Assembly: GCA_002269645.1 (NCBI GenBank) | Contig: NIVC01001113.1 | Coordinates: 292,077 to 356,076, forward strand | Length of the DNA stretch: 64,000 nt | Reading direction: 5' to 3' | Source: Macrostomum lignano | Taxonomy: Eukaryota | Shown here: piece by piece, positions 1-64,000 of the stretch | Position numbering within the stretch: position 1 is the stretch's first letter | Layout: the number at the start of each line of letters is the position of its first letter | The notes under the pieces: generated by a model | What the model was told of the DNA's origin: nothing | Seen by the model: only the letters and a program-made list of their open reading frames with translations | Database searches by the model: none | Made by a program: the position numbers and the translations under genes

Positions 1-205
1 GACCTCAGTCCCTGCGATTTCAGCCTTTCCCAAAGCTTAAGAACCAGCTTCAAGGGTATTCAAGGGAACCAGCATCCAGGCAGCGAGATCGGCCGCATTG
101 CAAAAGACCTGTGCAAATCTGGCGCTGCTGACGGCGTCCACAAGTTGCCTGGCTGCTGGTAGCGCATGATTCAAACCAACGGAAGTTATTTTGAAGTTGC
201 TTGAG
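1..205 (+). pseudogene. Degraded mariner transposase C-terminus (runs off window start)
   Basis: Reads DLSPCDFSL/(frameshift)FPKLKNQLQG...VHKLPGCW*RMIQTNGSYFE, matching the mariner (Y)SPDLxPxDFxLFxxLK and C-terminal GxYFE motifs; contains a frameshift and a stop. Confidence 0.85.
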
Positions 206-250
206 CTGTTCACTGTTCTGACACTCGTTTGTTGAAAATTAATAAGTGTT

Positions 251-600
251 TAATGAAACAGAAGGGGAGAAGAGGGTGGAAGCTGGAGGGGAGGGTTGGG
301 GCTAGAGGAAAGGGGTGGGGCTGGAGGGAAGGGGAGGGGCTGGAGGGAAGGGGTAGGGCTGGAGGGAAGGGGTGGGGCTGGAAGGAAGGGGTGGGGCTGG
401 AGAGAAGGGGTGGGTCTAGAGGAGAGAAAAGGGTGGAAGCTGGAGGGGAGTGTGGGGCTAGAGGGAAGGAGGGTGGGGCTGAAGGATAGGATAGTGGGAC
501 TAGAGGCTAGGAAGGTAGGGCTAGAGGGTAGGAGGGTGAGATTATAAAAAAGGGTAAGAATTTAATGGGAAAACATTGTGGGACTGAGGAGGAGGGTAAT
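251..600 (+). repeat. Purine-rich degenerate tandem repeat (GGGGCTGGAGGGAAG-like)
   Basis: Repeated ggggctggagggaag / gggctagagg units; the overlapping G/E/R-rich ORFs are translations of the repeat. Confidence 0.85.
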
Positions 601-1309
601 ACTGAAGGGAAAAGAAGGTGAGGCTTTAGAGAAGAGAATATGGGCTAGAAAGAAAAAGGTAAGGCCTAGCATTAGAGGGAAAGAAAAGGTCACAACTAGA
701 GGGATATCATGACTTTATATAGTGGCAATGAATAGTTATTACTTAGTCTATAGTTGATTAGACTATGGCTAATTATTTCAAAAAAGATTTTTATTCTAGG
801 CATGCTTTATCTTATATAGTTATATTCTTACTTTTAATTCCCATAAAACAATATTATTAAAACATTTTAATATAAAACATTATAAACATAGGCTAGGCTT
901 AGGTCTAATAAAAAGATAGGCCTAAGCTACTTAAATTAAAGAAGGACCAAATGAATTTTAGATCCAAAGAAAAAAAGATTCTTAATCCTATTATCATTAA
1001 AAAACATATTCTAATATAGCATAAAGGCTTTATAACACAAAAGAAAAGAAAATATTTTAGACTTAGACCTACTAGGGCCTAGTCAATAGTAGAAAAGAAT
1101 CAATGATTTGAAATAGAAGGCTTTGTATTACTATTAGGTAAAAATTACTAGGTAGGTAGTTTTTATCTATTGCTATTAGATTTTAGAAGCCTAGACAGCT
1201 TATTAAATATGCACTTTGCCTAGGCTAAACAAAAAAATAGATATAGTTATGTAAATTTTAAATGATTCCAAAGTCTAAAGAGCAATAAATAAATGTGTAA
1301 GCCTAACTA

Positions 1310-2828
1310 ATTATAACAAACATTATAAAGTTTTCAACATTCTTACCCATTAGAGCTGTGGCTATAACGGATTCCTAACTCTTTCTGTGCTCTGGATCTG
1401 GATGAATTTGGTTATGCAGATTAACAATGTCATAGTCGTCATCACTAACTCTAAGTACATCCGAGTAATTATATCCCACCGATTTATTAACGTAATCGTC
1501 ATATCTATACTCGTGAAACTCACCTGTAACGAGGTCATATACTCCATCATCAAACCCTAGCAAATTCCATTTCATTTCGAATTCAATTTCATTGTTAGTA
1601 AACCTCTCTTTGAACAAAGTAGTTACCTGTTTGAGTTTGTTGGGTCCTTGTATTGAATTTATATTCTTCATTGCACTCTGTAGTTTCTTTTCAAGTACTT
1701 TTAACTTCTCTTTATCATCAGCCGCCTTCTTAATTGCAATTTCGAGTCTAGTCTTTTGGTGGTTTAACCCACTGCTAACAAGGTGTGATATTTTAAGAAA
1801 TATGTCATTTATACTACTTAGTTCTCTACTTATCATCATCAAAATAGTAAATACCATCGCTATTGTAAATTATATTATTCTTCTTATATTCATAAACAAA
1901 GTTGGTTAAGTTAACATCAGTGAAATTATCATCAAGATACTCAATCCTATCATAGTAATCATATTTGCTTTTCCATTCCTTATATTTACTATAGTTTTTT
2001 TCACTAGCCCATTTCTTCAACGTACCGTCCATTTCTTCTGTCCTCTCGATCAGCAGAGCTGGTATTAGTGCTATTCCACAGCTTCTTACATGCCTCGGAA
2101 TCGAACTTATCATAATTGACTTTATATTAATCAGTGAATACTTTGTACATTTCATCACCACTGTCTATGTCGCGGAGTATGAGTGCTACCTTGTACCAAG
2201 AATCATAGTCTTGGTTTTTGTGTTGTATTATATTTAACAACTTTGAAACTCCTTCACAAGTGGGTGGTGGAACGGCGCTTTTTAGTGCTTGTTTATCGGG
2301 TTCTTGGTTTTCTGTTTTATCCTGTGGCTTAATTAATCTATTTATCTCATCAAGAATTACATCTGGCATGTCTATTAACCCTTCGGGCTTTATACGTTTG
2401 TATTCCTTAATTTCACCGACATAATAGAAACCTGGTGGAGCAAATACTAAAGCCGGAATATCAAAACCAACACTTTGTTGAATCGTTACTTTTAATCTAT
2501 CTACCTTGTTAAAGTGAAAGTGATGACCCCTGTTTGTCTGAACAATCCAATCACAATAAGTCATACACAGTTCATTCAACTCAGGGCATAGGTCAGCATT
2601 ATCAATATCTATTACGGTTATATTTGAATTTCGAGTATCTATCCAAATCATGTTGTCTACCTCTGGTTGAAATGGTGGGGAGGTTGAATTCCTATCTGCT
2701 TTGGTTGGCATTCCTGACGGTATTTTTTTCTTTGTTTGAGAGACACTTGAATCGTTTGGATTTTTTCCTTCCGTTTTATTAAAAATAAATTTAACAATAT
2801 AATTTATCGGTTTCAATGTATTTGTCAA
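1310..2828 (-). pseudogene. Viral primase-polymerase / PriCT-2 / D5-N gene, frameshifted and truncated before the helicase Walker A
   Basis: ORF 2127-2828 has VIDID...TNRGHHFHF (primpol) and DYDSWYKVALIL (PriCT-2). 1826-2161 continues with GTLKKWASE. 1375-1857 has LLGFDDGVYDLVTGEF...DDYVNKSVGYNY (D5_N). Past a stop it reads ESVIATALMGKNVENF, then ends. Confidence 0.8.
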
Positions 2829-3133
2829 GGGTTATGGGGGGGTTTGAAAATGCTCAATTTCAGCATGACGAAAGATTCATCATTCCTTATGTGCTGTCTC
2901 GAAATCAATGCCCATTTATCAACATGTGCAAGATATACTCGGAATGAATACAAATATGGGGGGCATTTACGATCGGTGTGTTTTAATATTTCTGCTTTAT
3001 ATTCATCGTAAGCTTTATCAACTTCTTCAATTAATCGAGCCTTTCGAATGGGTGTTTTTATTTGAGAGAAATTTATAATAGAATCATAATATTTTAGTGG
3101 CAGTACATTTCGAACATTTGGGTTACCTTCCAT
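2825..3133 (-). CDS. Hypothetical viral protein (102 aa), abutting the primase gene
   Basis: ATG preceded by an A-run; overlaps the primase start by 4 nt; no recognised domain. Confidence 0.45.
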   Translation of the reverse strand: MEGNPNVRNVLPLKYYDSIINFSQIKTPIRKARLIEEVDKAYDEYKAEILKHTDRKCPPYLYSFRVYLAHVDKWALISRQHIRNDESFVMLKLSIFKPPHNP

Positions 3134-3269
3134 TTTTTCTAGGAAAATTTAGCCATGTAGTTTTCATTTTTAGTTTAAGTTATTAAGTTTTAAGCTAGTT
3201 TTGCATGACCTCTTTGATTATATTATGACTCAGAGTTGTTCTTTGGCAGAGTAGGCAAACTTCACTCAA

Positions 3270-3600
3270 TTGCCCCGAAGGGTCGCAGACAGTCTGATGA
3301 GTAACACAGGAATTCGAGGCTCTATTTGCGCCACACACAAACAAGCGCGCCGCAACAATATAGTCCACTAAATCAAACTTCATTCTATAGTTCCGAAAGA
3401 ACGCGGACTCCGTCCGATTGCCCCGAGGGGTCGCAGACACAGTTTGATGACTAACACAGGAATTTGGGGGTCTACTCGCGCTACTCACAAACAAGCTCAC
3501 CTCACAACAATAGGGTTGACTAAAGAAAACTTCATTTTATCGCCCGAAGGGTCGCAGAGGCTGTTTATGACTAACACAGGAATTCGGGGTTATCGTGTGC
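3270..3600. repeat. Three copies of a 120-150 bp repeat with core ATGA(C/G)TAACACAGGAATT; fourth copy at 9170-9250
   Basis: Core aacacaggaatt at 3303, 3453, 3573 and 9177 with shared flanks (cccgaagggtcgcaga; cacaaacaa...caacaata). Confidence 0.85.
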
Positions 3601-3846
3601 CCATCCACCCACGGCAAAACACTCTGAGTCACGCTTTCAATTCAAACCAAAACGCAAGGCCAAAAATTTTTCTCACGTGTTGCTCTCGACATGTGAGTTG
3701 AATGGATTGCATGAATTCTATCTATTGTCATGAAAAAAATATATATATGAGCACCCCGCCGCAACTGAATAGTCGTATGGCCCGCCACAGCAGAATAGAC
3801 ATTTCACCCTGTTTTATAACATAGAATTTTCTAGTTATCTAAAATA

Positions 3847-4670
3847 ATGGCCTCCTCTACTCCCATCCATAGTCAGATAATCAACACTATTAAGAGCATT
3901 AGCACCAAAGATTCAAATAGTTCCGCCGTTGTTAGTAAGTTGGATGCTGATGAGCAGCAGCAACTACTAAAAATTCTGAAACTAATAGAAAGTCAGTCCA
4001 CGAAGAAAGATCACACCCGAGAGAAACTCAACAACAAAGAGGCAAAGCATCTAAGAGAAGCGCGATTTATTGCTCTCTTGACGGAAAAGCTTGACAATGT
4101 GAAAAACGAGTCAATTGTCGTCAAAACTCGGTAAGTTTTATTACAGAATCTTATCACATAGTCAATAACTTTTCAATGAGAAAACAACATTTTATTTCAG
4201 TTTCTATATGAGGATCTATGGATCTATGTGAGGAGGAACTTGGTCAGGAGGAAGGTCAACTAATCGTTCAGTTTTCTAAGTTGCAAGACTTTATTAGCAG
4301 TCTAGAAATTTTAGCCTGCCTATCTAGAAGGAAGCAGGCAGAAGTTATTGCCAAGCTACGCGAATCCCTTGGCTTGAGCATCAAAGGCGTTGCTGCTAAA
4401 CTGCAAATCGATGAAAAGTTCGCTGAAAGACTCTATACTTTTCACAATCTAATCGTCAAATATCCAGTCCTAGTGGTATCAGGTTACAACTTTGAAACAC
4501 TGCTAACCCACAAGGCTCTTATTCAGAAAAAGGCGGCAGAAGACGAGAACTTTGCTTGCCGCCTTGGAGTTTCGCCAAACATACGATACGAGGGCGCTGA
4601 CGAGACCGACGAAGATATGCTGCTAGACGAAGCAACTGATGACATGGCAAAGTCATTAATTTCTGGATAA
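3847..4670 (+). pseudogene. Two-exon viral gene of unknown function, possible helix-turn-helix protein (exon 1 3847-4130, intron 4131-4200, exon 2 4201-4670)
   Basis: GTAAGT donor at 4131, TTTATTTCAG acceptor ending at 4200; paralogous to 16203-17186 with an intron at the same position and phase; small frameshift at the start of exon 2. Confidence 0.6.
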
Positions 4671-4838
4671 AAAATGTCCAGAAAAATTTCTGGAGATCCA
4701 GAAAAACTGATTTAACACGAAAAAATCATTTTACTGCTTTCGTTACTACACAAAGTAGGATACAAAACATCTTTTTTAAAAAATACACAAACTGAGCCAA
4801 GTTACCATCTTTAGATTAAAAAATATTCTTTTGTGTGT

Positions 4839-5687
4839 TCACGCATTCATTTTTCTGTTACGAAAAATAGACAAAAATGGCACACCATACGCAAGTATAC
4901 AATTTGAATGAATTGCAAGTAGGAGACCCAGTAGAGTATCTATGTATGGTGATTCAACTCCTGGAAGCTTAGGGTAGCTCGAGGTGTCTGTTCTATTAGA
5001 TGCCTTAAGTTCGACAGTGTCTTGTTTAATTGTATGGGACGGTTTCAATCCAGTCATGCGTGTGATTTCATTGTTCAGTTGCTCTATAACAGTGGGGAGG
5101 CGGTCTGTCGATTTTGTATAGTATTGGCCACTTTTTAGTTTTAGCGCCTCTGCTGTCTGCTTAGTGAATAGTCTCTTGGCTAGAGTTAGATTGAATCTTT
5201 CCACAAAAGCCTGGTCTCTGTGGAGCTCAGTTCTTCCGTAGCGCATTTTCGTATTGTTCTTTTCCATAAGCGATTTGACTGTACCCATGCCAGGATCAGT
5301 CATAAAGGTTTGGGGGTATGTGAGCGGAGAGTTTTTGTAAATTTCTTGGAGGGCAGCTGCAACTGCTTCTGACTTCTTTGTCTTAAGTGGTCTCGCTTCC
5401 TTATATCTGGAGGCAGTCTATAACTGTGAGAGCATACTTGTAGCCTGAGTCATTGGGGAGAAACAGAAGATCTGTTTGGTGCGCCTCATTAGGTTTATAG
5501 ATGTTAAAGTGAGGTCCTGTAAATTGGACAGGTGGGAAATAGACTTGGTAGACTTCTTGGTTGAAGAGCCATCTTTCAACTGTTTGTTTTAATTCATTAC
5601 AAAGTTCTGCGAGTTTGGTGACTGCATTTTTCCTACAAAGAATCCTTCGTCGCTGTAGTAGAGCTTTTGAAATTTCTGATCTGTCAT
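4839..5687 (-). pseudogene. int: Retroviral-like (rve) Maverick integrase, copy A, frameshifted
   Basis: Starts MTDQKFQKLYYSDEGFF at 5687; ORF 4839-5303 has MTDPG...VERFNLTLAKRLF; near-identical protein to 18202+. Confidence 0.9.
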
Positions 5688-5718
5688 TTTTTTTAAAAAG
5701 AAAATTTTAAATAAAAAA

Positions 5719-6189
5719 TTGCAACGCTATGGTGGTAACTTAGATTCACATGGACTGATAGAAAAGCTTCCTCATCCAGACAAAGGCTGGACAATTCCCG
5801 GCTACAAATATTGCGGGCCTTCGAATCCACAAATACAGTTAGAGAAAAACAATAATCCAAATCCTGGGCATGAGCCTGTGAACGAGCTAGACTCTGTCTG
5901 CATGTGGCACGACGTTAGGTATAGGGATTTTCCTGGGGAGAAGAATCGCTGGGACAAAGAAATGCTTAGAAAAGACAATATGGGGACTTCAAGCGGGTGG
6001 AGGGAATCGATCGCTCGGAAGCTAGTTAAAGCTGTTATTTTTGGAAAGACAAATCTGGGGTTGGGGCTTGGCGGCTGTTTGGGAGAAGGGGCGGGTTTTG
6101 TATTGCATGCGCCAAGTAAAGAACTAGGAAGACTGCTGAAAGAGCTGGGGGTTGAGAGAGCAGAATCATTGTTAATCGAATTTAGCTAG
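5719..6189 (+). CDS. Parvovirus-type phospholipase A2 domain protein (PLA2X-like), copy A; ATG replaced by TTG
   Basis: PGYKYCGPSN calcium-loop and LDSVCMWHDVRY catalytic HD motifs; the paralog in B starts with ATG at the same position. Confidence 0.85.
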   Translation: MQRYGGNLDSHGLIEKLPHPDKGWTIPGYKYCGPSNPQIQLEKNNNPNPGHEPVNELDSVCMWHDVRYRDFPGEKNRWDKEMLRKDNMGTSSGWRESIARKLVKAVIFGKTNLGLGLGGCLGEGAGFVLHAPSKELGRLLKELGVERAESLLIEFS

Positions 6190-6799
6190 CATAATTTAGC
6201 AAATTTTTAGCCACGTCTGAACTGAACTGCGCATAACCAAGGCTCAGCAACCACTACCACAAACCCCCACCTCATGACGGTTTTTAAGTAAAGGCGGAAG
6301 CCAGCCAGCCCTCTTCACTCAATTGCTATTAGAAAACGCAATGGCTGAAAGAATTAGTTAGAACCGCTCGACTTAACACATTTGTGAACGATTTGATTAA
6401 TTTAATACCTTTAGACGAGAGAGATGGACTCCAACAATTGTTGGAAATCTCTCTTCTCTTTCATGGTGGAAATCTCTCTTTCCATCATGCTTCTCCTTCA
6501 TGCTCCTCACCTCACCCTATGCTGTGTACAGAGAAGTCTCACCCCTCACTTTCACACGCCTCTTGTTCTATCGTACACTGAGCTATATTGATTGTTTTTC
6601 CCTGCTTGACTCCAAGATTGTACAGTCTAGAATTTTATGGCATTCTACGCCTGGCAGGGTCTGAAAAGGGGTATGGTGTGGAGGCGAGCCGATTTGTTGA
6701 ATCAGGGGTAAAAAAATAGCAGGGTTAGTTAGGGGAAGAGTTTGCCTCTTATAAAGCCACTGCTGCAGTTCACTGCTGCTTTCTATAAAGATTTAGAAA

Positions 6800-7475
6800 A
6801 TGGAAGTCGAGTGGAATCTTCATTAGACAGATAAGCAAGGCCTTTGTGCCATGCTACAAAGAACTTTACAGGATATGCCATCACATCTACAAGCAAGAAG
6901 AAGAGAGGAACTAACCACCTTTTTCGGTCTAGAAACTGGCGACCTTACCAATCGAGTTTTTCACCACGGCCCCTGATGATATCACCGCAGCGAATGAAGC
7001 GCAAAATGTGAGAAGCGAAGAGAAGAAGATGGCGGATCGGCAGAAGAAGATGGCGGATCTGCAGAAATTCGGGGAGAAGCTGTACGCATCCCGCGTAACA
7101 CTAACTGATAAGCTGATGGATGCTGTTGATCACCAGCTTCCATCTAGCGAGCAGAACATCATCACTAGGGTCAAGGCAGCTCTAGCAAAGTATAAGAAGA
7201 CTCAAATTGGAGGTCTACATTGGATTCTCAAGGTTGGGCGGCTGCTTTCAACTTATCGCACTGAAGAGAAAAAAATAATTTTGAACAAGGTGTTAAAGTG
7301 CGGTTCGCCCATTTGTGCAAAAATGTTAACATCCAGCAATCAACTGGCTATTTTTACATTCGTCTCTACAAACTCTGTTACCTACCCAGGCTTGAGACAG
7401 GTGTCGATGCCAATTAGGGAATTAAACTCTAAGATGAAGTTTCTAGAAGAAATTTTAGCTCATGATCCTGCGTGA
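6800..7475 (+). pseudogene. Hypothetical viral protein with 5' lesions; possibly a distant paralog of the 3847/16203 family
   Basis: ATG at 6800 followed by a stop and a frameshift into ORF 7008-7475; IFTF...TYPGL...REL resembles LYTF...KYPVL...ETL of the 4218 ORF. Confidence 0.45.
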
Positions 7476-7514
7476 AAAACTGTGTAATTTTTTAATTTAG
7501 TTCATTTAGAATTT

Positions 7515-7790
7515 TTCTAACGCGTTAGAATTTCAACTACTAACTGGAGGCAACCGATTGGTTAAGTAGGGGAGGGTAGCAATTTTCTCAGTGCTGCGTG
7601 CAGCTCAATCGGTGGGTTTTGAATTCTAACGCTGTTAAAAATTTCTATGTAAAAATTTGGTGTGCCCAAGCTTGTCTTGCAGGAAACTTTTCACATAGAA
7701 ATTTCTAACAGCGTTAGAAAATCTAGCTGCTGGCTCAAAGGAACGCTAGGCTGGCTCGGTATGTCGTCGAAAAATTCTAACGCTGTTAGA
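7515..7790. repeat. Array of four palindromic TTCTAAC(G/GCT/AGC)GTTAGAA-type motifs
   Basis: Perfect 16-bp palindrome ttctaacgcgttagaa at 7515-7530; variants at 7624, 7703 and 7775. Confidence 0.8.
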
Positions 7791-8059
7791 CAATTCTGAG
7801 AGCATACATAGTGTCTGTTTTTTCTATTAATTTTTTATAATTTTGTAAGAATTAATAAATATCCTATCAGCTGTGCAACCGTTAATATCAACGCCGGGCC
7901 AATATTTTCTCATGTACTCACTGCATTCAAGGTTTGCATTGGTACTTACTCTTGTAATTAGGCTCGTGCGCTTTGTAATAAGAACCTGGAGAGACGATTG
8001 GAAGCATTTTTATTGAGAACTTAATTTTTTTTCAAAGGGCAAGTGCAGCCCACTCTTTT

Positions 8060-8466
8060 TTCTGATTCTGTCAGAGATAATATGGATGGATTTGATCGGA
8101 TTATGTTCGAAGTTTTCGGAGCAAGTGCGACCCCCCTTTTTTATTCTGTCGGGGATAATATGGATGGATTTAATGGGATTATGTTCGAAGTTTTCAGAGC
8201 AAGTGCGACCCCCCTTTTTTCTGATTCTGTCGGGAATAATATGGATGGATTTAATGGGATCATGGACGACGTTTTCGGAGTAAGTACGACCCCCCTTTTT
8301 TCTGATTTTGTCGGGGATAATATGGATGGATTTAATGGGATTATGTTCGAAGTTTTCAAAGCAAGTGTGACTTTTTTTTATTCTGTCGGGGATAATATGG
8401 ATGGATTTAATGGGATTATGGACGACGTTAAAAATTTTGTCCCAGAAGCCCCTCATGCATTCTACT
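8060..8466. repeat. Sub-terminal 75-81 bp tandem repeat (5 units) plus terminus of fragment A
   Basis: att(c/t)tgtc unit starts at 8065, 8143, 8224, 8305 and 8380; the same unit occurs twice at 31220-31391. Confidence 0.9.
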
Positions 8467-8760
8467 ATTCTCCGACTCGCTAGTTTCATAAGAACTATTT
8501 GTTGACTCAGAATCTGTTGAACGAACCTCCCAATCCTCTGAATTTAAATAATCACCAAGTTGAAATATTAGCTCCCCCTCATGTTCTAAATCATATAACC
8601 CATCCAACTGTAGCGGATAAAGTTTTAATTCGTGCCTATCGTCATATTTTAAATAAACCTCATCGATTATTCCATTCAATATATGCTGTTTTATTATCTC
8701 TGCATTTTTAGCAACAGCTTCAAAAGTATCACTTACTGAAAAGTTGAAAACACGGCTCAT
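8467..8760 (-). pseudogene. Hypothetical viral ORF interrupted by the terminus of fragment A
   Basis: A5-ATG start at 8760; the reading frame runs into the CATTCTACT terminus at 8466. Confidence 0.45.
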
Positions 8761-8855
8761 TTTTTGTAACAGAAAAACTCTTTTAAGACCCTTTGCGCCT
8801 GCGGCGCGGGCGGGGGTTATTGTCTGTTAGTTGCTGTTGGGTGTGTTGGTTAGAT

Positions 8856-9169
8856 AGTAGTAGGCAAAACAACGCTTCTAGATCAGACCCTATAAGAGTC
8901 TAGAGGGGGCGGTCAAGTTTATAGCACAAACACATTTTTATGTTTGTGTCCGTTTTTAAGTATTGGTTGTTATATGTGGATTGTTGTGGGGTTTGGCGTT
9001 TTTTGAATTGGTTAGTGTTATTGGTGCTTTTTGGGGGGTTGGGTGCTTTTTGGGATTGGATGGTGCAATTTAGTGTTTTTTTTATTTTCCCCCGACCGCC
9101 CCCTCTGGACTTCTAAATGAGGTGTTTATTAGGGGCTCTGGGTCTAGAAGCGTTGTTTTGCCTACTACT
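8856..9169. mobile_element. 314-bp miniature element with Maverick-type termini (AGTAGTAGG...CCTACTACT)
   Basis: First 27 bp (agtagtaggcaaaacaacgcttctaga) form a perfect inverted repeat, plus a shared internal agagggggcggtc; no 6-bp TSD (ttagat / gatgac). Confidence 0.7.
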
Positions 9170-9335
9170 GATGACTAACACAGGAATTCGGGCTTCTATT
9201 CGCGCTAAACACAAACAATCTCGCACCGTAACAATATGGCCAGCTATTATCTGACCCCCGTAGACTTGCGACTTGAATAGATACTGTAGAGGTTCTACCT
9301 CGCGCCCACCCACTCAAAATACCAATCTGACCATA

Positions 9336-10628
9336 CGAGGGGCACTATTAAAGTTCTGAGCCTGACCAAGATCTTATAGTGGCAAAGTGTTGAAACTTTA
9401 GGCTCTAAAAGCGCCATATGTTAATAGTCTATTGTCAACTTTTCAGAATTTTCTGCATTCCCTAAGTCCCACTGCACCATTTTATTTCCAGCACCCTATG
9501 GCATTTTCTCAAGAATTGAAGCTTGAGCACAGGGCAGTGATTAAATTTCTGACTCGGGAGGGCTCAAAGCCTGCTGAAATTCAAAGCCGCATGGCTAGTG
9601 TGTACGCTGACGCTGCCCCCTCATACGCCACCATAAAGCGCTGGGCAGCCGAGTTCAAGCGTGGCCGCGACTCGCTCGAAGATGACCCCCGATGTGGACG
9701 ACCCCGGACTGCTGTCACTGCCGACAACATCCAGCGCATCCAGGCTCTGGTTGACAGTGACCAGCGGGTGAAAGTTAGGGAACTTGCGGCAGACACTGGA
9801 CTCTCTGACCCGCAAGTCATTGAGATCCTGCACCAGCATCTTCATCTGTCCAAGGTTTCTGCCAGATGGATCCCACGAATCTTGACAAGGGACCAAAAGA
9901 CCGCACGGGTGCAGTACTCAAAGCTTGTCCTGGACTCCTACGATCCGGACCCTGCCAACTTTCTGTCCTGCTGCGTGACCGGGGATGAGACGTGGATCCA
10001 TCACCACGATCCCGAGTCCAAGCAGGAGTCCAAGCAGTGGCTGCCAGTTGGTTCACCTGCACCACTGAAGGCACGGACTGCATGCAGTGCGGGCAAGATT
10101 ATGCTCACCGTCTTCTGGGATGCCAAGGGCCCGCTGCTGCTGGACTTTCTACCGCACAAGCAGACAGTCACAGGCGCCTACTACGCTGACCTGATCGCCC
10201 GTCTGCGCGAGGCAATCAAGGAAAATAGGCGAGGGATGCTGAGCCGAGGTGTTGTGCTGCTGCACGACAATGCACCGGCCCACACTAGCAGGATTGCCAA
10301 GGCTGCTGTCAGTGTCGCAGGGTTTCGAGAGCTGCCGCACCCAGCCTATTCACCAGACCTGGCCCCGAGCAACTTCCACCTGTTTCCACATCTCAAGCGG
10401 GCGCTCCGTGGACAGCGATTTGACACTGATGATGCACTGAAGGATGCTGCAACTGCTTGGTTTGAGGGCTGCTCGGTGCAATTCTTCCAGAGTGGCATTG
10501 AGGCGCTGCGATCAAGATGCCATAAGTGCATCTTGGTTGGGGGAGACTATGTTGAGAAAAGCTGATCTCACTTTGCCCATATCTCCTCTCTTTCATATTA
10601 AGGCTCAGAACTTTAATAGTGCCCCTCG
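9336..10628 (+). mobile_element. Full-length mariner transposon (1293 bp)
   Basis: Perfect 28-bp TIRs cgaggggcactattaaagttctgagcct (9336-9363 and 10601-10628), TA on both sides, single transposase ORF. Confidence 0.97.
9498..10565 (+). CDS. Mariner transposase with DD34N triad
   Basis: MAFSQELKLEHRAVIKFL...WIPR...TGDETW...HDNAPAH...YSPDLAPSNFHLF; ATG at 9498 within ORF 9432-10565. Confidence 0.93.
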   Translation: MAFSQELKLEHRAVIKFLTREGSKPAEIQSRMASVYADAAPSYATIKRWAAEFKRGRDSLEDDPRCGRPRTAVTADNIQRIQALVDSDQRVKVRELAADTGLSDPQVIEILHQHLHLSKVSARWIPRILTRDQKTARVQYSKLVLDSYDPDPANFLSCCVTGDETWIHHHDPESKQESKQWLPVGSPAPLKARTACSAGKIMLTVFWDAKGPLLLDFLPHKQTVTGAYYADLIARLREAIKENRRGMLSRGVVLLHDNAPAHTSRIAKAAVSVAGFRELPHPAYSPDLAPSNFHLFPHLKRALRGQRFDTDDALKDAATAWFEGCSVQFFQSGIEALRSRCHKCILVGGDYVEKS

Positions 10629-10974
10629 TACTAGCGACCAAATCATCCGACCAAATCGTCCGAGTTTTGGTTTTGGTTTTGGATTTTGGCAACCAATAGG
10701 AGTGAGTCGCATAAGCTAAAAATTATTTTTTAGCTTATATACCATATATATATAACTACTTCATTCGCCGACAGGTAGACATAGAACGAGCGTGCTTCTA
10801 ACTACTCAACCACTACTCAGCCATTGCTTTATTTTTTATTATGCCCTCTGCTCACCAATTACGAAAACTATTTGCCGAAGCAAATTACAAGCTAGGGCAG
10901 ATTAAAAGAAGAATTAATCAGCTGTACCCAATAACCATTTTTCTGATATGGCGCAAATCGAAAACGCCTTATCG

Positions 10975-12215
10975 ATAAAGCTTACGCCCGGCGACCTGGC
11001 CAGGCCTTTGTGGACGTGAATATCCATGTCCACAAGTGCGTTAAAAAGGACGCACAAACACAGGTCGCCGAGTGCGACATCGACGGTGGCCACTCAGTGG
11101 CCATGCAAACCGCCGAACAAGACAAAGAATGGGGACGCGTGTTAACCCCTAAAAAGACTCCATGGGACGGAGGCCCCTACAAGACCTCCGCGACCAGCCA
11201 GCCGTGGCCCACGTCACACGGCTACCACCAATATTTATGGTCCAAAGGCACCCGCCCAGAGGGCGAGGAAGACTACAATAATTAAAGCTGCCTCTCTATA
11301 ACACTGAAAAACTTTGACACAACTATTTATAGACCTCTGCTAGCACATCCTTCTCTACCTCTAATACAACGTTTTACTGCCATTTGCAGATTTCTAACAT
11401 CTTATATCTTACTATAACAGGAAACACATCGATAATAGATGAATCAAATCCTTGTTAGCACAAGGATTTCGAAAAAAGGGGGAATCATATAGGAGTTAGA
11501 AATATGGTTTTAACCTTTAAGTTAGAAAATAGGTAGAAATTTATGAAAAGTCCAGGCGCAGTGAAAGGCGAGGCAGAAAAGCACAATAGAGCCTCTAGTT
11601 ACTTATGAGAACAGCAAACTGAAGCAGCCCTAAGATAATAATTAGCTGTCAATCAATTTGAATAGCTGAATCTAATTAAGTCTTTTTCCATTCCAGTCAG
11701 TAGCGACACCCCGCAGCAGGAACAAGGGCGATTAAACTGGCTGGGAGAAGTAGCTCAGCTTAGAGAACAACGCGGCACGCGGCATCTTCTGGAGCACCCT
11801 GGGGGAGAAACGTGAGGCCCACCTACAGACTCCCATCCAACCTGAAGTGGCCCAAGAAGGCGAGATCAACCCCAAGCTGCCTGACAACCGATAGAAACAG
11901 AGGACTGTTTAATAATCTATGGACAGAGTTTAGAGACGGAAAACTAAGCACTTTTCCTATAATCTTTCTATCCCAAATTTTATCCAACTCTCTTCGATAC
12001 TCTTCGATACAGTTATTTGTCTTAATTGTTACGCAGAGCATATCCGAGAAAGAGTCAAACTCAGCTTAGATACTAGGAGTTCCCGTCAGTTTATACGGTT
12101 TTCTCTGACGGCCTGATTGGAGAGATTAGAGTTGTAAGAACCTTAGACCGCTAGACATCTATCTTAAGAAAGTGAGAACACAAACTCAAAGGCCCCAGAG
12201 AAAAACGCGTATACA
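10975..12215 (+). repeat. LTR copy 1 (partial; about 300 bp deleted relative to copy 2)
   Basis: Direct repeat of 37628-39019; ends ...GCGTATACA; lacks the segment of roughly 38510-38810 that contains the TATA box. Confidence 0.8.
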
Positions 12216-13699
12216 GCCCTCCCCTCCCTTCCCGCTCCTTTAATGGGGGGGGGGGGTTACGTCGCGCAATTTTAGCGGCTTCTAACTCGGTCCACCCCTT
12301 CCCCTCAACCAACCCCAACCCTCCATAATCCACCACACGATCGCTCGTCCCTATGAGTAATTTATTTTAATATAATATCCTACCGACAGCAGTCCGGAAA
12401 ATTTTTTAGTCTTGTCTTAACAATCACATTGTACTCCAACTGAGAGTATGGATAAATCCGCCGGAATGAAAGAATTAGCTGAGCGTCACGTGAGAGATGG
12501 TAAGCAAATATTGCTCTTTATGTTTATTAACAAGCTGATCGGGTAGTAATGGCCTGCGTCTACTCTCTTTGCAGCGTTCAAAAACGGGGTGTTTGCGCGG
12601 CCACCTCCAGGGTACATGTACCCCAAGAATGTTACAGTTTCCGGCGGCGAATACGCCCTGACTGTACAAGCCCTAGGTGCTGGCTGGTACCGATTTTTCT
12701 TCCGTGAGAAGGAGTCGGGAAGACTCACTAATGTTGACTATTGTGATTTAACTAAGGATGCCTGACTGCTTTTTTCTCTGCTTACAATACATAGCAACAC
12801 TTAAAATTACCAGGCTTTTTTTTCCGGGTGTGATCGGTTTGTCGATCAGTGACTGAGAATTGAAAACTGATTATTTCTTTTGGCGTATTATATTTTAGTT
12901 CGTTAAATTTAAGTATACTAAGTTTTGGAACAAGTGAAAATACAAAGAACGGGAACAGTGGGCGAAGAACTGCAGAAAATATATAAGTTTTATAACGAAA
13001 ATTGGATACTGAAGCATTCAATTAAGACAGCTTCGTGGCTTACGAATGTTATAAATGCAAAATATAAACGTATAACAGAGTTGAGATATTTAAGCGCCTA
13101 CTACTGTTTTAAGCTAGCAACTTGTTGTTAGTTCTTTGAAGTATATGTATATTTTTGGTTGGTAAAATTCAAATACGTTTTAATATTGAAAAATGGGAGT
13201 TTGTATTGTTTGTATTTCTCAATGGTCTTTTCTCAGAAATTCTCAAAAAATCTCACACTAACTTTCAATGCTTTATAGGACAAGACAGAACTCAAAATTT
13301 TGAATTAAGTCAACTTTGCTCAGTTCGTGCTACAGGTACTAGGGGTCGCTTATGTGCAATTTCTGCTTCGTCTTCTTCTACAAGTGCTGCCGAAAGATCC
13401 GAAAATATCCACCACTGAAAGATATTTGAGCTCACATATCATTGACAATATTATTACTCAACTACATAGATACTTTACCTACTGAAGACACTCTTGGAAT
13501 TGTTTTGGTTTACAGTGCAAAGATTATTCATCTAGCTAGACGCCTTGGAATGCAAGATGATTCTGCCGAAGATGAAATGTAAACAGTATCATCTGATTCT
13601 GATTCTCATTCGAGCCAAGAACAGGGGCATCAGAGAAGGTCGCCAAGGACAATACCTGGCCAGTTTCAAATACTCATCCATAGCTTAATAGCTCACAAG

Positions 13700-14114
13700 A
13701 CTGAATTCGCCGCCTACAAGCTTAAAAGTCCTGTTTCATTCTGGGCTTTTTTCTTGAAGTACAGACAGTTGAATGGATGCCTAGAATAAAAAACTAATTC
13801 AGGTCGTGCTAACTTTGCATATTTTTTCAGTTGATGCAGAACGAGGATTTTCTATCTATAAACATATAGCATATGATAGAAGAATACGGTTAACATCTGC
13901 CAACATTGAGCATCTATTACGAATTAGCATTAATGGTCCTCCACTGGGCAATATTATACCGGACATTTATGTAAATAACTGGATAAAGAGTCACTGGGCA
14001 TCAGATGCTCCTGGTGGAAGAGATCGAGAATACTTAAAGGACGAAACGTCTCCCAGCGACGCCTACTGGACATGGGGCGGTACTCGTACTACGCGCAAGA
14101 AAACCGCCAGATGA
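13700..14114 (+). pseudogene. hAT transposase C-terminal dimerisation domain remnant (ZNF862-like)
   Basis: SVDAERGFSIYKHIAYDRRIRLTSANIEHLLRISINGP matches the hATC consensus SxxxERxFS...RxRL...LLxIxxNGP. Confidence 0.8.
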
Positions 14115-16039
14115 CACCGGAGGTCACCAATACCTCCTAGAGGCAACAGTATACGTCCCTCCAACCGCTCATATGGCCGTTGGCGGTGTTGGCATCCCGT
14201 GCTCAGCGCCTGGTACAACAGTTCTTACAAGAAGTGTTCTAAACACCTAACGCTCTTACTTTAATTAATTCCAGTTATCTACAACACGACAATTACGCTA
14301 ATGTTATTACTGTATAAAAATGCGTGTATCTTTCAATAAAAAGCCATTACCAATGTGACATTTCAAACAACCCACGATTTTTCTTTTTGTGACAAATGTA
14401 TTGTAAATTCCAGACAAATTTTTCGTAAGGAGAGATATTGTAAAGATCTCTAAGCATGGTAGCCTACTAGAAATAGTAAGATAAAAAATTACGAATGCAA
14501 ACTTAACATAGCATGCGTCGTACTCTATTTTAGTAATACCTGTAATAACACGAAAACAGTGAGTGACCATTCCATAATTCGAAAAAACCAGTTTTCAACC
14601 TATATTTTCAAATAAGGTATCCTTAAGGTACCCTTTTGAAAGGGTGAAAGGGTTTCACCCTTTGTAAGTTGAAACTTTAACTTAAGTTTCACCCTTTTCT
14701 ATTTAAAACCCCACCGGTCAAAGGACAAAGTCCATTTCTTTAATATTATTAAATAATAAAGATAATATTAATATTAGTAAAATCAAAAAACGGTTTGGGG
14801 CTCAAGGTAAAAACGGCAAATCGGTAAAAAATATTTTTGGGTGATTTTTCACGCAAAAAAGTGCTAAACTTGGTCATCGTGCAAAAACCGGACTTTGGAA
14901 GATTTTTGGAATTCATCTCGCATCAAGTCATGTGCGCTTTGTCAAATTTTAGAGAGCTACCAAAACCATACCGTAATGGGTTACGTTAATTAATATTCTA
15001 AGAAAACACTATTTATATCTGCAACCTAAGAATCATGCGCAAATTGTGACTCAGAACCCTACGTAGAATGAACGTTTGTTTGTTCAAGGAACAGGATTTC
15101 AGCAGCTGTTTGCTTAACTCCATATATAGTAATGCTTAAACTTTTATGACCTCTTACTTATATACGCATGACCTAAGTAATTATCCGATTTTAACATATA
15201 TGTGCAACCTCAAAAATTCGGTGGCTTTAACAAAAATGCGACGTTTTTGGCCAAAAATGCGACTTACCTATAGTTCAGTACAACTGTGTAAAAAGACAGT
15301 TTCTTTTGAAGTTTCGCTTATCAAGGAGTGTAGGACTAGGATAGGCATTTCAGTGAGCGTCACGGAAGTAGTCCAAATCGGAAAAAGTATTTTTGATAGC
15401 AAGAGAGAAGGCATTTAGAAAATAAGTTATCGAGAAACGAAATATACATTAGAAAGGAAATCATTTCTACTTTAATATAAGACCACCGGCACGTTGATAC
15501 GCTTCATAGCCAGAGCTATGAAGTGTGAAAGATATGTGAAAGTTTGCGGCAAATTTCAAATTTGTGATTTCGGAAAAAACATGACTCGTAACTAGACTTG
15601 AATTGTAAGAAAACAGAAGGCTCTTTCATTAAAATTCAAACGTCAAACGATAAATAGATGCCCGCCTTCGTTTGTAGGCAGGTTTGGGGGGGTTAGGGTT
15701 ACGCTTATACTAATACTAGGATACTATTCTAAGGTTACTATTCTAACTAACTATCAAGCCAATTTTGACCATGACCCTCCCTACCGTATTTGTAAACCAC
15801 GTTGCGCTAGAACATTACACTTGACATTGAGTGTTTTAGGCATGATTGTACAGTAAGTAGAATGCATGAGGGGGCTTCTGGGACAAAATTTTTCACCTCC
15901 TCCATAATCCACCTAAGTTCTAAAAATAAAACCCATGCCATGCGCTCCACATGTGCTTTCCATTCTCCTTCCGCTTTGGCAACCCCAATCAACCATTAAT
16001 AGAAAATACTGCCTATAAATAGAAAATCTGCGGGTTTCC

Positions 16040-16120
16040 CTTCTAGAATTCAAATTCTAGAAAATTCTAGAATAAAAAGAAAATCCATGGATTCCCGAGC
16101 CCACACCAATGGTATATATA
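16040..16120 (+). promoter_or_regulatory. Putative heat-shock-element promoter (HSE, CCAAT, TATA)
   Basis: aTTCt-aGAAa-aTTCt-aGAAt at 16054-16073 (four perfect inverted nGAAn units), cTTCt-aGAAt at 16040, CCAAT at 16106, TATATATA at 16113, ATG at 16203. Confidence 0.5.
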
Positions 16121-16202
16121 CAGCCGATTCACACCGCCCCTCGCCTCACCCTGCCTGCTCCACCTCGCCCTTGCTAAACCTCACTCGAATTTTTTTAATC
16201 TA

Positions 16203-17186
16203 ATGGCTTCCAAGACGCCAAGTAAAATTCTAAATAAAATTAAAAACATCAATACAAAGGACACAACCAGCACAGCAATCACCATCTCGGCAATGACCGA
16301 GGAAGAATAAGCTGCATTATTGAAAAGCCTTGAAAAGATTGATGAGCAATCTTCTAAGAAGGAAAGATCCGAGGAGGCCAAGCGCGTTGATGTCGAGAAT
16401 GAAAGAAGAGACGTACGGTTCATAGCAAGGTTAAAGGAAACGATGAACAACATAAGAAAGGAAGAAATTGTGATCCAGACAAGGTAAGTCTTTTGCTTAT
16501 TATTCTCTACCATTTTTTAGTGAAACACATTGACAAAATTTCTCATAAATCTTGATATGGTGATTTAAACGTGATCAAACATGATTATAGACAGATTTGA
16601 CATTAGATTAGAGATTTATGCAAGCAAACCTTTGATCTAATTTACATTATGATTGCATATTATTTCTTTTTAGATTTAACAACGCCAGGGAGTTGTGCAC
16701 GGCCGATGTGCCAGCGATGAAGAGAGCATGCGCACGCAATACATCAATCTGGACTTCTTTATCGCAGAGGTTGAAGTTCTGGGGTGTCTAGCGAAGAAAA
16801 AACAAGCGGAAGTATTTGCAAAGTACAAGAACAAGTTTGGTCTAACAACGGAAGAGACAGCCAGACGCTTGGATACTCCGGATAAATTTGGTCAGCGGCT
16901 TTTCACATTTCATGGTTTATTAACCAAATTTCCTAACATCTTGTTCTCCGGCTACAGCATGGAGACATTGCTTACTTTCAAAAAGACTATCGAGAAGGAA
17001 GCATTCAACGACGAAAACTTCCGATGCAAGCTAGAAACGGAGTTCACAATAATATGGGAAGGTGAAGACGAAGACGAAAGAAGCCTGTTGGAAGAGACAG
17101 AGGAGAAGATGGAGACATCTGCTTACACAGTGAAGAGGAAGGAAGACGATGGACAATATGAAGGTGACTCTGAAAAAATACTATAA
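16203..17186 (+). pseudogene. Two-exon viral gene of unknown function (exon 1 16203-16483, intron 16484-16673, exon 2 16674-17186)
   Basis: MASKTPSKIL... aligns with MASSTPIHSQ...; GTAAGT donor and TTCTTTTTAG acceptor; premature TAA in exon 1; 1-bp frameshift near 16710. Confidence 0.65.
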
Positions 17187-17375
17187 GTAACAAATATTTC
17201 CAGAAAATTCTGGACGGTCCAGAATTGAATGTAGTTTAGATTCAAGCCTACTATAAGTAACAAATATTTCCAGAAAATTCTGGACGGTCCAGAATTGAAT
17301 GTAGCTTAGATTCAAGCCTACTATAAGTAAAAAATATTTCCTGAAAATTCTGGACGGTCCAGAATTACATAGGTA
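17181..17375. repeat. 70-bp tandem repeat (about 2.7 units) with TCCAGAAAATTCTGGA inverted motifs
   Basis: ctataagtaa starts at 17181, 17251 and 17321. Confidence 0.9.
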
Positions 17376-17676
17376 ATCATACACCTTAGAACCTATAGTT
17401 ATTAACTTATCCATTTTATAACTTTAAAATGCATTGTTAATAAATAGTAATAATTTATTAATTTATTAATTTATTATTTCAATAATTAAAAATTCAACTT
17501 CATGTATTAAATGGAATGTATTGCTTTTAATGATTAAATATAATGAACTTAAACTAATAATAGTTTTCTTAAACACTAATAAATTTCAACTGCCTTTCAT
17601 TTTATTTTGTTTTTGTGAAATTAGTGCTGTTTTGTAAAATTTAATATCGATGAGTTTTTTTTAAATCCTTCCCAAC

Positions 17677-18171
17677 TCAAGCGCCTCTCTCAACCCCCAG
17701 CTCTTTCAGCAGTCTTCCCAATTCATTGTTAGGAACGCACAAAATAAACCCTGCTCCTTCGCCCTCTCTCCCCACGCACCCACCTTCTCTCCTCAAACAC
17801 CCGCCCTCGGCGTACATCCCCAACCCCAATTTTGTCTTACCAAAAATAACCGCCTTGACTAATTTCCTAGCAATCGACTCACGAAATCCGCTTGAAGTCC
17901 CTATATTGTCTAATCTCCTAAGCATTTCTTTGTCCCAGCGATTCTTCTCCTCAGAAAAATCTCTATATTTAACGTCGTGCCACATGCAGACAGAGTCCAG
18001 CCCGCTCACAGGCTCATGCCCAGGATTTGGGTTGTTGTTTCCATCCAGCTGTATTTCAAGTGGATTCAAAGGCCCGCAATATTTATAGCCGGGAAGTGTC
18101 CAGCCTTTGTTTGGATGAGGAAGCTTTTCTATCAGTCCATGTGAGTCTAAGTTACCGCCAGAGCGTTGCAT
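17677..18171 (-). CDS. Parvovirus-type phospholipase A2 domain protein (PLA2X-like), copy B
   Basis: ATG at 18171 (MQRSGGNLDSH); PGYKYCGPLN and LDSVCMWHDVKY motifs. Confidence 0.85.
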   Translation of the reverse strand: MQRSGGNLDSHGLIEKLPHPNKGWTLPGYKYCGPLNPLEIQLDGNNNPNPGHEPVSGLDSVCMWHDVKYRDFSEEKNRWDKEMLRRLDNIGTSSGFRESIARKLVKAVIFGKTKLGLGMYAEGGCLRREGGCVGREGEGAGFILCVPNNELGRLLKELGVERGA

Positions 18172-18201
18172 TTTTTTATTTAAAATTTTCTTTTTAAAAA
18201 A

Positions 18202-18984
18202 ATGACAGATCAGAAACTTAAAAAACTCTACTACAGCGACAAAGGATTCTTTGTAGGCAAAAATGCCGTTAGTAAACTCATGGAGTTGAGTAAAGAGCCA
18301 AAAGCTACAGTAGAAAAATGGCTCTCTAAGCAGGCTGTCTTTCAAGTCTATTTCCCACCAGTAAAATGTGAAAGGCCCCATTTCAGTATTTATAAACCTA
18401 ATGAGGCGCACCAAGCAGATCTTCTGTTTCTCCCCAATGACTCAGGCTACAAGTGTGCTCTCACAATTACAGACATTGCTTCCAGATATAAGGAAGCTCG
18501 CCCACTCAAGACGAAGAAGTCAGAGGTTGTTGCAGCCGCACTCCAAGATACTCGTATTTATAAAAACTCTCCGCTCACATACCCCCAAACCTTTATGACC
18601 GACCCGGGTAAGGAATTCATGGGTGCAGTCAAATCCCTTATGGAAAAGCACAATACGGAAATTCGCTACGGAAGAACAGACCTGCACAGGGACCAAGCGT
18701 ACGTTGAGAGATTTAATTTAACTCTAGCCAAGAGACTATTCACTAAGCAGACAGCGCAAGAACTCAAACTGAGTGCGGGGCAGTACTATACCAAGTGGAC
18801 AGAAAGACTCCCCACTGTTATAGAGCAACTGAACAATGAAGTCACACGTATGACTGGATTGAAACCGTCCCATGCAATTAAACAAGACACTGTCGAACTT
18901 AAGGCATCTCATAGAACAGACAACAAGCACAACACACACAACACACACAACACGCACAACACAAAACACACCTCGAACTACCCT
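18202..18984 (+). pseudogene. int: Maverick rve integrase, copy B, 3' end replaced by an insertion
   Basis: HQADLLFL, MTDPGKEF and VERFN give the DDE triad; similarity to copy A stops at 18984. Confidence 0.9.
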
Positions 18985-19380
18985 TGTTGTGCCCGGGTGC
19001 ACTTGCACCGATGGGCAATCTCTGGCTCTCGGTCAAGTGCGCCCGGCACTGCACTCCCACCCCTCCAGGCCGCGTACCTGCGCCCCCCCCCCCCCATTCT
19101 GTTTGTGTCAAACCCCCATTTCTGCCTGCGCTAACCCCCCCCCCCAGTTGTGTATCAGCTCTTATGCTCTACCCCTTTTCTTTATTCGTACCCAGCCGGA
19201 TTGGCTGGTCTGGCCCCTCTTTTCCCCCCTTTGTTAGTCCTTGTCAATTGGTGATTGGCCAATAAGTTGGGTTTTGATAATGCTGTCTGGCGTGAGACCC
19301 TAGGGCTTACGCCAGGAAGTCCAAATAAATAGAGAATTGCTGGCGGTGGGCAGGGCGAGCGCGCTTGTTGACGCCTGACA
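18985..19380 (+). mobile_element. Putative solo LTR (396 bp) joining truncated integrase to truncated PolB
   Basis: Begins TGT exactly where homology with copy A ends and ends ...TGACA; contains GATTGGCCAAT and AATAAA; no TSD. Confidence 0.45.
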
Positions 19381-19399
19381 CTAGACTACTCTTCAGAAC

Positions 19400-21767
19400 C
19401 TACAAACTTCAACAGCAAGAATCTCAGTTCTACAAATTGACGAATTCGCTGCCTTGCCCATCGTCGAGCAGATTGGAAATCAAAGTAAGACCTACGCCTA
19501 CAAAAAGAGATTAGCACCCTTCAACCTGTTCCAATAATTATGACTGAGGAGGATGAAAGCAATTTCCTATCAGCAACTCATTGCCACATCTGCAGGAAAC
19601 AGTTAACTTGCACTGATATTAAAAACCCCACCGTTAGGGACCACTGTCACTTTACTGGGAAATTTAGAGGTGCAGCGCATAACACCCGTAATCTAAAGCT
19701 AAAATCGAACATTCATGATCTAACGATATTTTGTTACAACGCAAAGAACTATGACATGCATTTAATAGTTGAAAAAATCGGCATGATTCCAGACATACAC
19801 CTTGATTGCATCGCAGAGAACAAGGAGAAGTTTAAGTGTGTTGATATTAAACAGGATAATTCGGGTAACAGTAAAGGTAAAATAAGACTGAAGGATTCAT
19901 ATCAATTTCTTGCTGCCAGTCTAGACGAACTAAGCAAGAATCTAAAAGATGAACAATGTACATATACAAAGATGTTTGCAAGTAAAATTAACAACAGTGA
20001 TGAATCATTTAAACTTTTAAGAAAGAAGGGCTTCTACCCCTATGAGAATATTACTGGGTATCATGTATTTGAAGAAGGTTTACCACCACAGGAAAAGTTC
20101 TTTTCAAAGCTAACAGACTCTGGAATCTCTGACAAAGACTATGAGCACGCGAAGCATGTCTATAATTACTTTAATTGTCAAAACTTTTTCCCGTATCACC
20201 TGCTTTACCTCTACACAAATGTGTTTCTGCTGGCCGATGTGTTTGAAACCTTCAGATGCACCTGGTACACAGCATATGGCCTCGATCCAGCACATTATGT
20301 GTCTCTGCCTGCCACTAGCTGGGAATCTTTGCTTAAAATGAAATGGGATCAAGATCCAGATTGGTACATTGAGCTTCTTACAGACATTGACATGTACAAT
20401 TTTGTCGAATCGTCAAAGCGAGGGGGGATCTCAATTTGCGTTAACAGGCATGCAAAAGCAAACAATTCCTACATTGAATCTTCATGTATTTGGAGCAGCC
20501 CTCAAAATACATTACTTACTTGGACGCTAATAATCTCTACGGTTGGGCGATGAGTCAAGATCTTCCAGTTGGAGATTTTAGATGGCTACCCTTATCAGAA
20601 TTCAAATGGGACTTTTCATTGGCTGCCATTTATGAGGTTGATGTTTACATTCCACCAGAGCTTCACGACTATTTCTCTGACTTTCCACCCTTCCCAGAGA
20701 ACATCAAGTGCCCGAAAATAATCGAAACTCCCAATGGAACTTGGCGCCTGTCAGGAACAGAAAAAGAACATACAGAGAAACTAACACAGAATCTAAACAA
20801 CAAGACACGTTACAAAATCCATTACAAACTGCTTCAGTATTTTATCTCACTTGGTTGCAGGGTCACCAAAGTTCACAGGGCTCTTACATTTACAGAGGAA
20901 GCGTGGATGAAACCCTACATTGATAAGAACACCCAGTTTAGGACCAAAGCAACCAACGACTTTGACAAGAACCTCTTTAAGTTGGCCAACAACTCTGTCT
21001 ATGGCAAGACTCTTGAGAATGAGAGGAAAAGAACAAACCTGAAACTTGTTACCTCATCAGAGCCTGCTGTTATTCAAGCAAATATGTCAAAGCCAACATT
21101 CAAAGAACTCCATATCTTTAATAGCTACTTGGGTGTGATCATATTTTACAAAACCAAGGTGACGCTGCGCAAGCCAATCTATACAGGTGTCACTGTTCTC
21201 GGCGAATCAAAACGTCTGATGTACCAATTCTTCTATGGCATGAAGCAGCAGTACAAGGATAAAATGAAACTCTTGTACACTGACACAGACAGTTTTATTA
21301 TGGACATTCAAACAGAAGACATTTATCAGGACATGCTGCAGCAAAAAGATTTGTTTGACTTGTCTGAGTATGATGAATCTTTCAGGACACAGAATGGCGA
21401 TCAAGTGTTTGACGCCACTAACAAGAAAGTGATTGGGAAAATGAAGGACGAGATTGCTGGTGACATAATCACTGAATTCATTGGGTTGAGAGCAAAGTCC
21501 TATTTTGTAAAATGTGAGTCGTCAGACCCAATTAAAAAATAAAAGGGAATTCCGAAACGCGTGGTTAGGAAGGAAATTAATGAAGCTGAATACAGAGACG
21601 CCTTGAATTGCAACAAAAAGACATCACATGAGTTCTCAAAGCTACAATCCAAAAACCATATTATTCACACAATTCAGCAAAAGAATATTGGACTGTCAGG
21701 TGCAGATAACAAGAGATTCATTTTGATGACAATATTAACAGTCTACCGTTCGGGCACTGGAGGTTAG
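19400..21767 (+). pseudogene. polB: Protein-primed DNA polymerase B of element B (5'-truncated, frameshift near 20480, premature stop at 21540)
   Basis: CHIC...RDHCHFTGKFRGAAH zinc-binding insert, YLDANNLYG, FKLANNSVYGKT, YTDTDSF, K*KGIPKRVV. Confidence 0.93.
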
Positions 21768-21877
21768 GTTTAGGAGGTGGAGGTAAGGTTCGGGCACTGG
21801 AGATTAGGTTCGGCCACTGGAGATTAGGTTTAGGTTTAAGAGAAAGTTTAATAAACCTCATAAAAAATGACATAAAA

Positions 21878-22279
21878 ATGACGACAAATAACTTTCTTGA
21901 AGATTTGGCTAACGAACTGGAAATCCATAACTTTAGAGGAATATTTATGAGGGACACTCTGCCTGATTTTCCTCTAAGAAAAGAATGCGGCATCATGAAC
22001 TTTGACACCACCGATAAGCCAGGATCTCATTGGGTTTGCTGGGTGATTGATCCCGATCGCAAGCACCAGTGTTATTACTTCGATAGCTATGGGACGGCAG
22101 TACCAGAAGAGCTAAGAAATTATATGAAGGGAAAAAATAATAAAAAAATTTATCGCTCAGACTTTATTCTCCAAGGTCTTAGCAGTGATATTTGCGGTGA
22201 GCTGTGCATGACTGTTTTGTATGCAATGACCAAAACACGAAAGCCCTACAAGGAAATTATTCTTGGCTGTGTTTCATAA
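21878..22279 (+). CDS. Adenain-like cysteine (maturation) protease, element B
   Basis: GIMNFD...GSHWV...YYFDSYG...LQ...DICGELC gives the H-D-C triad of adenovirus/Maverick proteases. Confidence 0.9.
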   Translation: MTTNNFLEDLANELEIHNFRGIFMRDTLPDFPLRKECGIMNFDTTDKPGSHWVCWVIDPDRKHQCYYFDSYGTAVPEELRNYMKGKNNKKIYRSDFILQGLSSDICGELCMTVLYAMTKTRKPYKEIILGCVS

Positions 22280-22379
22280 GGGTTCATTGTGCATTTCTCG
22301 TTGTCCTTCTTGCCGACTTTCTTTCCACATAATGTTGAAAAAATTTCTCGAGTTCATTTCTCAACTGACTCATGTCATC

Positions 22380-22982
22380 AGTACCGACCATGTTCAAGTT
22401 CATTCGAATTGATTGTTCATAAAGATCCTGAATGGTTTTGAACTCATCCTCTGAAATGAACTTATCCTCGATTGCCCTTGAAATTTACCCTATGATTGGA
22501 GTGTGCACCCCTTTCTCTTTTACTTGCTTCTCCTGTAACTGCTTTAGTTTTTTACGCCTGTTTCGCGCTAATGCTCCAGTAATTGCTGAAATAAGTCCAC
22601 ATGCAGCACCCACAGAGCCGAGTGGGATTGCGATTGGGGCTGTGATGACTGGCAACGTTGAGACAGCTGCAGCAGATCCAGATAGAACAGACACAGATCC
22701 TAGAATCATATTGCAGTAGTCGAAAAATTTACAGTGGCTGTTATAGCGCTTAATTTTCTTTGTGTTATGGAAAATATTTTTTTCAAGATCATCTCGCATT
22801 TTTTGAATCTCCACTAGTCGAAACTGCTGAGAGTTACAAGTAATTACGGGGTAGAGTTTTTGTTGCTCATATTGAGGTGCACTAGGTGCTGTGGGAGCTG
22901 TGGGAGCATTCGGTGCCATTGGGTTTGGTGCTGTCGGTATTTTAGGTTCAGACTGATCGTATAGAGAATTTTGTTGGGCCAT
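22380..22982 (-). pseudogene. Gasdermin-X-like hydrophobic-hairpin protein of alpha adintoviruses, frameshifted near 22490
   Basis: QQFRLVEIQ...KIKRY, a long GA-rich hydrophobic hairpin, then ISRAIEDKFISEDEF in the adjacent frame; family recalled from adintovirus descriptions. Confidence 0.6.
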
Positions 22983-23097
22983 TTTTTTCTCTAGAAAAAA
23001 TAAAAAATTACAAAACTATTCGGTTTGAAGATTTTTTCTTTTTGATAATTTCATCTGCGCCGCTGGTTGTCTGGGCGGCTCTCGTGACGCCATCGCG

Positions 23098-23898
23098 TCA
23101 CTCGGATCGCGAGTCCAGCAGGCAGCGGCTGGGCGGCTGACGTTTGAGAGCGTGCCGGATTACTCCGGCGGGGTCCAGAGCTCCACCGTCAGCTCGGACT
23201 CGATCTGCAGAAATGATCGGACGAGCAGCAGATTCTGCTTCATCAATAGCAATATCACGAAGATTGAGTGTTCTCTCCAGACGATCAAGCCTCCTTAGTA
23301 TTTTACCCCAGGAGCTATACATTCCGTTTAGATAGCTACTGTGTGATACATCCTTTCTCTCTAATGCTTCAAGTTTTTCTTTTATTCCGTCATGCAATGC
23401 TGTTGACTGAGTCATGAACTCTTCTAAATTCCTCACTTTACCTGTGTTGGTTGCGACGTTTTCTCAAATTCTATCATGCAATGCTGTTGACTGGTTCATG
23501 AACTCTTCTAAATTATTCACTTTAGCTGTGTTTGTGAAAACTCCTCCTTCAAGAATACGCATCCGTCTATGAGTGGAATTTCCCAGAAGATTAACTGATG
23601 ATCTCAAGACGTTGATTAGCGAGACTATCGAAGTTATTTCTGACCTTAGTTCATTAGTTGCGTTTAACAACGGCACATAAAGCTTATCACTTTCGAACTT
23701 CTGTCTAGCTACTTTAAGCCTGAGATCTTCTATGTTTATTTGCAACTGCTGCATGGAGCACTCTAATTGTTTCAGTCTGTTTTTATTCAGTTTGATCTCT
23801 GGGATCTCTTCATCAGTGTTGATGTAGCGCTTGTCAAGGAAGGAAGTTGTGAGAGTGCTGTTGCCTGTAGTTGACTCACCTGCAAAATTAATAGACAT
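23098..23898 (-). pseudogene. Coiled-coil (fibre-like?) protein split by one in-frame stop
   Basis: ORFs 23464-23898 and 23098-23436 are in the same frame; internal duplication NLEEFM(N/T)QSTALHD; heptad-like pattern. Confidence 0.5.
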
Positions 23899-23914
23899 TT
23901 TTTTAAATGAAAAA

Positions 23915-24715
23915 TTAAAGTAAACTTCTTTTCTCCTTATTAATCATGACAAACTGATAGGGTTGGTTCCACTTTTCATAGCATATGTTAACAAATTCCT
24001 CCTGCGATATTGTTCTGTTAGAGTTCTTAGCTGGATATGTAATGTGAGCTGGGGCAATGACCTCATTATAAAATCGTTTCAGTCGATCCTGTGGTATGGT
24101 TGGGAAAAGGAGAATCAAATTACAGTTACCTCTAATTGTTTTATTTGGCAGTTCAAACCAGTTTTGGGCAATGTAAATAACATTGCAATTATTATGTCTA
24201 CCCCGGGTGAAATAATTTTCTATCTGTTTCTGGGGACCGGTCATGCAGTCATCGAAGACAATCAGGTGCTTTCTCCCCTTTTCTAGTTCATCAGGTTGAG
24301 GTAAGAGTTTAGTTTTAGGATCTATCTGTGGATCTCCATAAGTGAAAACTTTAATGTTTTGCCATTTTTCATTGTCTGGGATGTGCTTTGCGTATTCGGT
24401 GGCTACAACTTCCGGGTTGCTGTTGAGGTCTTTTTGATGTCTAAAACATTGAATAATATCTTCCTTGTTGAGTTTGTTCTGTAGGCCCGCTACTAGCATT
24501 TTATACTCATCTTGATACAGAGTGGGTGAATAGATATGTAGTGTGTCATAATCGAGGAATCCAGGTCTGAGGAGCATGTTTAAAACTCTGAAGGTTTTCC
24601 CTGACCCAGATGAGCCAACAACAATGCATCGGAAGTGCCCTGGAATTATCTCGTTGTGAGCAAATTTTATCTGATTGCGTGTCCAGTGGGGATGAAAGTC
24701 GTTTGTGAAGTCCAT
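23915..24715 (-). CDS. A32/FtsK-like DNA packaging ATPase, element B
   Basis: VVGSSGSGKT Walker A, LIVFDD Walker B, FTRGRHNNCNVIYIAQ A32 motif. Confidence 0.93.
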   Translation of the reverse strand: MDFTNDFHPHWTRNQIKFAHNEIIPGHFRCIVVGSSGSGKTFRVLNMLLRPGFLDYDTLHIYSPTLYQDEYKMLVAGLQNKLNKEDIIQCFRHQKDLNSNPEVVATEYAKHIPDNEKWQNIKVFTYGDPQIDPKTKLLPQPDELEKGRKHLIVFDDCMTGPQKQIENYFTRGRHNNCNVIYIAQNWFELPNKTIRGNCNLILLFPTIPQDRLKRFYNEVIAPAHITYPAKNSNRTISQEEFVNICYEKWNQPYQFVMINKEKRSLL

Positions 24716-24954
24716 TTTTTATGTAAAAAACTTTTTCTTTTTAAACTTGTGTATTTAAGACGCGTGTGTCTTTTTTCGGGATGTGTATGTGTGTGTCTCT
24801 TTGCGGGATGTGTGTCTTTTTTGGGTTGTGTTTGTGTGTGTCTCTTTGCGGGATGTGTGTGTCTTTTTTGGGTTGTGTGTGTCTTTTTTCGACTAGTCCT
24901 ACATCCGACTAGTCCTACACCCTCACACCTCTTTTACCGTCAGGGTGCACCAAA

Positions 24955-26586
24955 TTAGTCAAATTTAAAACCGCCTCCTTTCTTATATTCAGCTCTCATC
25001 TTTGCGTAGATGGCTGGATCGACACTATCTGCACTCGGTGCAAGGGGTTGAGTATCTGGTATTGATTTCCGGGTTTCATGAACCGTATCTTTAATCTTTT
25101 TGGCTGCTGTGACTACACTGCCGGCCGCTTCGGCAACATTCTTGATGTTCTCTTTGTTCTCTCCAATGACCTTAAAAATCTTGGCCCCCTGAGCGATCAA
25201 ATCGGCAAGGCCATTCCCAGAGCGTTTTTTTCTTGGATAGTGGCCTGCAGGGAAAAGTCCAGATCCGCGTTTAATGAGATTAAGTTCCTCTTTGTCATAG
25301 TATTTGTCAATGTCTTTTTCGAAAATAAGTGGCATTTTTACTTGAAATAAATTATTTTTTATGAACCGCGAAAGCAGAAGCTCTCTCGCCCTCTTATCGA
25401 TGTATTTTCTCTCAAGCATTTTATTGATGATGTGAACGAACTCTTTTCTATTCTCATCTTTCATTCCGGTATTTGCTGCGCCAAGGAGATCAGCTAACCG
25501 CTTGTAGAATTCAGGCATGCCTTTTCCGGAAGAGCTTGGTGGTGATTCGAATGATTGGTCAGAGTAGGAACTGTCATGTGGCGCTTGTCTTTGTTGAGGT
25601 GTGAATACTCTGTCATTGATTCGCTTCATTCGTTCTGGGGAGAGCTGTTCTAATTGTCGCCATTCATCTGGGCGCTGGTTTCTGTACTGGGAAATCTCAT
25701 TTGGCCCTGCTTTTTCAAGCGCTTCTAGTACTTGTTCGGGTGTGATTTGTTGCTGTGACGGTGGAGGTTGTTGTGGTTGTGGTTGTGTTTGTGGTTGCTG
25801 CTGTTGTGGTTGTTGTAGTTGTTGTTTTGGATGCTGCTGTTGTGGTTGCTGCTGTTGTGGTTGCTGCTGTTGTGGTTGCTGCTGTTGTTGTCTTATGACC
25901 TCTTCTTGATCCGGCAAACCAAACCATTGTTTAAAGTATTCGTATTTTTTAAATTTGTTCAAGTCAATCCTGTTTTCATGTAAAACTTTCAAAACACCGT
26001 TGTTTTTGAGCATATCTATGTCCCTATCGAGAGCAAAGGTAACCAGATCTTTGTAATTTTTTAGCTGCTTCTCGGATCTTTTTTCCTCATTTTTAGTCAT
26101 GCAATCAAGTAAAGTTTGAGTGAACTGGATTCTTTTAGTTTTTGCGCCTTTATTGATTAAAATATTTTCCTTTGTCACTTCAATGTTGTAATCCGCCGGT
26201 TCCCCGGTAATATTTTTTCGCCAGGCGCTAATTCCAAAAATATTTTTTCCATCATCCATTACGGGGCCAAAAAAGTTATCCGTCACTTTCATCTGCACCG
26301 GTTGTGCCTCTGGTTGTCCTGGTTCCTGAGCCTGTGGTTGTCCTGGTGAAGATGGGATTTTACCCAATGTGTTTTGCAAGTGGCTCTCTTGAATATCATC
26401 AACTGCTTCCTTCACAGTGTCGAGGTTTTTCTTCGCTTCTGTGTATCCGGGTTTGTGAAATTCGGTGGCTGCTTGGACAAACTCATTGCAGGATTGTTGC
26501 TCCTTATTTATTAGCCCGGTAACTCGTTTCTCTGCTTGTGCTAGCTTTTCCAATTCAGATATCTGCTGTGTACTTTTTCGCTTCAT
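24955..26586 (-). CDS. 543-aa Maverick protein with polyQ/PQQQQ tract (possible core protein)
   Basis: Long uninterrupted ORF; FYKRLADLLGAANTG...EFVHIINKML resembles a conserved Maverick LxxRLxLLxAxxxAGN motif. Confidence 0.65.
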   Translation of the reverse strand: MKRKSTQQISELEKLAQAEKRVTGLINKEQQSCNEFVQAATEFHKPGYTEAKKNLDTVKEAVDDIQESHLQNTLGKIPSSPGQPQAQEPGQPEAQPVQMKVTDNFFGPVMDDGKNIFGISAWRKNITGEPADYNIEVTKENILINKGAKTKRIQFTQTLLDCMTKNEEKRSEKQLKNYKDLVTFALDRDIDMLKNNGVLKVLHENRIDLNKFKKYEYFKQWFGLPDQEEVIRQQQQQPQQQQPQQQQPQQQHPKQQLQQPQQQQPQTQPQPQQPPPSQQQITPEQVLEALEKAGPNEISQYRNQRPDEWRQLEQLSPERMKRINDRVFTPQQRQAPHDSSYSDQSFESPPSSSGKGMPEFYKRLADLLGAANTGMKDENRKEFVHIINKMLERKYIDKRARELLLSRFIKNNLFQVKMPLIFEKDIDKYYDKEELNLIKRGSGLFPAGHYPRKKRSGNGLADLIAQGAKIFKVIGENKENIKNVAEAAGSVVTAAKKIKDTVHETRKSIPDTQPLAPSADSVDPAIYAKMRAEYKKGGGFKFD

Positions 26587-26769
26587 TTCTTATTTTATTT
26601 TATTCTTAGTTAAAAAACTAGCAATCTATGCCCCCCGATGGGGGACATCTGGATAGAAGCCTTGTTCTTTACAAATAAAATAGCATTGTTCTTTACAAAT
26701 ACAGACAGCGAAATAAGGCCTTCAGAAAAAACAACAGACATTCCCTCTTAAAAACAAAACATCCCAAGA

Positions 26770-27290
26770 CAGCAAGCATCATCAGACAGCATTCAAGCAT
26801 CGATCCCCAAATAGCAAGCAGCCCCCAGACTGCAAGCATCCCCCAGATAGCAAGCATCCCCCGATAGCAAGCAACCCCAGATAGCAAGCATCCCCAGATA
26901 GCAAGCATTCCCCCAGACCCCAGATAGCAAGCATCCCCCAGATAGCAAGCATCCCGCAGGTAGCAAGCATCCCCCAGATAGCAAGCATCCCGCAGGTAGC
27001 AAGCATCCCCCAGATAGCAAGCATCCCCCAGATCGCAAGCATCCCCAGATAGCAAGCATTCCCCCAGACCCCAGATAGCAAGCATCCCCCAGAGAGCAGC
27101 ATCCCGCAGATAGCAAGCATCCCCCAGACAGCAAGCAACCCCTGATAGCAAGCATAACCTGGATACAAAGAGACCTTATAGATATCTAGCAACCCCCTCT
27201 CAGATAGCAAGTACTCTCCACGCCCAAGAGCAAGCATCCCCCTGATAGCAAGTATCCATCCTTAAATAGCAAGCATCCACCAGACAACAA
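26770..27290. repeat. Minisatellite, 19-20 bp unit GATAGCAAGCATCCCCCA
   Basis: More than 20 tandem units; the overlapping ORFs are repeat translations. Confidence 0.95.
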
Positions 27291-27339
27291 GTAGCTAGTT
27301 AAACAATTTCCTTAGCTTTATAATGGTTCCATTTTGTTT

Positions 27340-28375
27340 GGCATGAGACTTCTTTTATGTTTGAAATGGTGTCTCTTTTTTGTTAAAAAAGTGGCTCTTT
27401 AATGTTTGACATGGTAGCTCTTCTATGCTTGACATGGTAGCTCTTTTGTGTTTGACATGATAGCTCTTTAATGTTTGACGTGGTGGCTCTTTTGTGTTTG
27501 ACATGATAGCTCTTTAATGTTTAACATTGTGGCTCTTCTATGTTTGGCATGGTAGCTCTTTAATGTTGACATGGTGGCTCTTCTATGTTTGACATGGTAG
27601 CTCTTTAATGTTTGACATGGTGGCTCTTCTATGTTTGCCATGGCGGCCCTTTTACGTTTGAAATGGTGTCTCTGTTATGTTTGACATGGTGGCTTAGTTG
27701 TTTGACATGGTGGCTCTTCTATTTTTGACATGGTGGCTCTTCTATGTTTGACATGGCGGCCCTTTTACATTTGAAATTGTGTCTTTTTATATTGGGCATA
27801 ATGGTTCAATAATGTTTTGACATGGTAGCTCTTTTATGTTTGATATGGTGCCTCTGTTATGTCCGACATGGTGGCTCTTTTATGTTTGACATGGTGGCTC
27901 TTTTATGTTTGACATGGTGGTTCTTTAATGTTTGACATGGAGTTATATATATGTTTGACATGGTGGCTCTTTAATGTTCGACATGGAGTCATATATATGT
28001 TTGACATGGTGGCTCTTTAATGTTCGACATGGAGTCATATATATGTTTGACATGGTGGCTCTTTAATGTTCGACATGGAGTCATATATATGTTTGACATG
28101 GTGGCTCTTTAATGTTTGACTTGGTGGCTCTTTGATGTTTTGACATGTTGGCTCTTTAATGTTTGACATGGTGGCTCTTTTATGATTGACATGGTGGCTC
28201 TTTTATGTTTGAAATGGTGGCTCTTTTATGTTTGAAATGGTGGCTCTTTTATGATTTACATGGTGGCTCTTTTATGTTTGACATGGTGTCTCTTCTGTGT
28301 TAGACATGGTGGCACTTTTATGTTTGGCATGGTGGCTCTTTTATATTTGACATTGCGCTTCTTTTATGTTTAGCA
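27340..28375. repeat. Minisatellite, about 21-bp unit TGTTTGACATGGTGGCTCTTTTA
   Basis: About 1 kb of tandem units with higher-order variants (ggagtcatatatat). Confidence 0.95.
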
Positions 28376-28414
28376 TTTTGTGTTTTAAAGTGTTTTAATA
28401 AAAAAATTATTTTG

Positions 28415-28478
28415 CACTACTAAGATTCGAACCCAGGTCGCTACATTAGCAGTCCAGTCTGTTCGCATCTTGGCTATC
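28415..28478 (-). other. tRNA-derived SINE-head-like remnant
   Basis: Minus strand reads TAGCCAAGATG (A-box-like)...GGACTGCTAA (tRNA-Ser GCT loop-like)...GGGTTCGAATC (B box); no complete acceptor stem. Confidence 0.4.
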
Positions 28479-28739
28479 TTTTTTAAATTTGAGAACATGA
28501 ATTGTGGCCCTTATAATTCAATTCTTATAGCAAGTCAGTTAGAGTAAAAAGTTATGACATAATCAATTTCTCAGTCAGCCAGTATCAGTCTCAATTCAAG
28601 TTAGCAATAGCTATGGTTACGCTATTGCTTTCTGAGAGTGTTTTCTCTAGCATTCTTACAATGAATTTTAGGTCGAAAGAGCTGCTTGACCTTTGCAAAA
28701 AAGCAGGTTTTTCGAATATTTAATCCCTTTAAAATTGAG

Positions 28740-28975
28740 CAATTTCTTAGCCAAGATGCATGTACCGTCCCAGGAAAATTTCTGATCGAATGGTGCAAGT
28801 TTGAAGAAAATCGGTTGAGCCAATTTTTCTGAAATCTATCGCATACCTACCCACAGACAACTTATTTTTAGTATATAGGAAATGCAGAAAACCCCACGAA
28901 ATTCGGACCACGCAAAGTCTAGTTAAACGAAGGTTCCTATAGATAGATAAATAGGTAGGTAGGTAAATAGTTTTG
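28740..28975. mobile_element. Possible non-autonomous Helitron/DINE-like remnant
   Basis: aagtttgaagaaaatcggttgag...cagacaa and a tagg/gata microsatellite, typical of invertebrate DINE/HINE-like elements; weak. Confidence 0.3.
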
Positions 28976-28991
28976 ATTTTTAGTATATTGG

Positions 28992-30287
28992 ATGAACGAC
29001 CCACTGACACCAGTTTTCTACAAAATTAACAAGCCTATTTTGAGTGATGATAGCACAATCAAAGCGACTCAGGTAAGAGTTCCCAGTCAGGAAAATCAGA
29101 ATGAAACTAATTTGGGTCCAGGTCAAACGCTGACATTCACATACAACGGATGTTTGTCTTTGGTCAGTGTCCACAGTTTAAGGAGTGGCTTCTATATGAC
29201 GTTTCAATTCAAAACTAAAGGAGGCGCAGACGCCGCTCATGCTAATGATGATCTACACAATGCGGATGTCGCACTAACCAGTAATTTCTGGGCTTATATG
29301 TTCAAAGAGTTTAATGTGTCCAATGGAAGTACAGAGTTGGAAAGAATAGCAAACTTTAATGTGGTCTATGATACCCAGTGCTTGATTGAGAACCCGGATT
29401 TTATTCAGATGGGGAGCGGTGCTGGATTCATCCCCAATGAACAGACAGATGAGAATGACCCTGGTTACAAAAAGAGAAAGGAGAGATACAACTATGCTCT
29501 TGCTGGTGAGAACGATGCTGCTAAGAATCCGCTGTTTAGGTCTGTAGATATTTTTGTACCTTTGAGGTTTCTGAGTGGTTTCTGTAATAGTTTCAATCGG
29601 TTGACAAGCAACTTTAGCTACACATTTAGACTGACTAGAGATGATCGGAACAGAGGAATTTGGTCGGGGGCCAATCATACATCGATGGAGATTAAGCTAA
29701 CTAGCGTGGAGCTGTACTTAGAAATTATTGAGCCCAAGAGTGCACTCAACGCTGAATACTTGAAGGCGATTGAGAAAGACATTGATGTTGCTTATACAGC
29801 TTATATGTGCAGAGATGAGCGGAATGACGCAAGACACAATATTTGCATTAAAGAAGGCTCCTGTAGCAATCCAAGGTACATTATTGTCACTATGAGGAAT
29901 ACAACTAATGTAGGTAGATATCTACATGGAAACATTCGATCGATTCAACATGAGATCAGTGACAATTTATACCCTGCATTGCCACAAAATGGGAATTTCT
30001 CGGAGAACAAGATTAGTAAGTTTTACAATGAACTGTCAGACCTGGCTGTCAAAGAGCTGTCAAACGGTATTGTTTTGACAACCTTGCAGTTTAAAAAACT
30101 ATATCCAATATTTGGTGTTGATGTGACTGCTAGACAAATGCCTACAGACAATAGCCCTGTTAACATTGTGACTAATATCGAGCGGAAAGAATTTGGTGCC
30201 GCAACGGCTGTTGATCTGTTTATTATCTATGCATTTGAGAGGAAGATCAAGGTCAATATGATCAATAACTCGTCTAGTAAAGTTTAA
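28992..30287 (+). CDS. Major capsid protein (double jelly-roll, hexon-like), element B
   Basis: 431-aa intact ORF with PRYIIVTM and FKKLYPIFGVDVT motifs of Maverick MCPs; directly upstream of the penton gene. Confidence 0.8.
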   Translation: MNDPLTPVFYKINKPILSDDSTIKATQVRVPSQENQNETNLGPGQTLTFTYNGCLSLVSVHSLRSGFYMTFQFKTKGGADAAHANDDLHNADVALTSNFWAYMFKEFNVSNGSTELERIANFNVVYDTQCLIENPDFIQMGSGAGFIPNEQTDENDPGYKKRKERYNYALAGENDAAKNPLFRSVDIFVPLRFLSGFCNSFNRLTSNFSYTFRLTRDDRNRGIWSGANHTSMEIKLTSVELYLEIIEPKSALNAEYLKAIEKDIDVAYTAYMCRDERNDARHNICIKEGSCSNPRYIIVTMRNTTNVGRYLHGNIRSIQHEISDNLYPALPQNGNFSENKISKFYNELSDLAVKELSNGIVLTTLQFKKLYPIFGVDVTARQMPTDNSPVNIVTNIERKEFGAATAVDLFIIYAFERKIKVNMINNSSSKV

Positions 30288-30309
30288 ATAATTTTTTTTC
30301 AATAAAAAA

Positions 30310-30732
30310 ATGGAAGCCATAGCCGAAAGACTGAACAACATTGTTTCACACTCTAAGGAGAGCATTCCAATCACTGTAGCGGGTCGCATTACTGAGTCAA
30401 ACGGAATCTTCATTCAAAAATTGGAGCAACCACTTCGTTTGGATCCCGAGGCGAATTACCACGTCTATCTCAATGATTTCACTGGGTGGTCAAATGTTCC
30501 CAATGTGACAGCGGAAAATAACAAGTTTTATTACAAATGGAAGCGTACTACAACAGAGGTTGTGATATTTCCTGTCAGCACACAGAGCGTGGATACTTAT
30601 AATTACTTCTTAGAGAACGTCTTCACTAAACGAAAGCATTTTGAGATACCGGATGAAAGCAAACCAGAAAATAAACTGTTCCCTGTTAGATTAACTTATG
30701 ATCTAACTGTCATGAGAGTTGTCTCGATATAA
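30310..30732 (+). pseudogene. Minor capsid protein (penton), element B, truncated
   Basis: LEQPLRLDPEANYHVYL...NVPNVTAENNKFYY matches the penton PIxL...YxVxL...PNI...NNKF pattern; only 140 aa. Confidence 0.75.
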
Positions 30733-30786
30733 GCGTAAGAGTAAAATTACGATATAAGCCGCCAGGTACAACCTTGTAGTTGGCTA

Positions 30787-31101
30787 CTACAACTGTCTTA
30801 TAACTTCAGCAAAGTTATAGTAGCTGTCAAAATCGTTAATGACTACTCCATGTTTTTCAAACCAGTGAGATTTAAGTGCTTGATTAATATTAGGGACATT
30901 GATATCAACGTCGGGCCAATATTTTCTCATGTACTCGCTGCATTCAAGTTTGCATCGGTACTTGAATTTGTACAATGGATTAGGCTGAGTATAATAAGAA
31001 CCTGGAGAGACAACTGGAAACATTTTTAGAGAAAATTTAGATTTTTTCAAAGGGTAAGGACCCTGCGCTGATGATTTAAAGTCTTTGGGATCTGGTTTCA
31101 C
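30787..31101 (-). CDS. Hypothetical sub-terminal viral protein (104 aa)
   Basis: A degraded homolog lies at about 7870-8040 in fragment A. Confidence 0.5.
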   Translation of the reverse strand: MKPDPKDFKSSAQGPYPLKKSKFSLKMFPVVSPGSYYTQPNPLYKFKYRCKLECSEYMRKYWPDVDINVPNINQALKSHWFEKHGVVINDFDSYYNFAEVIRQL

Positions 31102-31184
31102 CGCTTCGGATTGAATGTGGGGAGAAGAATGCAGATTATTTTCTGATTGTTTTAGAGATGTTATGGGTGGATGTCAGTCTCAGT

Positions 31185-31220
31185 GAGCATAACAGGTGTC
31201 AGTGGACACCTGTTATGCTC
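31185..31220. other. Perfect hairpin (16-bp stem, 4-nt loop)
   Basis: gagcataacaggtgtc-agtg-gacacctgttatgctc, immediately inside the sub-terminal repeats of B. Confidence 0.9.
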
Positions 31221-33559
31221 TGATTCTGTCAGGGATAATATGGATGGATTTAGGTGGATTATGTTCGAAGTTTTCGGAGCAAAGGCGACCCCCCTTTTTT
31301 CTGATTCTATCGGGGATAATATGGATGGATTTAGGTGGGTTATGGAGGAGGTGAAAAATTTTGTCCCAGAAGCCCCCTCATGCATTCTACTACAGTATAA
31401 TGTTGCAAGAGTGGGGAGTGGCAGAGCTACATGTATATATAGTTTTATGGCAAAAGCTAAGGCCAAGTCAACGCATGCAGTGGTAAAAGCAGTCTGTAAA
31501 GCCAAATAGTGAAAGTTAACCTTAACTTATAGCACCCTGGCAGCCAATGCTGCCTGCCTGCATCTGATCTAACTAAACTAGCAGGGCAGTTGGTTGTATT
31601 TATACTTATACTTTCTGTACAACATCAATTGGTTAAGCTAAGGGCTTTTAAACGTTTTATTTATATAGTAATACTCATAAATGATTCTATTTTATTTTAT
31701 CACCAAAATCATATACTCGACTTAATCTTTCACAGAATGATGTACAGCCTTAGTTGCCTTTGCCTACTAATTTGAAGTGGCATCCTAGCTATCAATGGTA
31801 TTCTGGCTGAGAGTGAGTGCTCAATTGTTATAAATGAGTTAAATACTCATAAGCCTAACATTGGATCTCAAGAATTTTCAGACTTCATTGAGCTGAAGAA
31901 AGTTTGTTCCACAACTGCAATGCTATCAGGATCAGTGCCAGTGAGACTCCGTGATTTTCTTCTGATTGGTGTTCAAGAATATAGCGGCGATTTTAGACGA
32001 CCTGTGGTTTCATTTTCTGCTGACTTCTATCGGTCCCCGGGCTTCAAAACGGGCAGCAGTTTCTTTGTTATCGCATCAAAAGAGAAGCAGGAAACAGCAG
32101 ATATGTTATTACCGATACATCTATTGGGTATCAGGGAAAAACTAGACAAGGGCTGCCAAGTTCCGCTCCTAGGGGATCATCGCAGTCATCCATAATTGAT
32201 TTTTTCAAGTCTGCTAGCAAGACAATTCCAACAGAACCAAATGCATTAAAGAATGGGAATGGTAAAAGTGCTATGGCCATTATTCTCTTGTATCAACGAG
32301 ACTTTTCTAGACCAGAATCGGACAGTTCAAGTTCCACCACTGCCAGTAGCATTGGAAAGCTGCGACTAGCTAAAATGCATGCAACACAAAGAAGACTTGT
32401 TTATGAAGATAAAATTATAACTGATGACTCATTATCTGAAATTATTAGAAACAATGTGCATGACATGATCATCTATGCACGAAGTACACAAAATAACAGG
32501 TGCATATTTTAGTCCGTTTATCGTAGGCTAAAAGACAAGCCTAACTACATCTTAAAGCCAGCAAGAGAATGGGATGAACTTGGTCATGAGGACTATTCAA
32601 TAAACCGGTACCCTGAATCCAGCAGTGAGTTACGAAAGCCTTTGCTTTTTACAAGGTGGAAACTTGGACGGTTGACTCCAGGTAGAGAAAATGACTGCTC
32701 AGGTGCTCATTGGATTTTAGAGGACACTATTGAAGCCATCATAAATACGCCTTCAAGAGAAGCAGGTACATCGGCAGACTCAGCATTGGCATCTGCTTCA
32801 TCAGCAACAGAAAGAATCGAAAGGCGACTAGCTCCTGCTCCAGCTCCATGTTCTGAAAGCTCACACCGTAGTGAATTGGCCAGGTGTAATGAATTTTCAG
32901 AGCAAATAGCAGCTAATCGAGATCATGCTGTTCGAACTGCTGCTGCAACAGCAGAGGCGGAAGGTTGTCTGAGTGGAGATAGAGATGGAGAAACTTCTAA
33001 CTTTTGCTCTGCTGCAAATGTACAGGAAAGAAAGAGTTGTTGGAGAATGACCAGCAAACAAGCCAACGACAGGTGGAAATTATTAGGCAAGTAAATATTC
33101 AAGACAATCAACTAAACGATTATTTTGAAAAAGTCCTATTGTTGATTTAGATTCGAGCGACTCAAGTGGTTCAGGTGATGTTGAAATAGTACAAGTAAAT
33201 AATGCAGAAGCAGGGCCATCGCAAAGAAAAAGACCATGCATAAGCACATCTGCAGACGCATGTCTAGCCACTTCAGCATCAAAGCCCTCGTCTTCTTCTA
33301 TGATGGGCGAAAATATTGAAGTTGTGCCTAAAAAGGACTGGGAGGATACATCTGGTTTTGAGGGGAGTGATTAAATTTTTTGGAGATGCACCAGTCACAG
33401 TAAGTATATGGTAACTGGAAAACTGACGAACTGTAATGTATAGTGTATTCCACTCCCACTAATTTATTAGCATATTGCTTAGATACTCACAATATAGTCC
33501 AAATTCCAAAAATACTTAATTTAACCATTCCAGATCATTTTCAAAAAAGTTTTTGTCAC

Positions 33560-34320
33560 AAGAAATGAAGACGTGGTTTCAATGTGTTCAAAACATCGAA
33601 GATCTATCAAGATCTGGAATACAATGTCGGATCTGCAGAAACTTTTGAATGCACATAAGAACAAGGAGACAAATCTAGAGAACCAACGTAAGTTAACTTT
33701 TGCAACAGAAGGCTACATTCCCAAAGGTCATGCAAAAGATAGCATACGAAGAAAACTACAGAAACATTCATCAAATAGGCTTCAGTGACGCCATAAAGTG
33801 GATGAAGGAAAATCATATACTTCAATTCTTGCAAAGCAACTCAAACAGATTAATGAGGCTAAAACTAAACGAGATGAAATACGAGCTAACAGCCCGAGTT
33901 TCGACAACACTTTATGTTGAAGTCAAATATAATGTTCCATTCACTGCTCATCCAAATGTGATTGATTTACAAGTAAAAATGGCTTGGATATGGGGAGCCA
34001 TCAAAGGCATCGCAAGAGTGCCGCAGCAATGGTCGAATCAATCAGTAATACAATGCATCGGACGTTTGTGAATTACATTAAAAGTGCTGACAGTCTTTCC
34101 ATTACTATTGTACTGGATACAACATCTGATATTCATTCAAACAGCTACGTCATGATATACTTCAGAGTTCTTAAAAACAGCCAACCTTAGATATTTTTAT
34201 CGGTTTAAACGTCTGACTGAGGTAGAGACTGTGGAGGAAGCATTTATGAACTTCTCATCCGTTTATTTGCGGATGAAAAGCAAGTAGATGAAATCAAACA
34301 AAGGCTATCAGCGGCGTAAT
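33560..34320 (+). pseudogene. hAT (ZNF862-like) transposase N-terminal/catalytic region remnant
   Basis: TLYVEVKYNVPFTAHPNVIDLQ / GSHQRHRKSAAAMVESI...ITIVLDTTSDI...VMIYFR resembles ZNF862-type hAT transposases; several frameshifts. Confidence 0.7.
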
Positions 34321-34599
34321 TATTTTCCTGAGGATGACTATTCAATATTCAATGTGCTCAATCCAGTTTTATTGCCTAATGCTGAAACATTACATACTGT
34401 CTTTACATACAGTTGCTTATAAGTTAATCCATCCTATTTCTATTCCTTATTTTTGGCATCCCTCATCCAATTTAGGCATTTTTGCTTTTGTAATCCTTAA
34501 TTTTTCAAATTGATGTGTTTATGCAAATGTAGACTACACCCTAGTAAATGATACATTAAATTAACTCTCTTTTATGTCTTCTTAAATCCCCTTAAAAGC

Positions 34600-35535
34600 G
34601 AGACAGTCCTGTGCTGTCGTTCAAAATTCGCTTTCGCATTCCCAATCCCAGATCTATCCGCAGAAACCACAGCCGAAACTCTGTTCCAAGTCTTCTGTAT
34701 GTTTGGAATCCCGATAGAAATTTCCACAGACAACGGGAAAATTTTCACAGCATCGCTATTAGCTGAAGCTCTAGAAATTCTGGGAGTTAAGCACATCTTC
34801 TCGTCTACTTACCATCCGCAAGCAAATCATGTAGAGAGACTACACTCTGCCCTGCATAACATGCTTAGACATTACACTGTGGAGAATCCAAATGAATGGC
34901 ATAAATATCTATCAGCCACAATCTACGCCTACAATACAGCCAAGCAATCCTCTTCAACTTATTCTCCCTTCGAATTGGTTTTCGCGAGAAAACCCCTGAT
35001 GCCCACAGAGCTCACAACTCAGCTGAACCTAGTAAGATACATGGATGAACCGTCTTATGCAGCCCGAATGCAGGAAGCTATCACCTTGGCTAGAGAAATA
35101 GCCAGACATCACCTCAAAGTGGCTCAGGAAAAAAATACAGGCAGAGCTAACAAAAACCGAATGGCCCCTGCACTAGCCATTGGAGCCATAGTTATGCTAC
35201 AGATCCCAATGAGACAGGGAAAACACCAAGCTAAGTTCACGGGCCCATACGAAATCGTGAAAAGAAATAGTGCCACGTCCGTCATGATAAGGAAAATTGA
35301 CGATCCGACTCAAGAACCCCTTCAGGTGCACACGGACAGGCTAAAGCCAATAGCATCGCCAACACCTAAGGTACTGCTCCCCGACCTGCGACCAAGTGAT
35401 CCGCGAAGAATGCAACGCCAACACAGGCAACTGTTCGGTAAGGAAGTGGGCGTACAAGCGGACGACGAGACGCTCGCGGACACAATTCGAAAGAAGTACA
35501 ATCTGAGGAGCAAACCCATACTCCTGGACAAATGA
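34600..35535 (+). pseudogene. Gypsy/Ty3-type integrase, 5'-truncated pol end
   Basis: SKFAFAFPIPDLSAET...FGIPIEISTDNGKIF...YHPQANHVER...YNTAKQSSSTYSPFELVFAR...KFTGPYEI (GPY/F motif). Confidence 0.9.
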
Positions 35536-35687
35536 TGTCAGGAGATGGGGGGGAGAGTACAAAGACTATAATGACTATTTGATTTACGTATTAATTCGTT
35601 GACACTAGAATTAGAAACTTATATTAACTATTTACTCAAATATCAACACTTAACTTTAACCCCTCTGAAAACTACTCATTATACCAG

Positions 35688-36431
35688 ATGTATGACCGAC
35701 AGCTCGATACGCTAGATGACTGCATCCTGGGAGACGAAGATACCCAGACACCGTGTCCTATAGTTCAACCCCTTTTCAAATCAACATCTCACGCCAGAAC
35801 TGATGACCAGAAGTGGCCCGAACAACACTTGTTAACATGGATAGAACAACAGCTGGACAAACTACGGCAAGATTGGCAACGACGCCGACCCGCGCTTCAA
35901 CGAAAGGCAAGCATAGCACCATCCACGAGCAACGACTTCCACAAAGCAACAATATTCGCAAGGCGACTCCAAACGGCACTAGCGGTACAGACAGTAATTC
36001 AAAGCAGGCCAGCGCGGTATGATGAAATGAAACTGTTTGACATCCACCAGCAGATGCTTGACATGCCACGAACATCTGCTAACGTCGTAACACACCTCAC
36101 CACGCGCCGCATCCTGGCAGATCCTAAAGACCCACGCTGGTTACTCTCTGATTACTCTATCTTGAAATTCAACACTACACTCCTTTTCCTCTACGATGAT
36201 AAGGCCGCGTTCTCTTGTCTGCATGTCACAGTGTGGGATCGCCGCGTGACGACAACTCTAATCCACCCTCATGGACCCACCAGCACACTATCACTCCAAG
36301 CAGATGTACTCTTCAATTATCTTATCAACGCCTTCAACTATCACGGCCTCGAAATTGAACCCAAGGAGCGACATTCACTAACCACAATTTCACATTCACC
36401 TGCAACCTACAATGGCCTCACTTTTACATAG
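35688..36431 (+). CDS. Accessory ORF3 of the LTR element, unknown function (not env-like)
   Basis: 247-aa ORF after pol; CAG acceptor-like site immediately before the ATG; no signal peptide or TM segment visible. Confidence 0.5.
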   Translation: MYDRQLDTLDDCILGDEDTQTPCPIVQPLFKSTSHARTDDQKWPEQHLLTWIEQQLDKLRQDWQRRRPALQRKASIAPSTSNDFHKATIFARRLQTALAVQTVIQSRPARYDEMKLFDIHQQMLDMPRTSANVVTHLTTRRILADPKDPRWLLSDYSILKFNTTLLFLYDDKAAFSCLHVTVWDRRVTTTLIHPHGPTSTLSLQADVLFNYLINAFNYHGLEIEPKERHSLTTISHSPATYNGLTFT

Positions 36432-36942
36432 CGTTGACAGCAGCAGGCGAACCAAAACTAGACCCTTAAGGTACTAGGAAGGGTCTGGCTGCAAGAGAAC
36501 AAAAAGGATAATACAAGGGATGAAGCCCTGCTCTAGGGTTGTAGCGAATTGGTGAGACACCAATCCGCCTCATCCTGGGGACACCTTCACCCATGGGTAC
36601 GCTCCTTTGTTCAATGCAGCTTCACAGCAGGACGGCCTACTCTTAAGACAAGAATAGACCAAACGAAAGTTAATTTTTGAAGCTAACTACAACGCTATGT
36701 AATCAAACAACAGACACATTAACTTTGATACCAATTGTACCCACAAACACTGCTTATCCTGACACAGGCCTATTCTGACTTACTCTGCCTATTCTGACTT
36801 ACTCTGCCTATTCTGCTTATTCTAACAATTCTCACACCTAAACTTTATTATGATCCCTTGATGTTTACTATGTTATCTTTTGGCCACAAGTTGTGATATT
36901 CGATGCCTACTGATACTTATATACCCGAATTGATAACGATAT

Positions 36943-37284
36943 TTATGACAGATAAAAATAGAATTGCAGAATATACATTGTTAACAAAGTCCAATCAATG
37001 AAATTATTTTGCTTACTAGGCAGGCAGGCCCTGATACCGTTGGCGACGCAGGTAGCAGAGTAGCACCAATACCAACGCCAGAAATAATAGAAGGCCGCTG
37101 CCCCCCCCCCCACTCCGCCCAGCCAGCTACGAAGCGTCTGTAAACCGCCATCCTGAGCAGCCATTCGAGCTTCTAGGCGAAGGAGGCGGTGCTCTAGGCC
37201 CATAGAACGGCCCTCTACAGCCTGCAACCGCTCCTCTAGACCGTTAACTAGACGCATTAAACGCCTTGCCGTATACTCTGACAT
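36943..37284 (-). CDS. Antisense coiled-coil plus hydrophobic-segment ORF upstream of the 3' LTR
   Basis: MSEYTARRLMRLVNGLEERLQAVEGRSMGLEHRLLRLEARMAAQ (heptads) then LGGVGGGAAAFYYFWRWYW; lies within ORF 36943-37380. Confidence 0.45.
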   Translation of the reverse strand: MSEYTARRLMRLVNGLEERLQAVEGRSMGLEHRLLRLEARMAAQDGGLQTLRSWLGGVGGGAAAFYYFWRWYWCYSATCVANGIRACLPSKQNNFIDWTLLTMYILQFYFYLS

Positions 37285-37406
37285 TATCAAGCAGCGATAG
37301 CGGCGGGACAAGACTTGATTGAATAGTTCATTGAAGGGCCCCACTCCCTTGTGCCGCGGTTTAAAAGGAAAAGGAACCAAAACTTTAGGAGGGGAGGACC
37401 CCCTTT

Positions 37407-39019
37407 TGTTAGGACCGAGCGCGGCCTCAACTTCAGATTCTTAAAACCCCATCCCGCGCGCCTCGCCCACCCACCACCCCATGTACGCAGGGGATAGATC
37501 TAATGTACAGCAGACCGCTAAGAGAAGCTTTGAGCCGAAAAGATACACGCTAAACCACCACACGCAAGAATCAAAAAAATACTCTCGCTTAATTTTAGCG
37601 CTTAAATCATGGCAGCATACACCATCTATAAAGCTTACGCCCGGCGACCTGGCCAGGCCTTTGTGGACGTGAATATCCATGTCCACAAGTGCGTTAAAAA
37701 GGACGCACAAACACAGGTCGCCGAGTGCGACATCGACGGTGGCCACTCAGTGGCCACGCAAACCGCCGAACAAGACAAAGAATGGGGACGCGTGTTAACC
37801 CCTAAAAAGACTCCATGGGACGGAGGCCCCTACAAGGCCTCCGCGACCAGCCGGCCGTGGCCCACGTCACACGGCTACCACCAATATTTATGGTCCAAAG
37901 GCACCCGCCCAGAGGGCGAGGAAGACTACAATAATTAAAGCTGCCTCTCTATAACACTGAAAAACTTTGACACAACTATTTATAGACCTCTGCTAGCACA
38001 TCCTTCTCTACCTCTAATACAACGTTTTACTGCCATTTGCAGATTTCTAAAATCTTATATCTTACTATAATGGGAAACACATCAATAATAGATGGATCAA
38101 ATCCTTGTTATCACAAGGATTTCGAAAAAAGGGGGAATCATATAAGAGTTAGAAATATGATTAGCTGTCCATCAATTTGAATAGCCGAATCTAATTAAGC
38201 CTTTTCCATTCCAGTCAGTAGCCACACCCCGCCGCAGGAACAAGGGCGATTAAACTGGTTAGGAGAAGTGGCTCAGCTTAAAGAACAACGCGGCACGCGG
38301 CATCTTCTGGCGCACCCTGAGGGAGAAACGTGAGGCCCACCTACAGACTCCCATCCAACCTTAAGTGGCCCAAGAAGGCGAGATCAACCCCAAGCTGCCT
38401 GACAACCGAGAGAAACAAAGGACTGTTTAATAATCTATGGACAGAGTTTAGAGACGGAAAACTAAGCACTTTTCCTATAATCTTTCTATCCCAAATTTTA
38501 TCCAACTCAACACATAGATTTGCTAAAGCCCGAATAATCTCTAACCTTCACACTTAGCAACCTATTAGAACTAACTAAATCCATGTACAACTAGGGGACT
38601 GTGTCCCAGATTGTTATTGCTCAACCCTCCACCGTTGCTAACAACGCAAAGACACCCCACCGGCGGCGAGGGAGGCCAAAATGCTAATTGGTATAAATAG
38701 ATGCTTAGCTCAAACTGGAGCGGCGCTTTGTTTTCTCTGCGCAGTTTTCGATCTCGAATTGCTCCGTTTGAATTAGTCTCTGGATTATCCAGTTGGCACA
38801 AATCCAAGTCTTCAATATAATTATTTGTCTTAATTGTCGCGCAGAGCAAATCCTAGAGACTCAAACTCAGCTTAGATACTAGGAGATCCCGTCAGTTTAT
38901 ACGGTTTTCTCTGACGGCCTGACTGGAGAAATTAGCGCTGTACGAACCTTAGACTGCTAGACATCTATCTTAAGAAAGTGAGAACACAAACTCAAAGGCC
39001 CCAGAGAAAAACGCGTATA
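37407..39019 (+). repeat. LTR copy 2 (3' LTR, about 1.6 kb)
   Basis: Begins TGTTAGG after the purine tract aggaggggagga (37387-37398); TATAAATA at 38692; direct repeat of 10975-12213. Confidence 0.75.
37609..37938 (+). CDS. 109-aa ORF inside the LTR U3
   Basis: Open in both LTR copies (11010-11285 in copy 1) with few substitutions; no recognised domain. Confidence 0.35.
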   Translation: MAAYTIYKAYARRPGQAFVDVNIHVHKCVKKDAQTQVAECDIDGGHSVATQTAEQDKEWGRVLTPKKTPWDGGPYKASATSRPWPTSHGYHQYLWSKGTRPEGEEDYNN

Positions 39020-39604
39020 GGAAACTTGCAAAAATCTACATTTGGTCTATTCACTATTGCACACCAAAAGTAGACATGCATAGTTGGCATGCATCATTCC
39101 TAAGAAAATAGTATGTGTATACTTGGCGTGCACTTTATAGAATAATGCAAAAAAGTTATTGTAAAATAGAAAAAAAACAAAAAAGGTTCATAAAGAGTAA
39201 ATTTCAAGCTTTCTAGGTTTTTATGCTCATAATAAAGCATTTAAGCAAATCTTTGCATGTATTGATTTTTACTATGAATAGTATAGTTCAAAAAGCAAAA
39301 AAATAAACCAAATTATCTGCCAAAAGGCTCTATTTCACAATTCAAAAAAGGTCTTTTATTGTCACAATTAGGGATGTCGACCCCGGGGAGTGCTCCCCGG
39401 GGCCCCGGGGAGCTTGTTGGGGAATACTCCCCGGGGAATTGGACCGGGGACCCCGGGGAGAAAAAAAAAGCATTTTTAACTTAATTTTTGCCATTTAAAT
39501 AAGAAAATCATTCACAGAAAGCTGATTGAAACTCTGTCTATGCTTTTTTACCGCAAAACTGCTTATTTCAATGTATTACTTCAAACACAACACACGTTTG
39601 AATG

Positions 39605-39831
39605 GGGGGGGGGTTCATAAGACCGAAATTTCACAATGCCAAAACACCATACTTCACAAGACCGAAACTTCATAAGACCGAAATTTCACAACGCCAAAAA
39701 CTCAAAATGCAGGGCCCTCCACAAGACCGAAACTTCATAAGACCGAAATTTCAAATCGTAGAAAACTTAATACAATAAGGAGCATGCAGAATTTTCGGCG
39801 TTGTGAAATTTTAGTCTTATGAAAGCGACCC
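39605..39831. mobile_element. MITE (Mutator-like, 9-bp TSD) nested in the hAT element
   Basis: Imperfect TIRs (ttcataagaccgaaatttcacaa), GGG...CCC ends, TSD gtttgaatg on both sides. Confidence 0.75.
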
Positions 39832-40070
39832 GTTTGAATGTTTTTTTTCACTATGAGTCTTTCAATCAAGCAAATTGAACGTACGAGTGTAGAAACCTGT
39901 CAGGAAAGAGAAACTTACGAACTATTGTGTTGGTCTGCGTTGATGGCTTGACGCATTTGACGCAGACACAGCGCTGTGTCCTGCGTCAGTCACTTACGCA
40001 TAGGGGGGGGGGTGTCATACAATAACAAAATACTCCCTATTAGACAGGACAAAATGGTGATTTACATGTA

Positions 40071-40696
40071 TACTCAGCAACAGTCAAAAGTTCCACCCCA
40101 CTAAGCGAGATGATTTTTTCACTTATTGCGAGTGACGCAACCTACGGCACGCGCAAAGCTTATTGCCGCTTGGGGGTGGCTTGGGTCTGCTTAATGGTCC
40201 AGGCCCAGACATTAAGCAGACCCAAGCCCAGGAACAACGCCCCGCCACACCAAGCCGATGCTGTTAGTCAACTGAAGGAATAGCTACAGCTGCGCACTCT
40301 GCGCTGGCCTTCCCGGTCCCCAGACATGAATCCCATCGAGCATGTCTGGGACTTCCTAAAACATAGCATTTGAAAAGAGAATCCACCATAGAATGTTGCG
40401 GAGAGCTCTGTGTCATGCCATTGAAAATGCTTTGGAGCGGCTTCCCCAGAACTTTCTGCGCTGCCTCATCATTGGGGTGCCCCGCAGAGTCGTCGCACTT
40501 CTGCGTGCAAGGGAATCCCTCACACATCGCGATTCTAACTGAATATTGCATAAAAAATTTATGATTTTACTATGAGTACTGATAGTCAATCAACTTTCCC
40601 TTTCTCGCAGTGGCTTAGTTGCGTAACTTGGGGGTTGAATTGCGAGTGTGAAGTTTTCGCAATTTGGAGGGTGGAACTTTTGACTGTTGCTGAGTA
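40071..40696 (+). mobile_element. Internally deleted Tc1 element nested in the hAT element
   Basis: 28-bp TIR tactcagcaacagtcaaaagttccaccc, TA TSD; remnant WPSRSPDMNPIEHVWDFLK (DD34E C-terminus). Confidence 0.9.
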
Positions 40697-43359
40697 TATC
40701 TGCAAGAAATTAAAATTCCAATTATAAAAACAGTCTCATTCATTAATTATCCTCCCACGAGTGTAGCTGCTGAGTATGCATTTTCCGCCTCCGTAGTCTG
40801 GACTCTTTCTGATAAAGGTCTGTTCGATTTGGTGATGCCACATACCCCCACGTTGTCAAATACAGTTTTAAACAAACATTGCTTAAAGTTTTTACCCTTG
40901 CGCCTTGAATATATAGTCCATCCAAAGCTTTAATCAAAGTTTAAAAAATGCCACTTAATGACTTAAGATCTAAGTTATCCGCCATTTTTTACTTATTTTT
41001 TCTTTTCCCCGGGGTCCCCGGGTTCCCCGGGGAATGACAATAAATTCCCCGGGTCCCCGATAAGAAAATTCCCCGGGGAATCGACATCCCTTATCACAAT
41101 GTAAAAATAGGTCATTTATTTTTGCAACATTGGCACAGTTTTGAGAATAGGCATGCACTCAATTTTTTAATTTTGGTATACATTTTTAATTATTCAATTT
41201 TTGTTTAGGCGTACACCTAGCATGATCTGGACTATAGCCTAGAAGGAGTAACCATAGCTTTTTATGGTCAATGAAAAATTTATGCTAGGAAAAAATCATG
41301 ACATGAAATTATTAGTTTTGAAATAATAAATTTGTAAACATGATTGTGATTTTGACTAAGCCTTAAACTTGACCCAAGAATGCTTTAAATGAACTTGAAT
41401 AAATAAAATGAGCTCCCCGTCATCTGCAAGCCAATATCTTTGTTTAAGTTTGTTTGAATTGTTGAAACTGCACCGATTTGAATGGCTAAAACTAACAAAT
41501 TAACTGGAACCCGCGCAGGACCAAACTACCAAAGCCCTCCCCTCCCCAACCTCAGTTTCCACGACATCTAAATTAGTACTGTTCATGTTTAAACCAAAAG
41601 TTAATTTAACAAATGAAAGAGGAAAATTGCCGTAAATTTGGTATTTGATATCAAAATTTGGTATAAAAAATTTAATATAGGAAACTAGGACATTGCCTAA
41701 AAACGAATTATAATGAACTATAATGAACTAGAATTATAATGCTGTTGACTGTAAAGGCAATTGTAGTAGGCGAAGGCCTCCCACTTCTCTCACCGAATGT
41801 AACTCAATTCTGCCATGTGGATTTGCTTACTAGTAAAATTGTGCATTGCTGACGCTATTTCCCTGCGTGGAAATCTGTTTCCCTTAATGTATTTCCCTTC
41901 CCACCTCCCGTATAATTTTTTTGTCTATGCTTTTCCTTAAGGTCCACCCAGTGTTTGATCATTACCACCCAGTGTACTGGGTGGTAATTCCTCTTTCCTC
42001 CCTACCTGGTGTCTTTCCTGTCCCACCTGGGATAACTTGTTTCCTCCTGGTGGTTCATGAGAGCCCTTTTTAAGAGTCTGCACCCCGCCTTTCCCAGCCA
42101 GACTCTCGTGGCCTTTGCCTCGGAACTCCATGGAATCGCCCACCTTCCTTAGCTACAGCCCACTATGAGAGGCCCCTAATTGTAAGCCCAACCTCCCAAC
42201 CTGACTAACTCTTCACCCAACATTTTAACAATAATATTTAAGTTAGTATTTGTTTGTAGCCAATAATCTCTTGGCATTTGTTGAATAATAATAGTAATAT
42301 CCTGTTTGGCCATTTGCTACTTTGGCCCATTGAATCTTGTATGTGAAATGATATCTTAGCCTTTGTGACCTTGGAAGCATTTATTTTGACCCTTAGAAGT
42401 CTACAGAGAAGTACTAGAGCAAACTCAAGCTAGTTGTAAGCTTTAGAGCTTTTTTTGCATACTGTATAATCGCGGTGGTGGCAGCAACCTACTACTATTG
42501 TATTAGTAACACTCTTGACAAACCTAGCTTATTTTGAAGTTTCGACCATTTTGGCTACAAATTCTACATTGGGCATTCTGAACATCGGCAAAACTAGACC
42601 GCTCAGCCGCGACACCACAGCTACCCTCCCCCTGAGCCTGAGGAACTCAGCAGCGGAGCTCCCCATCATCTGCAAGCCGAGACTTTCATTTAAGTTTGTT
42701 GAAATGTTGGAAGCGCACTGATTCGAACGGCTGGAACGAACAGATTAAACCTGGCAACCAAACCATAGTCAGGCCATAGTTCGGAAGAGGGCATGTACGC
42801 CGGAAATTTCCGGGGTACAGTCAAGAAATTTGGCGTACATGTTGGCGTACAAATAGTAATTTTCTAAGGCTTTTGGCGTACATGTTTAACCATGATTATT
42901 AATTTGGTGTGTAACATGCACCAAAAAGCAAAAAATTCGTAACCTAGTGAAATCAATAACAGTTACAAAGTCGTTCATTATGCATTTACTGTAAAATTTC
43001 ACGATTGATGCAGAACTGACTTTCGTGTTTTTTGCTTGTGGTGAAGTTGTAATTTTAACAAAAAATGCACAAATTTTACTTAAATTTTATAAATAAACTG
43101 TGTACATATAAATCTGTCACTTTTTAATAGTTCTTACTGATAAATAAAAAAGTTACTTTCCGTTTTCAACATAGACAATTTAAAATTAAATATCGATATC
43201 ACTAGTCCAGCTAGGTAATGTTTTTATCGGGCCGTTTTGGGCGTGAGACATTTGATATTCCTGATAGATACAACTCCGGACATTCATTTAGGTTGTATCG
43301 GACTCAAATGCGCGAGTCATCCCAACCTTCGCGGCCCAGCGGTTCCTTGGATGCCCGTC

Positions 43360-44362
43360 AAAACGGCCACACGCGGAACGGCCACACGACAAAACGGCCA
43401 CACCGTTAAAACGGCCACACGACAAAACGGCCACATAAAACAAAAAGGGTTGCAGATCGATTGCTCATGAGATCCAGCTCATGACATCAAAATGCAAAAG
43501 AAGTAAATGCATTGAGATGTTGTGAAATTTATGTAGGCCGAAAAGGATCCGAAAAGAAAGCACCAGAGAAGCGAAGACGAAATTGTATTTTATGGAGCGA
43601 CCAGCAGTTATGCAAATTTTTAAAAGATGCTAAAATAGTGGTGTAAGAAAGCCTCTTCCTCTTCTTCCAGTACTGTTGGAAGCTCCAGCTCAATTGTTGG
43701 TTCGTCAATGCCAACATCCAATTCTGTGCTATGCAACTTAAACAAGCTGTCTACAAGTGTCTCAGAGTCAGCCTCGAGGCCTGAAATGTAGAGAATTGGA
43801 ATGTAGAAAAAAATCTGCTTTAGCTCAACTTCACATGCATCGACTTACCTAAACCTTCTGGTAACAACTTCAGGTGCGTCAGATGCTGGTAACCTTATTC
43901 GCAAATGTAAGGCAGGTCGCTCCTCAGCAGCTAAGCTGGGTTCCGCTGCCGCACTGTGCTCAGCAGCTAAGCTGGGTTCCGCTGCCGCACTGTGCTCAGC
44001 AGCTGAGCTGGGTGCTAGCAGGCAATTTGGACAAAACCATGGCATCGTCTCATTCTTCATGGCATTGTAGCAAGCTATAGAAACGGCTGCGTCTCCTGCA
44101 GTAGCAGCAGATATACAATAATTACCAATTATAGTTAATTCAAATAATTACAACTATAACAGCATACTATAAATAGCAACTCACCTTTCAGACACAATGC
44201 ATGCTGGCGAGGTCTGACTCTAAGTAGACACTTTGGACAACTGTCGTCCATTGTTAAAAATGAAAAATGAAAAAATAAAAAATTATTACATCGTGTGGCC
44301 GTTTTGTCGTGTGGCCGTTTTGACGGTGTGGCCGTTTTGTCGTGTGGCCGTTCCGCGTGTGG
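43360..44362 (-). mobile_element. Non-autonomous TIR element (MULE-like) carrying spliced PHD-finger-like exons
   Basis: About 68-bp inverted arms built from aaaacggccacac units; exon 44251-44185 (MDDSCPKCLLRVRPRQHALC) joins in frame via GTGAGT/CAG to exon 44095-43850 (WFCPNC). Confidence 0.6.
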
Positions 44363-46068
44363 CGCGTGTACGCGGAATGGCCACACAACAAAACGGCCAC
44401 ACCGTTAAGCAATGAACCAGCAATGAACCAATGGGATGCAATTGCGGAGTCATAGGGTGCACTCCATGAAGCCTTTCAAGCTGAAAATCCTCGGTGCAAG
44501 ATTCATGAGCAGCTACAGTACCAAATGTTCGGAAGTGATTTTGTTTTCGATCTCCTATAAATAATATATTTACATAGAAGACAAATTTAATAACTGCACT
44601 GTAAACAACAACGTCACAAAGATATATGGCGTACATCGGCGTACACAAAAAAAATTGGTAGTTTTTTTTTCCGGGGTACATACAGAGTGTTCCGAACTAT
44701 GGTAGTCAGGAAGGTGTCTATATGCAGGAATATTCCCGCATACACTTGGCTGTTAGAATCAGTTTTGGCGTACAGATCTTTAGAAAACTGGTGTATCTGC
44801 GTATCTATGTACACACGCAATAGAACAACAAAATCGGAATACCAATTTTACTGGCGGCATCATAACCATTGTCTGCACACGTAAGCAAGCACTGTGACCT
44901 TTTTTCCAAATCATATTCAATCTCATTTGCATTGTATCGTATGTCTTTGCTGATTTATGGCCATTGAAAAAATTAAAGAATAATAAAAAGTAAGCAGATA
45001 ATAGAAAACTATTTTTAAAGACTATTATTTTGCACTTTTGTGAAAAAAGAATTGTTTTATTTGTTTCTGTTTTCAATTTTTTTCAAATTGTTGTGTGCAA
45101 TAAAGTAGTCCATTCTTTTGTAAATGATACAGAAAAAGGACTTCAGCGTATAGCATAATGACCAATGTTCTAATGACTAATGTACTTAATGTTCGAAATG
45201 AAGCTAAAAAAATGGCCCAGAATTAGTTACTATGGCAACCAAAGTCAGATATCTTTAAACCCCCCCCCCGACCTCACAATTCTTAAGCCTGCCCTATCAA
45301 AGCTTAGCTTTAGTCTAGATTTAATTCATTAAGCTAGCTTGCTTACCCAGCACGGCTTCGAGGGCCATGAGGCTGGCATATTTAAACAGAAGTATTGGCA
45401 AAAACTTACCTTGCTTAACTCTCTTTAGACTTAGTACCGTAAGCAAAGCAATGAGGGAAACAGTTTGCTTGCAGCAGAGAACGCAGAGAATATATTACAA
45501 AAGGTTTCCGCTGGCGCTTGCTTCTTCTCGTTTAACGCGATCTAGTGTATAGTTGGAGGGTCAGGCAGATAGACTGTTTTTCTTTCCACAGTGTACATTT
45601 AAACCCTTGCTGCCGGGGGAGAGAGAGGGCGCGGTCGCCTATGTACGACGTGGCACGCGTGCTCCGCGTGTTTAGAGAGTACATATTGTGGGGTGGCGGG
45701 GTGGTTTGGTGCGCTGCGCGGTGGATAAGGAAAAGAGGGAAAGGAAATGCGCACACGGGGTTGATGGTTCTGAGTCAGGGTGGGGGTTGAGAGAGGAGAG
45801 AAAGGAAAATTCCTTTTTGGCTTCTCTCCGTGTGGGGCAAGGCCGACCGGGCTTGTGTCTGGTGTGAGGGCCGGGCGCCCCGGCGGGGCGGGAAGCAGGT
45901 TCGCGTTAACAGTTTGCGGGCAGGGTGCAAACACCCTCAATTGTATTGTGCATGTAGCAGATAAGCCTTTCAGTAGCGGATTTAGAGGAGGCGGGGGGCG
46001 CACACGGCGCGCCCGCCCCCCCCCGTAGAGTTGATTGTTTTCTTTTTTATATGGAAAATACAAATTAT

Positions 46069-46297
46069 CAGTGGCGTAGCCAGGGGCGGCCCCCCCAATC
46101 GCCTGGGGAGTGGGGTTGGCCGCGGCGGGTACCAAAAGGCAAAAACCATGAAGCAATTGACTGCCTGTGGCGCTAAAATGAGTGCCTGCGGCGCTAAAAT
46201 AAGTGCCTGCGGCGCCAAAAGTGGCAATGGCATAAGGCATGGCCAGCCAGGCCAACCCGCCCCCCCCCCCCAATTGAAATTCCTGGCTACGCCACTG
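46069..46297. mobile_element. hAT-type MITE (229 bp)
   Basis: 16-bp TIR cagtggcgtagccagg; 8-bp TSD caaattat/cacattat. Confidence 0.88.
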
Positions 46298-46315
46298 CAC
46301 ATTATCGGGTACGTA

Positions 46316-47034
46316 TACATGTACCAAGGACGACTTAAGTAGGACGGGAAACCTCGTTTCTTAAAAAATTTTTGAAGGCGCTTTTTACCGATAAAAACAC
46401 TACGGAGATAGGAAATTTTCATTTTTTCAGCACAAAAATTGCTATAGCTTTTGATAGGAGGCAGATCCAGTGTTAATTTTTTGATATGTTGTGCTTCTTT
46501 TATTGCTCTATCGATATTTATAAAACTTTTCGTTCAGAAAATTAGGATTCTATGCTATTTTTTTATTCTACGTATATTTTCACGTGTCTTGTGCCTGAAA
46601 TACATTAAAATGCCGCGGCTCGGCTCTTTGGTTTTATGAGTCTATTTTATCATTCTCACCAGGTGACCTGACTGTATAGCAAATATTCGTAACAGAGATG
46701 ATAAAATAGATTCATAAAACCAAATATTAGAGCTGTACCATGCACTTTTGTGATTTTTAGATACAGGAAATATACGTAGAATAAAAAATTAACATAGAAT
46801 CCTAATTTTCTGAACGAAAAGCTTTATAAATATCGATAGAGCAATAAAAAAGGCACAAAATTTAAAAAAATGAAGACTGGATCTGCCTCCTATCAAAAGT
46901 TATAGCAATTTTTGTGCTGAAAAAATGAAAATTTCCTATCTCCGCACTGAATTTTATCGGGAAAAAGTGCCTTCAAAATTTTTTTAAGAAACGAGGTTTC
47001 CCGTCCTGCTACTTAAGTCGTCCTTGACATGTAC
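46316..47034. mobile_element. Foldback MITE with about 335-bp inverted arms
   Basis: caaggacgacttaagtaggacgggaaacctcg...ttttatgagtctatttt is mirrored on the right; spacer of about 50 bp. Confidence 0.85.
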
Positions 47035-47366
47035 ATAATATGCAAAACAAGGACAACTTAAGTAGATATAAGTAGTAGAGGATAACACAACTCTGCCGCA
47101 GGGAAAGCCACGGAAATTCCGTGGGTCCGGATCAGAAGGGCGCCTATGTGTTTGCATAGCTCAACTCTGCCGCAGGCAAAGCCATGGGAATTCCTTAGAC
47201 TCCTAATGAGAGTACATAGGCACCTGTGTCCCATAGGGGTAATGTGAATACATAGCCGCATGTGTTTACATAGGAGATATTTGTATATAAACCAGAAAAT
47301 TTGTTTTCACAAATAATAAAAAAATTTGAAATTCTCGCTCCGTTACATCGTAATAACTAATTAATA

Positions 47367-47912
47367 TTGGTCGATATTGGAGAAGGCTACAAACTTCAAG
47401 TACAAGAGTATGAAGGAGTACAGTTTATTGCGATTCGGAAATTTTATCGACATGGCAGCACAGCAAGTTTAAAACCCGGCGTTCCCGGATTTAACCTCAA
47501 CATCCGACAATGGGAGAAGTTGAAAGAACTGAAGCGAACTCTCGTGAAGGCGGCCCTAGGCGGGCAACAGAGGATCATCAAACTCGGTTTTGATAAGTTT
47601 GTTGAGGTTAAGAACGGCATCATCTGGCTAAGACGGCTTCCAGAAGATTGCTGCGAAGAATTTTTGAAGCGAAACACTGTGGCTTTGGCACCAGCTCTGT
47701 GGCGAAAACTGTGGGAGCAGGCTGCATGGATCGACGAGCAGCTGTCTGCCCCACGCCAAATTTCTGATGTGTATGAGCTGGAGTCGGGATCTTCGAGCGA
47801 GAGAAACGGTGATGATGATGACAACAGCAACAAGGACGACACCATGCGGCTTGCGAAGACTGCACTCTACGCATCGACGATGAAATGGTCACATCAACGC
47901 CTCTACCGGTGA
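47367..47912 (+). CDS. Tandem PC4/Sub1-like ssDNA-binding (transcription coactivator p15) protein
   Basis: LQVQEYEGVQFIAIRKFY...LKPGVPGFNLNIRQWEKLKE matches PC4 VxIRxxY...KPGxxGIxLxxxQWxxL; a second degenerate repeat ends in VALAPALWRKLWE. Confidence 0.75.
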   Translation: MVDIGEGYKLQVQEYEGVQFIAIRKFYRHGSTASLKPGVPGFNLNIRQWEKLKELKRTLVKAALGGQQRIIKLGFDKFVEVKNGIIWLRRLPEDCCEEFLKRNTVALAPALWRKLWEQAAWIDEQLSAPRQISDVYELESGSSSERNGDDDDNSNKDDTMRLAKTALYASTMKWSHQRLYR

Positions 47913-48088
47913 CAAGTGCTGCAGCTGGCTTTATCCCAAAGCAGGATTCGGATTTGCTGCAGGACCCAGTCTGGTATCGCTTCCGGGCTGAAGCAGCTGC
48001 GGTCGAGAACATCAGGAAGCGCAAGCAACCATATCCGCTGCGCAGGCAGAATGCCATGAGACTGCGCCTCAATGAGGATGAGGAGTGA
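47885..48088 (+). CDS. Small hypothetical protein (67 aa)
   Basis: Overlaps the PC4 gene end; basic RKRK patch and acidic tail; no recognised domain. Confidence 0.4.
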   Translation: MVTSTPLPVTSAAAGFIPKQDSDLLQDPVWYRFRAEAAAVENIRKRKQPYPLRRQNAMRLRLNEDEE

Positions 48089-48534
48089 AGAAGAAGAATA
48101 AGAAGTGCTTTGAAGAACTTTGGTGACTGGTGACATACTTAAATTGGCTCATTTAACAATTTCTATAATTAACATTGCTCATTTATCCAGAAAACTTAAT
48201 TAAGTCTCTCCATTTAAGAAAATCATGCAACTTATTGTTTCTTATCCGCTAAAAAATATAAAAGCTTCTTTTCATAAAAAAATTGTTTTCCTTTGTTCTT
48301 GTGCTTAAGAAAAAATTAGACTGTTGACTTTTGTTTCTTGAGAAAATGGAAAAAATTTACTTTGCTCCTGGCCAACCAGCTAGTTTTTCAATTTGCTCAA
48401 AGCTGCTGCATCAAGTTGGAGAAGAGGGTGGGCATAAAAATTGAAAGAGCATTGAACAGTGGCTCAATGAGCAAACCGCGAAAAGAACTTAAAAAAAATT
48501 GTTTTGCAGGCTTTCATTCAGCTTGATTTTGATA

Positions 48535-49604
48535 ATGGAAAAGATCTACTACAACCCTGCTCAGCCTGCCAGTTTCTCGGGTGTCTCAAAGCTTCTGCAC
48601 GAGCTCAAGAAAACACAGGATAATCGTGAATCTAAAAAGAGCATCGGACAATGGCTGACTGAGCAGCCTGTGTACACACTGCACAAGCAAGCTAGGAGAC
48701 GCTATCCTATGGCACCAATCATTGTTAGGGCTATTGATGATCAGTGGGAACTTGACCTGGTTGAGATGATACCATTTGCAAAATACAAAACGGCTACAAG
48801 TATATTCTCACATGTATAGATGTCCTCTCTAAATCTGGTTGGGCCAGGCCTCTAAAAAACAAATCAGCTGCGGAAGTCAAGTTCGCATTCGAGAGTATCC
48901 TGAGGTGCTCAAAGCGCCAGCCACGCACAGTCCGCACGGATCAAGGAAAAGAGTTCATCAATACAAATTTTCGGGAGCTCTGTATAAGCAAGGGAATTTT
49001 GGCATTCCCCACTAATAGTGAGCAAAAAGCAGCCATCATAGAGAGGTGGAATAGAACTTTGAAAAACAAAATGTGGCGATATTTCACCCACAAGAGCACT
49101 TTGCATTGGGTTGATGTGTTGCCAAAGCTGGTCAAGTCGTACAACAACACTTACCACAGAAGCATCAAAATGGCACCGACTAGCGTATGCAAAGAGAATG
49201 AGACTGAGGTCTGGATGAACCTTTACAATGGAAGAGCCATTGAGACTGTAAATAAGCCAAAGAAGCCCAAATTCAGTGAAAAGCAGTCAGTGAGAATTTC
49301 CAATGCACCCAGGCTATTCCACAAAGGATACAAGGCCAACTGGAGTGAGGAGGTGTACACTGTAGTATGTAGGGCACCGAAGCACTATCCGTACATGTAC
49401 AAGATTAGGGACATAAAGGGTGAGGAGATCCGGGGTCTCTTTCATGAGCATGAGCTGCAGGCGGTGCCGGACTCACAGCGACTGTATGTGATTGAGAAGA
49501 TTCTGAAAACGGAGAAGCGGAAGGGAAAAATTCGCTATCTGGTGAAGTGGGCCGGCTACGACTCGACAGGCTGGGTGGATGAAAAAGACTTAAGAAAGGT
49601 TTAG
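48535..49604 (+). pseudogene. int: Maverick integrase with C-terminal chromodomain, one frameshift near 48788
   Basis: QWELDL / RTDQGKEF / IIERWNRT DDE triad; YVIEKILK...YLVKWAGYDSTGWV chromodomain; frame shifts in the A-run caaaac. Confidence 0.93.
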
Positions 49605-49623
49605 CTTTTGCGCATCTCTTCTC

Positions 49624-50450
49624 ATGAGGTTTAACATTATAATGCGAACTATTTTGATTAACAGTGAGCATGCTGAAGGTACTCCTAGTGACTTTAATTT
49701 TTACCTGTCTTCACCTATTTACTTGGATCGAAATGTGGACTATGAGGCAGGTCTGGCTGAAATCCATCTGCCTGCTGCATGGTTCAATGTTGACGAGCCT
49801 TACTGCTTCACTGTCTCAGATGGAAGAGAGCATGAGGCCCTGGTTCTTCAACCCGGACGCTTTGCTAGAGTGGAGGAGCTGGTGGAGCGTTTGAATCAGC
49901 TGCTGGCCAACTCTGATTCGCTATTCTTTGATGCAATGAGTGACAGGGAGTCTGAGATGGAGGCTGATGAGTCCGGCCTGATGGGGCGTAGTGGCAACAG
50001 GGAATTCGGTATGAAGTTCGAAATCCGCAACTCACGAACTGTGGTGCACAACAACACTGCGAGAGCAGAGATGTTTCTCCCATCCAGCAAAATTCTGCAT
50101 TGGCTGGGATTTGGAAACCAGGCTGTGAAAATCCAGCCAGGGAGCCGCGTGTCCGAGCACTGCATTGGCTGCCCGCGCACCAGCTTAATCAATGTGCACT
50201 GCAGTATCGTTGAGTCAACTAATTGCAACTTGGGCTCCCTGTTGAGAACAGTTGGAATGAAAGCCGGCATTGAATGGGGCAACTATCAAACAAAAATATT
50301 TAAGAAACAATATTCTTCCCGATTCAACGAATCAGTCTTCTTCACAGCATTCGAGTTCAGCTGCGTGACATCTATGGTTGCCCACTGATTGCCCAGACAC
50401 TCAGCCCTGTTCTGCTCACAGTTCAGATTCGGGAGAAACGCATTCAATGA
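49624..50450 (+). pseudogene. Minor capsid protein (penton), element C, frameshift near 50312
   Basis: TPSDFNFYLSSPIYLD...YEAGLAEI; the alternate frame gives the expected tail FPIQRISLLHSIRVQLRDIYG...VLLTVQIR, stop at 50450. Confidence 0.85.
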
Positions 50451-50835
50451 ACTACCAGCAGCTGATCCAGCAATATTCGGGGGTGAGGACAGGACACGAA
50501 AAGCCTGCACTCTATGGTGTGGGAGCTTTCCGGGGATCATGACATACCAGCCTCCGCCAGCGGCTACATCATCATTCTCAACGCATAGCAATGTCAGGCG
50601 CAAAAGAAATACTGAAGCAAGTCCGAAACGATTGAAGAAGAAGAAGTACACCCGAAAGGCAACTGGTAGAGATCGCACCAATAAGAGGTGCAATGAAAGA
50701 AATCCGAGCAAGGCTAGTAGGAAAAAGCTTAAGAATAGGAAGACGAAAGCAAAGAAGAATGCAGCAGGCGGAGGAAAGCGAAAGCGAAAAGTCAGCAAGA
50801 AAACTGTGAAACGCGTGCTCGACTCTCTGTCATAG
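50447..50835 (+). pseudogene. Basic K/R-rich core-like protein, frameshifted
   Basis: ATG overlaps the penton stop (ATGA); MNYQQLIQQYSG...LYGVG then shifts to a very K/R-rich tail; located just upstream of MCP. Confidence 0.55.
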
Positions 50836-50837
50836 AC

Positions 50838-52120
50838 ATGGCTTACGGATTCAATCCCAGACTTGATTTATTTAAGACGCCTGTTCTACAAACCTGCATT
50901 GAAAAAGCTACTTATGTTGATGTTCACCCAGTAAATTCCATTACTGCAAACTCCCCCATTGAATTTGACTGCCACCAATCTGCCGATGAATACACTGATT
51001 TGCTTAATTCTTTTCTTTATATTCGCTGCCGCCTTGTGAGACTGGATGGGGGTTTGCTGAGGGAGGATGTTCGAGATGGAGATGGCATCATCACCGAGCG
51101 CAGAGACAGTGACGTGCACCCAGAAAACTTTGTTTTGTCTACAGCCTTCTCAGATGTAATTGTGAGCATTAACCAGCGAGTGGTATCTGGTGGAGACCAG
51201 CTCTATCCCTACCATGCGTACTTCAAAGCACTAATGAGCTCATCTGATGCCCAGCAACTAAAACTTTACCCTGCTGGCTTCCTGGAGCCGAACTCGGCAG
51301 CTGAAGAGCACACGGAGAGCCACAGGGAATCCCGATGGATGGAGTATGCGGGACCGCTCTTCAGCGATGTTTTCCAATGCCCAGTGTTTCTGCTAAACAA
51401 TCTGCACTTGCACATCAAACTGGTGCCCAGCGATGGGGCCTTTGCCATCAGAAGCCCGAATGCAAACAACGCGGCATACCGCATGGAAATCTCTCACTGC
51501 ATTTTGCATCTTCGCCGAGTCAAAGTGGTGCCCCACATCAGCCTGGCCCACGAGCAGGGGTTGACAAACCAAAATGCACTGTATCCCATCGAGCGAACTG
51601 AAATGCAGAACTTCATCCTACCCCAGGGCATTCAATCTAAAAACATTGAAGGATTCACTCATGGAAAATTGCCGAAGTTCATCATGCTGGCCTTCGTGAG
51701 CCACCGTGCATTCAACGGTCATCATCACGCGAGCCCGTTCCAGTTCCAGAGCTTCAACCTTAGCCGGTTGGCTCTAAAGAAAGGTGGGGAAACCGTGTGC
51801 CACGGTGCCTTCACACCTGAAAACAATTCCTTTGTAAGAGAATACTTACACTACCTGAAAAGCTGTCAATCTGCAAGCCACACGAACTCGGTTCCGTGGA
51901 TCCCTACCAGCTCTTCTCCAACAACAGCACGGTGTTTGCATTCGATCTCACACCAGAGGGAGCGGCTCTGTGGTACGGACAGAAGGAGGGCAACCTGCGG
52001 TTGGAGATTCGCTTCCGACAGGCTCTGGACGAAACGGTGTCCCTGATCGCTCTGTGCCTGTATGACTCGCTGATTGAGGTCACCAAGCACCGGGAGCTTT
52101 TGCTGGACTATTCCTCTTAA
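50838..52120 (+). pseudogene. Major capsid protein, element C, frameshift near 51880
   Basis: LDLFKTP...PIEF...YTDL...YPYHAY...LPKFIMLAFV...PFQFQSFNL; C-terminus TVFAFDLTPE...GNLRLEIRF is in the next frame. Confidence 0.92.
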
Positions 52121-52125
52121 CTGGC

Positions 52126-52635
52126 ATGGAAGCAATTCAACTACTCCATCTCGCCAGAAAATTTTTGTCTTGCCGAAAATTCTTCATCATTACTTTACAT
52201 TCACGCTATAAAAATGTATTGTCTTTGAGTCTAAAAAGAAAATATCGATCAATTCCCTTTGAAAACAAGTTTGTGTTTATCCTACTACAGCACAATGGCT
52301 CATTTGGTCATTGGGTGGTGTGCTATGCTGGGCAAGGAAATTGCATTGAGCTGTTCAACTCCCTCGGCTGGGAACCTGAAATTTTATCTGTGGTTTATAA
52401 TTTGTTTCGAGAGATTAAAACAACTGGCTTTTATCTCCGAAGCAATATAAACAGATTTCAATGTGCTAACTCTAATAAATGCGGAGTGTTTTGCATCTAT
52501 TTTGCTTATCAAAAGTTGCTGATCAATCGGTCATTTGAGGGTATTTTAAAGAGTTTGCACTCTAATGAAAAAAATCATTTGAATGATAGAATCTTACAGA
52601 GGTTTGAAGCCAACTTAAGAAAAAGATGTCCGTGA
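52126..52635 (+). CDS. Adenain-like cysteine protease, element C
   Basis: GHWVVC...ELFNSLG...FQ...KCGVFCIYF; Asn replaces the usual FDS Asp. Confidence 0.85.
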   Translation: MEAIQLLHLARKFLSCRKFFIITLHSRYKNVLSLSLKRKYRSIPFENKFVFILLQHNGSFGHWVVCYAGQGNCIELFNSLGWEPEILSVVYNLFREIKTTGFYLRSNINRFQCANSNKCGVFCIYFAYQKLLINRSFEGILKSLHSNEKNHLNDRILQRFEANLRKRCP

Positions 52636-52664
52636 TTTTCTAGAACTATATTTATGCATTAGAC

Positions 52665-53312
52665 ATGGGAGAAAAGCGAGTTTGCTACGATATCCGCCTC
52701 AGGCAGGGAAGCTGCATGATTGTCTGCGGGCCCACCAATGCAGGAAAAACAACCTTTGTCAAACACCTGATCCAGTACAGAGACGTCATGTTTGATGTGA
52801 AGCCTGGCAGAGTTCTGTGGTACTATGGGATCTCACAGGCAGGCCATGCAGAACTGAGCAGCCTAGGTGTGCAGCTGCGCCAGGGATTCCCCACCAACAT
52901 CGAGGCAGCACTTAGGCCCAATGACCTGGTTGTTTTCGATGACTTAATAGAGGAAACTTCAAATTCTGCTTCAATGCGAAATTTTTTCACAGGAATCGCA
53001 CATCACTTGCCGTGCTTTTTGGTGATGCTGACTCAGAATATATTTTTCAAGGGAAAAGAGTCGCGAACAATGAGCTTGAATGTAATGTACTTAGCTATCT
53101 TGAAAAACCCCCGAGACCAGCTGCAGATTGCAGCACTGGGCAGGCAGTGCTTTACAGAGAAGCCCGGCTTTCTGCTGTCAGTGTTCAAGCACGTGACCGC
53201 GCAGAACAGGGGAGCCTACCTGTTCCTAGACTTTCACCCATCAACTCCCGATGAGCTGCGAGTGCGGGCCAGAATTTTGCCCAACCAGCGACCCCATCTT
53301 GTATTTGCTTAA
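52665..53312 (+). CDS. A32-like packaging ATPase, element C
   Basis: VCGPTNAGKT Walker A, LVVFDDL Walker B, AHH...TQNIF, KNPRD motifs. Confidence 0.93.
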   Translation: MGEKRVCYDIRLRQGSCMIVCGPTNAGKTTFVKHLIQYRDVMFDVKPGRVLWYYGISQAGHAELSSLGVQLRQGFPTNIEAALRPNDLVVFDDLIEETSNSASMRNFFTGIAHHLPCFLVMLTQNIFFKGKESRTMSLNVMYLAILKNPRDQLQIAALGRQCFTEKPGFLLSVFKHVTAQNRGAYLFLDFHPSTPDELRVRARILPNQRPHLVFA

Positions 53313-53354
53313 GAAAGTGAAGCTTGTTTTTTATCGGCTATTGTTTTCATCGCT

Positions 53355-53693
53355 ATGGAAGTGCTTGATTCACATGCAAGTCTTTTTGCGGTTCTTGCGT
53401 CACCTAAATATACCGTGCGCTTCAAGCAGCTGTTGATAAAAAATTGTCCAAAAGAAGTGCGTTATTTTCTTGTTGAGGCCTGTCATAATCTCTTACAAAA
53501 CAATTTATCGTTTTCGATCGATGAAAAAGCTGTTCTTGCAAAGTCAAAAGAGATAATTCGAAAAATTACTCAGCAGAGAAGAAAGATAGACTTGTTAAAG
53601 GCTGGCTTCATCAAAATACTCCCGATTCTGCTTAAGCTGGTAAAGAAAAAGAAGCAAAATGAACAAATTTTCAGAAATGGTTCTGATTTCTAA
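53355..53693 (+). CDS. Conserved Maverick hypothetical protein
   Basis: LLIKNCP...LVEACHNLLQ...LAKSKEIIRKI...GFIKILP pattern recalled from Maverick ORFs downstream of the ATPase. Confidence 0.6.
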   Translation: MEVLDSHASLFAVLASPKYTVRFKQLLIKNCPKEVRYFLVEACHNLLQNNLSFSIDEKAVLAKSKEIIRKITQQRRKIDLLKAGFIKILPILLKLVKKKKQNEQIFRNGSDF

Positions 53694-54351
53694 AGCAGAG
53701 TATGAGATGTTAGTGCAGAATTTGAAGCCAAATGAGACTAGCACTGACGCTGACTTGAAGCAGGCTCAGAAGAAATGCGATGATATCTTGTATGCCGAGG
53801 ATTATCCAGAAGATGTGAAAACCGCCATGTATCAAAGTGCAATGCAAAGTTTGCTGGCCAAGCGCAAGCACGCTGGAAAAGAAGGATCACGAAATACTGA
53901 AGCCAAGTTGATGAAAATAGAGACACCCCAGATGAACACCTGGGAAGAGAAGATCAGCAAGTCGGTGCCACAGAAATTCAAAACCAGGGCTCGCAGTCTA
54001 TGGACGATCCTGTCCACCAATCCAGAGCTGATTGGAGTTTGTGAAAACGGAGAGGTGGAAATCGCAGGCACGTCAATCCCTTCCTCAAACATACTGGACT
54101 TGATTCAGCACGCAGTGAGGGATTCGTCATGTGAGCGTGAACCAGTTGGGTGGAACGAGTTCATCGATTTGCTGCAGCAGAAAAAGCTTAATGTTCCGCT
54201 TTCTGCTGTTGGTAAATCAGTTAAGAAGAAAATGGCAACCAGCAGAGGGGGTGAACTGGAGAAAGAACAGGAGAGTCTAGTCAAGGGGTACGGGAGCAAC
54301 ACAGCCTGGCTGAAACTGCCTGGCAGAAAAGTATATAAGAAGGTGGACTGA
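53659..54351 (+). CDS. Conserved Maverick hypothetical protein
   Basis: MVLISKAEYE...DVKTAMYQ and IPSSNILDLIQH...PVGWNEF...LNVPLS pattern recalled from Mavericks. Confidence 0.6.
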   Translation: MNKFSEMVLISKAEYEMLVQNLKPNETSTDADLKQAQKKCDDILYAEDYPEDVKTAMYQSAMQSLLAKRKHAGKEGSRNTEAKLMKIETPQMNTWEEKISKSVPQKFKTRARSLWTILSTNPELIGVCENGEVEIAGTSIPSSNILDLIQHAVRDSSCEREPVGWNEFIDLLQQKKLNVPLSAVGKSVKKKMATSRGGELEKEQESLVKGYGSNTAWLKLPGRKVYKKVD

Positions 54352-54379
54352 CTCCGAAATTTCGAGGGAAAGCTGCATC

Positions 54380-55231
54380 ATGAACTACATTGACTTCCAA
54401 GGATTCCCGTGCAACAGCACAAGCAAAAAATTTGTTGTGAAGGAGTTGGCAGTTGTTCAAGTCAGAGCGGGAAGCTACCGAATTGCTCACCATGTGTACG
54501 CACCTCCGTATCCATGGGAGAGAGTCTCACCTGACATGCGAGTTTGCTACAGACAGCTATCAAAGAGTCTGCACCAGTTTAAGTGGAATGATGGAACCCG
54601 TCCGTACATGGAACTGGCGGAAGACATTCTGAGGATTGCCAGTGGTCCGATCTGGACAAATGGGGAAAGGAAGTCTATTTTCCTGACTGAGCTGCTTGGT
54701 AGACAGGTTTATAACCTAGAAGATTTGGGAGCACCCTCGACTGAAGATTCAGATACTGGCTGTGCAGTGAGAAATTCGTTGCTGCACTACAGTTGGCTTA
54801 AGCCAAAGTTCTGCATCAACTTAAGAAGCGAGCAGTGTCCGTGGCACACGAGCAGTAAAGTTGGCAGAAGCAGATTTGGTGAAGAAGTTGACGATCGAAA
54901 TGAGCCCACCAGCTACAGCCCTAAGAGTGAGCAATCTGGTTGGCGGAGTAGATCTGAGGCTGGATGGTGGCAGGGGCGCTCAGCTACCTCTACGGGAACT
55001 GGCTCTCAGCATGGCTCATGTGATCTACCGGCCCGTCTGGCCCCGGGTGCTCATCAAGCGGATGCGAAGTCCCAGAGTGACTCTGCTACTCTACCCTACT
55101 GGGCAACTGAGCATCTGCGGTGCCAAGACCCACGCAGACGCCAAAAGGGCTGCCCGTCGCTTCGTGGCTATGCTGCATCGGAGAGTGCCAGCTCAACTGC
55201 TGCCTCCTCAAGCCATTTGTGTTCGGATTAA
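54380..55231 (+). CDS. DEDD 3'-5' exonuclease-like protein; 3' half is read-through overlapping the TBP gene
   Basis: IDFQGF...FVVKELAV, KSLHQFKWNDG, NLEDLGAP, CAVRN pattern. Confidence 0.55.
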   Translation: MNYIDFQGFPCNSTSKKFVVKELAVVQVRAGSYRIAHHVYAPPYPWERVSPDMRVCYRQLSKSLHQFKWNDGTRPYMELAEDILRIASGPIWTNGERKSIFLTELLGRQVYNLEDLGAPSTEDSDTGCAVRNSLLHYSWLKPKFCINLRSEQCPWHTSSKVGRSRFGEEVDDRNEPTSYSPKSEQSGWRSRSEAGWWQGRSATSTGTGSQHGSCDLPARLAPGAHQADAKSQSDSATLPYWATEHLRCQDPRRRQKGCPSLRGYAASESASSTAASSSHLCSD

Positions 55232-55490
55232 AACTATTACTGCTCATGGTAAATTTAACTTCTGCAATGCTTTGTCCCTCACAAATCTTGCTGCCTCTGG
55301 CATACTGTCTTACGCTGAGTATGAGCCCGAGTCGTTCTCTGCTCTAATTTATACATTACGTTATTGTAAATGCTTGTTATTTCATACTGGTTCTTTTGTT
55401 CTTAGTGGAGCAAAATCTATGAGCATGTTGCGCTTCGACCTTTCTACGTTACATAGTTTAATCAGCCAGTTTATCACCTATCAAAAATAA
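54861..55490 (+). CDS. TATA-binding protein (TBP/TRF) homologue encoded by Maverick C
   Basis: Two TBP repeats: VSNLVG...LRELAL...YRP...LIKRMRSPRVTLLLYPTGQLSICGAKT...AARRF and YEPESFSALIY...LLFHTGSFVLSGAKS, collinear with NIV..[33 protein letters not shown] and YEPELFPGLIY..LLIFVSGKVVLTGAK. Confidence 0.88.
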   Translation: MAEADLVKKLTIEMSPPATALRVSNLVGGVDLRLDGGRGAQLPLRELALSMAHVIYRPVWPRVLIKRMRSPRVTLLLYPTGQLSICGAKTHADAKRAARRFVAMLHRRVPAQLLPPQAICVRIKTITAHGKFNFCNALSLTNLAASGILSYAEYEPESFSALIYTLRYCKCLLFHTGSFVLSGAKSMSMLRFDLSTLHSLISQFITYQK

Positions 55491-56217
55491 ACAAAAAGTG
55501 TGTTCCGTTTGTTCTTGAATGTTTGCGTAAATTCATTACGGAAAACCGCATCTTTAAATTATTTATTTTTATTTTAAAAAATAAGTTTTAACTAAAAAAT
55601 TAAAGGTGAAATGAGCATAGAATAATTGAAAACTGGGAGCTAAAACGCGTAATCAGATCTCTCCCTCACAAAAACAGAAAAGGGCATAGAACCCATTCCA
55701 AAAAGGTTCTGCCAAAAGCGAAATTGCTTAGATTGATACACGTGAATGAAGAAATTAATTAATCAAACTCGACTGACACTCATACATGTAACTGGACCGC
55801 AAAATTACTAGTATAGGCAAGAAATTTCAACAAAAGCAATGCAAAGAAATGTTTTAGCATCATGTTAAAAAATTAATAAATGAACATAAAACTCAGCAAT
55901 AAAAATTTCAATACATTAAATTTACTGACTTTGCAATTTAATATTACGAGTAGAAATCGTGCAGTTACAAGGTACTGAAATAAAATTACTAATAAATTAA
56001 TAGCTAGCATTAAGACTTCAGACAAAAAGTTCAAAAAGACACTAAAATTACGGTGAAACAGGGGAGGCAAATTGCTGCAACTTCTTCTATCTGAGATAGC
56101 AAAATTGAGACAGCATATAATTTAAACGGATAAAGGCGAGTATATGTTTGAAGAAACCAAAGACTAAATATTCAGAATAAAATGTGTAGAGGCCGTGTGA
56201 TAAAAAGTTATACTCAG

Positions 56218-59200
56218 TCACTTATTAAATTCGTAGTCTTCTTCCCGTCGCCGCTTTCGGGAGGCTGTAGCATTCACGTGCTGTTGCAGCTGCGACGACT
56301 CCGGATGAAGAAGTTGAAAATGGCCAAACGGGAGACTGTAGTTCGGTGCAAGCCAAGCGCGCTTGTCCTCCCAAATGCTTAAGGCACACTTTCGCTGCTG
56401 CAGCGTGAATAGCCTGTGTTGGATGCTAGCGATCCTGTGGATGATGACGGACATGCTACTCAGATCATTGAAGACTCTCAAGTAATCACTATGCGCAATC
56501 TCCTTCTTGACAACACATCCTTGAATGCCTTTGGCTTTTTTCTTTTCAGCAGTTGCAGTGCTAGCGAGAAAGGAATACAGCTTTGGTCTCAAAAGCAACC
56601 ATTCGAGATAGCGAGCTCCAGCTCCTTCGTCCTTGATGCAACCGAGGCGAGCTTTCAATTCATTTGAGAACAGCGGGTGCTCAGGTGAATAGTTGGAAGT
56701 GTCAAGGAGTTTCTTTGCTTTTAGCAGTGGAAGAACTTCCGACTGCACATCCATATTCTGAATGCAAAGAAAGAGCGAGTCGGTGTCTCCACCACAGAGC
56801 CGAACACGGGCACCCTCTTGCTCAAGCCAAGGCTTCAATTTGTCGTAGAATAACTCGTACATGATTAGCTTCGAATAGTCAAGAACACACTGGCCAATAA
56901 AAATCGGACGATCAAGCTTGACCTTAGTCTTCTGGAATTCAATTATGCTCAGTGAGTCGGTAATTATGATAAAGTTCTTAATGGATGGTTTTGAAGCCAG
57001 CACCTTTGCTTTTGCAGTGTTGGTGCAAATCCGAATGTCACGTCGCTTACGCACGTTTTCCATTGTTTTTCCGAAGAGCGCATTGTTTTTTAGTTTGTAG
57101 TAGTCTTTCTCGAAGCTGTTTGTCGCAGCAGCTCTTTTCACGCTGTTCATGTTAACATAGTCAGCAAATATCGGCTCCTGTTTGTACTCAATCATTCGAT
57201 TAATTCGTTTGATTTTCATTCCATGGCTCAAGTAGAATGCCAAGATAGCCGAATGAAGCACATAACTCTGCTTGTCATGGCAGGTGAGCAGAAGTTTTTC
57301 TGCCGAACGATAGGCTGCTTTGTCTCCAGTAATCTGCCTCCAAAGCTGTTGCATGTAGGCAGGAAATTCTTTGAATTTTGGTGCTTCTTTTTCTGGTGCA
57401 AAAGGCAAATCTTCAGTGGTGGAATGTATCTCTGCTGGATATAGAAGATCGACATCGAGCAGATAAGCAATTGGATCTGAGATTTTGAGCCCTCGGATAC
57501 GATCCTCGGTCCACAGCTGTAGCTCATCTTCGGAAAGCCAGCGAAATCCATTTGCAGGTAAGTTCATGGTAAGAGCTTGACCGTAAAGGTTGTTAGCATC
57601 TACTGCTAGAAGCTCGGTAGGAACAGCTTGATCAGCGCCCTCGTCGTGACAGTCATCATCATCATCATCATTGTCATTGCAGATAGTCTGATTGTCAGCT
57701 GCTTCCAAATTTTTTCTAATATCTGGAGAGTTGGCTGACACTCTGTGTATGTTCACAAATGACATGCCACCGCGAATACCGCGCTCGAATGTTGCATACA
57801 TTTGCGAATCCGTAATCAGCTCGATTCTGGATTTGAGAGACTTCAGTGCTGAAGCAAAAGATAATCCCGGGGTTGAAACGAAATGCACCGGATCAAGGCC
57901 ATCATCACGAAGGCTGAGCTTGCGAAAATTTTCAAAGACATCGGCGAGCTGCCGAATGTCAAGCTCAAGGTAGCATAGCATGTACTCTTTCAGCGTTTTA
58001 ACTTGGAATTCATGCCATGCTTTCTGTGCATGCCTGTAATCCTCATCACTGCAGTGGCTTTTAGTCAGAACGTTGTAGAATTGTTCTTTACTTGGCAGCT
58101 CGGTATCCTCAAGGACATTTGAATTAGTTAAGTAGTCGTACGGAAAAGTGCATTTTCTGAATAAAACTTCTGGAGACAACAGTGGAAACTTACTTTTTAG
58201 CAGGCTAGTGATGGTGCACTCTTCTTCTGGCAGGTTCTTGATCAGCTGAGCCAAGCTGGCGTTGAGAAATTGGTTAGAATCAATGAATTGAATGGTAAAG
58301 AACAATGGCTTAGTCTTTCCTCCCCTCTCGTACTCATCGATTTTGAAGTCAACTTTCATTGAAACAAACTGCTCAGGATTCTGTGGAATAACCGAAATCC
58401 TCCATCCATCCATGAGATCCAAAGCCGTTGACATAATGAGATGAAGGTCATAGCCTTTTAGATTGTGGAAAACCACAGGAAGAAAGCGCCTTTTTAGACG
58501 AGCCTGCATGTTGCACTGAGCACAGGCTGCACCTCGGAATTCGCCACTGAGGTGATCATGATCCCAGTGCTTTCCGCTTTCACTATCAAAGCCGCTTCCG
58601 CAGTAGTGACACGATATAGCGTCGCGGAAGCGTTGCTTTGCAGCCTCCGTTCTAATAGCCGTCTGATGACTGAACTCCGTGTTCCAGCCATAAACCTCTC
58701 GAGCTAGCTGTTCAAGGGACTGCAAGAAGTCAGAAACACACTTTTTCGGATTTTCACTCACAAATATGTTAACATCATTGTCGACTCCTATAGGTGATAA
58801 CCCTGTGAGGCCTGCTCGGTGCACCACCAAGTAACCAGCAGCAACGGCAACATGCTCTGTCAGCTTTACAGTGCTCGAACCAGCTTCAGTCTGCTGCCCT
58901 GTGTGAGGTGCATTCAATGCCTCGAAGTCGGCGTACACAATGAATGGTGGGCTGATTGTCTTTTCCCACGCCGTAAACCGAAGTACATTGTGATCTTCAT
59001 CCGGAAGTTCTTCCTGAACAAAAATCCCACCAGGCTCACAGATATCTTCACAGTGCTCATCGAACGCCTTGCTAGTGTGAAATGACAGCAGACATCGCTC
59101 ACACCACTTTCGCTGGTACAGGTGGGCTTTACTGTTCAGCAATCTGTTGATGTTCGAGACAGCACACCAATGACCACCAGCTGAGTTCTCGTTCGTGGAT

Positions 59201-60562
59201 GGTGGAAGAAACATCAGCAGGACAACTGTTCGTCCTCTCATGGTAGCTGCGCTTGGCTGTCGGAGGACTTCAGCAGCTTCATTCTCCCAGGTGAAAACAG
59301 TGAAGCAAAGGGTTGGATTTAATTCCTCGACAGCAGACAGATCGTACAAATTGATCGGCAGACTCAGTCCCGTAATGTTAATCTCATCTAGCCATTCGGT
59401 GTACGAGGATTCTCGTTGAGCTGACTTCTTAATACGGCAGTGATCTTTGTGAAGAAAGGCAAGGCACGCGTAAACAAAGCAATTTTCACCGCTGCTAGGA
59501 GGAGAAATGACGGCCTTCTTTTGAAAAAGCGCAGTCGGCAAACTAAACCCAGCCGCATGCCCCGAATAGTAGGGAGTTCGAACAGCGAGGGCAGAGCAAA
59601 GGTCGAAGAAATTTATTTTGTCAATGGCCCATCCACTGCCATTAGCGTTGTACACGTCTACTCTCTGCTCTAACTCTGCAAATTGCTGCCTCCACCAGTC
59701 ATCAAATTCCTGCACATCAACCAGCATACAAAGATTTGTACTCATCCATTTGTTTTCAACATTGACTGCTTCTGCTGCCTGCACCCGAATCATGCGCACG
59801 TTTAGCTTAATTTGTGCTCTTAGCGAACAGTTGTCAAAGGAGTCAAGACGAACTTCGAGATACTGCAGAACCGCATGTTTGACCAGGTCTAGAAACTCGA
59901 ATGGATCAATGTCAGCTGTTGGGGCGAAGCGATGAATCTGCAGTACATCATCGTGGGCACTGTTCACCAAGGAGATAACACATGAAGACCCTAAAAATAA
60001 AATCGAGAGATAAGATAGTGAAAATCGAGAAACATAAACTGAGAGTCTCATGATTGCTTATAAATCCAGCTCAATTAGCTATTCATAATAATCGATGTCT
60101 GTATTCAGAATCGAGGAGGGTGTTTTTGGATGTATACAATCGATATAGGTGTGCAGAGGTGTGCGAAGTCGAGGTGGGGTGTCCAGAGTCGAGGTGTGGT
60201 GTCCAGAGTCGAGGTGGGGTGTCCGGAGTCGAAGAAGGGATGTGCAGAGTCGAGGAGGGGTGTGCGGAGTCGAGGAGGGGGTGTGCGGAGTCGAGGAGGG
60301 GGTGTGAAGAGTCGAGGAGGGGGTGTGCAGAGTCGAGGACGGGGATGTGCAGAGTCAGGGTTGGTGTACGGACTCGGGGTGGGCGGGTGTTATTACGCAT
60401 TAATTAAAACTGAATTAGTTACACATTTCGAGTTGAAGGTTTAAAATTTTTCCACTTCAAATATTGGTAAGAAAATAATTGATTTTTTACATTAACAGAG
60501 TGGCAAAACTCACCTGCTCCTTCACCTGCTCTTCGCCTAGAACATGTTGTAGGATCCTGCAT
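56218..60562 (-). CDS. polB: Protein-primed DNA polymerase B of element C; predicted exon 1 60562-60514, intron 60513-59991, exon 2 59990-56218
   Basis: Uninterrupted ORF with CHYC...DHDHLSGEFRGAACAQCN, VDANNLYG, YKLKNNALFGKT and GDTDSLF; the GTGAGT donor and TTTTTAG acceptor join in frame. Confidence 0.92.
60150..60360. repeat. About 19-21 bp minisatellite (GTGCAGAGTCGAGGAGGGG) inside the predicted polB intron
   Basis: About 10 tandem units. Confidence 0.9.
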
Positions 60563-61324
60563 GTTGCGACTGCCGGCTGCCAGGCAATGCTGATGCAGAT
60601 TTGTCTGCTTCCAGCTTCGAATTGATCAATTTTAAGGCCAATGGCAATGCTTAGCTTAAAAAGGAATAATTAAGAAAAATGCAAAGTAGAGATCGAATCT
60701 AGTTAAGATGCTCTTATTCTATTCGCGATATTGAGACTTAGCAACGAGCACCAAGCTATAGAAAAGCAGCCCGCGGATAGTAAAAACCTCAAAATCAAAA
60801 CTAATAGTCGAGTAATGCGAATAGGTTGCCATGATGCGATAGCTTTTAGCATCAAATCCACCGATACGAGTTGATTTGCTATTTTACTGTCTAGTTTGCG
60901 TTTTTTTCTAAAAATAATTCAATGTTTATTATGAGAAAAAAACAATGCAAAAACAACGTGTATTTGGTATAAACGGCTTTGTAGCAAGAAAATAATTTAG
61001 AAGAAGAAACTTTTATTTAGCATTAAATTACAAACTTTCTGCATAGAAAGCAGTATAATTCATTATAAGCTACCATGTACATTCTTGCTCTCCTAATAAC
61101 TAAATATTGGTATCAAAGAGCCTCCAGCTTGATAAACTGCTTAGCCCAGCCCAACGAGATAAATCACAGGTAACATGCACTGAAAAGATTAATTTAATTT
61201 AAGCAGTTTTTAACTTCTTTTAGAGCTCCTCCCCTTATCAAAAGTCCACTCATTTTTGTAGAACTTTTTTTGCGTGCTAAAAATTCGTTTCCCTTGCCAA
61301 CAAAATACTCCAGGCTAAAGCAAA

Positions 61325-62308
61325 TTAAGAGTTACTCAAGCGAATACGGATCCCCCCTCCAAAGTCAATTGAGTACTCGCCCACAACGCTACTCGGTAGG
61401 ACGAATTGAAGGCAAACTGACGGTGCAGCCATCGGTTCAGCGGCTTGGACTCCTGCTGATTGTTGAACCACCGGTGGGGTAGCATGAGGTTCGACTCCTG
61501 CTGATTGTGGAAACTCTGGTACCACCGGTGGGGTAGCATGAGGTTCGAAATCTCGTAGGAGATCAGACAGGCTGGCATCCGCCATCATTCCAGCCATATT
61601 TTTTCCAGCGACTGGAACAGCCCTGTGCGGTGGCTGCTGCTCGACCGTGGCTTTTTCGTTCGTCTCCTCCGGCTCCAACTCGTGCTCCTCAAAGAAAGCC
61701 GTGTCCAATTCTGGCGGAGCAACAAAATCAGCGGCAGCAGCATCATCGTCATGGCGATTTACCGGTGTCTGAAGACTGAGAGCACCAGCCGCTGGAACGT
61801 CAACGCTGGCAGCTTGATGGTCGATGCCAGCAGGTCCAGGAGCAGCAGCTGGATAGTCGACGCTGGCAGGTCCAGGAAGGCTGGCAACATCAGCTGGATG
61901 CTGATCTGCAGCAGCAAGTGCAACGGAAATCAAATCAAAAGTACATGTAGTTGAAATTATTGCAGATTGATTTCGCACACCTTGAATCGTCTGGCTCAGG
62001 GTGCTGACCGGGGCTCGATGACGCTCGATCATGTTGAGTTGCTCCTGGCGGTGGGCGGCCTCCAGTACAGTAAAGCGGGCTCGTTCGATGCTATCAGGCG
62101 AGCTCCAATTAATGATGGTGTGATTTTTATGGGCCCGAACTTGGCGGCGCACATTGAACAGCTCAGTTGTCTGGCACTCGTGGCAAAGCAACCAGCGACT
62201 TATAATGCAGCTGTCTTTTTTGTTATGGAGCTTTAACCCACCGAGCTCACATGAATTGCAGCTGATGCACACCTCGTGCACGTAGGATGGACACCGAGAT
62301 TTATTCAT
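61325..62308 (-). CDS. Cys/His-rich, acidic/Pro-rich putative regulatory protein with an LxCxE motif
   Basis: N-terminal CxxC/H clusters (CISCNSC, LLCHEC, HKNH), long acidic Ala/Pro region, duplicated VEPHATPPVV. Confidence 0.6.
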   Translation of the reverse strand: MNKSRCPSYVHEVCISCNSCELGGLKLHNKKDSCIISRWLLCHECQTTELFNVRRQVRAHKNHTIINWSSPDSIERARFTVLEAAHRQEQLNMIERHRAPVSTLSQTIQGVRNQSAIISTTCTFDLISVALAAADQHPADVASLPGPASVDYPAAAPGPAGIDHQAASVDVPAAGALSLQTPVNRHDDDAAAADFVAPPELDTAFFEEHELEPEETNEKATVEQQPPHRAVPVAGKNMAGMMADASLSDLLRDFEPHATPPVVPEFPQSAGVEPHATPPVVQQSAGVQAAEPMAAPSVCLQFVLPSSVVGEYSIDFGGGIRIRLSNS

Positions 62309-63785
62309 TATTTAAAAATCTATGAGAAATTTAGTTTAAAATAAAATTTAAATTTAAACTTCTCATATGCACATATTTAGCCTCTTATATACCCACTTCA
62401 ACCAAATCTGTGTTAATAAAAACATAGCCGCTATGTTTTCAGCTTTGCTATGTTTACAGTCAGCCACCCAATGTCCAATGATTTCATCAGCGCATCCAGG
62501 TATTGAGCCCTTGTTAAATTCCCGCACGCCCCGCTAAATTCTTTTGAATACGCCGCCAACTTTACCCCACCCAGTCGAGGGTGGCAATAAAACTACTGAT
62601 AACTGAGCACTCTCTCCTTTCAGCAACAAAGCCGCCGCCGCCGCCAGCTCCCAGACAGCGGGAGAGAGAGAGGCTTGGCTACCACTATTTTTGTTTACAG
62701 AAGTTTGTTATTACCGATAAAATTATATAATAAAGTATTAGTATAATACTGAATACAATAAAATACCGCTGATATTTGCCAATCGTTCAACACAATTTCT
62801 AGAGATTCCCCTAGCTCGCCTCTGTGCATACTTGCGGATTCCCCCATGAGGTGCCTATGTACTCTCATTAGGAGTCTACGGAATTCCCATGGCTTTGCCT
62901 GCGGCAGAGTTGAGCTATGCAAACACATAGGCGCCCTTCTGATCCGGGCCCACGGAATTTCCGTGGCTTTCCCTGCGGCAGAGTTGTGTTATCCTCTACT
63001 ACTCATATAGATATGTTACTGAGTAGTCATTGATGCATAAGCATGCACTTTTGTAGTCTGCGCCCCCCCCCGTTCAAAAATTTCTAGATCCGCAACTGAA
63101 GCCTTTTATGTTAAAACTATTGCCAATTTATTCCTTAATTGGCCATTATTGCTTGTGAGAGTAGACTATGCACTCAGCAGCATGTTAATAGCTTCCACGC
63201 CGAAGACAGACAAACAGACAGACAGACAGACCGACAGTTTTTCTGGACGCCTAGAAAAATGTACATTTAAAATCTGTTGGTGACACAAAAAATTTAAGGC
63301 TTAAAGCTACTCTTGTGCTTAAGTGAAAATGTACTAAAATGTGTCCAGCGGTGTCGGAACATATTTCAAAGTGGGGGGGGGCTATTGGTGGGAGGGCACA
63401 TTGCAAATTATTTTTTTAATCTAAAGGCACCCTAACTCCCTGCTTGCGACATTAATTGTGACAACCAGGCAATATTCGATTCTGTGTTGGAAGTGGCCAA
63501 AGTCAGAAAAGTTCGAATTTTCAACTAATTCAAACAGTGCGCAACTGCACTGCACTATCAATTTATTTAGTAAATACCTCAAATGATTGAAAATTGCCAG
63601 GCAAGACCAGTAATTTTCTGGATCTCTTGGCTGCCTCCTTCAGTTCCTCTTGGCGCCGTCTCATTATTTTATGTGACGGCATTTTTTGTGCTTTTAGTTG
63701 CGCGCCAGAAGCGGTTTAAGTCTAGGGATTGCGGCGGACTCGGAATTTCGATCAGAGATTTAGTAAAAGAGCTGAATACTAAAAC

Positions 63786-63900
63786 AGGGGTTGGCGAACT
63801 CCGGCCTGAGGGCCAAATGTGGCCCGCAAAGCCTCTCTATCCGGCCCTTGGGCTTGGGTCCCTTGAATCTTCACAATAGCAATCTGGCCCGCTTGATGTT
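63786..63900 (+). mobile_element. hAT-Charlie-like MITE 5' end
   Basis: caggggttggcgaactccggcc...gggccaaatgtggcccgc is typical of Charlie/MER-type ends. Confidence 0.55.
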
Positions 63901-64000
63901 TGTGTCTCTTCTCAGCTCTCTTCCCTCACCTCTCTCTTCTCATATTTTCCTGTCCTGTCCTCTCCTCTCGTTTCCTCTCCTCTCTCCTCTCCTCTCCTCT
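63900..64000. repeat. CT-rich microsatellite (CCTCT)n
   Basis: Direct inspection. Confidence 0.9.

Follow-up and report, generated by a model that had tools for sequence, protein, structure and literature searches.

Human PC4 and fungal Sub1 (1pcf, 4usg, 4bhm) form homodimers whose two strand-binding sites are equal, and they have a regulatory region at the N-terminus. According to PMC4350104, the PC4 residues R70, R86, R100 and K101 contact the backbone, and F77 and W89 stack. The type I PC4-like domains of Pur-alpha, Whirly and MRP are intramolecular dimers in which a single chain runs through four strands and a helix, a linker, and again four strands and a helix; asymmetric type I domains bind a single strand only (PMC7549692). 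Tandem PC4 as such is common: cellular multi-PC4 proteins of algae and protists (for example P0032, Chlamydomonas eustigma, with DEK-C and PC4 repeats) have two to four repeats per chain, every one of them canonical, with no degenerate second repeat.

The phage T5 PC4 homologue (PDB 4bg7) is a PC4-fold ssDNA binder linked to replication, and MOSUB (UniProt A0A5H3CIS2) is a 203-residue protein of the Branchiostoma lancelet adintovirus. In the text layer of Supplementary Fig. S2 of PMC8502044, an adintovirus map, the MOSUB label adjoins an ITR label and there is no TBP label; MOSUB and PC4 occur nowhere in the main text, where the function is not discussed. Our literature search found no paper treating SSB or PC4 in Mavericks. 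Given the MOSUB annotation in the adintovirus record, the tandem PC4 gene described here is less new than the first-pass annotation of this DNA implied.

The Maverick element and its first gene

The window, a stretch of 64,000 nt from Macrostomum lignano, contains a Maverick/Polinton element of 15.9 kb (47,071-63,003). Its inverted arms (47,066-47,225 and 62,849-63,008) are 98% identical and its ends read AGTAGT...ACTACT. The assignment is based on the AGTAGT-type TIRs, a 6-nt target duplication (the flanks agree at 5 of 6 positions), and genes for integrase, polymerase B, ATPase and protease. In Pfam searches the integrase and chromodomain exceeded the cut-off, while the protease and A32 ATPase gave weak matches only. 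The polymerase was recognised by its length, its position and motifs seen by eye, the sole Pfam match in its frame being Endonuclease VII. The copy is decayed: its integrase (48535-49604) and capsid (50838-52120) genes, too, are broken up between frames, and there seem to be two copies of the integrase start (48347 and 48535). The features discussed are as follows.

47071..47225, no strand: left TIR with the AGTAGT end; inverted arms 98% identical
47284..47290, + strand: TATATAA box of canonical form, 83 nt ahead of the PC4 gene; putative early promoter (motif match)
47367..47558, + strand: PC4 repeat 1, four strands and a helix (PF02229, human PC4 match, model)
47571..47747, + strand: PC4 repeat 2, hairpin shortened, under purifying selection (profile, HHalign, pN/pS, model)
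47748..47860, + strand: Ser/acidic linker as far as the break (22-nt gap relative to a sibling)
47861..48088, + strand: remainder of the gene, out of frame here, with the linker end and conserved basic tail (from siblings)
48304..48311, + strand: CTTAAGAA motif, first of six, ahead of the integrase
54900..55490, + strand: TBP of the element, two PF00352 repeats (E 4.8e-26)
56218..60051, - strand: DNA polymerase B of the protein-primed type, 1,277 aa (length, position, motifs by eye)
62849..63003, no strand: right TIR; inverted arms 98% identical

On the + strand, the first frame past the left TIR that looks like a gene is 47,361-47,912. It had been read as a gene from 47,367 to 47,912 with one clear and one degenerate PC4 repeat, and both homologies are upheld. 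The proposed start marks the correct codon, although in the window copy this is no ATG, the start Met being absent from this copy alone and present in the other 19 of the 20 loci compared. The proposed end is an early stop: compared with a sibling, the copy has a 22-nt gap near 47,860 that closes the frame at 47,912, and the gene goes on in another frame to 48,088. The sibling proteins (242-255 aa) comprise the two repeats, a Ser/acidic linker and a conserved basic tail, and the genome contains at least 150 matches.

Six uninterrupted copies, compared in 15 pairs with nearly saturated synonymous sites, gave pN/pS ratios of 0.19 and 0.23 for repeats 1 and 2, 0.69 in the linker and 0.32 in the tail. 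By this measure repeat 2 is altered rather than decaying.

Two unequal PC4 repeats in a single chain

Residues 6-56 (repeat 1) match PF02229 with 30.5 bits (E 2.5e-7), above the curated cut-off of 25 bits, and also match human PC4. Repeat 2 alone gave no match in a Pfam search. With a profile made from the family alignment of repeat 2 alone, however, 12 out of 129 canonical PC4 proteins reached at least 10 bits, compared with none of 2,580 shuffled and none of 129 reversed sequences; the profile matched every repeat of the four-repeat PC4 proteins. When repeat 2 was aligned to 173 canonical repeats with HHalign the probability was 94.8%, against 0.2% for the reversed control and 4.3% for the best of 30 column shuffles.

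The predicted structure shows the PC4/Sub1 hallmark, a curved antiparallel sheet and then a single helix, with an rmsd of 1.6 Å to 1pcf. Repeat 1 superposes on human PC4 and fungal Sub1 with rmsds of 1.3-1.7 Å over 65 residues (31% identity). The predicted model has the strand and helix order of the type I domains, and it matches Pur-alpha repeats I-II over its full length. Together these support the earlier proposal of a single-chain pseudo-dimer, in which the two fused PC4 repeats are predicted to form one asymmetric intramolecular unit. Identity to Pur-alpha repeats I-II, Whirly and MRP1/2 is just 7-10%, and the Maverick protein is related in sequence to PC4 itself, so that its duplication was probably independent of theirs. 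The best viral structural match, and the only BFVD match with E ≤0.001, was MOSUB (E 1.6e-5, TM 0.79), which aligns over the whole two-repeat domain and is of similar length; the identity is 18%. The T5 homologue was matched with a Foldseek probability of 0.96 but, unlike the Maverick protein, it is a homodimer from a bacterial virus with recombination-dependent replication.

Across 31 aligned relatives the DNA-contact residues are divided between the two unequal repeats of the one chain. Repeat 1 has an aromatic residue at W89 in 30 of 31 and R86 in 30 of 31, with R70, R100 and K101 lost; like MoSub1, repeat 1 has R86 and a Tyr at W89. Repeat 2, in the HHalign register on which these positions depend, has R70 in 31, R86 in 30 and R100 in 29 of the 31 and is without the F77 hairpin and W89. 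The full PC4 set (R70, F77, R86, W89, R100, K101) in each subunit of a symmetric homodimer was therefore not found. This division suggests a composite site for one strand in place of PC4's two symmetric channels, and from the sequences the symmetric two-strand site suited to a promoter bubble appears to be lost. A further difference from human PC4 and Sub1 is that the acidic and basic segments of the Maverick protein are C-terminal.

The type I relatives Pur-alpha, Whirly and MRP bind RNA or work in repair, which is compatible with a protein directed at the host, one that shields ssDNA of replication from the damage response, or else is an RNA binder, and whose tail targets host kinases or cyclins. 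The tail contains a conserved stretch, RKRK-x-P-x-x-LRRQ-x-A/T, which we take to resemble cyclin-docking and CaMK/Chk-type kinase motifs, and the terminal, early position of the gene would also suit such a role. Chance readily yields short motifs, however, and the RKRK-type tail is absent from family B (described below); we regard this explanation as decidedly improbable.

Promoter motifs and the distribution of PC4 and TBP

In 8 of 9 regions (families A and B and a metagenome contig) a TATA match lies 46-112 nt ahead of the PC4 gene, and there is one ahead of the last gene at the opposite element end as well. That right-end gene (61325-62308, -) has a Cys-rich N-terminus, is fast-evolving, has a TATATAA box at 62391 upstream and is a candidate early regulator. 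Early genes are terminal in adenovirus-like genomes.

The CTTAAGAA motif occurs six times in the element, on the coding strand only (the other + strand sites are at 49589, 50728, 52614, 53308 and 54820), ahead of the integrase, penton-like, capsid, ATPase, orf53355 and TBP genes. Six occurrences were reached in 0 of 200 shuffles, an optimistic figure as the motif was chosen post hoc. In family B, 3 of 3 loci have 5-6 copies of (C/A)TAAGAA on the strand of the genes and none on the opposite strand; CTTAAGAA is absent from two family C stretches examined. The motif contains TAAG, as the baculovirus late promoter does, and may be a late promoter that the viral TBP reads. On the basis of these upstream motifs, TATA and CTTAAGAA respectively, PC4 would be an early gene and TBP a gene of a later class. 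The data establish that the protein is a tandem homologue of PC4, that both repeats are under selection and that, in two divergent families, the gene is terminal and has a TATA box.

Three families of Mavericks are present in the genome, the window element belonging to family A. TBP was found in 15 of 23 fetched family A loci (in one, C12, on an oppositely oriented piece) and 7 of 9 family B loci, the loci having been picked to span the identity range and two of family B taken from TBP matches. All 10 A and B loci without TBP are also without its neighbour gene, being deleted, interrupted or cut short. Family B proteins are about 33% (PC4) and 35% (TBP) identical to those of family A, and in family B the PC4 gene is relocated to lie beside TBP, facing it, at the element end. 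By tblastn and six-frame profile search, neither gene was found in 7 of 7 family C loci, one of which covers a whole element as judged by terminal hexamers. As to PC4–TBP co-occurrence across Mavericks, proposed earlier as a check, both genes are in A and B and neither is in C, which amounts to two or three lineages in one genome, and the text layer of the published adintovirus map labels MOSUB and not TBP. The pattern fits an SSB and a transcription role alike.

This co-occurrence, with the damaged state of the loci that lack TBP, speaks for a dedicated pre-initiation module, in which the protein would be a coactivator in direct contact with the viral TBP and would play no part in replication. 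Relatives of PC4 and TBP also occur in public assemblies in similar identity bands, unlinked, and Sub1 is a component of the pre-initiation complex that interacts with TFIIB (passages of PMC9600219). The Sub1 partners cited in those passages are, however, TFIIB and Rpb4/7, with no mention of TBP. The lineages are not independent tests, PC4 and TBP stand behind different promoter classes, and host PC4's N-terminal regulatory region is missing. With the apparent loss of the two-strand site, the adintovirus map with no TBP label in its text layer and the reassortment of alleles described next, such a module is improbable.

Family A copies are mosaics in which PC4 alleles combine freely with differing polymerase and TBP alleles. 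Copies C114 and C1944 have PC4 repeats that are 97-98% identical and TBP C-halves that are 75% identical. Rank correlations with PC4 were 0.67 for the TBP N-half, 0.61 for the protease, 0.42 for the TBP C-half and 0.18-0.36 for polymerase segments. PC4 is not tightly coupled to TBP or polymerase; if anything, slightly more to TBP. In family A loci L022-L036 and L073, capsid segments are 85-100% identical although the polymerases are about 50% identical. The TBP N-half is much better conserved than the C-half (mean 87% against 66%), and the named TBP relatives at 83-88% identity are from Macrostomum lignano. The frame of the gene before TBP (54380-55231) extends over the TBP N-half in family A, and so does its counterpart in family B (L062, frame 4199-5125 over the TBP gene at 3988-4626); an overprinted gene is possible.

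Other arrangements were observed. In L093-L094 (C664) and L091-L092 (C862) the PC4 end is at both termini, inverted, in place of the other end, and these copies may be template-switch products of strand-displacement copying. In L028 there is a nested insertion: the PC4 gene of a family A copy is followed at once by a family C element (2136-8628). Family C has a conserved gene for a 110-aa protein (L100:1355-1681, G000 C283), beta-rich with an acidic end and found in 0 of 32 A and B loci; its nearest named Atlas cluster is the phi29 SSB (0.91), the model being poor (pLDDT 61) and the OB-like matches weak.

Outside this genome, the 150 matches listed included about 20 relatives whose second repeat is degenerate, the remainder being mostly canonical single- or multi-repeat PC4 proteins. 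Those looked up are on contigs of <2.6 kb; for P0057 and P0077, perhaps neighbouring paralogues, the longest contig is 1,655 nt each. Six scans of viral contigs gave no relatives, and a metagenome scan gave one short contig (1.5 kb). The PC4 clusters of the Atlas (0.86-0.90) are of 116-134 aa and mostly eukaryotic.

A likely role in single-strand binding and a possible one in late transcription

The first-pass annotation had proposed two roles, an SSB for strand displacement and a pre-initiation module with the viral TBP. The first is favoured, indirectly; the second is improbable despite the co-occurrence in families A and B. We give about an even chance to an asymmetric, early ssDNA-binding protein for protein-primed strand-displacement replication. 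This is the most likely role because protein-primed viruses often supply their own SSB (PMC4889955) and phage T5 employs the PC4 fold (PMC7145681). The host TBP would read the TATA box so that the protein is produced early. One composite site, made up of aromatic stackers from repeat 1 and basic backbone contacts from repeat 2, would bind a single DNA strand; the protein would coat the displaced strand and leave the inverted ends able to pair. The acidic linker and basic tail may serve in regulation and nuclear import.

An early ssDNA binder might also turn on late genes. Expressed from a host-type TATA box, it would bind melted or newly replicated templates and aid the viral TBP in starting host RNA polymerase II at CTTAAGAA, acting via its C-terminal extension and not in a fixed TBP complex. 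The two promoter classes, TATA for PC4 and CTTAAGAA for the capsid-module genes and TBP, are consistent with this, as is the retention of both PC4 and TBP in families A and B though gene order changed. PMC9600219 maps the transcription function of yeast Sub1 to its C-terminal extension, which places such a role well within the evidence, and describes CK2 sites after the domain in fission yeast, where the Ser/acidic stretch is likewise placed here. The family A and B tails appear unrelated by eye, however, the alleles reassort, as in C114 and C1944, and MOSUB is labelled without TBP in the figure text layer; overall we consider this double function unlikely.

The tandem PC4 protein is a small candidate for protecting displaced strands in Maverick protein-primed replication and possibly also for timing capsid genes without an RNA polymerase, and the sharing of contacts between its repeats makes it a neat case of a homodimer becoming an asymmetric single chain. 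It is rather unlikely, though conceivable, that the protein couples replication to transcription, being TATA-driven, coating the strands that are displaced and joining the TBP of the element in moving host RNA polymerase II to CTTAAGAA as a private late promoter. If so, Mavericks without their own RNA polymerase would have an early-to-late cascade made from captured general transcription factors.

What the first reader, a model, noticed from the sequence alone, without database searches (positions are those of the whole stretch)
54861..55490. A Maverick/Polinton virus encodes its own TATA-binding protein homologue
Seen: an intact 209-aa ORF well inside TIR- and TSD-bounded element C, co-oriented with the virion gene block, with both TBP saddle repeats. 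The second-repeat intercalating Phe pair is kept (ESF, LLF). The first pair is altered (P/W, Y) and the second-repeat Asn becomes Thr. It is intronless and ends in an AATAAA-overlapping stop. Known: TBP homologues occur in nucleocytoviruses, but Mavericks are generally described as lacking transcription machinery; I do not recall a Maverick TBP. Inference: the virus may redirect or antagonise host Pol II initiation with a divergent TBP of altered DNA specificity.
Basis: partly seen in the sequence, partly recalled or inferred. Interest (0 to 1): 0.92.

Follow-up and report, generated by a model that had tools for sequence, protein, structure and literature searches.

The report
Maverick-borne TBP with matching promoter box
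A family of virus-like DNA elements in this animal genome carries its own altered version of the TATA-binding protein, kept under selection, and a shared non-standard TATA-like box sits in front of the genes of the same block, which suggests the element switches on its own genes with a private promoter code.

Summary
Confirmed, with one correction: the protein is 196 aa from the ATG at 54900, not 209 aa. It has the TBP fold (Pfam E 5e-26; model pLDDT 90, TM about 0.8). It is a fixed gene, not a one-off retrocopy: at least 151 matches in the genome, same gene neighbourhood in two lineages only about 35% identical, dN/dS mostly 0.1-0.2. It keeps the TFIIB-binding glutamates (19 of 19 sequences) while the element has no TFIIB, and it has invariant changes on the DNA-facing side. 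New here: a TATA-like box, YWTAAGAA, occurs 9 times in the element, all on the sense strand of the integrase-to-TBP block, and at matching places in both lineages. Best reading (0.6): the TBP reads this box and recruits host TFIIB/Pol II, like herpesvirus ORF24 with TATT. Binding, start sites and expression were not tested. A figure legend in Starrett 2021 already lists a TBP in a related non-animal element, and this scan noted Polinton TBPs in two other genomes (unchecked). I found no paper that analyses them.

The parts
54900..55490 (+). TBP-like gene, 196 aa, two repeats
   Evidence: selection
54820..54827 (+). CTTAAGAA box 80 nt before the TBP ATG, inside the upstream ORF
   Evidence: present before TBP in 15 of 15 lineage-A loci; lineage B has TATAAAAG here instead
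55486..55491 (+). AATAAA overlapping the TBP stop, end of the sense-strand block
   Evidence: similar hexamer at or after the stop in several but not all siblings
54380..55231 (+). Upstream ORF, 283 aa, Maelstrom-like by a lead only; its tail overlaps TBP codons 1-111 in another frame
   Evidence: Atlas features: unnamed arthropod clusters 0.91-0.93, Maelstrom 0.88, recognition score under the tool's mark; no Pfam hit; overlap
54334..54341 (+). TATAAGAA box 46 nt before ORF 54380; overlaps TATATAAG at 54332, which fits a canonical TATA pattern
   Evidence: same place in lineage B
53308..53315 (+). CTTAAGAA box over the ATPase stop, 47 nt before ORF 53355
   Evidence: TATAAGAA at the same place in lineage B
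52614..52621 (+). CTTAAGAA box 51 nt before the ATPase
   Evidence: not found at this place in lineage B
50728..50735 (+). CTTAAGAA box 110 nt before the putative major capsid gene
   Evidence: CATAAGAA at -102/-104 in lineage B
50299..50306 (+). TTTAAGAA box 240 nt before the small basic ORF
   Evidence: TATAAGAA at the matching place in lineage B
49589..49596 (+). CTTAAGAA box at the integrase end, 35 nt before ORF 49624
   Evidence: identical in lineage B
48304..48311 (+). CTTAAGAA box 231 nt before the integrase (a second, TTTAAGAA, at 48213)
   Evidence: one box about 240 nt before the integrase frame in lineage B
47072..47225 (+). left terminal inverted repeat, starts AGTAGT; flank GATATA at 47066-47071
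62849..63002 (-). right terminal inverted repeat; flank CATATA at 63003-63008
47361..47912 (+). PC4/Sub1-like ORF (domain 47376-47528); open for 183 codons here, about 249 in most close siblings
   Evidence: PF02229 E 2.5e-7
48535..49604 (+). retrovirus-like integrase with chromodomain; split over two frames in this copy
   Evidence: rve E 2.4e-11, Chromo E 1.2e-5
49624..50388 (+). ORF, 254 aa, minor capsid protein by position only
   Evidence: no Pfam hit; homologous frame at the same place in lineage B
50539..50835 (+). small basic ORF, 98 aa
50838..52046 (+). putative major capsid gene (position and conservation only); this copy leaves the siblings' frame near codon 356
   Evidence: fold not shown
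52126..52635 (+). adenain-like protease
   Evidence: Peptidase_C5 E 0.003, under the cut-off
52665..53312 (+). packaging-type ATPase
   Evidence: Pox_A32 E 0.011 and P-loop families, under the cut-offs
53355..54351 (+). two ORFs of unknown function (53355-53693, 53659-54351), conserved in lineage A
56218..60051 (-). protein-primed family B polymerase, 1277 aa, convergent with TBP
   Evidence: polymerase motifs read from the sequence (recalled patterns); Pfam matched only an endonuclease VII insert
61325..62308 (-). ORF, 327 aa, unknown; TATATAAG 83 nt upstream

Best explanation
The gene is a long-standing, selected part of one Maverick/Polinton clade. Its product is a promoter-specificity factor: it binds the element's own TATA variant (YWTAAGAA, most often CTTAAGAA), which sits once in front of most genes of the integrase-capsid-ATPase block, and it hands over to the host's TFIIB and RNA polymerase II through the conserved acidic stirrup. 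Genes behind a canonical TATA (PC4-like, ORF 61325, ORF 54380; TBP itself in lineage B) would be read first by host TBP, the box-bearing genes later. SHOWN: fold, copy number, neighbourhood, purifying selection, residue pattern, absence of an element TFIIB, strand-specific and position-conserved box. INFERRED: that the box is a promoter, that this TBP binds it, that it binds TFIIB, and the early/late order.
For: Fixed gene: TBP match next to ORF 54380 in 18 of 18 element loci fetched and next to the ATPase in 17 of 18, including lineage B at 34-35% TBP identity; 48 of the 50 best ATPase matches have a TBP match 2-7 kb away (compared by eye; one miss is at a contig end). Selection: window vs L030 dS 0.56, dN 0.066; repeat 2 pairs L034-L036 0.125, L030-L029 0.10. 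Residues (19 element sequences, yeast numbering): N69, E186, P187, E188, F190, F207 kept 19 of 19; F116Y, T124C, Q158K, N159T, V203K, V208H in 19 of 19. Ravarani 2020 (PMC7221094) ties E186/E188 to TFIIB/Brf binding and reports about 40% conservation in viral TBPs, nearly all of which have their own TFIIB; the genome shows only 15 TFIIB-repeat matches on 7 contigs, no multicopy family. Box: 9 sense and 0 antisense in the element; CTTAAGAA 6 against a shuffled mean of 1.0, maximum 4 in 100; 71 sense and 2 antisense over 18 loci (related copies, not independent); six matching positions in lineage B; it falls in different reading frames, so codon choice does not explain it. The TBP-less Maverick in the same window has 2 + and 3 - copies, none within 110 nt of a same-strand start. 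Precedent for the logic: KSHV ORF24 and TATTWAA (PMC12529657).
Against: No binding, start-site or expression data. The box was picked from these upstream regions first, so the window's own count is post hoc; single-locus shuffles are modest (5 of 200 reached the count in both L023 and L032). Distance to the ATG varies from 35 to 240 nt, and in lineage B the first ATG of the gene after the integrase is only 12 nt behind the box start, too close for a TATA box. The protease, ORF 53659 and the polymerase have no full box within 100 nt in this copy. In lineage A the TBP gene itself sits behind the box, which needs a priming route. TATAAGAA and TTTAAGAA variants may be readable by host TBP. Only one TBP-less Maverick served as control. 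The capsid identity of the block's main gene is not shown. Some pairs show weak or no constraint (L028-L036 repeat 2: 0.42; L023-L025 repeat 1: 2.7).
Confidence: 0.6

Rival explanations
1. The box is a promoter read by host TBP/TRF2 or another host factor; the element TBP is a decoy that ties up TFIIB/Brf or TBP regulators and damps host transcription or defence.
For: The TFIIB stirrup is invariant while half of the intercalating Phe set is changed; several boxes are close to a canonical TATA.
Against: A decoy gives no reason for invariant new residues on the DNA face across lineages 35% identical, nor for the box being missing from the TBP-less Maverick's upstream regions.
Confidence: 0.2
2. 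The box is a TAAG-type late promoter for the polymerase of a helper virus (as virophages share motifs with giant viruses); starts lie inside the motif, and the TBP does something else.
For: The core contains TAAG, the baculovirus late motif (recalled, not from a call); a start inside the motif would fit the 12-nt spacing in lineage B.
Against: Bare TAAG is common in the element (91 sites, 7 near starts against 3.2 expected); the conserved unit is longer; no helper virus was looked for or seen.
Confidence: 0.07
3. The box is an RNA signal (3'-end or splice/branch signal) and is unrelated to the TBP.
For: Four boxes lie at or within about 25 nt of the upstream gene's stop; TAAG resembles a branch point (recalled).
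Against: Others lie 85-400 nt before the stop; the last gene of the block ends in AATAAA, not the box; no steady pyrimidine tract follows.
Confidence: 0.07
4. The protein has a non-transcriptional DNA role, such as bending the termini for replication, integration or packaging.
For: TBP lobes bind nucleic acid in other settings (PMC7221094); the second repeat travels with the polymerase side in recombinants.
Against: Does not explain the kept TFIIB glutamates; no box in the terminal repeats.
Confidence: 0.05
5. A one-off captured retrocopy of host TBP, drifting neutrally.
For: No introns.
Against: At least 151 matches, dN/dS mostly 0.1-0.2, relatives outside this genome, grouping with host TBP rejected, p-AU 0.015.
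Confidence: 0.01

Closest known systems
Cellular TBP (PF00352; host copy L021, 3 contigs)
   Same: Two-repeat saddle (TM about 0.8), N69, EPE stirrup, F190/F207.
   Different: About 30% identity; F99 and F116 replaced, N159T, polar or charged residues on the DNA face, two-residue deletion in repeat 2, short insert in repeat 1, no N-terminal extension.
Beta/gammaherpesvirus TBP mimic ORF24 with TATTWAA late promoters (PMC12529657; abstract and introduction read)
   Same: Proposed logic: virus-coded TBP-fold factor plus a divergent TATA box, using host Pol II.
   Different: ORF24 binds Pol II directly within a six-protein viral complex; this is a bare 196-aa TBP core that keeps the TFIIB stirrup. 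Function is shown there and only inferred here.
Nucleocytovirus TBP-TFIIB pairs (PMC7221094; passages and two parts of the results read)
   Same: Viral TBP in a dsDNA virus.
   Different: Those come with a viral TFIIB and keep the key Glu in about 40%; here no element TFIIB and both Glu in 19 of 19. Structural hits to them are weaker (best E 3e-11, 13% identity).
Adintoviruses / MELD viruses (Starrett 2021, PMC8502044; passages, section 3.4 and text of Fig. S2 read; figures not visible)
   Same: Integrase, polymerase, ATPase and protease block; MAEL and MOSUB labels occur in their maps; a TBP label is in the Fig. 5 legend.
   Different: That legend is for non-animal elements; no TBP label in the readable text of the animal maps; no analysis of residues, selection or promoters in what I read.
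TRF2/TLF (host copy L022)
   Same: A TBP paralogue with altered Phe set and non-TATA specificity (the latter recalled).
   Different: Different substitutions; tree puts them apart, though a joint clade is not rejected (p-AU 0.20).
Unnamed short (167-188 aa) TBP family in assemblies and metagenomes (A5; P0226 cluster of 198 members)
   Same: Thr at the second Asn (42 of 44), same two-residue deletion (44 of 44), E186/E188 mostly kept; neighbour of the element clade in the tree without starred support.
   Different: Mostly keeps both first-repeat Phe; genomic context could not be fetched.

Membership tests
TBP family (PF00352) | two TBP repeats above the curated cut-off | tested here: met
   90.8 bits vs 22.9, two stretches
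TBP family (PF00352) | saddle fold | tested here: met
   pLDDT 89.9; TM 0.73-0.82 to solved TBPs
canonical TATA-binding TBP | four intercalating Phe and both central Asn | tested here: not met
   2 of 4 Phe, 1 of 2 Asn, in all 19 element sequences
canonical TATA-binding TBP | acidic TFIIB stirrup (E186, E188) | tested here: met
   19 of 19; role of the residues from PMC7221094
canonical TATA-binding TBP | binds promoter DNA and TFIIB | not testable with these tools
   needs binding assays
Maverick/Polinton | terminal inverted repeats with AGTAGT/ACTACT ends | tested here: met
   motif as in PMC8097293
Maverick/Polinton | 6-bp target-site duplication | tested here: met
   6 of 6 in 4 of 7 lineage-A end pairs, 5 of 6 in this copy, 4 and 2 of 6 in the other two; 6 of 6 in one lineage-B element
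Maverick/Polinton | retrovirus-like integrase | tested here: met
   rve E 2.4e-11
Maverick/Polinton | protein-primed family B polymerase | tested here: inconclusive
   1277-aa ORF with B-family motifs by eye (recalled); the Pfam polymerase model did not match
Maverick/Polinton | packaging ATPase and adenain-like protease | tested here: inconclusive
   E 0.011 and 0.003, under the cut-offs
Maverick/Polinton | double jelly-roll major capsid protein | tested here: inconclusive
   no Pfam or PDB hit; model pLDDT 35
Nucleocytovirus TBP-TFIIB system | virus-coded TFIIB partner | tested here: not met
   15 TFIIB matches on 7 contigs, no multicopy family
Herpesvirus ORF24-type activators | large protein with Pol II-binding N-terminus in a viral activator complex | tested here: not met
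   196 aa, TBP core only; works-like comparison only
host TBP retrocopy | nests with host TBP | tested here: not met
   p-AU 0.015
TRF2/TLF | one clade with TRF2 | tested here: inconclusive
   not in the best tree, not rejected (p-AU 0.20)

The most novel reading that the evidence does not exclude
A widespread, unrecognised branch of animal Mavericks/Polintons runs a one-protein late-transcription switch: each lineage carries a compact TBP whose DNA face has co-evolved with a private TATA variant and which plugs into host TFIIB. The many short unnamed TBPs in assemblies would be its members, giving a natural series of TBP-box pairs and a third, independent viral solution beside the giant-virus TBP-TFIIB pair and herpesvirus ORF24.
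Probability: 0.4. Interest if true: 0.92.

Novelty: new variant of a known kind. Interest (0 to 1): 0.8.

Why it matters
How Mavericks time and drive their own genes in the nucleus is open; they are usually drawn as having no transcription factors. A selected TBP with a candidate box gives a direct test: one small protein, one 8-nt motif, and a recently expanded family (10 matches identical in protein sequence) in an animal genome. It would also be a natural altered-specificity TBP, useful for understanding how the saddle reads DNA, and it warns that multicopy 'TBP' annotations in invertebrate genomes can be element genes.

Tried and rejected
Expression: the run search listed no holder on record as RNA and laying reads gave no result; no evidence either way. 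Complex prediction of the TBP with the host TFIIB core: no verdict, score 0.01. Folding the putative capsid protein: pLDDT 35, so no fold search was run; PDB sequence search blank; no similarity to the other Maverick's capsid protein. Context for relatives outside this genome: viral-contig scans with the protein, A1 and A6 found nothing; A4 and A5 gave 2 and 45 loci at 31% identity or less; the two I read are giant-virus contexts, and none of 49 such loci matched any of 12 other element proteins; L041 and L089 were false positives; the first metagenome scan was blank; L090 is a 528-nt contig without context. The 209-aa start: rejected. 'Lineage B has no polymerase': my own early reading, wrong; it lies at the other end. 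A protein role for the overlapping tail of ORF 54380: not supported, dN/dS above 1 in its own frame, although the frame stays open more often than synonymous shuffles predict (p 0.001-0.04 per locus). Origin of the gene: unresolved; joint clades with TRF2 or with four giant-virus TBPs are not rejected. Print searches without a paper analysing a Maverick TBP.

Full report
1. OBSERVATION. The ORF is real and TBP-like, but starts at the ATG at 54900 (196 aa); the 209-aa frame begins with TTG, and four sibling loci have an in-frame stop directly before the ATG. Pfam PF00352 matches both repeats (E 4.8e-26); PDB sequence hits are archaeal and eukaryotic TBPs; an AlphaFold2 model from 16 aligned sequences has pLDDT 89.9 and matches solved TBPs at TM 0.73-0.82. 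The residue statements and the AATAAA over the stop are correct. The ORF lies in a 15.9-kb element with AGTAGT-ended inverted repeats. Its 6-bp duplication matches at 5 of 6; of 7 end pairs examined, 4 matched 6 of 6, all at different sites.

2. WHAT THE ELEMENT IS. Gene order on +: PC4-like, integrase, two ORFs, putative capsid, protease, ATPase, two ORFs, a Maelstrom-like ORF, TBP; on -: polymerase and one ORF. Integrase, repeats and duplication meet the Maverick tests; polymerase, ATPase and protease are supported only by motifs or sub-threshold hits, and the capsid fold was not shown. This copy is not intact: integrase, PC4-like and capsid frames are broken. The closest named proteins are from the flatworm Macrostomum lignano (83-88%), so the host is probably that animal or close kin (inference from source names).

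3. A FIXED, SELECTED GENE. The genome (764 Mb) gives 151 matches from 150 scored of 227 candidates; 10 are identical in protein and 94 of the 150 listed rows are near full length without stops (counted by eye). A second lineage, 34-35% identical in TBP and about 41% in capsid and ATPase, has 17 near-full open matches. In 18 of 18 element loci fetched (chosen to span the identity range) TBP follows the same upstream ORF, and 17 of 18 hold the ATPase; conversely 48 of the 50 best ATPase matches have a TBP match 2-7 kb away (by eye). Pairwise Nei-Gojobori values among 15 sequences are mostly 0.1-0.2 where dS is measurable, in both repeats; many repeat-2 pairs are saturated; exceptions are 0.33-0.42 in two repeat-2 pairs, 0.4-0.7 in near-identical pairs with few changes, and 2.7 for one lineage-B copy. 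In the overlap the TBP frame, not the upstream frame, is the constrained one. Relatives of both lineages exist in other assemblies and metagenomes; a profile search of 1.84 billion representatives gave 8 hits under 1e-30, 7 of them element-type. Their contigs could not be read.

4. ORIGIN. In a 50-row mixture-model tree the 8 element sequences form one clade (100/99) outside the branch holding host TBP and TRF2, next to unnamed short TBPs without starred support (a 163-row quick tree agrees). Joining them to host TBP is rejected (p-AU 0.015); joining to TRF2 or to four giant-virus TBPs is not (0.20, 0.23). Long branches limit this; rows were chosen from search hits. The donor is unresolved.

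5. RESIDUES. In yeast numbering (via host TBP), all 19 element sequences keep N69, E186, P187, E188, F190 and F207, and all 19 carry F116Y, T124C, Q158K, N159T, V203K, V208H and T73G; P191 is never kept and E93 is lost. Ravarani et al. 2020 (PMC7221094; passages and two parts of the results read) assign E186/E188 to TFIIB and Brf binding, find about 40% conservation in viral TBPs, and report that almost all TBP-bearing viruses carry their own TFIIB. Here a TFIIB search finds 15 matches on 7 contigs and no multicopy family. Inference: the partner is host TFIIB or Brf, and the DNA face has a fixed new chemistry. That V203 and P191 influence which bases TBP accepts is recalled, not from a call.

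6. THE BOX. Reading 27 upstream regions showed TAAGAA in 11. YWTAAGAA occurs 9 times in the element, all on +, all between the integrase leader and TBP. CTTAAGAA occurs 6 times against a shuffled mean of 1.0 (maximum 4 in 100); 4 of the 6 lie 15-100 nt before a start (0.2 expected) and the others at 110 and 231 nt. The pattern was chosen after seeing these regions, so I tested it elsewhere: 71 sense against 2 antisense over 18 related loci; 5 in L023, all sense, and 3 in L032, each reached by 5 of 200 shuffles. Six positions match between the lineages (before integrase, the ORF after it, the basic ORF, capsid, ORF 53355 and ORF 54380), in different reading frames. It is absent before the ATPase in lineage B, where TBP has a canonical TATAAAAG instead. 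The TBP-less Maverick in the same window has 5 copies on mixed strands and none within 110 nt of a same-strand start among 12 ORFs. The + strand has two other AATAAA before the one at the TBP stop (47315, 52474), so nested transcripts with a shared 3' end are plausible but not shown. Against a plain TATA role: variable spacing, a 12-nt gap to one ATG in lineage B, and three genes without a nearby box.

7. MECHANISM. Best reading (0.6): host TBP starts genes with canonical TATA, including a route to the element TBP; the element TBP then binds the box and recruits host TFIIB/Pol II to the integrase-capsid-packaging block. This works like KSHV ORF24 with TATTWAA (PMC12529657; abstract and introduction read) but is not a member of that family. 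Rivals: decoy (0.2), helper-virus TAAG promoter (0.07), RNA signal (0.07), non-transcriptional role (0.05), retrocopy (0.01).

8. NOVELTY. Starrett et al. 2021 (PMC8502044; passages, section 3.4, supplement search and text of Fig. S2; preprint passages) list TBP in the Fig. 5 legend for non-animal MELD viruses and related elements; I could not see the figure, the slide supplements were unreadable and the archive was cut, so which element it is stays open. MAEL and MOSUB are labelled in their animal maps; TBP is not in the readable text. Passages of four further papers (PMC8097293, PMC10675990, 10.64898/2026.10.13.758929, 10.1101/2025.04.19.649669) show no Maverick TBP; the last reports Polinton-type insertions in flatworms and the third reports module swapping like that seen here. 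Ten searches (listings and abstract starts) found no analysis; subscription papers and Repbase were not searchable. This scan noted Polinton TBPs in two other genomes, one with a TATAAAC box that spares the TBP gene (AI notes, unchecked, read after my motif tests). They made me read the short-TBP family as probably Polinton-borne; they are not evidence.

9. VERDICT. Observation partly confirmed (length corrected); a real, selected, clade-wide gene with a candidate cognate promoter box. New variant of a known kind; interest 0.8.

Noticed in passing
window 54900-55490 against L026-L036: The TBP gene is a mosaic point: nucleotide identity to four close siblings is 90-100% up to codon 100 and 25-83% after codon 120; upstream genes stay 83-98% identical in protein while the polymerase falls to about 45-55%. 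The polymerase side swaps inside the TBP gene and the frame survives.
   Followed up: partly
window 54380-55231: The upstream ORF runs about 110 codons into TBP in another frame in 13 of 15 sequences checked, including lineage B, yet its tail is not under protein constraint. Unexplained; may couple translation.
   Followed up: partly
window 47361-47912: The element also carries a PC4/Sub1-like domain; 107 PC4 matches in the genome, many beside these elements. In lineage B it lies at the other end. Co-activator or single-strand binding role is open.
   Followed up: partly
L109 and L024 (G000:C110): Lineage B element of about 12.9 kb with 1.1-kb inverted repeats, 6-bp duplication, and a shorter 699-codon polymerase frame upstream of the integrase; 17 near-full open TBP matches among about 40 rows (counted by eye).
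   Followed up: partly
window 15856-31391: A second, unrelated Maverick (integrase, polymerase, A32 ATPase, jelly-roll capsid, PLA2-like gene) with at least 97 capsid matches, no TBP and T-rich then A-rich tracts right before most start codons.
   Followed up: partly
P0226 cluster: 198 members, many fragments, on contigs up to 5 Mb (40 read, 15 listed): looks like a multicopy short-TBP repeat in another eukaryote assembly.
   Followed up: no
P0018-P0021: Database proteins that join element TBP pieces to other frames; probably gene-prediction or frameshift artefacts.
   Followed up: no
window 1375-2711: Primase-polymerase and D5-like helicase pieces on the minus strand, perhaps another mobile element.
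   Followed up: no
window 9498-10565 and 37624-39019: Mariner-type transposase whose flank recurs about 26.5 kb downstream at 95-99% identity.
   Followed up: no
window 60175-60381: Tandem 21-nt G-rich repeat just upstream of the polymerase start; lineage B has similar repeats within its terminal repeats.
   Followed up: no
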